Positions 1 through 32,000 of a DNA stretch of 32,000 bases are shown here, piece by piece. Origin of the DNA: Candidatus Poseidoniaceae archaeon. Its GTDB lineage: Archaea; Thermoplasmatota; Poseidoniia; Poseidoniales; Poseidoniaceae. A program made the translations under genes and the position numbers. Under the pieces are notes generated by a model. That model made no database searches. It saw only the letters and a list, made by a program, of their open reading frames with translations, and was not told the DNA's origin. Where the stretch lies: assembly GCA_943789275.1 (NCBI GenBank), contig CALSTM010000003.1:540001-572000 (forward strand). The letters run 5' to 3'. How positions within the stretch are numbered: position 1 is the first letter of the stretch; the number at the start of each line of letters is the position of its first letter.

Positions 1-103
1 TAACGAAATTAATCAAAATACTCAGCAATAAAATCAGCATGACCGACCAAAATGCGGCTTGTAGCCCAATTCTGCGATAGTTCAGATTTAATTCCTCAAG
101 CAT
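1..103 (-). CDS. 5' end of an ORF that runs off the left edge; hydrophobic N-terminus (membrane or secreted protein, function unknown)
   Basis: The minus-strand ATG at 103-101 is preceded by GAGGTGG (reverse complement of 108-114) with a 4-nt spacer. It reads MLEELNLNYRRIGLQAAFWSVMLILLLSILINFV with no stop down to position 2. It is absent from the ORF track because it is truncated. Confidence 0.4.
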   Translation of the reverse strand, partial: MLEELNLNYRRIGLQAAFWSVMLILLLSILINFV

Positions 104-225
104 TGGGCCACCTCTAGAGCACTGTTCCGACATTCCCACGTGTTCCATTGGGTTTAGAAGGTTGTTATCATGTGGGTATCAAATGCTCATTGTAATACAG
201 CTCTTGTGATGCCTCTAAAGCAGTA

Positions 226-465
226 CTATCGCTTCAAATGAACGCGGGAAGCAATGCGTGATACTTCATCAACAGAGATGTGCATCAGGCCTTCAATCAT
301 CTCCCAAGGCAGCACCGTCGGGTCGATATCTTGTTCGACTTTCACTCGGATAGCGGAGATTGAACCGGACTGTTTGTCGAAAACGATATCTCGCAGTGTT
401 CCCAAAAGTACACTGTGTGAGTCAATGACTTCACGACCGATGATTTCTCGTGCAAAGACAGCCAT
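226..465 (-). CDS. small PRC-barrel domain protein (79 aa)
   Basis: The ORF is 226..498. I prefer the internal ATG at 465 because GGAGTG lies 6 nt upstream (gtGGAGTGaaactATG). The sequence MAVFAREIIGREVIDSHSVLLGTLRDIVFDKQSGSISAIRVKV fits the PRC-barrel pattern (G.eV.d..g..lG.v.d...d...g.i). It lies 68 nt downstream of cdc48 on the same strand. Confidence 0.75.
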   Translation of the reverse strand: MAVFAREIIGREVIDSHSVLLGTLRDIVFDKQSGSISAIRVKVEQDIDPTVLPWEMIEGLMHISVDEVSRIASRVHLKR

Positions 466-533
466 AGTTTCACTCCACTTACGGGTTGACCACATCAATG
501 CAGCACATCAATGCGTCGATGTAAGGATAAACC

Positions 534-2759
534 TCACATTGATTCCATTCCGAACCCAGTATCTCTGGAACGCTTGATGTTCGTGAGTCCAGATGTGAGC
601 AGTGTTTCCATCTTCTGGTAGTAAGCGAGCATCTCAGCGGTGACCGTCGGTCGTACACGTTTGATGGCTTCTTCGAAGTGGGTCTTTGTGACCTTCTTCT
701 TGCCTGCACGCATGCAGATGAGAGCAGCTTCACGGCAAACCGCTTCAATATCAGCACCGGTGAATCCGTCGAGACCACCGATAACGTCCTTGAGTGAGAA
801 CTTGGACAGTGGCATCCCTTCGCTGTGTATGTTGAAAATGACTTCTCGTGCTCCAGCATCCGGTGGAGGCACGTGAAGAACACGCTCAAATCGACCGCTA
901 CGCAGCAATGCTGGGTCAATCATTTCCGGTCGGTTGGTTGCTGCAACGATGATAACGCCATCCAATGATTCAACGCCGTCCATGCTTGCAAGCAACTGGT
1001 TGACGACACGGTTTCCAACATCGCTTCCTTCGGAACTTGACGACGAGCGCATGCTTGCTATCGATTCAAATTCATCGAGGAAGATAATTGCAGGAGCCGA
1101 TTGCTTGGCCTTCTTGAAAATCTCACGGATTCCACGCTCAGACTCTCCAACCCATTTAGAAATCATTTCTGGGCCTTTGATACTGATGAAATTGGCTTGA
1201 GCCTCGTTTGCAATCGCCTTTGCAAGGAGTGTTTTTCCAGTACCTGGTGCGCCGAACAGGACAATACCTCTCGGTGGTTTGATCCCGAAATGTTCGAACA
1301 ATTCCGGCTTGGTGAGCGGCCATTCGACGGATTCCTTGAGTCGGTCTTTGACTTCCTCGAGTCCACCGACTTCATCCCAAGTGATTTCAGGGATTTCCAC
1401 GTATATCTCTCGGAGGGCGGACGGTTCAACATCCTTGATAGCATGTCGGAAATCGTCCATTCGAACTTCCATTTTTTCGAGAACTTCAGGCGGAATGGTC
1501 TCTTCTTCTAAATCGATTTCAGGGAGGTATCGGCGCAACGCCTTCATTGCTGCTTCACGAACGAGTGCAGCAAGGTCAGCTCCGACAAATCCGTAGGTGT
1601 TATCGAGAACCCAGTTGATTTCGAAATCATCGGAAATTGGCATTTGGCGTGTGTGGACGTCCATGATTTCACTGCGTCCATCACGGTCAGGAACGCCAAT
1701 CTCGATTTCACGGTCGAAACGACCCGGTCTTCGCAACGCAGGGTCAATCGCATCCCTTCGATTGGTTGCGCCTATGACAACCACATTGTCACGGCCCTGC
1801 ATCCCGTCCATGAGGGTGAGCATTTGAGCGACAACACGCCGTTCAACTTCACCGCTCACGTCTTCACGCTTTGGACAAATCGAGTCGATTTCGTCGATGA
1901 AGATGATGGCTGGTGCGTTTTCAGCCGCTTCGTCGAAAATTTCACGCAGTTGCTTTTCGGACTCGCCGTAATACTTCGAGATTATTTCAGGTCCGTTGAT
2001 GCTCTTGAAGTGAGCGTTCACCTCGGTGGCAACCGCCTTTGCAATCATGGTCTTTCCTGTTCCGGGTGGGCCGTGGAGAAGTACGCCCTTTGGTGGGTCA
2101 ATTCCAAGCCGTCGGAACAACTCCGGGTGCTTGAGTGGCAGTTCAATCATTTCTCTGACTTTTTGCAGTTGTTGTCCAATGCCACCTACGTCTTCGTAGG
2201 TGATGCCTTCAGATTGACCGACATCCACGTCGTCAACCGCTTCGTCTTTGATGACAATGTCCGTTTCGTTGGTGACCTTGACGATGCCTTTTGGCGTTGT
2301 CTGGAGAACGGCGAATGGAAGTGCTTCAGCAAACAACGTCATCCCTGGAATGAAGATACGGTCGCCTTGGACAACCGGTCGCTTGGATAATCCTCTGCGT
2401 GCAAACCCTTCGATACCGGGCCCGAACTTGACCTTCTGCTTGTTGGCCATAACAGGTGAGAGGACGAGCTTTGTGCATTCTTTAGCAACAACCTTGCTGA
2501 CCGTCACTCGGTCTCCCAGGCTCACACCTGCATTCTTACGAATGATACCGTCAACACGAACGATTTCCATCTTTGCGTCTTCCGGTCGGCTGCGCCAGTA
2601 AATGGCAGCAGTTGAGCGCTTTTCGCCCTTAATTTCAACGATGTCGCCCGGTTTAAGACCAAGGTCATTTTCGCCCGAAATACGGGCTCTGCCGTGTCCA
2701 ACATCGGACGGAATAGCCTTCGAAACACGCAACGACATTGATTTCTCATCTTTTACCAT
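534..2759 (-). CDS. cdc48: Cdc48/VCP/p97-type tandem AAA+ ATPase
   Basis: 741 aa. Two Walker A motifs are present ([26 protein letters not shown]), along with two Walker B motifs ([16 protein letters not shown]) and second-region-of-homology arginines ([20 protein letters not shown]). The N-terminal Cdc48 double-psi barrel-like region reads [12 protein letters not shown]...GDIVEIKG. Confidence 0.97.
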
Positions 2760-2937
2760 AGTATCACTTCTATCATCGAGTTGTCGAGCCTATTTAATCA
2801 TCGGCTGACCGCCTCTCCTCAACGGTTCTTGCCGGTCCCCTTTTAACCTTAAGTCGACATTCGATGGCATCATAGCAGAAATTTTTCCGTTAAAATCACT
2901 CCATCAATTTCAAGAGGGGCGTTCCGTTGGGTGTGTC

Positions 2938-4566
2938 ATGGTTCACGTTCTTGAAACAGGTCTCGAATTTTTAGCAGCAGAAAATCCAAACGGTAAACCG
3001 TCGGTGAAAGGATTCAACATCATCAACGGCCAATTGACGCTTGCTAGCGATGGTGCAACCTTCACATCCATCAACCCAGCCATCCTCAACGACACGCTCG
3101 GCGAGTTCCCGTTGTCGACCAAGGCTGATGTCAACGCGGCATTGGACGCTGCTCACGCTGCATTCCCTGGATGGGCTGCAACACCTGCTCCAACCCGCGG
3201 TCAAATTATCGGAAACATGGGACGTTTGCTCATGGAGCACAAAGATGCGATCGTCGCTCTTGAAACCCGTGAAATTGGAAAGACGCTCAAAGAAGCGGCA
3301 GGTTCAGTTCAGGAAGCCATCGACACCTGCTTGTTCTTCCAATCCGAAGGTCGCCGTCTCTACGGACAAACCGTCAATTCTGAATTGCCGGACAAGGAAC
3401 TGTTCACCTACCGCCGCCCGCTTGGTGTCTGCGGTATCATCAACGCTTGCAACTTCCCCGCAGCAGTACCGTTCTGGAAGATGATTCCAGCAATCATGTG
3501 CGGCAACACCTGCGTTTGGAAGAGTCCACAAGACGCACCACTGCTTTCCTTTGCTCTGGCTCGAATCATGCATGAAGCAGGATTGCCAAACGGTGTCATC
3601 AACTTGGTTCACGGAAAAGGAAGCGGAGCCGGACAACATTTGGTCGACGCCGTTGATGAAGGCCGAGTCAACAAAATTTCCTTTACCGGTTCTACTGAAG
3701 TCGGTAAGATGATTGGTGAAGTCTGTGGACGAAACCTCGTCTCGTGTTCGCTTGAACTCGGTGGCAAGAATCCACTGGTTGTCATGCCAAGCGCCAACCT
3801 CGAAAATGCCGTAGAAGGCGCCTACTGGGGAGCATTCGGTACGGCCGGACAACGTTGCACCTCACTTGGAAATCTTATTCTTCACAAGGACATTTACGAT
3901 GATTTCATGACCATGTTCATGGCAAAGGTCGAATCAACAACCATTGGCGATTCTTTGGTTCATGACGGTGTTCTCTACGGGCCTATGCTCTCTGAAAAGT
4001 ATGCGAAGGATTTCCTTGTCGGTGTTGACATGTGCAATGCATCTGGTGCAAAGCAGATCTTCGGAGAAGGCCGTATCACAAGCCAGAACAAACCTACAAA
4101 CTTCCTCAGCAATGCTGAAGATGGCGTTTACATGTGGCCTCACGTCTTTACTGAAGTGACCGAAGACATGGAATGTTTCCACGAAGAAGTCTTCGGGCCA
4201 GCGGTTACCATCTGCAAGGCAGACGACTTTGACCATGCACTTCACTTGGCAAACGCAAGCCCTTACGGTCTTTCCTCGGCCATTTACACCAACGACCGAC
4301 TTGAAGCCTACCGCTACAAGACCGGAATCAAGGCTGGAATGACCGGAATCAACAACTCAACCACTGGCGCAGAGGCACATTTGCCGTTTGGTGGTGTCAA
4401 AGGTTCAGGAAACGGAACTCGTGAATCCGGTATTTGGGTCATTGAAGCCTATTCGTACTGGCATGCAGTGAACGACGAACTTTCCGGCAAACTCCAACTG
4501 GCTCAGATGGATGTCGAAGAAGTCGAGATGGCTGAAGCAGACGTCGATTGGACGCAACTGGCTTGA
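2938..4566 (+). CDS. NAD(P)-dependent aldehyde dehydrogenase, ALDH7 (antiquitin)-like
   Basis: 542 aa. It carries the ALDH glutamate motif LELGGKNP and the catalytic Cys motif FGTAGQRCTS. The GTAGQRCT variant is the form I recall from ALDH7. FTGSTEVG and the C-terminal GAEAHLPFGGVKGSGNGRESG-like motif are also present. There is an acidic C-terminal tail of about 40 aa. Confidence 0.92.
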   Translation: MVHVLETGLEFLAAENPNGKPSVKGFNIINGQLTLASDGATFTSINPAILNDTLGEFPLSTKADVNAALDAAHAAFPGWAATPAPTRGQIIGNMGRLLMEHKDAIVALETREIGKTLKEAAGSVQEAIDTCLFFQSEGRRLYGQTVNSELPDKELFTYRRPLGVCGIINACNFPAAVPFWKMIPAIMCGNTCVWKSPQDAPLLSFALARIMHEAGLPNGVINLVHGKGSGAGQHLVDAVDEGRVNKISFTGSTEVGKMIGEVCGRNLVSCSLELGGKNPLVVMPSANLENAVEGAYWGAFGTAGQRCTSLGNLILHKDIYDDFMTMFMAKVESTTIGDSLVHDGVLYGPMLSEKYAKDFLVGVDMCNASGAKQIFGEGRITSQNKPTNFLSNAEDGVYMWPHVFTEVTEDMECFHEEVFGPAVTICKADDFDHALHLANASPYGLSSAIYTNDRLEAYRYKTGIKAGMTGINNSTTGAEAHLPFGGVKGSGNGTRESGIWVIEAYSYWHAVNDELSGKLQLAQMDVEEVEMAEADVDWTQLA

Positions 4567-4585
4567 TTTCATTGACCGATTGTCG

Positions 4586-5656
4586 ATGTTAAAAAAACCA
4601 CACTTGATATATGGACAGCAGTGGATGGGTGATGTTGGAGTGGGTCAAGTGCGTTCAAGTTTCCTGTTGAGCAATCAAGATGACGTCGGTATGGCTGAAC
4701 GCGTTCAATCTGCTTACATCGAATGTGAAGCCATTGCCCGGGCAGCCTCGTCTTCGTTTTTCCGTTCCTTCCGACATCTACCAGAACCGAAGCGTAAAGC
4801 AGTCAATGCACTCTATGCCTTCTGCCGCCGAGTTGACGATATCGTCGATGGTGACTGGCTACCAGAAGGTGACTTGAGCCATCTTGATTCGCTCACTCGA
4901 ACTCAAAGCGAAGTGCTTCTTGAACAACGTAAATACAACTCACTGTTCTCAAAACAAGAACACTTTGAGCGACTGCGTGCTCTCAACTCTTTCCGAGAAA
5001 ACCTCGACCTTATCGAGGCAGGCAACAAAATGAACGAACCCATGTTCATTGCCCTTGCCGATACTCTTCACCGCTATCCTATCGAGGTGGATCACCTCCG
5101 CGAACTCATCAACGGCATGGAAGATGATTTGTTTGAAACAACCTACGAACGTTTTGAGGATTTGCGCCGGTACTGCTACCGTGTCGCTTCTACTGTCGGT
5201 CTATGCTTGATTGAAATTTATGGATACAGCGACCCGAATGCCCGCCGTCACGCCGTCGAAATGGGAATTTTTCTCCAACTGGTTAATGTGCTCCGTGATA
5301 TTCAAGAAGATTTGTCACGAAACCGCGTTTACATTCCTTCAGAAGAGCTCGCTAAATTTGGCATCACCCAATCTGATTTGCGCGACCCAGCACTCGCAGG
5401 TACCAAATCCTGGCAGAACTTCATGCGCCACTACATTGACCACATTCACGCTCATCGAAAGAGCGCTCTTGGCCTGCTGCCGTTGCTCGACAAAGATGCC
5501 CGACGTTCTCCCCGATTGATGTGCATGGCTTACAACGCCATATTGAGTGAAGCAATTCGCCGCAATGGAGATGTCCTGAGCCGTCGACTCACACTCAACT
5601 TCTACCGGAAGATGCAAGTTGCCTTCTCAACGTTGCTTTCGCCAAACTTTGACTGA
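4586..5656 (+). CDS. crtB: phytoene/squalene synthase family (CrtB-like head-to-head prenyl synthase)
   Basis: Both Asp-rich motifs are present: YAFCRRVDDIVD and NGMEDDL. RDIQEDL..NRVYIP is also present. The track ORF starts at 4511 inside the ALDH gene. I prefer ATG 4586, which does not overlap and lies 19 nt after the ALDH stop. ATG 4691 (MAERVQSAY...) is also possible. Confidence 0.85.
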   Translation: MLKKPHLIYGQQWMGDVGVGQVRSSFLLSNQDDVGMAERVQSAYIECEAIARAASSSFFRSFRHLPEPKRKAVNALYAFCRRVDDIVDGDWLPEGDLSHLDSLTRTQSEVLLEQRKYNSLFSKQEHFERLRALNSFRENLDLIEAGNKMNEPMFIALADTLHRYPIEVDHLRELINGMEDDLFETTYERFEDLRRYCYRVASTVGLCLIEIYGYSDPNARRHAVEMGIFLQLVNVLRDIQEDLSRNRVYIPSEELAKFGITQSDLRDPALAGTKSWQNFMRHYIDHIHAHRKSALGLLPLLDKDARRSPRLMCMAYNAILSEAIRRNGDVLSRRLTLNFYRKMQVAFSTLLSPNFD

Positions 5657-5828
5657 TGAATCAACGTTGGAGCGAGTGTGAGTCTTGTTCATGCAAAGGG
5701 TACGAAACTGCAGATTGTTTTGGTATTCTTGTAAAGATTTGACCTTGAAACAGTCCATAGATCTACGTGTGTTCGTCTTCAGTTCATTCAATCAAAGACT
5801 GAACAGCGTGAATGAAACAAAAAGCGTA

Positions 5829-7202
5829 TCAGTTCTTCCACTTGCCAAGAGCATCTCTTAGAGCAGGTTCAAGTGTGGTATATTGAAACTCATACCCGCT
5901 TTCAGTAAGCCGGTTCGGTCGTATTTTACCGCTGTCAGTGGCTAGGGTTACGCCCATCTTTCCGAGCAGGAACCAAATGCCAATTGGTGGGACGGGAATA
6001 AACGATGGTCGCCACAGCACTTTGCCAAGAATTTTTGCAAACGTCTTTTGTCGAACGGGGTTCGGAGAACCAAAGTTGTAGACACCCTCACATTCTGGAG
6101 TCATCATCAAATGGTCGATAGCGTAGACTTGGTCGTCCATGGCAATCCAAGAATACCATTGCTTACCCCATCCAATTGGACCTCCGGCACCAAGTTGAGC
6201 AGGCAGCAACATCTTCTGAAGTACGCCACCGGTTGCATCCAGCACGAGGCTGGTACGGCAGTGTACGGTTCGCACACCTGCATCAATAGCGGCTTGCGCT
6301 GATTTTTCCCAAGCCACACACATGTCGGGTAGGAACCCTTCACCGACAGCTGACTCTTCAGTCAATTCTTCATCGCCACGGCTACCGTAAATGCCCATTG
6401 CGCTTGAGACAATGAACACTTCAGGCTTGTTTTTGAGACCTGCAATGGTTGAAGCAAGGAGACTTGTGCTGTCAGTACGACTTTTTTCAAGAACGATTTT
6501 TCGCTGTTTTGTCCAGCGCTTGTCGCCAATACCCGCACCGCCCAAGTGGATGATGGCGTCAAAACCTTCGAGTTCTTCAGCGTTGATTTCCCCGTCACTT
6601 GGACTCCACTTAATTTGGTTTTTACCAGGCTCTTTACGAACAAGACGCCATACATCATGACCTGCGGTATCAAAGAACGCAATGAGTTGTCGACCAATAA
6701 GACCTGATGAGCCAGCAATCAGGATTTTCTTACGCTTGATGTGTGCGAAGTTGTTGTATCGTTTTGTATCCTTAGAAAGTCGTATTTCACGTGCTTTGAA
6801 CATGCGTTGCAGCCTTTTACGCACGTTTCCTCCACCAAAGACGCGTCCGAGTATACCCATTGGCAGCGTGTATTCAACATGGTCGTCAACTCTGCAGGTT
6901 CCGTTTTCTGTTTCAACAAAGGAATGGACGTGGTGCCACGTCTTGAACGGGCCTTTGATCATGGTATCTTCGAACTTATGCGGTGGTTCGTACCCCGAAT
7001 GTTCGGCAATCCACTTCATCTTGATTGGGCCCATTGGAAATTTGAAGGTGAGCCGTGTGCCGTCCTCCAGCGAAGAGAGTTCACCGACTTGCTCGGCTTT
7101 TTCCCACGGCGGCATGAGGCGTCGAAACGCTCCTTTTCGCTCGTGCCAAGCAAAGGTCTCTTCGACACTGGTCACAACTTCTGTAGAGTGCTTGAATTCC
7201 AC
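5829..7202 (-). CDS. SRPBCC (START/polyketide-cyclase-like) domain fused to a TIGR01777/SDR39U1-type NAD-binding epimerase-family domain
   Basis: 457 aa. The N-terminal ~150 aa look SRPBCC-like (VEETFAWHERKGAFRRLMPPWE...). Next comes a Rossmann motif, ILIAGSSGLIGRQL, followed by a DUF1731-like C-terminus (RPNRLTESGYEF.Y..L..AL). The start codon is GTG at 7202-7200, with GAGGTGA 4 nt upstream, and lies 9 nt after the photolyase stop. Confidence 0.85.
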   Translation of the reverse strand: MEFKHSTEVVTSVEETFAWHERKGAFRRLMPPWEKAEQVGELSSLEDGTRLTFKFPMGPIKMKWIAEHSGYEPPHKFEDTMIKGPFKTWHHVHSFVETENGTCRVDDHVEYTLPMGILGRVFGGGNVRKRLQRMFKAREIRLSKDTKRYNNFAHIKRKKILIAGSSGLIGRQLIAFFDTAGHDVWRLVRKEPGKNQIKWSPSDGEINAEELEGFDAIIHLGGAGIGDKRWTKQRKIVLEKSRTDSTSLLASTIAGLKNKPEVFIVSSAMGIYGSRGDEELTEESAVGEGFLPDMCVAWEKSAQAAIDAGVRTVHCRTSLVLDATGGVLQKMLLPAQLGAGGPIGWGKQWYSWIAMDDQVYAIDHLMMTPECEGVYNFGSPNPVRQKTFAKILGKVLWRPSFIPVPPIGIWFLLGKMGVTLATDSGKIRPNRLTESGYEFQYTTLEPALRDALGKWKN

Positions 7203-7211
7203 TTTCTCACC

Positions 7212-8708
7212 TCAATAACGGTATTCTTGAAGGTACGGTTTCAAGTCGAACTTGCGTCGCGTGTTTGCAGATGACATATAGCGAATCTTTCCAAAAATTG
7301 CACGTTCAGGACCCCATGCTCTGTCGTGTCGGCCAAGAACCCAGAAAATTCCCGTGTACGAGTTCGGGTCGCGACCGTCCAAAGCATAACAATCGTTGAG
7401 TTCAATCATCCATTCAGCAGCGATTTGGGGCGATGGAGACCATTCAAGAATTCTTTTCCCCCACAGCATTCTTAGATAATTATGGATGATGCCGTCACGG
7501 ACCAATTGTCGCTGTGCAGCGTTCCAAATCTCGTCGTGTGTATCGGCTTCTTTGATTTGTTTGAGGGTGTACTGAACACGTTCGTCGCTTGCGTGTTCCA
7601 TGAGGGTTGTCTTTGCCCAGTCCGGAAGGGATTCGTATTGGTTGTGTTCAGGAATATGATAGGCGTTGTTAAACCCAAGTTCTCTCCACGTGATGATTTG
7701 GTCGAGGAAGCTTTCAACGGCTCGGTCAAGGTTCCACCATCCTTCTCTTGAGCCCTTTCGAGGCATCTGGATGGTTTCAGGGTCCCAGTTGTTGGTCACT
7801 AAAATTTGCTGAATCACTTCAACGGTGGAGATGTGTCCGAAGTGGAACCACGGAGAAAGACCACTGGTAGCAGGGGATTTCACTTGATTCCGGTCATCAG
7901 CATACCTGTAAAGTCGGTTTGAGAGGAATTCTTGAAGCATTCGAACAGAGGTGCTTCGACCTCCGCGTGCATGAGGTACGGGCGGTACAGAATGGTCAAT
8001 GTCGATGGTTGACAATGCATCACGGCCTGAACTACCAGGTTCACTGGCGCGCCAGAGCCATTCAAACGGTGTGACGTTGAACTCCCAACGCTCACAAAGC
8101 GAGGAGTACAGTTCGTCGTCAAGCCAAAGCGAATGGTCTTTGGAAACGGGATTGAATTGAGGCCAAGTTTCCATACATTCGACGAAATTTTGGTGGACGA
8201 ATCTGCGGAATCCATGGGCCGTTGGATAGGCCCGCTCAGTCCAAGACATAGGGAACACACCGTTGGAGTCAACAGCGACCATGTTTCGGGCTATTGAACG
8301 GCTTGCGTGGCGAACTGCCTTGGATGGGAAGTACGTCGGGAAGTCGTCGGTGACAATCATCACGGCCTCTTTGGACAGGTCGTGGAGTTTGCCTGTGTGG
8401 CCGCTGAGTGGTGTCTCAACCCACGGCACATATCGGATGTTGTTGTCTTTGAAAATGCGAATGTTTTCGAGCATGCCCTGAATCATGAATGTGCAAATTC
8501 TGTCGTTTGCGTACTGGTGACTGGTGGATATCTCTTCAAGGACCAGCAAAGGTACGCCGTGTTGCTCGGCGAGGTGTGCTGCGTATTCAAGCGCAGCATT
8601 GCTGTTGAATCTTCGGCTGGAAATCATCCAGTAGAGGACGTATTTCCCTTCGGTGTTTACCGGTTTTTGATTGCATGACCTTACTCGGTCAATGAGTCGA
8701 GGGTTCAT
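7212..8708 (-). CDS. phr: deoxyribodipyrimidine (CPD) photolyase, class II-like
   Basis: The N-terminal motif is VLYWMISSRRFNSNAALEYA. The FAD-binding C-terminal region reads GIIHNYLRMLWGKRILEWS...DPNSYTGIFWVLGRHDRAWGPERAIFGKIRYMS. I prefer ATG 8708, which forms an ATGA overlap with the Nudix stop and has GGTGGAG 5 nt upstream. The longer ORF start at 8723 is the alternative. Confidence 0.92.
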   Translation of the reverse strand: MNPRLIDRVRSCNQKPVNTEGKYVLYWMISSRRFNSNAALEYAAHLAEQHGVPLLVLEEISTSHQYANDRICTFMIQGMLENIRIFKDNNIRYVPWVETPLSGHTGKLHDLSKEAVMIVTDDFPTYFPSKAVRHASRSIARNMVAVDSNGVFPMSWTERAYPTAHGFRRFVHQNFVECMETWPQFNPVSKDHSLWLDDELYSSLCERWEFNVTPFEWLWRASEPGSSGRDALSTIDIDHSVPPVPHARGGRSTSVRMLQEFLSNRLYRYADDRNQVKSPATSGLSPWFHFGHISTVEVIQQILVTNNWDPETIQMPRKGSREGWWNLDRAVESFLDQIITWRELGFNNAYHIPEHNQYESLPDWAKTTLMEHASDERVQYTLKQIKEADTHDEIWNAAQRQLVRDGIIHNYLRMLWGKRILEWSPSPQIAAEWMIELNDCYALDGRDPNSYTGIFWVLGRHDRAWGPERAIFGKIRYMSSANTRRKFDLKPYLQEYRY

Positions 8709-9196
8709 GCTTCTCCACCCCATGTCTTCGGTAGCGTGTGAAGCATGTACGGGTGGCCACGGGTGTTCTCGTAATCGATGGTACGCAGTGCCTGATTGGA
8801 ATTGACAGCGGAGAGTGCCATTGAATGCATGGCATCGCTGATCCAGTTGAGAGAGTCGAACTCGTCAGCGTTCACAAATCGTGTTTCGACGACTTCTTCA
8901 CCAGGGGTCGGGTTTTCATTTTCCTTCAGTTCAACCAGGTAGGCTATGAAAATGGCAGGTACGCCCTCAAGCAGGCGCTCTCGAACGGATTGTACACCAA
9001 CGACGCGGCCATCGACTTCGCATTCTTCAGAAAGTTCACGCAGGACAGCATGGCTTGGTAGCTCACTCTTGTTGACGTATCCTTTAGGAAGGCCCCAGCA
9101 GTTCTTGTAGCGACCGTGCGCCTCTTGTACGAGCAGAATACTTCGGGATCTGCGGACAATTGCCGCAACTCCTAAATCGCATTCCACGGTGTGCAT
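8705..9196 (-). CDS. Nudix hydrolase
   Basis: The Nudix box GLPKGYVNKSELPSHAVLRELSEECEV fits Gx5Ex7REUxEExGU. I prefer ATG 9196 (MHTVECDLGVAAIV...) because a minus-strand TATA box sits 23 nt upstream. The track start at 9253 would cover that promoter. Confidence 0.85.
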   Translation of the reverse strand: MHTVECDLGVAAIVRRSRSILLVQEAHGRYKNCWGLPKGYVNKSELPSHAVLRELSEECEVDGRVVGVQSVRERLLEGVPAIFIAYLVELKENENPTPGEEVVETRFVNADEFDSLNWISDAMHSMALSAVNSNQALRTIDYENTRGHPYMLHTLPKTWGGEA

Positions 9197-9219
9197 AAAG
9201 AACAGTTTTCGAGCAGAGG

Positions 9220-9226
9220 TTATAAA
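9220..9226 (-). promoter_or_regulatory. archaeal TATA box (TTTATAA on minus strand) for the Nudix-photolyase-SDR operon
   Basis: The plus strand reads ttataaa at 9220-9226. On the minus strand the 3' end of the box is 23 nt from ATG 9196. With the usual archaeal TATA-to-start-site spacing, this implies a leaderless mRNA. Confidence 0.6.
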
Positions 9227-9261
9227 GAAGTGTTTTTGGAAATCGAGGTTCAATACACTCT

Positions 9262-9268
9262 TTTATAA
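9262..9268 (+). promoter_or_regulatory. archaeal TATA box (TTTATAA) for the ribA-led operon
   Basis: tttataa occupies 9262-9268, 22 nt before ATG 9291. The spacing mirrors the opposite-strand box and implies a leaderless mRNA. Confidence 0.6.
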
Positions 9269-9290
9269 TCAGTTTAGCAAACCTCAAATC

Positions 9291-9923
9291 ATGAACAAGA
9301 ACTACAACCTTGATATCAAGAACTATAACCTTGCCAAAGACATCAAATCAGACGCTATACTTCCTACCGAAGAAGGTAATTTTAGAATGCGCGTCTTCGT
9401 TGACGACGCTGGAGCTGAACACAGCATACTCTCCGTTGGACTTGATGACACGACGAAATCTCCACTGGTACGCATCCATTCTGAATGTTTGACTGGTGAT
9501 GCATTTGGTTCGCTTAAGTGTGACTGTGGACCACAGTTGCGTGCTGCAATGAAGCGTATACAAGAAGAAGGATGCGGTGCTGTTGTTTACATGCGACAAG
9601 AAGGTCGCGGTATTGGCCTTGAAGCAAAGATACGCGCTTACGCACTACAAGACTTGGGAATGGATACGCTTGATGCAAACCTCGCGCTCAATTTGCCGGC
9701 CGATGGACGTGAATACGACTTCAGCGCACACATGCTCAAGCAAGTCGGCGTCTCGAAAGTCCGGTTGATGACCAACAATCCTCTCAAAATCGAAGGGCTT
9801 CGTTCAAACGGTATCTCGATCGGTGAACGTGTCCCTCACATCACCGGTCGATGCAAAACCAACAACCATTATCTTTCCACGAAGGCAAAGCGTATGGGTC
9901 ACTTAATTCCAGAACAAGCATAG
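9291..9923 (+). CDS. ribA: GTP cyclohydrolase II
   Basis: The signature VRIHSECLTGDAFGSLKCDCGPQL carries the Zn-binding Cys residues. YMRQEGRGIGL and RLMTNNP are also present. Starting at ATG 9291 gives 210 aa, typical for RibA. The track start at 9189 would span the divergent promoter. Confidence 0.92.
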   Translation: MNKNYNLDIKNYNLAKDIKSDAILPTEEGNFRMRVFVDDAGAEHSILSVGLDDTTKSPLVRIHSECLTGDAFGSLKCDCGPQLRAAMKRIQEEGCGAVVYMRQEGRGIGLEAKIRAYALQDLGMDTLDANLALNLPADGREYDFSAHMLKQVGVSKVRLMTNNPLKIEGLRSNGISIGERVPHITGRCKTNNHYLSTKAKRMGHLIPEQA

Positions 9924-9958
9924 TACTACTTTACAAGTACAACTCTTGAGGCAGTGGT

Positions 9959-10438
9959 ATGGGAAACAAACTTGTCGGTCAGACAGCACCCAATTTCACG
10001 CTTCCATCGACGACCGAGGAAACCATTTCGTTGGCCGATTATGACGACAAATGGAAAGTTCTGTTCTTCTATGCTAAGGACGGCTCCCCAACCTGTAAGC
10101 GCGGGTGTTTGACGTTCAAGGAACAGTTCGATTTGTTCCAATCGCTGACCCCTCCGGTCGAAGTGATTGGAATCAGCCAAGATTCTCTTGAAGACCACCG
10201 CCGTTTCAAATCTGAACTGAATTTACCTTTTGCACTCTTGAGCGACCCTGACCGCGAGGTTGCCGATGCATACGGCGTACCCGTTCACCTCGGTATTTTC
10301 CCAAGCAAGTCTTCGTTCCTCATCGGACCGGACCGCAAGGTCCACTATTGTTACGACTGGCTCTTCCGACCACGCCGTCACGTTGCTCGGATTCTTGATG
10401 CATTCAGTTCCCTCTCATCCGGAGGAGAAATGAAATGA
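9959..10438 (+). CDS. bcp: AhpC/TSA-family thiol peroxidase (Bcp/PrxQ-like)
   Basis: 159 aa with the layout KVLFFYAKDGSPTCKRGC...FALLSDPDREVADAYGV. The peroxidatic Cys sits in a PTC context. The spacing to the second Cys is 3 residues rather than the usual 4, so the subfamily is uncertain. Confidence 0.8.
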   Translation: MGNKLVGQTAPNFTLPSTTEETISLADYDDKWKVLFFYAKDGSPTCKRGCLTFKEQFDLFQSLTPPVEVIGISQDSLEDHRRFKSELNLPFALLSDPDREVADAYGVPVHLGIFPSKSSFLIGPDRKVHYCYDWLFRPRRHVARILDAFSSLSSGGEMK

Positions 10439-11838
10439 ATTGGACCGAATTGTTCCAAGATGCCGGATTGTCCGAGCGAGAAGCGCGCTCCGTTGTTCTC
10501 CTCTCGACCTCAAAAGAACTCAAAGCAAGCGAGTTGGCAAAGAAACTCGGCACCAACCGCCTTGATGCATACAACTCATTGTCAAGACTCACCGAAATTG
10601 GCTTGGTTAGCGTTACTGCCGACCGACCTATGCGCTTTTCTTGTTCGTCGCTTCCGGTTTTATTCAAGCGCCTCATTAAAGACCAGCGCGAGCGAATTGA
10701 CCGTACCAGCCAATCGTTTGACAAACTGATGTCCGGTGCTAAATCCGACTATGAAGAAGAAAAAGACAGTGAATCTGGAGAAACGAACGCTCGATTTGCT
10801 GTGCTAAAAGGTCGAGAACACATTCACAAGAAGATTGCGAACTTTGCTGATGAGGCCGAAGAGCGCCTCACACTGCTTCTCGGCCGATTTGGCATACTCC
10901 ATCTCTGCCGTTCATCCGGCCTCGCTGAAGTAAATTCAGCCTCTCAACGTGGCGTCGTAGTGACCGTTCTTGCCCAACTTGATCGAAGAACAATACGATT
11001 CTACGACCAACTCGATGATGCCATTGAGGTTCGTCACACCGATGAAATCAATTCCTTGGGTGTTCTGCAGGATACGAACAACGTCATTCAATTCCTCCAT
11101 GTCGAGGAAAACCCCGTTGGACGAGGCCGAGAAGATGCTGCACTGGTCATCAACTCCGATGTATTCAGCAGTTCTCATTCGGATTTCGTTTCCGCAATTT
11201 GGAACAAGGCTGTGGATTTTGAAAGTGCAAAGAAGCGCTTTACTGAAGAGCGAATCGTCGACCCGTTGCGACTTACCGTTGGACAAGGTTCGTTCCTTGA
11301 TCAATTCCGCGATGCACTTCAAGTCAGTACCGAACTTCCCGAAAAAGATACGCCGTTCAACCCTGAATCGTTCCTCGCATCAACGCGTGGCATCAATCAA
11401 GCACGTACCGCGTTGCAAGAAGGAACCGTCCAAAGCCTCAACCAGCTTGGCATAGACATCAACACCATGTTGCGTCAAGTTGGACAACGCATCGGCGAAG
11501 AATTGACCTTCAGTCTTCGAAAAATCGAAGGTCATGTTGAATACCTCAATGAATTGATGGACTGGTGGGAACATGCTGGGCTGGGAGAACTCGATTACGA
11601 CAGTGACCCGTTTTTCCACATCATCGTCAAACTTGCTCACCCTGCAAACACCGATTCGAAAGAGGCATTACCACTTTGGGAACTTGACGACGGAATCATC
11701 CAAGGTGCGCTGCTTGCTCGATATCCTGACAACGGTAATGTCCGTGTTCGCCGAGAAGCCGTCGAAGGTAGCGATGAACCAACATGGCGTTACACATTGA
11801 TTTTCATCGATGAAGAATTGGACGAAGAATCGGATTGA
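10435..11838 (+). CDS. TrmB-family transcriptional regulator with an extra C-terminal V4R-like sensor region
   Basis: The start forms an ATGA overlap with the bcp stop, and GGAGGAG lies upstream. The N-terminal TrmB wHTH reads LSEREARSVVLLSTSKELKASELAKKLGTNRLDAYNSLSRLTEIGLV. The middle TrmB_C-like region reads FAVLKGREHIHKKIANFADEAEERL...QRGVVVTVL. The last ~130 aa (GQRIGEEL...GLGELDYD...GIIQGALLARY...VRVRRE) resemble a V4R fold, but that call is inference. Confidence 0.75.
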   Translation: MNWTELFQDAGLSEREARSVVLLSTSKELKASELAKKLGTNRLDAYNSLSRLTEIGLVSVTADRPMRFSCSSLPVLFKRLIKDQRERIDRTSQSFDKLMSGAKSDYEEEKDSESGETNARFAVLKGREHIHKKIANFADEAEERLTLLLGRFGILHLCRSSGLAEVNSASQRGVVVTVLAQLDRRTIRFYDQLDDAIEVRHTDEINSLGVLQDTNNVIQFLHVEENPVGRGREDAALVINSDVFSSSHSDFVSAIWNKAVDFESAKKRFTEERIVDPLRLTVGQGSFLDQFRDALQVSTELPEKDTPFNPESFLASTRGINQARTALQEGTVQSLNQLGIDINTMLRQVGQRIGEELTFSLRKIEGHVEYLNELMDWWEHAGLGELDYDSDPFFHIIVKLAHPANTDSKEALPLWELDDGIIQGALLARYPDNGNVRVRREAVEGSDEPTWRYTLIFIDEELDEESD

Positions 11839-11880
11839 GAAAAAACATCCTTTGATAAGCCGTTGTCCTGAAAACGGTGT

Positions 11881-13098
11881 ATGCGAGCATTCACTTTCTT
11901 TCGCTTTATGCGACAAATTTTGCGGAAGAAACCCGCTGACCTTGACTGGATTCAACGTCAAGGCCTCATCGCAGTGAAATTAGCTCAAATCTTCGCTCTC
12001 CGTCCGGATTTACTCGGTGTCGAAAAATGCCGCCAACTGCAACAATTGTATCAGCATGCTGCGTCCATTGAATCTGAGAACTTGCACGAAACCATCGCCA
12101 AAAAAGCACCGAAAGGTTTCACCGATGCGTTTGATTTCATCGACGACCAACCCCTTGCAGCAGCATCGGTAGGTCAAGTCCATCGTGGGCGACTGAAGAC
12201 GGGCGAAGAAGTCGTTATCAAATTCATTAAGCAGACAAACGCCGTTGAATTCAAGAAAGAAGTAACTCGAATGCGTCGATGGTTGCGAATATTCCTCATC
12301 TTTGCGCCAAAACTCCGAAAGGTTGGCAACCCAATGGCGTTGATCAATCACGTTGCGGATTATACATTGAGAGAACTCGACTTGCGCAACGAAATCAAAG
12401 GGGCAGATGAACTCAAGGGCATTCAGACTTCCTTGTCCAACGACTTCGAAATGTCACTGCTTCGATTCCCAGTGTACTATTCTGAACTGTCCAACCAAGA
12501 CATCCTTGTCTCTGAATACATCGAAGGAATGTCACTGGAAGAAGGCATCGAGGAAAAATCGCTCAGTTGGGATTTCCTGCTTCAGTTCTTCCGCATACAC
12601 GGTGCTTTCTTGTTCGGAATTGGTACCTTCCACGGCGACCTTCATCCAGGGAACTGTATCGTGGACAAAGACGGAAAATTCGTGTTCATCGATAACGGAG
12701 CAATATGCCATGCGCCGAAACATGTTGCGCACTCGCTGTTTACTTTCTTCGACCACCTGTCTCGCCAAGAACGGCAAGAGGCATTCACGGCGTTGCTTGC
12801 CATGACCGAAGTCACACCAAACGAAAAGAAACTCAAGAAGTATTATTCGACGATGGGCGAAATATACCACGACTTTGAGAACAAGCCGGTTGGTGAACAA
12901 AGCCTCACCCGTATCATGATGAAAACGGTCCGTGCTGCGGTAGAACACGCAGGAGCGAACTTTGGTGAGGAAGCCTTCCCGATTATTCGAGCGCTGATGT
13001 ACCTTGACGGTCTTGTCATACGAACACACCCTGATGCTTTGCTTATTCAATCGATGGGGCCTTTCTTGGAAGAGTTCAAAGAAAAACTGAACATTTGA
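11881..13098 (+). CDS. ABC1/UbiB-family atypical protein kinase
   Basis: Family motifs are present: IAVKLAQIFALRPDLL, AAASVGQVHRGRL, VVIKF and FHGDLHPGNCIV..DGKFVFIDNG. Confidence 0.9.
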   Translation: MRAFTFFRFMRQILRKKPADLDWIQRQGLIAVKLAQIFALRPDLLGVEKCRQLQQLYQHAASIESENLHETIAKKAPKGFTDAFDFIDDQPLAAASVGQVHRGRLKTGEEVVIKFIKQTNAVEFKKEVTRMRRWLRIFLIFAPKLRKVGNPMALINHVADYTLRELDLRNEIKGADELKGIQTSLSNDFEMSLLRFPVYYSELSNQDILVSEYIEGMSLEEGIEEKSLSWDFLLQFFRIHGAFLFGIGTFHGDLHPGNCIVDKDGKFVFIDNGAICHAPKHVAHSLFTFFDHLSRQERQEAFTALLAMTEVTPNEKKLKKYYSTMGEIYHDFENKPVGEQSLTRIMMKTVRAAVEHAGANFGEEAFPIIRALMYLDGLVIRTHPDALLIQSMGPFLEEFKEKLNI

Positions 13099-13104
13099 GG
13101 TGGT

Positions 13105-14358
13105 ATGTTGAGCCAATCGATCGCAGTTCTCGGCGCAGGATTGTCTGGACTTCGATGCGCTGCAATCTTACATGAGGCGGGTTTTGATGTTCAGGTCTAC
13201 GAAAAAGCAGACCGCATTGGTGGACGAATGACGACCGATAAAGTCAACGGATTTTTACTTGACCATGGCTTTCATGTGATGCAATCCGCCTATCCGACTT
13301 CGAAGCGTGCCTTTGATTTCCAGAAACTTGGTGCTCAAGCGTTTGAGCCCGGCGCGGTTGTCGTTCAACGCAAGAAAGGCAAGGCCAAGTTTTGGCGTTT
13401 AGCCGACCCTTTCCGACGACCGATCCAAGGTCTTGCAGGCGGATTGAACGGTTTTGCTTCGCAGTTTGATTTGCTGCGCGTTGCTCGTTTACGCCATTCG
13501 GTCCGTCGAGGAAACCTTGAGCGAGTATTTGAGGGGGACGATAAGGAAACCAGCACCATGCTGCGCAAGAGAGGATTCTCACAATCCATGATTGACCGAT
13601 TCTTTCATCCGCTTTTTTCCGGTATTTTTCTTGAAAAGGACCTGCGAACAAACGAGAGAATGTTTCGGTTCGTCTTCAGAATGATGTCGGAAGGTGACAT
13701 GGTTCTACCAAAAGATGGTATTGCCGCAGCCCCCCGCTTTTTGGCTGATGTGCTCGGCGACCAACGCATCCATTTGAGCACTGAGGCCGAACTTCTTGAT
13801 GAGCACACCCTGCGAATTGGTGGTCAGGAAAAAACGTTTGACGCCGTCGTTCATGCTTACAATCCTCGACGGAGTGAAAGCAAGCGCCATGTTTGGACGC
13901 TGCATTTTGATGCACCCACATCGCCTTTCACTTCCAACCACATCATGCTCAACGGCGATGTCAAACTCCACAATCAATTGATTGCCCACATCGCCGTTCC
14001 CTCCGATGTACAGCCCAGTTATGCACCTGAGGGCCGTTCACTGGTTACCGTCACCATCGTTGGTGAAACTGCAGATTCCTTGGGCCTCACCGACGCAAAC
14101 CAAGTGCTTGATGTAGCTACAAAGGAATTACGTTCATGGTTCGGCTCCGAAGTAGATGCATGGCAAACCTTAGCCACTCAACACATTGAACACGCTTTAC
14201 CAGAAGTTGCAGCCGGCACTGCACTTACCGGTCAATCATCAGCAACCGAAGGTCCGTTCGTATGCGGAGACCACACCGTGCATGGGAGCGTCGAAGGGGC
14301 CCTGCTTTCGGCGGAGAAAACTTCTCAGCGAATTATTGAGACGTTCTCTTCCAGTTGA
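13105..14358 (+). CDS. FAD/NAD(P)-dependent oxidoreductase, amine-oxidase / phytoene-desaturase superfamily
   Basis: The N-terminal dinucleotide fold is IAVLGAGLSGLRCAAILHEAGFDVQVYEKADRIGGR. The C-terminal motif is FVCGDHTVHGSVEGALLSA. GAGGTGG lies immediately upstream, and the gene starts 6 nt after the ABC1 stop. Confidence 0.85.
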   Translation: MLSQSIAVLGAGLSGLRCAAILHEAGFDVQVYEKADRIGGRMTTDKVNGFLLDHGFHVMQSAYPTSKRAFDFQKLGAQAFEPGAVVVQRKKGKAKFWRLADPFRRPIQGLAGGLNGFASQFDLLRVARLRHSVRRGNLERVFEGDDKETSTMLRKRGFSQSMIDRFFHPLFSGIFLEKDLRTNERMFRFVFRMMSEGDMVLPKDGIAAAPRFLADVLGDQRIHLSTEAELLDEHTLRIGGQEKTFDAVVHAYNPRRSESKRHVWTLHFDAPTSPFTSNHIMLNGDVKLHNQLIAHIAVPSDVQPSYAPEGRSLVTVTIVGETADSLGLTDANQVLDVATKELRSWFGSEVDAWQTLATQHIEHALPEVAAGTALTGQSSATEGPFVCGDHTVHGSVEGALLSAEKTSQRIIETFSSS

Positions 14359-14433
14359 ACAACGGCCATTTTTCCCGACCGATGAAGAAAAGAAGTCGGC
14401 CCTCTTGGACAAGGTATGGCCAAGGAGGTGAAG

Positions 14434-15225
14434 ATGCTTGGAACGGGTAACGCCTTCATGCCGTACGGCCGATATCACTCGTTTGCACTCATCGATGGCA
14501 AGCACATCATTGACTGTCCTCCAACTGCGATGGCAAGTCTACGTCGTGCTCGCGTTCCTCTCAGCGAGATTGAGACCATCTTCATCACCCATGTTCACGG
14601 TGACCACGTGTTTGGATTCCCGTTCTTGTTGCTTGAACGTCGGTACATTTCCGACCGTGCCATGCTCAAACCTCTCACGGTTGTTGCTGCTGATGGTGTC
14701 AAGGAACATCTGTGGAAATTGTGTGAGTTGGCCTATCCAGGTAGTTTGGAAGAAATATTTGCGACCGTTACATGGAAATCAGAAGTCGAAGGAGAATTGG
14801 ATTCCGGACTCTCTTGGAAACGGTTCCGCGTCCAACACGATGAATCGGTGGATCCTTACGGCTACCATTTCAATTCTGGTCAAGAAGGAAGCTTTGTTCA
14901 CAGCGGTGATTCAGGTCCGTGCCAAACGCTCCATGATGAAATCTGTTCAGCAAGCATGGCCATCATCGAAATGGGGTATCCTGAATGGGTTGATTCTGAC
15001 CATCACCACAAACCTTCAGACATTCAAACGCTGGCAGAAAAGGCAGAATCCGTTCGGTTGATTGTAACGCACACCTACATTGACCAACCCGGTGTTCATT
15101 CAGAAGTCACTGTGACCGATGAATATCCAGTTCATCCAGCAAATGTCCACCATGCTGAAGACGGACTTTGTCTTCATCGAAGCGGAGAGAATTGGGTTCT
15201 TGGAATGAAGAAATACCACGAGTGA
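14434..15225 (+). CDS. metallo-beta-lactamase-fold hydrolase
   Basis: The HxHxDH motif is present (ITHVHGDHVFGFPFLL), with later His/Asp ligands (HSGDSG, VTHTY). I prefer ATG 14434 because AGGAGGTG occupies 14423-14430 with a 3-nt spacer. The track start is 14416. Confidence 0.8.
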   Translation: MLGTGNAFMPYGRYHSFALIDGKHIIDCPPTAMASLRRARVPLSEIETIFITHVHGDHVFGFPFLLLERRYISDRAMLKPLTVVAADGVKEHLWKLCELAYPGSLEEIFATVTWKSEVEGELDSGLSWKRFRVQHDESVDPYGYHFNSGQEGSFVHSGDSGPCQTLHDEICSASMAIIEMGYPEWVDSDHHHKPSDIQTLAEKAESVRLIVTHTYIDQPGVHSEVTVTDEYPVHPANVHHAEDGLCLHRSGENWVLGMKKYHE

Positions 15226-15232
15226 GTTTGGC

Positions 15233-15275
15233 GGGGCTTTCGTTCGGAAAACGACCCAAAAGTGTGTTATTTTTT
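15233..15275 (+). terminator. hairpin plus T6 tract downstream of the MBL gene
   Basis: The hairpin is GGGGcuuUCGUUcggaaAACGAccc (15233-15257), followed by TTTTTT at 15270-15275. Oligo-T tracts are the usual archaeal termination signal. Confidence 0.35.
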
Positions 15276-15460
15276 ACTGAAAGAGCGTATAAAGCGAGAC
15301 CCTTTATAATCTCGTATTTAATTCACAGAACGATTGAAAACTCTACCTGCAAATCTCATCGACGGTCATACTTATGAGGGGGACTCGGACTAACGCACAT
15401 TATCGCGCAAGTCCCGCCCGGAACTTTGACGATTCGACCAGAACCCAAGAGGCCACCAAC

Positions 15461-16702
15461 ATGAGCAGAAACATTTTCGATGATTTCCTCTCACGGCAAA
15501 CTCTGTTCTTAAACAAGGAAAAACTTCGTCACGACCACCTCCCCGAAAACCTTCCACATCGGGAGAAGGAAATCGAAGCCATTGCTTTCAATTTGGTTGA
15601 AGCTTTGAACGGTCAAATTCCATCGAACATGACTCTTTACGGCGTCACCGGCGCTGGAAAAACGGCAGTGACAAAATTCGTCTGCAACCAACTCGAAGAA
15701 AAAGGCGCAGAAAAGAACCGAGCCGTTCGTTCAATCATGGTCAACTGCAGACAAATTGATACCCAATACCGGGTCTTGAGCCATCTTGGGAACTCGTTGC
15801 GTGAAGAACACGAAATCGATGAGATTCCATTTACAGGATGGCCAACAGACCGTGTGTTTGCGGAACTTGTTCGTCGAATGGACGAAAAAGGCGGCGTTTA
15901 CATTCTTGTTCTCGACGAGATTGACCACTTGGTTCGTAAAGCAGGTGACGATCTTCTGTACAATCTCACCAGCCTCAACGCCTCGTTAAAATCCGCTCGA
16001 ACTTGCGTCATCGGTATTTCGAACGATTTGAAATTCACCGATTTCCTCGACCCACGCGTTCGTTCTCGTCTAGGGCAACTTGACATCGTGTTCAATCCGT
16101 ACGATGCTAGCCAACTTCAGGACATTTTGCGCCAACGCTCAGAAGGCTCGCTCAAGCAAGAAATTCTTGATGAAGGCGTTATTGCCTTGTGTGCAGCACT
16201 TGCTGCTCAAGAACACGGTGATGCACGATGTGCATTGGATTTGTTACGTGTCTCGACTGAAAGAGCCGAACAAAACGGTGATTCAACCGTCACTCAACGG
16301 CATGTTCGAATGGCCCAACACCAAATTGAGAGGGATCAGATGATTCCAGTGATTTCGTCGCTTCCAAGTCAACAAAAGCTCGTTTTGGCATCCGTCCTCC
16401 TCAATGAGAAGAACGGCCTGCGTAATATTCAGACTGGAGAGGTGTACGATGTTTACCAACAAGCGTGCCGATACATTGGCCACAATGCTTTGACTCAACG
16501 TAGAGTTTCGGGCCTCATTTCGAACCTTGATATGCTCGGACTGGTCACTGCTCGCACCATAAGTAAAGGGCGATACGGCCGCTCAAAGCAAATCAATTCC
16601 TGCATCCCAAACAACGTTGATGCACAAGCGATTATGATTGAGTCCGAATCGGAAATGGAAGAAGTTTTCCAACGACCTTATCGCCATCAATCACGACTTT
16701 GA
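15461..16702 (+). CDS. orc1: Orc1/Cdc6 replication initiator
   Basis: Motifs in order: LPHREKEIEAIA, Walker A YGVTGAGKT, Walker B ILVLDEIDHL, sensor-2 HGDARCALDLLR, and a C-terminal winged helix (SKGRYGRSK). ATG 15461 has AGAGG about 9 nt upstream and gives a typical N-terminus (MSRNIFDDFL...). The track start at 15374 adds 29 atypical residues. Confidence 0.95.
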   Translation: MSRNIFDDFLSRQTLFLNKEKLRHDHLPENLPHREKEIEAIAFNLVEALNGQIPSNMTLYGVTGAGKTAVTKFVCNQLEEKGAEKNRAVRSIMVNCRQIDTQYRVLSHLGNSLREEHEIDEIPFTGWPTDRVFAELVRRMDEKGGVYILVLDEIDHLVRKAGDDLLYNLTSLNASLKSARTCVIGISNDLKFTDFLDPRVRSRLGQLDIVFNPYDASQLQDILRQRSEGSLKQEILDEGVIALCAALAAQEHGDARCALDLLRVSTERAEQNGDSTVTQRHVRMAQHQIERDQMIPVISSLPSQQKLVLASVLLNEKNGLRNIQTGEVYDVYQQACRYIGHNALTQRRVSGLISNLDMLGLVTARTISKGRYGRSKQINSCIPNNVDAQAIMIESESEMEEVFQRPYRHQSRL

Positions 16703-16775
16703 TTGCCTATATAGCGAAACAATACAATTCTGAATGCTTCGGTGTGCTTATATCCAAAAGGTAGGTGGGCGGATT

Positions 16776-17342
16776 ATGAGCACAGAAAACAGCGACGCTG
16801 ACGCCACCATTGTTTCGATGTTGTTGAACCCATCTCGCACCATGGCAAACTGGTACGCTGGTATCGGTATATTCGGTATCTTCTTGGCCGTATTGAACAT
16901 CATTGGAATGGTTCATCCAACCTATCACCTTTCGTGGGGTGGATTGTTTACCTTTGAAGCAATGAATGCGGCTTTTGAGCCAAAATCTGACGGCGTTCAA
17001 GTGGTCCTTTCTGACTTCATCTTCATCGGCCTATGTATCGCTTTGGCTGGCCTTGGAATTCGAACCTTCGGCAACGACGAATCCGGAATCGCTGGCTGGT
17101 TCAAGAGCATCCTTGTCAACGACACCTGGCCTGCGTTGGTGGACCCAGACATCGGCGGATGGAACAAACTCTTCGGCGCTTGGTCTGTCTTGCTCGGAAT
17201 TATTTTCTACTTCTATTACGGTATTGTTAACACCGGATGGATTGATGTTGGAGTTTATTCCGTGAGCATCGCATTGATTGCTTTCGGACTTGGTTTGCTC
17301 ATGGCTGCCAACGCACCTGAAGGCGATGACAACTTGGACTGA
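16776..17342 (+). CDS. integral membrane protein, about 4 TM segments, unknown function
   Basis: Four hydrophobic stretches are present: WYAGIGIFGIFLAVLNIIGMV, FIFIGLCIALAGLGI, LFGAWSVLLGIIFYFYYGIV and VYSVSIALIAFGLGLLMAA. ATG 16776 is preceded by AGGTAGGTGGG. Its stop is 2 nt from the convergent GT2 stop. Confidence 0.6.
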   Translation: MSTENSDADATIVSMLLNPSRTMANWYAGIGIFGIFLAVLNIIGMVHPTYHLSWGGLFTFEAMNAAFEPKSDGVQVVLSDFIFIGLCIALAGLGIRTFGNDESGIAGWFKSILVNDTWPALVDPDIGGWNKLFGAWSVLLGIIFYFYYGIVNTGWIDVGVYSVSIALIAFGLGLLMAANAPEGDDNLD

Positions 17343-17344
17343 GT

Positions 17345-18472
17345 TCACTTCTGTTGTTGACCGAACATCGGTTTGTGTCCATTCTTCCCTTGAATGGCGT
17401 CTTTTATCCCAAGCGCTAATCCTTTCCACAATGCGATGCTCCAACGCATTGTCAAATTTCGAATTTTGAGAATCTCGAAGATGGAGAACTTACCCGCTTT
17501 CAAAGCACCACGGTTCACCACACCCAGCGGTCCTCGCCACAGAATTATTTCATGAATGACCATGAGTATCAGCGTGAACAACAGCAGCTTTGTTTGCCAC
17601 CAAGTTTGAGCCACCTCCCACGACCAATCGGGTTGTGTGATAAACGAAGTGAGGAACGGAATTCCAGAGACAAGGGCCATGAGCCACAGGGGGAAGACCG
17701 CAAGCACCACCGTAGAACTCCCGATGAAGTCCAAACCTGGGCCCGTTCGCTTTCGTCGAGGATAATGGCGAACGATACGGGTGTGGGCTCGAGCATCTCT
17801 GCATCGCTTAGCGAGGAACCTTGAAGATTCAATTTCAGGAACGTGATGGACAACAGCATCAGGTGCGTAGACAATCGTTCCACCTTCTGCCATTAATCGA
17901 AGACTTACCTCCATGTCTTCGGCATGGTACCATTTCGGATCAAATCCTCCAATTCCGAGTAGACTTTGGCGTTCAAACATCGAACATGGCCCGTTGGCTA
18001 AACTGGTTTGTCGTGGCCTTGAACGGTATTTCGTGGCGATTTCCACCGAACGAACACGGCTGACAATATCGCCCGCATGTTCGAAAACAGTTCGTCCAGT
18101 TACAGCGACGACTTTCTCGTTCTCATCGATGGGTTGGGTGTTTTCGACCAGTTTTGAAATCCAGTCCGGTTCGGGCCGCACATCAATGTCGGTGATGGCA
18201 ATCCAATCGCCTTTCGATTCATCCACTGCCCATTGTCTGCCTGACGAGAGGCCTTTGGGTTCTTGCGTCAAGATGCGAGTTGGAACTTCCGCCTCGAGGT
18301 CATGCCATGCGAGTAATTTTTTCTTTGAGCCATCGCTTGAACCGTCATCAACCGCAATAATTTCGATTGGGCGGTAGGTTTGGGCTTTGAGTGATTCGAT
18401 GCAACCGTCAATCCAATCCACACCGTCTCGCACGCAAACGGTAAGACTGACCATTGGATTTTGCTCCGGCAT
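17345..18472 (-). CDS. family 2 glycosyltransferase with C-terminal transmembrane region
   Basis: The GT2 signature is VSLTVCVRDGVDWIDGCIESLKAQTYRPIEIIAVDDGSSDGS. An acidic TDID motif and HAEDMEVSLRL (ED motif) are present, followed by about 4 TM helices (VVLAVFPLWLMALVSGIPFL, LLLFTLILMVIHEIILW...). ATG 18472 shares its A with the upstream TAA (TAATG), and GAGGT lies about 8 nt upstream. The track start at 18598 overlaps the upstream gene by 127 nt. Confidence 0.88.
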   Translation of the reverse strand: MPEQNPMVSLTVCVRDGVDWIDGCIESLKAQTYRPIEIIAVDDGSSDGSKKKLLAWHDLEAEVPTRILTQEPKGLSSGRQWAVDESKGDWIAITDIDVRPEPDWISKLVENTQPIDENEKVVAVTGRTVFEHAGDIVSRVRSVEIATKYRSRPRQTSLANGPCSMFERQSLLGIGGFDPKWYHAEDMEVSLRLMAEGGTIVYAPDAVVHHVPEIESSRFLAKRCRDARAHTRIVRHYPRRKRTGPGLDFIGSSTVVLAVFPLWLMALVSGIPFLTSFITQPDWSWEVAQTWWQTKLLLFTLILMVIHEIILWRGPLGVVNRGALKAGKFSIFEILKIRNLTMRWSIALWKGLALGIKDAIQGKNGHKPMFGQQQK

Positions 18473-19491
18473 TATACAACCTCGAACAGTGAAAGGAGAT
18501 GACGGCATCGCTGTTTGACCGCTAAAGTTGTGTATTGTAGAACGACACCCGTTCGAGGTTGCCCGTACATGACCACCGTGCCAAGTGGAGCCAAGCAATG
18601 AATCACCAACGGCGCCAAATCTTCTTCACCGTCAACTTCCAAAACGACAGAATCCTCGGCAACGAGGGCTTGAGCAATGGCCTGATTGAGTGAGGGGGTG
18701 AGAAGCCCAGCAGGATTGACAGCAGTCAAATGGTGATGAAAACGCTTGGTATTCACTTTCAAATCCTCTTCCAATTCCGTACGTTTTGTTTGTCCATCGA
18801 TGAGTGCAATATCGGGTGTTAAGCCCATGTCAAGCATTGTTTTCGTGGTAACATCTCCGACCGTAATGATGGCCCCATGGGGTGACGGCAAGCCGTCCAA
18901 TGCAGCAGCCATTCCGATTTCAGGGTCGTCTTCTGGCCCTTCAAACAGCGTACCCATCGGTGTTTTGAGTTCATAATCGAGTGCTGCAGCCATTCTGAGA
19001 TTCGCTTGACGTAATTCAAGTGGCATCCATGGATGTCCTTCACGGTCCATGTGTCCGTTTCGGACGGCTGAGGAACTGATGATACCACCTTCGAATCCAT
19101 CAAGGTGCATGACTTCAATGACATGCAACGGCAATAATCCGTTGGAGGCTCGTTGTTCGTTGATCGCATCGCACATGCCGCGAGTCTCAGGAGTCGCTAC
19201 AATGGCGTCAGCAACCGTATGCTTAGGTGCTGGTCCGAAGTTATCGTTGAGTTGATGAACGGTAATTTTGCAGCCTGATTGAGCATCAGCCCAATCGAGT
19301 AATTCGTTTCGACGGTCCTCAAAGGATTGAACGAATAGAGATTTTGATTCGGCCATAAGGTCCGAAGTGATGTGGATTTCGACCTGTTCTGCATCTTTGC
19401 TGGCAGCATTCAACAGTAAACGATGACCTGCATGGAGCCGGTCAAAAGTCCCCCCGACGAGGCAACAGCGAAAACGCCGTGAGGAGGTCAT
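18472..19491 (-). CDS. fusion of archaeal phosphopantetheine adenylyltransferase (PPAT) and DUF359-type GTP-dependent dephospho-CoA kinase (DPCK)
   Basis: The N-terminal ~155 aa form a cytidylyltransferase fold: CLVGGTFDRLHAGHRLLL...ATPETR...ISSSAVRNGHMDREG. The C-terminal ~170 aa carry DUF359 motifs as I recall them: IITVGDVTT..., ALIDGQTKR, AVNPAGLLT, VDGEEDLAPL and VVMYGQPRTGVV. Confidence 0.85.
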   Translation of the reverse strand: MTSSRRFRCCLVGGTFDRLHAGHRLLLNAASKDAEQVEIHITSDLMAESKSLFVQSFEDRRNELLDWADAQSGCKITVHQLNDNFGPAPKHTVADAIVATPETRGMCDAINEQRASNGLLPLHVIEVMHLDGFEGGIISSSAVRNGHMDREGHPWMPLELRQANLRMAAALDYELKTPMGTLFEGPEDDPEIGMAAALDGLPSPHGAIITVGDVTTKTMLDMGLTPDIALIDGQTKRTELEEDLKVNTKRFHHHLTAVNPAGLLTPSLNQAIAQALVAEDSVVLEVDGEEDLAPLVIHCLAPLGTVVMYGQPRTGVVLQYTTLAVKQRCRHLLSLFEVV

Positions 19492-19540
19492 AATTCGTTG
19501 TGGGATAAGCGGCTCTTTGATTGCATCGCCTCAAAACGAG

Positions 19541-19865
19541 AAAAACAACGCAGTTTGGCATGAAGTGAAATCAGCAGGAGCTGTACCCCGACGCGTAACG
19601 GCCCTTTTCATCGCAATGCTCGAGGGCCTGACCCAGCGTCAGGGTTTATGCTGTCCAATAGGTTGGTTGTCTCGTGTTCATCCTGTCGTCGCACGAGGAC
19701 CCATTACCTACCGGTTGGTTTACCGCCTTGCACCGAAGGTCATTCCCCGAAGGGTCACTTCAGTCTTCGATAGCGGACCGTACCATTGGTATCGGACTTC
19801 ACAGCAATTTTCACAGTAGCTCTGCCAGATGTTGCGGGTACGGCAATCGATTCCTGCGGCCTACC
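19541..19865 (-). ncRNA. about 320-nt structured RNA; best guess RNase P RNA, with SRP (7S) RNA or another class not excluded
   Basis: This is a 392-bp gap with no credible ORF. On the minus strand there are two C(UUCG)G tetraloop hairpins (GACCCuucgGGG, ACCuucgGU). Long-range end pairings are present: GCAGGA/UCCUGC and GUACCCG/CGG(G)GUAC. Segments loosely resembling RNase P conserved regions occur in the expected order: GUGAAGUCCG, GGUAAAC...GGUAAUGGG, GGAUGAAC. An AT-rich TATA-like AAATTAGAATAA lies upstream (reverse complement of 19885-19896). A U5 + U4 terminator follows (reverse complement of 19533-19545). I could not draw a canonical P4 helix, and the ends are approximate. Confidence 0.5.
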
Positions 19866-19883
19866 CCTTTTCAAGTCATCGAA

Positions 19884-22415
19884 TTATTCTAATTTCGATG
19901 CAAAGGAGCGGGCATAGAGCAATGCACCGATTTCAGCATCCCCTTGATGAAGAACATTCAATCCCATTGCGGGCCATGAATCAACCGAGCGAGCGAGCCA
20001 TCCTACCAGTGGATGCGTGCGTCCATAATGCACCGATTCATTGCGCTCGGAAGTGGCAAGCATGTCATAGACATCAAGCAGTGCTGGTTTTCCAGCATGG
20101 TCCTCAAGCAACAAAATATGCAACACATCATCGAGCATGATTCGCCGTGAAGGGTAGGAGGTTGACCATGCAGGTAGACCGCCGCGTTCACCGGTTGGAC
20201 GCGTGAGCAGTGCAGGCCAAGGCAACACTGTCGAGGCTAACCATCGTCGCCCAGAAGTTGAAGACAACTGAATCTGTAACCATTCACTGGCCCACGCCCT
20301 CCACCAAGGAGATGGCAGTAGACTCATGACTTGACGCAGGAACTCCGGTGTCATCGGTTCACCCAATTCCATGTGTTGGAGCAAAGTACCCCACACATAG
20401 AGTGTTGAATCTTGTGGATGGAGTTTTGCTGCAGCCTTGCATTTCATCAAACAGTTTTCGATATGGTCCGGCAAAGGGGTGCCAATCGGGAACAGTGATT
20501 CCAACACCCGTAAGGTTTGATGCGGGGCATCAAGCCAACGAATACACGATTGTTCAATCAATTCATGAAACTCTTCTGGCATTTGATTTGCTGCTAAGAG
20601 GAGGGAAGTTGCCATCCACGAGCCGAGTTCCTCGTTTTCCAGGAAGTGTTGATACTTGAGAATGGATTCAACATTGTTGGTAAACCGTTGTCGCGTTTTC
20701 TCGAGTGCTCGGAGCGTCCATTCAGGAGACGCTTTGGGCATGGCGCTGATGAGTGTCGCCGTTTCGCATTGTTCAATGGGTAACAAATCAGCCCAACCTG
20801 ATGGTAAAACAGAACGCAAACGAATCCAACGTGAAGTTCGATGCTCCATCGGCGTAGCAATCCATGCTGCTAACGGCGTACTGCTCTCATTCAAATTGGC
20901 CCATTGTTCATCTCCCTGTGGATAAAAAGCAAGTGCTCGCCAAATTGACCGCTGCAGTTCAAGGTTCGATTCTGTTGCTGAAAACAAGTTCTGATCAAAG
21001 CCATCGTTTTGGTTCCAAGCAGCAAGCAACTCCTTGGCAGATAACGGTACACGCTCATGAATCGTTTGCGACGAACGTTCCACGGGTGCTTGCAAAAGTG
21101 AGAGAGGGATATTCGTGCCTCTTCGCATCTCAATGACGGCTTTCGTCAAGGTCTTTTCACTTCGAATCACGGCGGTGGATGACCTCAATTTTTGATATTC
21201 ACCTTCGGATGTAACCAGAATACGGCACCTTCCAGTGGCAAGAACTTGTTCGAGAATCTCTCTGTTCTCTTCGATTGCATACGGCCATTCAATCACACAA
21301 TCTCTGCTTGATTCAAAAGCGAACCATTCAAGCAAGGCGTTTGCTCCTTTAGCGGAGACTCCTGAGAAATTCATGGTGCTCATGCTGATTGATTCACGCC
21401 ATTCTGCTTTACCAAAATCCGTTAGTAACTGCCGCTGAACGGCCAGAGGGGGTGGCGATTCAGTAGCATTCAGTAAATGCCGACTTAATTCTTTGAACTT
21501 CATGATTCTTTTTTCATCGGCCATTCGTGGATGCCGTGACTGCAACCAGTATTGTATCGCATCAATAGGTAGATAGCGTCTTGAACGCTGTTGCGGACGA
21601 GCTTCAAACACTAAGGCTTCTGCACTCATTGCATTGAGTGCTAATGAACGGTTGACAGCGACGGTAAGATGAGCATGGATACCTTTTTTTGGAGAGATTC
21701 GTAAGTCCGTACCTGTTGCAGTGCCGAGTGTATACTCGCCTTGTGTGAGTAGAGACGGTAACTCCGCAGCCTTTTCCGGTTCTTTGAACCATGTCCCTGG
21801 GCTCAGCAACCATTCGCTCCTCGAATCGAGTAGTGTCGCTCGAATCAGTCCAATACGGTCGACTTCTTCGGTCCATTCGGTGAGTGTTCCTCTCGTGGAT
21901 AGCGAACGAGGGGCTTCTGTCCTCTCAAAATTAGAGAGCGTGTACCACTGGATCTCTCCACTTCTTTGAACGGCCCAGCGCCCCCCTTGCTTTCCGCTGG
22001 AGAAAGAGGACATGCTCCTACGCTCGGTGATGCCTTGGTTCGGTAGGGAGAGCAGTCTTGAACGGGGGGGTTTCACATAACCAAGCAGGACGTGAGGGCC
22101 GTCGAGAGTCAGAACGATGCCCTCCGCTTGGGTTGGTCGTTGCGACACGAGTTTGCGAGCTCTGGCCAGAGCATCTTCGGTTAATCTGGCTCGCCCTGCT
22201 TCGTTGAGTCGATGTTGAGCACCACGTATACTCCCTTGCTCGTCGCGACTCACTTCTCCTCGCTCCCGCAACTGCCGAAGCGCCAGTGAAGCGTGAGGCA
22301 TCCGTAAGTTGAGCGACTCGGCTATACTGGAAACCGTGCCACTGCCGTCAATCAACCAATTCAGAACACGCCGTTGATGGCCGCTTCGAATCTGTTTTAC
22401 TGACATCAAAGTCAC
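19884..22415 (-). CDS. 843-aa protein of unknown function with N-terminal winged-helix (MarR/ArsR-like) DNA-binding domain
   Basis: The start is GTG at 22415, with AGGAG 6 nt upstream. The N-terminus is HQRRVLNWLIDGSGTVSSIAESLNLRMPHASLALRQLRERGEVSRDE. The remaining ~750 aa have no P-loop, nuclease or metal motif that I can recognise. The C-terminal half is Trp/Leu-rich and probably helical. Confidence 0.8.
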   Translation of the reverse strand: MTLMSVKQIRSGHQRRVLNWLIDGSGTVSSIAESLNLRMPHASLALRQLRERGEVSRDEQGSIRGAQHRLNEAGRARLTEDALARARKLVSQRPTQAEGIVLTLDGPHVLLGYVKPPRSRLLSLPNQGITERRSMSSFSSGKQGGRWAVQRSGEIQWYTLSNFERTEAPRSLSTRGTLTEWTEEVDRIGLIRATLLDSRSEWLLSPGTWFKEPEKAAELPSLLTQGEYTLGTATGTDLRISPKKGIHAHLTVAVNRSLALNAMSAEALVFEARPQQRSRRYLPIDAIQYWLQSRHPRMADEKRIMKFKELSRHLLNATESPPPLAVQRQLLTDFGKAEWRESISMSTMNFSGVSAKGANALLEWFAFESSRDCVIEWPYAIEENREILEQVLATGRCRILVTSEGEYQKLRSSTAVIRSEKTLTKAVIEMRRGTNIPLSLLQAPVERSSQTIHERVPLSAKELLAAWNQNDGFDQNLFSATESNLELQRSIWRALAFYPQGDEQWANLNESSTPLAAWIATPMEHRTSRWIRLRSVLPSGWADLLPIEQCETATLISAMPKASPEWTLRALEKTRQRFTNNVESILKYQHFLENEELGSWMATSLLLAANQMPEEFHELIEQSCIRWLDAPHQTLRVLESLFPIGTPLPDHIENCLMKCKAAAKLHPQDSTLYVWGTLLQHMELGEPMTPEFLRQVMSLLPSPWWRAWASEWLQIQLSSTSGRRWLASTVLPWPALLTRPTGERGGLPAWSTSYPSRRIMLDDVLHILLLEDHAGKPALLDVYDMLATSERNESVHYGRTHPLVGWLARSVDSWPAMGLNVLHQGDAEIGALLYARSFASKLE

Positions 22416-22490
22416 CTTATCTCCTGGTTACTGCCTCTCATTGTTAAATGTTGCACTTTAGTGCATGTAATTGTTACAAATAGTTACACA

Positions 22491-22501
22491 TTTCCACTGG
22501 A
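22491..22501. promoter_or_regulatory. single mini-ORB-like motif (TCCAGTGGAAA on minus strand)
   Basis: tttccactgga at 22491-22501 is the reverse complement of TCCAGTGGAAA, the core I recall for archaeal origin recognition boxes. A degenerate same-orientation copy (ttttctacgggaag) lies at 22583-22596. With only one good copy, function as an origin is unproven. Confidence 0.25.
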
Positions 22502-22678
22502 GATAGTTGGTTTTTACTTACATGTCGAAAAGAAGGTGTGAAAATAACACCCCATTTGCATACGAAATGTAACTATAATCGATTTTCTACGGGAAGGGTT
22601 ATATGAGCACCCTCGGTCATCTGTCTTAGTGGCCCCAACCCTCTATGGGAGATGGCCTCATGACAGGAGGAAATACAC

Positions 22679-23008
22679 ATGAAAACAACCAGAATCAGAG
22701 AGAAAATCAAGAAATTCTTAGGAGACCGACCACGTAACACTGCCGAGATTCTGGAACACATCAACAGCACCATGCGACACGGCACCACCAGCCAACAGCT
22801 CGGTAACGTACTCTCCAAGGATAAGGACATCGTCAAGGTCGGCTACATCAAGCGCTCAGGAATTCTTTCTGGCGGATACGATATCTGCGAATGGGCGACC
22901 CGTAACTGGGTTTCTTCGAACTGCCCTGGGTGGCAAGAAGGCACACCGATCATCATCGATAACGACGGCAACGTTACCACCGGTAACAGCACCGACCGTT
23001 CTCTCTGA
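22679..23008 (+). CDS. 109-aa winged-helix-like small DNA-binding protein, unknown function
   Basis: AGGAGG occupies 22665-22670, 8 nt before the ATG. The sequence KIKKFLGDRPRNTAEILEHINSTMRHGTTSQQLGNVLSKDKDIVKVGYIKRSG fits a helix-turn-helix plus wing pattern. It is divergent from the 843-aa gene. Confidence 0.7.
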   Translation: MKTTRIREKIKKFLGDRPRNTAEILEHINSTMRHGTTSQQLGNVLSKDKDIVKVGYIKRSGILSGGYDICEWATRNWVSSNCPGWQEGTPIIIDNDGNVTTGNSTDRSL

Positions 23009-23087
23009 TTCGGGAAATTGGTCGCGCCAGTTTACTACCATCACCCTTTGACGAGGGATTCAATAGGGATGAGTATTTGGCCACGGC

Positions 23088-24362
23088 ATGGATAACTTGG
23101 ATAAGACTGAGAACTACACCGTCCGCGACATCAATTTGGCTGACAAAGGAGCACTCCTTGTCGACTGGGCACGAGCCCGTATGCCGGTTATGGCCAAAAT
23201 CAAGGAAGAAGCTGAGCGCACCAAACCTCTTGCTGGAATGCGCGTTGCAGGATGCCTTCACGTCACCAAAGAGACTGCAGTTCTCATTGAAACCATCCGG
23301 GCAGCAGGAGCAGAAATCTCCTGGTCCGGTTGCAACCCTCTTTCAACTCAAGATGAAGTGGCCGCTTGGTTGGCTGCTGAAGGATACTCCGTTCATGCAT
23401 GGCACGGTCAATCCAGTGACGATTTCTATTGGTGCATTGACCGAACACTTGAGTTCAAGCCGACCCTCACGCTCGATGACGGCGCGGATCTGATTGTCCG
23501 TGTTCACACTGATAAGTTAGAATATGCACCTGGTGTCATTGGCGGTACTGAAGAAACAACCACTGGAGTTCACCGACTTCGTGCCATGGCAGCTGCTGGC
23601 GACCTCCGTTATCCAGTCATCGCCGTCAACGACGCAGTTACCAAGTGGGATTTCGACAACGTTTACGGTACCGGTCAATCAACCATTGACGGTATTCTTC
23701 GAGCGACCTCTGTCCTCATTGCAGGCAAGACATTCGTTGTTGCTGGTTTCGGCCACTGTGGAAGTGGACTTGCTATGCGTGCTCGTGGAATGGGCGCCAA
23801 TGTCGTCATCACTGAAGTCGACCCTCTTCCTGCTCTTCGAGCGGTTATGGAAGGTTACAGTGTGATGACCATGGATGAGGCAGCGAAAATCGGAGACATC
23901 TTCTGTACCGCAACAGGAATGGAAGACGTCATCACCGGTGCTCACTTTGATTCAATGAAAGACGGAGCCATCATCTCCAACACCGGTCACTACGATTGTG
24001 AAATCAAGATTACCGATTTGGAAGAGCGTGCATCTTCCGTTCGAACGATTCGAGACAACAACGAAGAGTTCCTGATGCCGGATGGTCGACGCATTTTCTT
24101 GCTTGCTCGTGGCCGATTGGTGAACCTCGCTGCTGCAGAAGGCCACCCATCAGAAGTCATGGACATGTCGTTTGCAAACCAGTTCCTTTCGCTTTGCCGC
24201 TTGGCCAAAGAAGGTGGTTCGATGGGTAAGGAAGTGTATGACATCACGAAGGAGCAAGACCAAGATCTCGCAACAACGAAACTTGACACACTCGGTTTCA
24301 GTATCGATGTCTTGACCGATGCTCAACTCGCCTACCTTGACGACTATACCGTCGGAACATGA
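23088..24362 (+). CDS. ahcY: adenosylhomocysteinase (S-adenosyl-L-homocysteine hydrolase)
   Basis: 424 aa. Family motifs include VRDINLADKGALLVDWARARMPV, SWSGCNPLSTQDEVAA, the NAD fold VVAGFGHCGSGLAMRARGMGANVVITEVDP, and GHYDCEI. Confidence 0.97.
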   Translation: MDNLDKTENYTVRDINLADKGALLVDWARARMPVMAKIKEEAERTKPLAGMRVAGCLHVTKETAVLIETIRAAGAEISWSGCNPLSTQDEVAAWLAAEGYSVHAWHGQSSDDFYWCIDRTLEFKPTLTLDDGADLIVRVHTDKLEYAPGVIGGTEETTTGVHRLRAMAAAGDLRYPVIAVNDAVTKWDFDNVYGTGQSTIDGILRATSVLIAGKTFVVAGFGHCGSGLAMRARGMGANVVITEVDPLPALRAVMEGYSVMTMDEAAKIGDIFCTATGMEDVITGAHFDSMKDGAIISNTGHYDCEIKITDLEERASSVRTIRDNNEEFLMPDGRRIFLLARGRLVNLAAAEGHPSEVMDMSFANQFLSLCRLAKEGGSMGKEVYDITKEQDQDLATTKLDTLGFSIDVLTDAQLAYLDDYTVGT

Positions 24363-24383
24363 GTTTTCTTCTGTGACTCATCT

Positions 24384-24402
24384 CCGACAAGGGTCGGTTT
24401 TT
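24384..24402 (+). terminator. hairpin plus T5 downstream of ahcY
   Basis: The hairpin CCGACaaggGUCGG is followed directly by TTTTT (24398-24402), 22 nt after the ahcY stop. Confidence 0.45.
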
Positions 24403-24460
24403 GGCCTACTTCTGCCGCTTCCGGCGTTGAGTTTAAGGCCAAAAAGGTCGACGTTTCATC

Positions 24461-24751
24461 ATGGTCTCAGAATCAACTGCATTTCTGATTGATGTTGTGA
24501 TAACTCTTGTCAGTGCAGTACTGATTTTGGGCACATTGTATCAATATTTTTTCAAAAACAAAAATTTTATTCAAGCAATCACCGTTCCTTTTGGTAATCC
24601 AACCTCTTTGGATTCGACGGATTCTGAGCCAGTCGAGTCAGTTGATCAAGTTACATTTACGAAACGCAAAAAGCGGTGGTTGATGGCAATCATTGTAGTC
24701 TTTAACATCGTCTTTTTCTATGCTGTATACGTTTACGTTCTACCCTACTGA
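24461..24751 (+). CDS. small two-TM membrane protein (96 aa), unknown function
   Basis: Two hydrophobic helices (FLIDVVITLVSAVLILGTLYQYFF and WLMAIIVVFNIVFFYAVYVYVL) flank an acidic loop. The Shine-Dalgarno motif is weak (AAGGT), and the gene is more AT-rich than its neighbours. Confidence 0.45.
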   Translation: MVSESTAFLIDVVITLVSAVLILGTLYQYFFKNKNFIQAITVPFGNPTSLDSTDSEPVESVDQVTFTKRKKRWLMAIIVVFNIVFFYAVYVYVLPY

Positions 24752-24803
24752 AGGAATTGAAATGATCAATATCTTCTGGTGAACTGGCATCCACCTGAAC
24801 GAA

Positions 24804-25730
24804 TCAGTTTCCTTCGAAGATGGCCATGGCCTGTTCAACCGAGGCACCTTCGCATATGATGGCATGACAAGCCGCAGTCATTCGCACTGCAGACTCAGTA
24901 TCCCTTTGGTGAATGTTTCGACCGGTCGCAGCACCCATGCAGTTGCCAACACTCATTTGAGCGTGAAGGCGTTCCAAGAATTCCAAAGCAGGAAGAGAAC
25001 CGCCACCTGAGCAAATAATTCCAGTTCGTCCAGCAGCCTGTGCAGCGATAGCGAGGGATTCCGGCTGGGTCATTCCTTCGAATGCACGAGGATAGTTGAC
25101 CTTCGCAAAATCAGCACCAATACAGGCAGCAACGCCAGCAGCACCGGCGATAAGTTGTGGGTCTTTTTCATCGGCGACAGCTTGTCCACGTGGGTACATC
25201 CACACAACAGCAATCATACCAAGTTCGTGTGCTTGGCGAATGAATTGAGCAGCCTCGGTCATCATGTCGTGTTCATATTCACTGCCGATGTAAATGGTGT
25301 AGCCAATGCCAACAACGTTGATGCCGTTGTGCGTCAAAGCCATGACGTCGTCCATTTCCCACATTGCCTGGGACACAGGGTCGCGTTGACTGGTTTTGAC
25401 CATGTGTGATTTTGAATTGAGTTTCACCAAATACGGCAAATCAGGGTAATCTCGGGCATACTGTGAGATGAGGCCGAGTTGCCCTGCAAGAACACCAATG
25501 GTTCCAGCATCGTGACAGCGTTGACCGATTTCAAACAAATGACCTGGGTCGTTTGAGGTGATTGGTATTTTGTCGCCGCCGTCGTAGAAATCATCGTTGA
25601 GGTGTTCGATTTTTTGGTCGCAAGCAAACAGGTTCATTTTGCCCGTTCCAGCCGTTGCAGCATCCATATTTTGGATATAAATGTCAATCAAGTCGTTCGG
25701 CACATCTGCGGGGACATTGTACTTCAACAT
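24804..25730 (-). CDS. fba: class I fructose-bisphosphate aldolase, DhnA/FbaB family (the ADH-synthase paralogue is not excluded)
   Basis: Motifs are collinear with E. coli FbaB as I recall it: GTGKMNLFACDQKIEH, LVKLNSKSH, GYTIYIGSEYE...AHELGMIAVVWMYPRG, the Schiff-base region IGADFAKVNYP, IICSGGGS and GAATGRNIHQ. Confidence 0.9.
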   Translation of the reverse strand: MLKYNVPADVPNDLIDIYIQNMDAATAGTGKMNLFACDQKIEHLNDDFYDGGDKIPITSNDPGHLFEIGQRCHDAGTIGVLAGQLGLISQYARDYPDLPYLVKLNSKSHMVKTSQRDPVSQAMWEMDDVMALTHNGINVVGIGYTIYIGSEYEHDMMTEAAQFIRQAHELGMIAVVWMYPRGQAVADEKDPQLIAGAAGVAACIGADFAKVNYPRAFEGMTQPESLAIAAQAAGRTGIICSGGGSLPALEFLERLHAQMSVGNCMGAATGRNIHQRDTESAVRMTAACHAIICEGASVEQAMAIFEGN

Positions 25731-25912
25731 CGTTCACCTTGAGTTGGGCGAAACGCACTGAGGACTTCAAGACTACGGCAGGATTCTTACGAGTCATTTC
25801 CTCTTTTTTTGAGATTTATTGACTTGTGGGGGAAAAATGTTCATTCGAAAACATGATTCCCGCCTTTCATGACTGGTAAACAGTATTACCTAATGCCGAT
25901 TAATGTAGGCCT

Positions 25913-28900
25913 ATGCCCAGCATACGCCATGCGAATTTCAACCGAGCCGTCGTTTTATCGCTCTTGATGATGATGATGACCCAAGTTGGTTATCTTGAAT
26001 CCATGAACCCGTGGACAAACGGCGAAGAAACGCTCGACTCGAACGAAGTGATTTCACATACGTCTGCTGCAACGTCCGTGATGTATGGGAACAATTCGTT
26101 GTGGGCTCCTGACGGTAGTCAAATATTCAATGCTGGCGATGAAATGATGGCCGTTACATCCGATGTTGTGTTTTATATAGGAGCCACTAATCAAAACCCT
26201 CAAGACTTTGAGAAATGTTTGGCTGCATACAACTCCTCCAACATGACGAGATGGATTCCAAACATTGCAGGTCGATCAAATACCTGCTCTAGTAGTGTAG
26301 TAGGCCAGTCGATTGCTGAATTCAACTTCATTACTCAAGTCGATGGACTCACATTTTTTGTCATGAAGGCCTCCCCAGGCAGGCAACAGATTCATGCCTA
26401 CAATCCTGCAAACGACACGGTGTATCTTCACGACACCTCCCGTACTGGAAAAACTATTCTTGATAGTGTTGCAATTGGCAGAACAATATACTCACTGCAA
26501 AACTACCCCTTTATGATGACAGCATACAACATTGACAATGGTTCTTCATGGGATATCTCAACTTCATCCCAATATTTTGTTGGTTTAAACGCCGTAGGAG
26601 GCAAAATTCTAGCTTTCAACAACAATACACAACAACCATCGGGTCCGAATAATTGCAGCTACACAGGTTCATGTTATGAGCCATGGATTTACGATCCAGC
26701 CAACAACACATGGTTCAGGCCAACAAGAGGAAACGAAATCATCAACAGGCCCATTGCGACAAGTGATTCCAAAGCCCTTGTCACCAATGGACAGATGTTT
26801 TGGGCTGACACTAACTACACCTACGGAATGGGTGCGTGGGTGTTTGATTCATCCAACAACACATATTGGATGCTTGATGCAAATGCGTCAACAGGGATGT
26901 CAACTATCACAACTGGACGATCTTCAGCAATTCGTTCTGGAACATCAATTTTCTATCTTACCAGACCTGCGTATTCGGTTTCCGGGCAAACCTTGTATGG
27001 CCTCGATCTTTGGGGTTACAGCACTGTCAATTCGTCGAGTTGGCGTCTATCGAACATCACGGAATTGCACCAACCTGATGCTCAATATGGATGTTCACAA
27101 CAGCTTGCCGGACTCGCCAATGGCGATTTTGTGATGTCCTTCGGGCGGGGTACGGGTTGCAACACGGTAGAAGTCGTATTTTATTCTTTAACCAACGACA
27201 CGGCATGGCAAGTTTCTGGACTCGACTCTCCAAGCGATACCTCAAAGGTTTATTCTTTTCAGGGAAATGATATGGGACTATTGGGGGTTTATGGGAACAC
27301 TGTTTATCTGAAGGGTAAAACTGCATACCCTTCCTATGAGCATGGACTCATTGCTTATGACGCTACGAATGGTTCATCGTATTCAACAACGGTTACGGGA
27401 GGATTCATCTCTGGTATTACCAGTAACCAGCCCGTACTCGGAAACGGGGGTCAATTCGTTTTCACGATGGGAAGTTATACCTGTGACTGTAACCCTTCTT
27501 GGGCAGATAGCTCCAGATATTCGTTTGCAGTCTGGACACCAACCGCTATCACCGTTAGCGATGCATGGAATCTCACACCTGGTCAGCGTATCGATGGACC
27601 GATTACAGGAGGTTTGGGCGGCGCATCGGATTCGGGTGTAGGCGTTCAAAATCTAACTGCCAGTGCCGAAGGTGCAGAACTCATCATCGACGAGGCCATG
27701 ACCAACATCACCTTCCAATACAATTCCAGTGCGGCAAGCGGCTCAGGCGGCGGCTCAGGCGGCATGACCAACGTCACCGGTGCAACCTGCAGCGTTTCAC
27801 CTTCTCTTCCAACCGGCCTATCCATCGACAGCGGCACGTGCACCATCAGCGGTACACCTTCAGTTGCAACAACGAACACAACTTACACGGTCACGGCGGT
27901 CATGAGCGGTGTGACCTACCAGACAACGGTATGGCTCTCAAGCGCTTACCTCCCACTCACGCCAAGTGTCGAAGGTGCAGAACTCATCCTCGATGAGGCC
28001 ATGACCAACATCACCTTCCAGTACAACGCCAGTGCAGCAAGCGGCTCAGGCAGCGGCTCGGGCAGCGGCGGCATGACCAACCTCACCAATGCAACAAGTT
28101 GTGTTGCTTCACCAAGCCTACCAACCGGCCTGTCCATCGACAGCAGCACGTGCACCATCAGCGGTACACCAACGGTTGCGACGACAAACACGACCTACAC
28201 GGTCACCGCCAACATCAGCAACGTAACCTACCAGCCAACGGTATGGCTCTCAAGCGCTTACCTACCACTCACGCCAAGTGTCGAAGGTGCAGAACTCATC
28301 CTCGATGAGGCCATGACCAACATCACCTTCCAGTACAACGCCAGTGCAGCAAGCGGCTCAGGCAGCGGCTCAAATCAATCAAGTTTCGTCAATAACATCG
28401 GACTGAGAACCACATCGGGTTCAGCCACTCAAATGATCAATGGGACAGCCATCACACCGATTGAATTCTCTCTTGAATGGGACAATTTCTCCCTGCCGAG
28501 TAATCTGAGTTCCAATGAAAAGGTGACATTCCCGTTCGACCATTCGTTCAACGACACATCGTCCACGCCCATGGAAAACTCAACCGCTTCGAACCTCACC
28601 TACGACCGACACGGCCGAGAAATGCACGCCCTGGATGATGAAATTGAATACGGTTGGAGTGCGACAAATCGCAGTGAATTGGCAATCAATTCAAACACCA
28701 TTTCACTCTCTCTTTGGGTAAAGCCAACCAATGTTGGGACAGTGCAAAACATCATCGACAACCACCCACAATACGACCTTAGAATAGATGCAAACGGGGC
28801 GCTCAGCTTCAGAATACGTCAAACTGGCAACGGAGCGTGGAACGACCATTATTCGAGCATACAACTCGAGAATGATGTGTGGTATCACATTGGCGTATCC

Positions 28901-31900
28901 GCAACGTACAGCAGCGGTTACGTGGTGAATTTCTACGTAAATGGGTCGTCTGATGTCACGCGAACATCATCAGGTACTCAATTTACATCAACGTCAGGGA
29001 CTACTTTAGGCCTCAGCAGTGCCGATAGTTGGTATGATGGCTTTGATGGTGTTCTTGATGACCTGTACATATACGACGGACTCCTCTCTGCATCGAATTT
29101 TGCCACACTGATGGATGTCGGTGAAATCACGTGGGATATTTCGCCCGCTCTTCCGAGTGAATTGTCGCTGGATACAATCACAGGGACAATCACTGGAACA
29201 CCTCCTAGCTCCCAAGGCGCAGGCCAATACACGGTGTATGCCAACTCCTCCACGACTTCCTATTCGCGAACATTCAACCTGAGTTTGAATTCATTCATGC
29301 CCACCGTCACCGGTGCAACATGTACGGTTTCACCTTCCCTTCCAACCGGCCTGTCCATCGACAGCAGCACGTGCACCATCAGCGGTACACCAACGGTTGA
29401 GACGAGCAACACGACCTACACGGTCACCGCCAACATCAGCAACGTGACCTACCAGGGCAGCGTGTGGTTGTCCACCTCGACGTTCGGCACCATCACCTCA
29501 GCGGTGGAAGGTGCGGCGCTCAACTTGGGTGAAGCGATGACCCCGATCACGCTCAATTACACGGTGAACGTCAACGCTTCATCTGGTTCTTCAGGATCTT
29601 CCGGTTCCAGTGGAGGCTCGGGTTCAAGCGGCGGCTCTTCGAGTTCCTCGTCCTCTGTTTATGCAAACAACAAGCTGTCTGCTGGATCTTCCCACACCTG
29701 TGCCATCCTTGACAACGGCGACCTGAAGTGTTGGGGGCTGGGATGGCACGGACAGTTGGGCGATGGAGGAAGCGGGTTTAGCTACGACACCAACGCACCT
29801 TCATCCACCGCCATCAACCTCGGCAGTGGCCGAACGGCCGTTGCTGTGTCTGCTGGAGGTTCCCACACCTGCGCCATCCTTGACAACGGCGACCTGAAGT
29901 GTTGGGGGTATGACGGCTACGGACAGTTGGGCGATGGAGGAAGCAACACGAACACCAACGCACCTTCATCCACCGCCATCAACCTCGGCACGGGCCGCAC
30001 GGCCGTTGCTGTGTCTGCTGGAGGTTCCCACATCTGCGCCATCCTTGACAACGGCGACCTGAAGTGTTGGGGGCGGGACAATTACGGACAGTTGGGCGAC
30101 GGTGGAAGCAACACGGACACCAACGCACCTTCATCCACCGCCATCAACCTCGGCACGGGCCGAACGGCCGTTGCGGTGGCTGCTGGATCTTACCATGAGT
30201 TTACCTGTGCCATCCTTGACAACGGCGACCTGAAGTGTTGGGGGCGGGACACTTCGGGACAGTTGGGCGATGGAGCAGGCACCAATAACCTCAACGCACC
30301 TTCTTCCACGCCGATTGACCTTGGCAGTGGCCGAACGGCCGTTGCGGTGTCTGCTGGAAGTGCCCACGCCTGCGCCATCCTTGACAACGGTGACCTGAAG
30401 TGTTGGGGGTCTAACTCCTTTGGGTCGTTGGGCGATGGAGGAAGCCACGCGTACACCAACGCACCTTCATCCACCGCCATCAACCTCGGCACGGGCCGAA
30501 CGGCCGTTGCTGTGTCTGCTGGAAATGGCTTCACCTGCGCCATCCTTGACAACGGTGAGGCGAAGTGTTGGGGGTATGACTACAGTGGACAGTTGGGCGA
30601 TGGAGGAAGCAACACGAACACCAACGCACCTTCATCCACCGCCATCAACCTCGGCACGGGCCGAACGGCCGTTGCGGTGGCTGGTGGAAATGGCCACAAC
30701 TGCGCCATCCTTGACAACGGTGAGGCGAAGTGTTGGGGGTATAACTCCCAAGGAGAGTTGGGCGACGGTGGAAGCAACACCAATCAGGGTTCACCGGTAG
30801 CTGTTTCTGGCAGCAACACCTGGGATGCCACGACCACCATCGCCACTTGGGAAACACACCCTGCTTTACCAGCGGGCATGAGCATCTCAGGCGGTACGAT
30901 CAGCGGCACACCTTCGGTCTATGCGACCAATCAAACCTACACGATTTACGCCAATAAGAGCGGTTATTCAACCACGCACGAGTTGTACTTTAGCGTGGAT
31001 ACAGACAATGCGCATACCGTCGTTGAAAATCAGACGATTGATCCAATTGGCTTCCATCCTCCGTTCTGGAACGGTACGACCGCTTGGACGGTCTCACCTG
31101 CCTTGCCGGGCAACCTCTCCATCAACGGAAGCACCGGTGAAATCACCGGAACGGTCAACGGAACGCTGACCAACACCACCTACACGGTGACAGCGACGCA
31201 CAGTGGCTCAGGCGCTGCAACGGAAACCTTCTCGTTCAACTTGCAGAGTCTTGCTGATTACGATGGCGACGGTCTTGCCAACGACTTGCCAAGCGATTAC
31301 GATGCAGCTGAAGGGCCAACCTCTGGTCTTGTTGCTGACGATGATGACGACGGCGACGGCCTTGCCGACAGCATCGAAACGAATACTGGAACCTACATTG
31401 ACGCCAGCGATACGGGCACCGACCCATTGAATCCAGACACCGACGGTGATGGTATCTGCGACGGACCAAATGCAGTACCTCCAATCTGTGTTGCAGGTCC
31501 AGACATGGACCCGAACGGTGAGAGTTTCCCACCAACCTTGGTGGCCATCAACAACACCGCCATCTCAACGCTTGCTCCATACTTGGCAGTAAGCGGTGGA
31601 ACGTACGAAATTGCACCCGACTTGCCAGCAACCCTGTCACTTGACCCCGCAACCGGTGAAATCACCGGTACACCGACCGAAACCATCACCAACACGACCT
31701 TCACCATGTGGTCGAACAACTCCAACGGTGATTCTCTCTCGTGGAACTTCACCATTGAAATCTTGGAAGACAGCGACGGCGACGGAATGCCAAACGAACT
31801 TCCGGGCGATTATGATCCAACCAACCCTGATGCACCTGGCCTTGTGGAAGACACTGACGATGATAACGACGGACTTTCCGACACCAACGAATCAGAGATT

Positions 31901-32000
31901 GGCACCAATCCACTCAACCCAGATACAGACGGCGACGGTATGTGCGACGGACCTGTGGCTTCGCCACCAGACTGCGTTGCTGGCCCTGACGCCTTCCCGC
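25913..32000 (+). CDS. giant secreted or surface multidomain protein, 3'-truncated by the window (more than 2,029 codons)
   Basis: This ORF is not in the supplied track. The frame is open from the TAA at 25901-25903 to the window end; I read it codon by codon. The N-terminal signal or anchor is MPSIRHANFNRAVVLSLLMMMMTQVGYL. Domain order: Kelch-like repeats, He_PIG-type Ig modules, LamG, 7 RCC1 blades, TSP3 blocks. NxS/T sequons are very frequent. Confidence 0.9.
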   Translation, partial: MPSIRHANFNRAVVLSLLMMMMTQVGYLESMNPWTNGEETLDSNEVISHTSAATSVMYGNNSLWAPDGSQIFNAGDEMMAVTSDVVFYIGATNQNPQDFEKCLAAYNSSNMTRWIPNIAGRSNTCSSSVVGQSIAEFNFITQVDGLTFFVMKASPGRQQIHAYNPANDTVYLHDTSRTGKTILDSVAIGRTIYSLQNYPFMMTAYNIDNGSSWDISTSSQYFVGLNAVGGKILAFNNNTQQPSGPNNCSYTGSCYEPWIYDPANNTWFRPTRGNEIINRPIATSDSKALVTNGQMFWADTNYTYGMGAWVFDSSNNTYWMLDANASTGMSTITTGRSSAIRSGTSIFYLTRPAYSVSGQTLYGLDLWGYSTVNSSSWRLSNITELHQPDAQYGCSQQLAGLANGDFVMSFGRGTGCNTVEVVFYSLTNDTAWQVSGLDSPSDTSKVYSFQGNDMGLLGVYGNTVYLKGKTAYPSYEHGLIAYDATNGSSYSTTVTGGFISGITSNQPVLGNGGQFVFTMGSYTCDCNPSWADSSRYSFAVWTPTAITVSDAWNLTPGQRIDGPITGGLGGASDSGVGVQNLTASAEGAELIIDEAMTNITFQYNSSAASGSGGGSGGMTNVTGATCSVSPSLPTGLSIDSGTCTISGTPSVATTNTTYTVTAVMSGVTYQTTVWLSSAYLPLTPSVEGAELILDEAMTNITFQYNASAASGSGSGSGSGGMTNLTNATSCVASPSLPTGLSIDSSTCTISGTPTVATTNTTYTVTANISNVTYQPTVWLSSAYLPLTPSVEGAELILDEAMTNITFQYNASAASGSGSGSNQSSFVNNIGLRTTSGSATQMINGTAITPIEFSLEWDNFSLPSNLSSNEKVTFPFDHSFNDTSSTPMENSTASNLTYDRHGREMHALDDEIEYGWSATNRSELAINSNTISLSLWVKPTNVGTVQNIIDNHPQYDLRIDANGALSFRIRQTGNGAWNDHYSSIQLENDVWYHIGVSATYSSGYVVNFYVNGSSDVTRTSSGTQFTSTSGTTLGLSSADSWYDGFDGVLDDLYIYDGLLSASNFATLMDVGEITWDISPALPSELSLDTITGTITGTPPSSQGAGQYTVYANSSTTSYSRTFNLSLNSFMPTVTGATCTVSPSLPTGLSIDSSTCTISGTPTVETSNTTYTVTANISNVTYQGSVWLSTSTFGTITSAVEGAALNLGEAMTPITLNYTVNVNASSGSSGSSGSSGGSGSSGGSSSSSSSVYANNKLSAGSSHTCAILDNGDLKCWGLGWHGQLGDGGSGFSYDTNAPSSTAINLGSGRTAVAVSAGGSHTCAILDNGDLKCWGYDGYGQLGDGGSNTNTNAPSSTAINLGTGRTAVAVSAGGSHICAILDNGDLKCWGRDNYGQLGDGGSNTDTNAPSSTAINLGTGRTAVAVAAGSYHEFTCAILDNGDLKCWGRDTSGQLGDGAGTNNLNAPSSTPIDLGSGRTAVAVSAGSAHACAILDNGDLKCWGSNSFGSLGDGGSHAYTNAPSSTAINLGTGRTAVAVSAGNGFTCAILDNGEAKCWGYDYSGQLGDGGSNTNTNAPSSTAINLGTGRTAVAVAGGNGHNCAILDNGEAKCWGYNSQGELGDGGSNTNQGSPVAVSGSNTWDATTTIATWETHPALPAGMSISGGTISGTPSVYATNQTYTIYANKSGYSTTHELYFSVDTDNAHTVVENQTIDPIGFHPPFWNGTTAWTVSPALPGNLSINGSTGEITGTVNGTLTNTTYTVTATHSGSGAATETFSFNLQSLADYDGDGLANDLPSDYDAAEGPTSGLVADDDDDGDGLADSIETNTGTYIDASDTGTDPLNPDTDGDGICDGPNAVPPICVAGPDMDPNGESFPPTLVAINNTAISTLAPYLAVSGGTYEIAPDLPATLSLDPATGEITGTPTETITNTTFTMWSNNSNGDSLSWNFTIEILEDSDGDGMPNELPGDYDPTNPDAPGLVEDTDDDNDGLSDTNESEIGTNPLNPDTDGDGMCDGPVASPPDCVAGPDAFP
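27665..28373 (+). repeat. in-frame tandem repeat, 2.3 copies (303 nt, 312 nt, then a partial ~94 nt) encoding linker plus Ig-like module
   Basis: Units start at 27665, 27968 and 28280 (g[ct]cgaaggtgcagaactcatc...). Copies 2 and 3 are nearly identical over their shared length. The half-unit 28108-28245 recurs almost identically at 29323-29460. Confidence 0.9.
28524..29127 (+). other. LamG / concanavalin-A-like lectin module inside the giant ORF
   Basis: The translation NSNTISLSLWVKPTNVGTVQNIIDNHPQYDLRIDANGALSFRIRQ...LENDVWYHIGVSATYSSGYVVNFYVNGS...FDGVLDDLYIYDGLLS follows the Laminin_G_3 pattern (W.k....., W.hva.t.d......lYvdG, .iDevriy). Confidence 0.65.
29678..30811 (+). repeat. seven tandem RCC1-type beta-propeller blades (165 or 171 nt each)
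   Basis: Units start at 29678, 29849, 30014, 30179, 30350, 30515 and 30680. The consensus is SAGxxHTCAILDNGDLKCWGxxxxGQLGDGGSxxxTNAPSSTAINLGTGRTAVAV, which matches the RCC1 repeat. Long stretches are identical at the DNA level (gccatccttgacaacggcgacctgaagtgttggggg). Confidence 0.9.
31256..31523 (+). repeat. thrombospondin type-3-like Ca-binding Asp-rich block 1
   Basis: The translation is DYDGDGLANDLPSDYD...DDDDDGDGLADSIETNTGT...DPLNPDTDGDGICDGPN...CVAGPDMDPNG, which gives DxDxDGxxD loops. Confidence 0.75.
31769..32000 (+). repeat. thrombospondin type-3-like Ca-binding Asp-rich block 2 (truncated by window)
   Basis: The translation is DSDGDGMPNELPGDYD...DTDDDNDGLSDTNESEIGTNPLNPDTDGDGMCDGPV...CVAGPDAFP. 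It parallels block 1 in order and spacing. Confidence 0.75.

Follow-up and report, generated by a model that had tools for sequence, protein, structure and literature searches.

A candidate photoprotection island built around class II photolyase in Candidatus Poseidoniales

In the CarH/LitR light-induced carotenogenesis clusters of Myxococcus, Thermus, Streptomyces and Bacillus, which are light-protective, crtB and crtI are found with a photolyase gene and an in-cluster regulator. The regulon of the Pseudomonas class II LitR proteins (PplR/PmlR) is likewise light-inducible and comprises phrB, a short-chain dehydrogenase, an FAD-dependent oxidoreductase, ufaM and folE/folX/folM (PMC9758184). 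A third relevant system is the membrane-associated protein ThyD (All2390) of Anabaena, a member of the SDR39U1/YfcH family, which is upregulated 5- to 8-fold under high light and whose mutant does not acclimate to it (PMC11711299).

The block described here lies at positions 5829-15225 of the window, a stretch of 32,000 nucleotides whose source is an archaeon of Candidatus Poseidoniaceae (Marine Group II). Like the LitR regulon, it groups photolyase, an SDR-type protein and an FAD oxidoreductase with genes for membrane-lipid modification and a cofactor-feeding GTP cyclohydrolase, and it contains a regulator gene of its own. However, the archaeal regulator is of the TrmB type, with a predicted V4R-like domain, whereas that of Pseudomonas is MerR/LitR with a LOV photoreceptor; moreover, the archaeal block has a class II photolyase, core ABC1 and Bcp genes and archaeal TATA-type promoters. 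The bacterial analogy drawn in an earlier note on this DNA stands for the pairing of a GTP cyclohydrolase with photolyase, but not for the enzyme type, which is II (flavin branch) in the archaeon and I (folE, folate/pterin branch) in Pseudomonas (PMC9758184). The CarH/LitR clusters share with the block the linkage of carotenoid genes, photolyase and an in-cluster regulator. Nevertheless, the block has no B12-binding MerR regulator, its crt genes are detached in the window (crtI is 60 kb off), and RibA2, Bcp, ABC1 and SRPBCC::YfcH are present besides.

Gene content of the locus

All nine open reading frames listed in the earlier note were recovered at their coordinates, with families borne out by profile matches. 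The features of the locus are:

4511..5656 (alternative start 4586), plus strand: crtB-like gene of the phytoene/squalene-synthase family (PF00494, 227 bits)
5829..7202, minus strand: SRPBCC::YfcH (SDR39U1-type) fusion, last gene of the left arm (TIGR01777, 299.6 bits, above the family cut-off; PF03364, Epimerase, DUF1731)
7212..8723, minus strand: class II CPD photolyase (PHR), start at 8708 (ATGA overlap with Nudix) or 8723 (2XRY alignment, TIGR00591)
8705..9196, minus strand: Nudix hydrolase, first gene of the left arm, accessory (PF00293, 53.7 bits; Nudix box read in the sequence)
9197..9290, no strand: divergent control region (sequence, motif scan, order-wide architecture)
9291..9923, plus strand: RibA2, GTP cyclohydrolase II (TIGR00505, 237 bits, over the cut-off)
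9959..10438, plus strand: Bcp/PrxQ thiol peroxidase (PF00578, 111.7 bits; C-x4-C cysteine pair in SPTCKRGC)
10435..11838, plus strand: TrmB-type candidate regulator (PF01978, 36.3 bits; structure matches)
11843..11858, plus strand: putative internal promoter element AAACATCCTTTGATAA (motif scan, cross-locus comparison)
11881..13098, plus strand: ABC1/UbiB-family atypical kinase-like protein (PF03109, 139.6 bits)
13105..14358, plus strand: amine-oxidase-fold flavoprotein (Amino_oxidase), accessory (PF01593, 137.7 bits)
14416..15225 (alternative start 14434), plus strand: MBL-fold hydrolase, flank gene (near photolyase in genus g1 only)

The 94-bp intergenic region (Nudix ATG at 9196, RibA ATG at 9291), the ATGA overlaps at 8705-8708 (Nudix/photolyase) and 10435-10438 (Bcp/regulator), the gaps of 9, 35, 42 and 6 nt and the convergence of the crtB-like gene with the left arm were all read from the sequence as previously described. 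The gap of 75 nt before the MBL gene holds if translation starts at ATG 14434, which is preceded by GGAGGTGA, and becomes 57 nt if the earlier ATG at 14416 is used. The source genome has three SQS_PSY genes, of which the crtB-like gene is one.

The photolyase scores 357 bits on TIGR00591, under the cut-off of 550, and its Pfam matches are weak, but it aligns over its full length with the class II CPD photolyase of Methanosarcina mazei (2XRY, E 2e-64). A suggested link to a deazaflavin antenna found no counterpart in the genome, whose only CofH-like genes are MqnE and MqnC. Residues 14-453 of SRPBCC::YfcH align with PDB 3OH8, spanning both the SRPBCC and the YfcH parts. The protein belongs to the same family as ThyD and scores 234 bits on NF050030, which is under the ThyD equivalog cut-off of 400; unlike ThyD, it has an SRPBCC domain at its N-terminus, an arrangement that 3OH8 spans too, and its host, in contrast to Anabaena, has no thylakoids. 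The ABC1 protein reaches just 161.9 bits on the UbiB equivalog TIGR01982 (cut-off 487), and the flavoprotein has a weak HpnE match (66 bits) and matches solved structures at its FAD-binding N-terminus only.

The zinc-binding cysteines and the Tyr105 equivalent of RibA2 align with 2BZ0. A housekeeping RibA copy with 54% identity to RibA2 is located at G000:C2:11376-12011, and the RibA tree separated island and housekeeping copies into two clades, each extending across both families. Both copies were present in all five island-bearing genomes tested; the RibA of the cluster is a dedicated, island-specific second paralog.

Conservation and distribution of the island

Synteny was compared among 56 untruncated loci from 15 genera of both main families of Poseidoniales. 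The loci were anchored on photolyase, so the conservation found is conditional on its presence, and the genomes compared, MAGs that are 83-98% complete, include relatives that count as non-independent samples. SRPBCC-YfcH (always adjoining PHR), Bcp and the TrmB-like regulator accompanied photolyase in all 56 loci, RibA in 55 and ABC1 in 52. The core order, with SDR, PHR and, where present, Nudix pointing leftward and RibA, Bcp, TrmB and ABC1 pointing rightward, is kept across both main families, while the flanks are not. Confinement to a single genome, the outcome that the earlier note had named as fatal to its proposal, is thus clearly contradicted for the core, and conservation across 15 genera places the arrangement beyond chance. 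The membership of nine genes did not hold, as Nudix (34 of 56 loci, 7 genera) and the flavoprotein (after ABC1 in g1, g13 and g20 only) are accessory, and MBL, like ALDH and Orc1, is a flank gene restricted to g1, the genus of the window, where it was found near photolyase in 10 loci.

Other genomes have further UV- or light-related genes joined to the island, namely DPRP/FeS-BCP-type photolyase, Nei, RudS-like, DUF1295, crtI, crtB and ABA4-like. Seven g1 genomes carry an FeS-BCP-type photolyase gene and nei between the flavoprotein position and MBL, and in most other genera the genes after ABC1 are crtI, ABA4-like and crtB. The crtB-like gene is a recurrent island neighbour with a variable position: genera g2-g8 have its ortholog immediately behind ABC1-crtI, g1, g18 and g19 have it on the left of SDR, and in g13 it is convergent. 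On balance, we favour the view that these genes form a photoprotection island that is order-wide in Candidatus Poseidoniales and is maintained as a single evolutionary unit. Outside the order, a class II photolyase match was found in only 6 of 238 genomes. Photolyase loci of other Thermoplasmatota have a RudS-like gene beside the class II photolyase (as in Poseidoniales genus g5), sometimes with two crtI and a crtB; RibA, Bcp, the TrmB-like regulator, ABC1 and SRPBCC::YfcH were all missing from the five such loci examined.

Photolyase is known to be co-distributed with proteorhodopsin in Poseidoniales (PMC6461757, PMC10480650). Among 151 genomes, 88 had both the photolyase ortholog and rhodopsin, 51 had neither and 12 were discordant (9 and 3), and within g3, g14, g15 and g21 the photolyase-bearing and rhodopsin-bearing sets of genomes were identical. 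Several island members are jointly absent from most photolyase-lacking genomes: island-type RibA was found in none of 20 (housekeeping-type RibA only), the ABC1 ortholog was not found in 15 of 20, the SDR ortholog in 14 of 20, and the TrmB ortholog in 12 of the 13 also sampled for the regulator. SDR and ABC1 remain as a divergent pair in four photolyase-lacking genomes that also lack rhodopsin, which implies a non-light role for at least that pair.

Promoter architecture and the candidate regulator

The divergent region contains predicted promoter elements AAACACTTCTTTATAA (9235-9220, minus strand) and ATACACTCTTTTATAA (9253-9268, plus strand), and probably represents two mirror-image, leaderless promoters. 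In a motif scan, AWACR-N4-TATA matched three times in the window against 0.17 expected, each time at a predicted promoter. The element was found on the right side of the divergent region in 35 of 54 loci and on the left side in 32 of 54; 26 of the 28 loci carrying both have a core-to-core spacer of 17-18 nt, and this architecture is order-wide. The TATA-like part of the internal element AAACATCCTTTGATAA begins 29 nt upstream of the ABC1 ATG. In 25 of 57 loci a strict element lies before ABC1 at -37 to -39 (g1, g2 (one locus), g3, g4, g5, g7, g13, g14 and g20); g12 and g21 have ATAC variants. These matches suggest a conserved third, internal promoter in the 42-nt gap before ABC1, in place of the two operons under one control region proposed earlier.

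Across the whole genome, a spacing of 4 between AAC[AG] and a TATA-like site was seen 10 times, compared with 0-3 times for the other spacings. The element lies ahead of crtI, of a nei fragment and of two small genes classed by eye as YgaP/DUF2892-like, and close variants lie upstream of a second photolyase-like gene and, in a set of 20 inspected rhodopsin genes, of the majority. It also precedes a fasciclin-repeat protein, an MMPL transporter and an ABC ATPase, which have no obvious light link. The element was not found upstream of EF-1alpha or Cdc48, and the pooling of 319 intergenic TATA-like sites revealed no general upstream signal. As a single oriented half-site at ABC1, AWACR might be a BRE-like attribute that strong promoters share, and not an operator.

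The TrmB-type protein, whose orthologs were confined to Poseidoniales in our search, is a candidate regulator of the island. Its AlphaFold2 model matched TrmBL2 (5BPD) and TrmB (3QPH) in Foldseek, and would combine a TrmB-type HTH with a PLD-like TrmB_C domain and, at the C-terminus, a V4R/Bet3/H-NOX-like fold. The C-terminal model (pLDDT 81) has weak matches to BcsD, Bet3, PoxR/DmpR and H-NOX (Foldseek E 5e-4 to 2e-2, TM about 0.5 for the V4R-like fold). The sole sequence match of this part is MsvR (E 2.7e-8), a redox-sensitive regulator of methanogens (NCBIfam NF053755), likewise an archaeal HTH protein with a V4R-type C-terminus located beside oxidative-stress genes. However, the island protein differs from it by the TrmB HTH and the PLD-like middle domain, scores 33.8 bits on the MsvR model (cut-off 220), and has no conserved cysteine in its V4R-like domain.

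Proposed function and alternative readings

The island points to an undescribed archaeal light-stress circuit in Marine Group II of the sunlit ocean, whose function and regulation we infer as follows. (Nudix)-class II CPD photolyase-SRPBCC::YfcH would constitute the left transcription unit and RibA2-Bcp-TrmB-like regulator the right one, and a third would begin at ABC1, continuing with the flavoprotein here and with crtI/ABA4-like/crtB in most other genera. All three may share one, probably leaderless, promoter design: AWACR, 4 nt, TATA box, about 22 nt, ATG. Photolyase would reverse UV-induced pyrimidine dimers, while Nudix and Bcp would clear oxidised nucleotides and peroxides; RibA2 would supply more flavin for photolyase, the CrtI-type desaturase and the flavoprotein under rising light stress, and ABC1 and SRPBCC::YfcH would tune the isoprenoid, quinone or carotenoid make-up of the membrane. 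The V4R-like domain of the TrmB-type protein may bind a small hydrophobic ligand as a signal, upon which the protein would act at or beside AWACR and set the output of the three units, including its own gene; genes elsewhere in the genome, namely crtI, the second photolyase-like gene and rhodopsin, would probably also be under its control.

Alternatively, the block could mainly be a module for pigment and membrane lipids in the service of proteorhodopsin, acting through retinal/carotenoid synthesis and quinone/isoprenoid handling, with ABC1, SRPBCC::YfcH, CrtI, CrtB, the ABA4-like protein and the flavoprotein as its functional heart and the photolyase and antioxidant genes as passengers. This reading accommodates the placement of CrtI, ABA4-like and CrtB genes directly after ABC1 in most genera, the genome's crtI copy (363 bits, over the CrtI family cut-off), the co-occurrence of photolyase with rhodopsin, the AWACR element at rhodopsin promoters and the lipid-binding fold of SRPBCC. 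We regard it as unlikely, since RibA2, Bcp and the regulator are invariant neighbours of photolyase yet are not pigment enzymes, DNA-repair genes (FeS-BCP-type photolyase, Nei) and not pigment genes were added in other genomes, SDR and ABC1 are retained in rhodopsin-lacking genomes, and in the source genome crtI lies at its distance of 60 kb and crtB in a separate transcription unit.

Quite unlikely, in our judgement, is a cassette kept by inheritance and repeated transfer without shared regulation, in which the element is the consensus of strong leaderless Poseidoniales promoters, a BRE recognised by TFB. The single oriented half-site at a fixed distance from TATA is indeed BRE-like, it precedes highly transcribed rhodopsin genes and unrelated genes, and both TFB paralogs occur in 25 of 25 genomes tested, island or not. 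Against this, the pooled TATA-like sites show no general upstream signal, the element is missing upstream of EF-1alpha and Cdc48, about half of its genome-wide matches precede families located inside the island in other genomes, ABC1 is without it in three island remnants that miss the regulator, and core synteny is kept while flank synteny is lost. A general oxidative-stress (peroxide/oxygen) regulon under a redox-sensing MsvR-like protein, in place of a light or UV regulon, would explain the translational coupling of Bcp to the regulator through their ATGA overlap and the exclusive MsvR match of the C-terminus. It is nonetheless very improbable given the low MsvR score and the missing cysteine, the light requirement of photolyase activity, and the absence of several members where rhodopsin and photolyase are absent; such relatives are expected to be aerobic as well.

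In four quick gene trees (PHR, SDR, TrmB and ABC1) the g1 copies were nested among those of family f3, while housekeeping RibA and TFB trees agreed with taxonomy, which suggests that the g1 island was acquired laterally as a unit.

A conserved island with a probable role in photoprotection

The window carries a photoprotection island that is strongly conserved in the order Poseidoniales and is accompanied by a candidate regulator and a candidate promoter element. All nine genes of the bidirectional block described in the earlier note were recovered as described by ORF calling and family searches in the window's genome (G000; 2.11 Mb in three contigs, C1 to C3; 92.8% complete).

Genes of the block in the window, from left to right
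SDR fusion, leftward: SRPBCC domain fused to a YfcH/SDR39U1-type domain (TIGR01777, 299.6 bits)
Photolyase, leftward: probable class II photolyase, assigned by full-length alignment
Nudix, leftward: Nudix hydrolase (family search)
9197 to 9290: 94-bp intergenic region
RibA (island copy, RibA2), rightward: GTP cyclohydrolase II (TIGR00505, 237.1 bits against a cut-off of 205.85)
Bcp, rightward: Bcp/PrxQ peroxiredoxin (PF00578, AhpC/TSA domain, 111.7 bits)
Regulator, rightward: 467-aa protein with a TrmB helix-turn-helix (PF01978, 36.3 against a cut-off of 25.6)
11881 to 13098, ABC1, rightward: ABC1 domain protein (PF03109, 139.6 bits)
Flavoprotein, further right: amine-oxidase-fold flavoprotein (family search)
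MBL, right of the flavoprotein: MBL-fold hydrolase (family search)

The junctions, read individually, agree with the spacing claimed previously: the intergenic region separates the Nudix start codon at 9196 from that of RibA at 9291, ATGA overlaps lie at 8705-8708 and 10435-10438, and gaps of 9, 35, 42 and 6 nt were confirmed. Bcp carries a C-x4-C cysteine pair within SPTCKRGC, in which the resolving cysteine follows the peroxidatic one by five residues, as is characteristic of the BCP/PrxQ type. Compared with solved structures, the flavoprotein matched through its FAD-binding N-terminus alone, with no full-length relative.

Among the 151 genomes sampled from the order, 97 have an ortholog of the photolyase. 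For 60 of these 97 genes, about 20 kb of surrounding sequence was retrieved, and the window proteins were mapped onto the resulting loci. Neighbors were counted within 12 kb of the photolyase in the 56 untruncated loci, which represent 15 genera and both main families; since the loci were picked by the presence of photolyase, the synteny counts are conditional on it.

Genes near the photolyase in 56 untruncated Poseidoniales loci
SDR fusion: 56 loci, 15 genera
Bcp: 56 loci, 15 genera
TrmB-like regulator: 56 loci, 15 genera
RibA: 55 loci, 14 genera
ABC1: 52 loci, 14 genera
Nudix: 34 loci, 7 genera
Phytoene-synthase-family gene, at varying positions: 33 loci, 9 genera
Flavoprotein: 18 loci, 3 genera
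MBL, Orc1 and ALDH: 10 loci, 1 genus (that of the window)

Conservation of the neighborhood, which the earlier note had named as its own test, thus holds for a core that is kept across 15 genera of both main families, with 45-70% amino-acid identity to the window proteins outside the window's genus. The core is retained where the flanks have been reshuffled, so that the flanks serve as an internal control for background synteny. The MBL hydrolase, previously counted as a member, falls outside this core: besides its restriction to one genus, it is parted from the island in seven genomes of the window's genus (loci L005, L007, L008, L009, L012, L054 and L055) by two genes, one for an FeS-BCP-type (DPRP) photolyase and a convergent one for an fpg/nei glycosylase, which lie between the flavoprotein position and MBL and are absent from the window. 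A nei/fpg-like ORF located elsewhere in the window's genome (C2:83557-83802), behind an AWACR-TATA element, runs into a stop after 81 codons and may have arisen by frameshift or decay from a copy of the glycosylase gene seated in the island of these sister genomes.

De novo clustering of the ORFs in the island loci, followed by Pfam searches, revealed recurrent additional members. A CrtI-family desaturase lies directly after ABC1 in most genera and is missing from the island of this window. An ABA4-like membrane protein, a classical SDR, a Rieske protein and a DUF1295 protein recur in other loci, and a RudS-like protein (2-thiouracil desulfurase domain plus DUF1722) is located between the SDR fusion and the photolyase in one genus (g5, loci L028-L030); all five are absent from the window. 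DUF1295 and RudS-type genes also neighbor bacterial photolyases.

The promoter element and its candidate regulator

Throughout the order, the left arm and ribA diverge from a region built as a mirror image: ATG, about 22 nt, TATA, 3-4 nt, TGTTT, a variable spacer, AAACA, 4 nt, TATA, about 22 nt, ATG. The element (AWACR, 4 nt, TATA) was found on the right side in 35 of 54 loci, on the left side in 32 and on both sides in 28, and in 26 of the latter 28 the two cores are spaced 17-18 nt apart. With a strict pattern, a correctly oriented element was also found before ABC1 in 25 of 57 loci, at -37 to -39 and with its TATA-like part 29 nt 5' of the ATG; variants occur in two further genera, and the element is absent in most loci of genus g2, where the gap is very small. 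The pattern AWACRNNNNWTNATAW matches the window three times, exactly at the three promoters, compared with 0.17 matches expected, and none of 100 shuffles reached three. This conserved third promoter-like element revises the view of the block as two operons under one control region, since the two divergent sites and the ABC1 site together imply three transcription units rather than two. Co-transcription, leaderless starts and induction by light are predicted from the sequence.

Genome-wide, AAC[AG] at a spacing of 4 from a TATA-like site occurs 10 times, compared with 0-3 times at other spacings. Matches to the element precede crtI (C3:478202-479812), a nei fragment and two small genes assigned by eye to a YgaP/DUF2892-like family, one of which belongs to a family seen beside the island in other genomes. 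Close variants of the element were also found before most of the 20 rhodopsin genes examined, and no element precedes ABC1 in three island remnants that lack the regulator. This distribution would fit a regulon signature. It may also be that the element is a BRE-like feature of strong promoters, a reading favored by its use as a single oriented half-site and by its occurrence before unrelated genes. A general BRE is opposed by the lack of any upstream consensus among 319 pooled intergenic TATA-like sites of the genome and by the lack of the element in the upstream regions of EF-1alpha and Cdc48. An alternative TFB was considered as the reader of the element and rejected, both TFB paralogs being present in 25 of 25 genomes tested, including 20 without photolyase. 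In the window's genome the two TFB genes are located at C1:212195-213208 and C3:232.8-233.4 kb; the divergent TFB is extended at its N terminus, and an AWACR-TATA element lies 148 nt upstream of its gene.

As regards the regulon reading, the candidate regulator is the TrmB-like protein of the island. The AlphaFold2 model (pLDDT 74) showed that its first ~270 residues match TrmBL2 (5BPD, E 2.7e-14) and TrmB (3QPH), and its middle domain matches proteins of the PLD fold, so that the helix-turn-helix, arm and TrmB_C parts of a TrmB protein are all found. The C-terminal 138 residues, modeled alone (pLDDT 80.9), gave Foldseek matches to BcsD, Bet3/TRAPP, YslB, the phenol-sensing domains of PoxR/DmpR and H-NOX (E 5e-4 to 2e-2, TM about 0.5), and Pfam gave no significant match there (best E 0.13); these weak matches suggest that the domain may have a V4R-type fold. 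The regulator is not MsvR, since no cysteine of the C-terminal 138 residues is conserved among 19 orthologs and the NF053755 score of 33.8 bits is far under the cut-off of 220. The regulator is more likely to be a small-ligand sensor than a thiol switch, and both the binding site and the ligand of the regulator are predictions. Classical TrmB proteins control genes of sugar metabolism and transport, and no sugar genes were found in the conserved neighborhood. A relative with 79% identity is encoded on the Puget Sound MG-II chromosome CM001443.1; outside the order, no orthologs were found in 238 genomes, where the best matches are TrmB-like proteins with ~25% identity. A TrmB-like paralog of equal length and 31-38% identity is encoded in many genomes, some of which lack the island (many genomes of the order; for example, G003:C1:1294690-1295931); a second copy of the regulator was not found in the window's genome.

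Two further observations concern promoters and expression. An inverted pair, TATAAAG and CTTTATA with a 7-nt spacer, lies upstream of orc1 (15288-15308), and a scan of the window for bacterial-type promoters and terminators, which is uninformative for an archaeon, returned the same counts as shuffles. In the literature, no published diel expression of island genes was found: the dark-depleted 'crtD' of a Poseidoniales metatranscriptome sits in another locus, and the supplements of that study cover the island genes too thinly (PMC9723583).

Photolyase, RibA2 and the ABC1 protein

The photolyase scored below threshold in Pfam and NCBIfam (TIGR00591: 357.3 bits, under the curated 550), and its class was for this reason provisionally assigned by full-length alignment to PDB sequences. 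Residues 6-501 align by phmmer to the class II CPD photolyase of M. mazei (2XRY/8OET, E about 1e-64; 2XRY, 2e-64) and the protein also matches the rice class II enzyme (3UMV, E 1.5e-56), compared with E 6e-4 for class I photolyases. In the alignment to 8OET, the Trp of IITWRE pairs with that of ILIWKE and the Trp of LPDWAK with that of FPSWAK; we take these residues to be the class II electron-transfer chain, with roles as assigned in M. mazei. The C-terminal FAD-domain block is highly conserved, and both the Trp chain and the FAD domain of class II enzymes are therefore present.

A second light locus lies outside the window (C2:606731-610647; loci L002/L003). One of its products, 643 aa long, is a class II-like photolyase homolog that is extended by ~150 aa at the C terminus and may be a cryptochrome-like protein; the frames in other genomes span 770-860 aa. 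The promoter of its gene carries AAACAGCGGTATATA, a close variant of the AWACR element. Beside this first gene, with a 130-aa gene between them, stands a 498-aa gene that by eye resembles class I/Cry-DASH-type photolyases.

Besides the island copy, the window's genome has a second ribA gene at C2:11376-12011 (54% identity), and both copies were present in all five island-bearing genomes tested. The SEC...KCDCG cysteines and the Tyr of RAYALQ in RibA2 align with the E. coli RibA structure 2BZ0, so that the zinc-binding and catalytic residues are found. The maximum-likelihood tree placed island and housekeeping copies on opposite sides of one branch (support 85/80; 86% of bootstrap trees), and each group spans both families, which marks RibA2 as an old, island-associated paralog or xenolog. 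The supply of a deazaflavin antenna by RibA, as suggested earlier, finds no support in this genome, where the only CofH-like genes are under the CofH cut-off and have their best scores with MqnE and MqnC, which belong to the futalosine menaquinone pathway. The simplest remaining reading is that RibA2 would provide extra flavin for the photolyase and other flavoenzymes.

These two radical SAM genes, located at C1:428798-429982 and C1:508500-509714, each score just under the equivalog cut-off and suggest that the organism may use menaquinone, made by the futalosine route, rather than ubiquinone, which bears on what the ABC1 protein could act on. The latter is a member of the ABC1 family and not a UbiB ortholog, scoring 161.9 bits against the UbiB equivalog TIGR01982 (cut-off 487.55). 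Three SQS_PSY genes are present in the genome, two of them as a divergent pair (C2:260288-262989; one HpnD-like with 240 bits, one weaker). A 62-aa gene behind the element, YgaP/DUF2892-like by eye, adjoins this pair.

Distribution, probable transfer and relation to known light responses

The same 151 genomes were screened for rhodopsin (PF01036), and the result was cross-tabulated by hand with the photolyase. Where a photolyase ortholog was present, rhodopsin was present in 88 genomes and not found in 9; where no photolyase ortholog was found, rhodopsin was present in 3 and not found in 51. In the four polymorphic genera (g3, g14, g15 and g21), the photolyase and rhodopsin sets are identical. 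Co-occurrence of photolyase and proteorhodopsin has been published (PMC6461757, PMC10480650); that most of the other island genes share the pattern is new. All 20 photolyase-lacking genomes have a single RibA of the housekeeping type (51-58% identity), and orthologs were not found in 15 of these 20 for ABC1, in 14 of 20 for the SDR fusion and in 12 of the 13 sampled for the regulator; the genomes are mutually related MAGs, and these counts are accordingly descriptive. As lineages shift between lit and dark water, gain and loss seem to affect the island as a whole.

FastTree trees of the photolyase, SDR fusion, regulator and ABC1, all unrooted quick trees, set the other genera of MGIIa apart by a branch with support of 99-100 and placed the window's genus within the MGIIb copies; three of the four trees show it either as the sister of genera g18 and g19 or right next to them. 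The same two genera share with it a synthase gene to the left of the SDR fusion. Identities of the housekeeping RibA and TFB follow taxonomy. The pattern points to a probable lateral replacement or acquisition of the whole island by the window's genus, extending the patchwork of horizontal transfer published for the photolyase alone (PMC6461757). Outside the order, a class II photolyase match was found in only 6 of 238 other Thermoplasmatota genomes. Five such loci (L100-L104) have a RudS-like gene beside the photolyase, and one family has two crtI genes and crtB; none of RibA, Bcp, the regulator, ABC1 and the SDR fusion occurs at these five loci, so that the core arrangement is specific to Poseidoniales among the genomes searched. 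The RudS-photolyase adjacency, seen both inside (L028-L030) and outside the order, is wider than the island.

Of the known systems compared, the island comes closest in its logic to the class II LitR regulon of Pseudomonas, which comprises phrB, a short-chain dehydrogenase, an FAD-dependent oxidoreductase, ufaM and folE (PMC9758184); the photolyase is combined with an SDR and an FAD oxidoreductase in both. However, the two differ in regulator type, in photolyase class and in the cyclohydrolase (type I in Pseudomonas, type II here), and Bcp and ABC1 are core members here. No MerR-type B12- or LOV-linked regulator (LitR/CarH) was found in the 60 island loci, where the TrmB-like protein is the only regulator.

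The publications consulted report co-occurrence of photolyase and proteorhodopsin only; a defined gene set for coping with sunlight in these archaea is added here, together with a candidate cis-element and a candidate regulator. A physiological context is also offered for several families that are common but little understood, namely archaeal ABC1 proteins, SRPBCC::YfcH fusions, a second type of RibA and a regulator that joins TrmB-type and V4R-like domains. We propose, as a tentative and rather doubtful extension, that Marine Group II possesses a dedicated circuit for light and photo-oxidative stress, carried on a mobile cassette of ~10 kb, in which the regulator with its TrmB helix-turn-helix and V4R-like domain would act at the BRE-proximal AWACR of the photolyase, RibA2 and ABC1 units, crtI, the second photolyase/cryptochrome-like gene and proteorhodopsin. 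If so, one regulator would join DNA repair, flavin supply, membrane and carotenoid chemistry and a light-driven pump, in the first light regulon predicted for planktonic archaea.

A photoprotective role of the SDR fusion is plausible by analogy, because ThyD, a YfcH-family protein of Anabaena, is induced by high light and needed for acclimation (PMC11711299). The SDR fusion and ABC1 are also kept as a divergent pair in four genomes without photolyase or rhodopsin (loci L073-L076 in G025, G004, G001 and G102), which implies a role of the pair independent of light and suggests a light-independent functional link between SRPBCC::YfcH and ABC1. The two genes are directly adjacent in three of these loci (gaps of 65-750 nt), and in L076 they are separated by a crtI-like gene and a synthase gene.

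Follow-up and report, generated by a model that had tools for sequence, protein, structure and literature searches.

A giant open reading frame of a Poseidoniaceae archaeon encodes a candidate modular membrane adhesin or capture protein

The 3' end of the window (the whole stretch of 32,000 nucleotides analysed here) is occupied by a single forward reading frame which follows a TAA at 25901-25903, opens with the ATG at 25913 and, in a translation of 25892-32000, contains no stop up to 31999. The frame thus runs to the last base as proposed in an earlier note on this DNA, and the translation holds no in-frame stop or frameshift that the note had overlooked. Given the base composition of the window, a stop-free run of this length has a chance probability of about 3e-42. 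Use of this ATG as the start is supported by the invariance of M1 across homologues in an alignment of 17 sequences. The supplied list of open reading frames shows only short off-frame and antisense frames here, because it omits frames that run off the source with their stop outside the window. The frame is the 5' part (about 60% to two-thirds) of a gene of approximately 3,390-3,400 codons, which continues for some 1,360 codons past the window end in near-identical and related contigs (L001, L002). The polypeptide is archaeal, as had been stated: its neighbours include Cdc48, Orc1/Cdc6 and TrmB, and its homologues are named Poseidonia or Poseidoniaceae. The modules encoded within the window are listed in Table 1.

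Table 1. Features of the giant open reading frame in window coordinates.
Feature	Position	Strand	Basis or remark
Open reading frame	25913-32000	+	2,029 codons; cut by the window end
Conserved leader, aa 1-42 (MPSIRHANFNRAVVLSLLMMMMTQVGYLESMNPWTNGEETLD)	25913-26038	+	basic n-region, hydrophobic helix, invariant QVGYL
Leader hydrophobic helix, aa 12-30	25946-26002	+	lone hydrophobic segment among 2,029 aa
Probable divergent Kelch-like beta-propeller, aa ~52-550	26066-27562	+	eight repeats; AF2, Foldseek, remote profile link
Two tandem He_PIG Ig-like modules, aa 583-683 and 684-787	27659-28273	+	Pfam, motif map
Third, partial first-strand unit of He_PIG	28274-28387	+	after the tandem modules
LamG / concanavalin-A-like lectin-fold module	28388-29119	+	Laminin_G_3
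LamG Pfam core, aa 923-1061	28679-29095	+	Laminin_G_3
Two He_PIG Ig-like modules, aa 1070-1128 and 1129-1222	29120-29578	+	Pfam, motif map
Ser/Gly-rich linker, aa 1223-1247	29579-29653	+	read off the sequence
Seven-blade RCC1-like beta-propeller, aa 1248-1640	29654-30832	+	Pfam, CAILDNG motifs
Two He_PIG Ig-like modules, aa 1641-1778	30833-31246	+	Pfam, motif map
TSP3-type calcium-binding block 1	31247-31507	+	three D-x-D-x-D-G-x-x-D loops and a Cys pair
He_PIG Ig-like module, aa 1866-1950	31508-31762	+	Pfam, motif map
TSP3-type calcium-binding block 2	31763-31999	+	three loops; cut by the window end

The N-terminus is basic and hydrophobic, as described before; rather than a generic signal, however, it is a conserved leader shared family-wide. 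AF2 predicts a helix at aa 8-30, and the invariant QVGYL is followed by an acidic N-x-W..EETLD stretch. About 46 of the best 150 representative proteins are matched by the leader alone. It is present on 69 ORFs in 71 Poseidoniales loci, ahead of at least four different downstream modules, and retains 85-95% nucleotide identity even where the DNA downstream is unrelated. Neither Pfam nor NCBIfam has a model for it. Judged from its sequence, the segment is a putative, uncatalogued export leader conserved on numerous surface proteins of Poseidoniales whose ectodomains are unrelated. The n- and h-regions of a Sec-type signal are present, with no obvious A-x-A cleavage site after the h-region; should the leader stay uncleaved, both termini of the protein would be tethered. 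An archaeal class III (pilin-like) signal peptide was considered and rejected. It calls for a [KR]-[GAS] cleavage site directly ahead of the hydrophobic stretch in every family member; such a site fits the window sequence (NR-A|VVL) and the NK-S and NK-A leader subtypes, while the common subtype AEVRTPLILSIL has T-P at the cleavage position.

In the following approximately 500 residues the signature Y-[ND]-x-x-N-x-[ST]-x-[WY] recurs eight times (aa 106, 163, 205, 260, 311, 369, 424 and 482), and all the variants quoted earlier (YNPANDTVY, YDPANNTWF, FDSSNNTYW, YSLTNDTAW, YDATNGSSY) are present. An AF2 model based on 33 sequences (pLDDT 70.7, pTM 0.77) consists of four-stranded sheets throughout and predicts tandem four-stranded blades closing into a propeller over aa ~52-550. 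Foldseek matches of this model are propellers only, with E-values of about 2e-9 for Kelch types and a best query TM of 0.46 to the eight-bladed DPP-IV. The family profile further matches the Kelch protein P0081 (E 1.4e-18, a lone link summed over 15 weak stretches), which itself scores 788 bits on the Kelch_KLHDC2 model. Based on the predicted fold and this remote profile link, the region is probably a divergent Kelch-like propeller with eight blades. The earlier suggestion of a Kelch or propeller-like domain therefore holds for the motifs and the predicted fold but not at the level of Pfam, where no model, Kelch included, matches aa 1-576 even at E<=10. The domain resembles Kelch propellers (Keap1/KLHL, galactose-oxidase type, Attractin) in its repeat spacing of 42-58 aa, its predicted four-stranded blades, its best Foldseek E-values and, tentatively, in the single remote profile match to a genuine Kelch protein. 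It differs in the missing Kelch Pfam match, in a Gly-Gly doublet mostly reduced to a single Gly, in its probable eight blades and in an N-x-S/T sequon inside each blade signature.

Further downstream, the families named in the earlier note have profile support. He_PIG (PF05345) scores 150.3 bits over seven stretches in a whole-protein Pfam scan (cut-off 24), and the motif LPTGLSIDSxTCTISGTP occurs three times. The Ser/Gly runs had been taken for linkers between the Ig-like modules; they are instead loops within the He_PIG matches. In both of the first two modules such a loop separates the LPTGLSIDS core from the first strands, and the top He_PIG stretch (aa 694-770, profile positions 13-83) spans one of these runs. 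At the DNA level 27659-28059 and 27961-28371 are repeats with 87% identity. The proposed LamG module is confirmed by Laminin_G_3 (PF13385; E 5.7e-20, 72.4 bits, cut-off 27.6) when aa 826-1089 are scanned alone, a match that is unlisted when the whole protein is scanned. Among PDB sequences the module matches the C-terminal domain of an arabinanase (5hon, E 6e-8) as well as a protein with an S-layer domain (4qvs). The RCC1 propeller is complete, as claimed, with seven stretches each in RCC1_2 (PF13540; 203.1 bits, cut-off 22) and RCC1 (PF00415; 114.3 bits), a match to the whole-propeller model WD40_RLD (PF25390; 205.2 bits, cut-off 150) and seven CAILDNG blades that are 81-86% identical as DNA. 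As generic interaction scaffolds, the RCC1, Kelch and LamG folds say nothing about which ligand is bound.

The described alternation of Ig-like modules with TSP3 blocks stands, with the blocks being of the bacterial and not the eukaryotic type. Six D-x-D-x-D-G-x-x-D loops start at aa 1782, 1811 and 1842 in the first block and at aa 1953, 1982 and 2004 in the second. TSP3_bac (PF18884, cut-off 25) passes for the last block (33.2 bits, aa 1949-2029), while the first block reaches 17.7 bits and the whole protein 23.6 bits. Eukaryotic TSP_3 (PF02412), with 8.9 and 6.5 bits, stays below its cut-off of 25 and was rejected. Over the encoded protein 59 N-x-S/T sequons are found compared to 36.8 +/- 5.1 expected, a number reached by none of 2,000 shuffles; the RCC1-like propeller has none where 7.0 +/- 2.4 are expected. 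The overall enrichment suggests that the giant protein may be heavily N-glycosylated.

The part of the gene beyond the window can be followed in relatives. From the point equivalent to the window end, L002 has an unbroken 1,515-codon frame until its stop. This frame encodes TSP3/He_PIG modules and then a TM helix (WMWCFPCLLILLLLLLVTLLLG), followed by K/A/E repeats and finally three HhH (Cdd1) domains. The same order is repeated in L001, which is 99.9% identical to the window and has the C-terminal TM helix WGYICCPLLLLILLAVFLIFMP, and in the intact proteins P0105 (2,859 aa) and P0119. The 3' end and C-terminal anchor, which the earlier note advised looking for, are seen in these four sequences, a 99.9%-identical, frameshift-ridden contig and 83%-identical or more distant relatives, as a TM helix followed by a putative cytoplasmic tail. 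Taking the topology from these relatives, the product would be a type-I single-pass membrane protein. A PGF-CTERM/archaeosortase anchor was rejected, as the C-termini of the relatives comprise some 500 putatively cytoplasmic residues ending in HhH domains. A giant adhesin of the RTX/type I-secreted kind was likewise rejected, with zero RTX/T1SS Pfam matches in the C-terminal 1,515 aa of L002 and an archaeal host.

We consider it reasonably likely that the gene encodes a giant, glycosylated type-I membrane adhesin or capture protein of about 3,400 aa in this Poseidoniaceae (Marine Group II) archaeon. The conserved leader would direct export and the single C-terminal TM helix would serve as membrane anchor, which would place the N-terminal modules farthest from the cell. 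He_PIG Ig-like modules alternating with Ca2+-binding TSP3-type loops could form a stalk stiffened by Ca2+. The stalk would present three candidate ligand-binding heads, namely the eight-bladed Kelch-like propeller at the tip, the LamG lectin fold and the seven-bladed RCC1-like propeller, whose most probable targets would be other cells or organic matter in polymeric or particulate form. The cytoplasmic tail, with its beta-rich domain, Lys/Ala/Glu-rich helix and two to three helix-hairpin-helix domains, could link the protein to an intracellular partner. A function in adhesion or capture is plausible and matches the role inferred for the 'thrombospondin' genes widespread in Poseidoniales, which were flagged by KO annotation only (Rinke et al. 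2019, PMC6461757) and share with the present gene the taxon, the TSP3-type Ca2+-binding repeats and the inferred adhesion role. In the literature searched we found no description of the combined leader, Kelch-like propeller, LamG, RCC1, TM helix and HhH tail.

Marine bacteria produce giant Ca2+-dependent repeat adhesins such as Marinomonas MpIBP and the LapA/SiiE-type RTX adhesins, which are anchored in the outer membrane by their N-terminus and secreted by the type I pathway via a C-terminal RTX signal. The candidate adhesin is similar in its long Ig-like extender with Ca2+ sites carrying distal ligand-binding modules. In contrast, its N-terminus would be distal, its anchor a C-terminal TM helix with a large cytoplasmic tail, and an RTX or T1SS signal was not found. 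With archaeal S-layer glycoproteins (PGF-CTERM/C-terminal TM) it would have in common N-glycosylation, surface location and a C-terminal membrane anchor, whereas it lacks PGF-CTERM, would end in a cytoplasmic C-terminus of about 500 aa with HhH domains and has an ectodomain that is a heterogeneous chain of binding modules and not a lattice-forming domain.

The ectodomain is variable between lineages. The 5' 6.2 kb are 98-100% identical to MAGs from two other species, although the flanks of these MAGs are only 72-85% identical to each other and ~74-75% identical or unrelated to this genome, and the break in homology falls exactly at the gene start. Another locus, L005, shares only the leader and propeller (94%), beyond which its middle part differs, and the conserved leader and conserved tail flank ectodomains with highly variable module sets. 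The cross-species identity points to recent cassette exchange or to assembly chimerism. The Campylobacter fetus sap S-layer genes provide a parallel: the homologues share a conserved 5' region and swap by recombination. Similar to the present family, a conserved 5' coding segment is found in paralogues with different downstream sequences, with the homology break exactly at the gene start. Here, however, neither a single promoter nor an invertible segment nor programmed switching is evident, and the exchange observed involves species-level genomes and could in part reflect an assembly artefact. Fast modular exchange suits a role as variable coat or phage receptor equally with adhesion.

This mosaic pattern, together with the high sequon density, would also be expected of a mainly structural, variable coat (a glycocalyx or S-layer substitute) in which diversification and not substrate binding is selected, the distal part being swapped between lineages as the exposed target of viruses or grazers. 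We regard this as rather unlikely. The lectin fold and two propellers are typical for binding proteins, the mosaic may be an assembly artefact, and nothing points to Poseidoniales lacking a different envelope protein. Moreover, a coat is compatible with adhesion and does not exclude it.

The tail raises the question of a transmembrane receptor or linker, which would relay the binding of ligand outside the cell through the TM helix to the helix and HhH domains in the cytoplasm, for instance through a tether to DNA or a membrane complex. The tail of ~480-550 aa (beta-rich domain, K/A/E repeats, two to three HhH) is conserved in L001, L002, P0105 and P0119, and its HhH unit matches the C-terminal domain of the complex I 41-kDa subunit (9wqv_a, E 8e-12) and reaction-centre protein O (8yy9_O). 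However, the matched structures, as far as the searches show, assign no function to the HhH-type domain, Pfam finds no kinase, cyclase or other signalling domain in the C-terminal part of L002, and the same-leader paralogue P0117 has a short tail only. A receptor or linker as the main role is improbable.

Independent assemblies bear out the sequence, with 99.9% identity to the window across 16 kb in an ENA contig and 98-99% over the ORF in two NCBI MAGs, one of them L003. That the frame is a pseudogene or spuriously long through collapsed or chimeric repeats is highly improbable: the ENA copy lies in pieces of 987 + 1140 + 1023 + 165 aa, L004 has a frameshift near codon 2000 and DNA repeats within the gene, 81-87% identical, are a possible source of misassembly, but the window is open throughout, as is MAG L003 (2,195 codons, indels all in-frame, dN/dS 0.35), and unbroken relatives reach 2,927 (complete), >3,545 and >3,904 codons (both running off the locus). 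Where the ENA copy breaks within the part covered by the window, the break consists of one additional T after window position 28784; both the names and the indel pattern of that assembly resemble those of long-read assembly. This extra T explains why the gene appears split in public protein catalogues (P0001, 987 aa).

Translation of 25892-32000 places a TAA at 25901-25903 and an ATG at 25913, followed by 2,029 stop-free codons up to the last base of the window. The giant ORF proposed here in the earlier note thus contains no overlooked stop, and each motif quoted for it was found where that note had placed it. At the base composition of the window a stop-free run of this length has a probability of ~3e-42. 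As also claimed, the supplied ORF track has nothing in frame from this ATG, because ORFs running off the source are unlisted, a tool artefact that had been guessed correctly. In L003, a MAG locus with a relative of the ORF, the frame is open for 2,195 codons and differs from the window by just two indels, both in-frame, with a dN/dS of 0.35. In other MAGs, relatives run uninterrupted for 2,927 codons (complete), >3,545 and >3,904 codons. The giant gene is real and under constraint. A dN/dS derived from the global alignment to L005, a further MAG locus, is unusable since the architectures diverge after 1.9 kb.

The remainder of the gene was traced in two contigs. L001 (ERZ10646685:contig_2305), an ENA contig 99.9% identical to window 15913-32000, reaches the gene end at 20173 when read across breaks, which corresponds to ~3,390 codons. 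One extra T at L001 12873, i.e. after window 28784 (AGAATAGATG versus AGAATTAGATG), frameshifts the gene and, together with further frame breaks, cuts it into called products of 987, 1140, 1023 and 165 aa, which is why the catalogue entry P0001 ends at 987 aa. A separate frameshift lies near codon 2000 in the MAG locus L004. An exact 52-mer taken from the window end does not occur in the genome contigs searched. The JGI contig L002, a metagenome match from a related strain and distinct from the contig of the window, begins within the second TSP3 block and contains an unbroken 1,515-codon frame to the stop. Its C-terminal design recurs in the intact catalogue proteins P0105 (2,859 aa) and P0119 (2,398 aa). 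The helix-hairpin-helix (HhH) unit of the tail, the region beyond the C-terminal transmembrane helix, matches the C-terminal domain of the complex I 41-kDa subunit (9wqv_a, E 8e-12) and reaction-centre protein O (8yy9_O). In public protein catalogues the giant protein is present as fragments only.

Profile scans identify the RCC1 propeller, the He_PIG Ig-like modules and the LamG module that had been read from the sequence, while an NCBIfam scan of the whole protein (2,029 aa) gave no match. The proposed thrombospondin-type-3 blocks stand as bacterial-type repeats for the last block, and the giant ORF contains six D-x-D-x-D-G-x-x-D loops; the first block stays below the TSP3_bac cut-off, and membership of the eukaryotic TSP_3 family (PF02412) is rejected, both scores being well under threshold. 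The placement of Ser/Gly linkers between Ig modules had to be revised. The runs at aa ~607-617 and ~708-720 fall within He_PIG matches, the Pfam stretch 694-770 covering profile positions 13-83, and are therefore loops within Ig modules, not linkers between them; a genuine S/G linker sits just before the RCC1 propeller. The internal tandem DNA repeats of the ORF represent both an assembly-collapse risk and a substrate for unequal recombination.

Features of the giant gene, its continuation and neighbouring ORFs (window nt unless a contig is named)
Feature	Position	Observation
Leader	25913-26038 (aa 1-42)	M-x-S-x-R-..-hydrophobic-MTQVGYL-[DE]-x-x-N-x-W-..-EETLD
He_PIG		150 bits, 7 stretches
Two He_PIG units	27659-28371	internal tandem DNA repeat, 87% identical
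Laminin_G_3		72.4 bits versus 27.6; segment scan only, missed by whole-protein scan
RCC1 propeller	29654-30832	zero N-x-S/T sequons, 7.0 +/- 2.4 expected
RCC1_2		203 bits, 7 stretches
WD40_RLD		205 bits versus cut-off 150
RCC1 blades	29676-30780	tandem DNA repeats, period ~165-171 nt, 81-86% identical
TSP3_bac, first block		17.7 bits (cut-off 25)
TSP3_bac, last block		33.2 bits (cut-off 25)
Eukaryotic TSP_3		8.9 and 6.5 bits; fails
L002 module order		TSP3_bac and He_PIG modules, transmembrane helix, beta-rich domain, Lys/Ala/Glu-rich repeat region, three helix-hairpin-helix (Cdd1, PF11731)
Tail	L002 2900-4547; L001 18700-20173	conserved beta-rich domain, 150-200 aa Lys/Ala/Glu repeats, 2-3 HhH domains (Cdd1)
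Second giant surface-protein gene	L001 21880-22964	He_PIG and RCC1; gene-call product 1,343 aa
503-aa ORF	7212-8723 (-)	FAD_binding_7 18.7 bits, DNA_photolyase 15.4 bits, both sub-threshold
GT2 glycosyltransferase, mechanical ORF	17345-18598 (-)	417 aa, TTG start
DUF359 gene	18472-19491 (-)	upstream of GT2, overlap 127 nt
843-aa ORF	19884-22415 (-)	no Pfam family above threshold; conserved in L001

The N-terminal 550 aa have no Pfam, NCBIfam or meaningful PDB sequence match, and the Kelch Pfam models find nothing at E<=10 in aa 1-576. The region comprises eight Y-[ND]-x-x-N-x-[ST]-x-[WY] repeats at a spacing of 42-58 aa, and its homologues are confined to Poseidoniales: 17 proteins from a word-indexed search span most of the domain, and an exhaustive profile search with the family yields 372 representatives at E<=1e-3. 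A first AF2 model from 17 sequences was weak (pLDDT 56) and was superseded by a model from 33 sequences with four-stranded sheets (pLDDT 70.7, pTM 0.77). Foldseek searches with this model return beta-propellers exclusively. The best E-values (~2e-9) are those of Kelch domains, and the top query TM-score of 0.46 is that of an eight-bladed DPP-IV propeller. Moreover, the family profile matches P0081, a genuine Kelch protein by Pfam (788 bits), at E 1.4e-18. Based on the model and this match, we take the domain to be a divergent Kelch-like propeller, probably with eight blades. The Kelch or propeller-like character claimed for the N-terminus is thus recovered in the predicted fold, with P0081 as a single profile link summed over many weak stretches; the domain would work as Kelch propellers do, but the Pfam membership test failed.

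N-x-S/T sequons are enriched in the giant ORF, with 59 observed versus 36.8 +/- 5.1 expected, a count reached in none of 2,000 shuffles. The Ig/LamG and Ig/TSP3 parts carry roughly twice the expected number, and every blade signature of the N-terminal propeller carries a conserved sequon.

The basic-plus-hydrophobic N-terminus is the sole hydrophobic segment in the 2,029 aa, relatives possess a C-terminal transmembrane helix and a long tail, and the modules are typical of extracellular binding proteins. We infer that the giant protein would be exported and N-glycosylated, with the C-terminal helix as a putative anchor and the N-terminus distal. A He_PIG/TSP3 stalk, presumably stiffened by seawater Ca2+, would display the Kelch-like propeller, the LamG lectin fold and the RCC1-like propeller to bind polymers, particles or cells. 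Such a mechanism fits the suggestion that Poseidoniales 'thrombospondin' genes act in adhesion (PMC6461757). Alternatively, the protein might form a variable structural coat, or with its helix and tail act as a transmembrane linker or receptor; both are compatible with adhesion, for which the binding-type modules speak. A pseudogene or assembly artefact, to which the frame breaks in L001 and L004 could point, is contradicted by the in-frame indels and dN/dS of L003 and by the uninterrupted relatives.

The leader is far better conserved than the remaining protein. Invariant alignment columns concentrate in it, and ~46 of the 150 best representative profile matches cover profile positions 1 to ~55 only. 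It is without a Pfam or NCBIfam model, and the string QVGYL is absent from searchable papers. A genome scan detects 69 ORFs starting with the leader in 71 Poseidoniales loci (L003-L073). At least four different module types follow it (propeller, RCC1 directly, He_PIG strand, another unit), and the 126-nt leader DNA is 85-95% identical in ~19 loci that are unrelated over the following 300 nt. A pilin-like class III signal appears unlikely from the sequence, as T-P takes the place of the [KR][GAS] cleavage site in one common leader subtype. One leader-bearing archaeal surface-protein gene (L053, CAXQWT010000008.1) is located in a MAG named after a bacterium, Salipiger bermudensis, and this contig is probably a binning contaminant. 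The second giant surface-protein gene in L001, ~1.7 kb downstream of the first, has a leader that is just loosely similar (…LLLAVLMVSMSLSVGLVELNKAPWLAEDGESELEE).

Comparison with L003 and L004, species-representative MAGs of two other species, reveals a mosaic pattern of identity. Homology to the window begins at the start codon, and the upstream 10 kb of both loci show no similarity to the window upstream DNA while being 72-85% identical to each other. Over the first ~6.0-6.4 kb of the gene, counted from the ATG, 400-nt windows show 98-100% identity among L001/window, L003 and L004. This tract (L003/L004 10001-~16400, compared with L001 10001-21700) stops almost exactly at the window end; past it the L001-L004 identity along the gene falls from 82% to 74% and 63%, with 70-83% in the tail and 70-79% in the syntenic downstream genes. 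L005 has only the first 1.9 kb in common with the window (94%), followed by a different middle. A nucleotide identity of 100% beside flanks of ~75% is beyond purifying selection, which argues for one of two origins of the tract: a very recent inter-species exchange of a distal ectodomain cassette, one junction of which lies in the conserved leader, or chimerism of the contigs. Judging by their names and the indel pattern, the MAG contigs look like long-read assemblies. IMG/VR viral contigs contain no relative of the giant gene.

A broader and rather doubtful reading would take the leader and the TM/HhH tail as fixed cassette ends, between which Poseidoniales would swap whole ectodomain module sets among paralogues and across species by homologous recombination; the 6.2 kb in the window would then be a recently transferred cassette, and the leader would also serve as a previously undescribed, order-specific sorting or processing signal. 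If such cassette exchange occurs, the exposed part of giant surface proteins would be rapidly replaceable. Provided that the match between species over the distal 6 kb is genuine, it would mark the cell surface of these archaea as a place where genes were exchanged very recently, which bears on virus-host and particle-attachment ecology.

Marine Group II archaea (MGII) are among the most abundant uncultured plankton. MGII genome papers treat adhesion only via archaella, flotillin and 'thrombospondin', and a literature search found no meaningful link between MGII and RCC1. The individual modules are standard, giant modular surface proteins are already known, and the Poseidoniales 'thrombospondin' adhesion genes have been noted previously. 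Compared to described adhesins, the giant protein is distinguished by its order-specific leader, an uncatalogued Kelch-like propeller family and a predicted type-I anchoring that leaves the HhH tail in the cytoplasm, and its gene by the apparent cassette exchange. The gene provides a concrete, complete architecture of one of the largest MGII surface proteins, with a bearing on contact with particles, algae and viruses. It also defines two sequence families absent from the catalogues, the leader common to many Poseidoniales surface proteins and the divergent propeller.

MAGs holding homologues of the giant ORF are named Poseidonia, Poseidoniaceae or Poseidoniales, and on sequence grounds the host belongs to Marine Group II. 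Neighbouring genes in the window encode Cdc48, Orc1/Cdc6, a TrmB-family regulator, a DUF359 protein, phytoene/squalene synthase, AdoHcy hydrolase and a DeoC-type aldolase. For the 843-aa ORF there is just a faint winged-helix (TrmB/ArsR-like) signal at the N-terminus (E ~0.1). The 503-aa ORF, with its photolyase-like matches, may be a divergent cryptochrome/photolyase relative. The GT2 glycosyltransferase is called at 375 aa in ENA, and the long TTG start of the mechanical ORF is therefore probably spurious.
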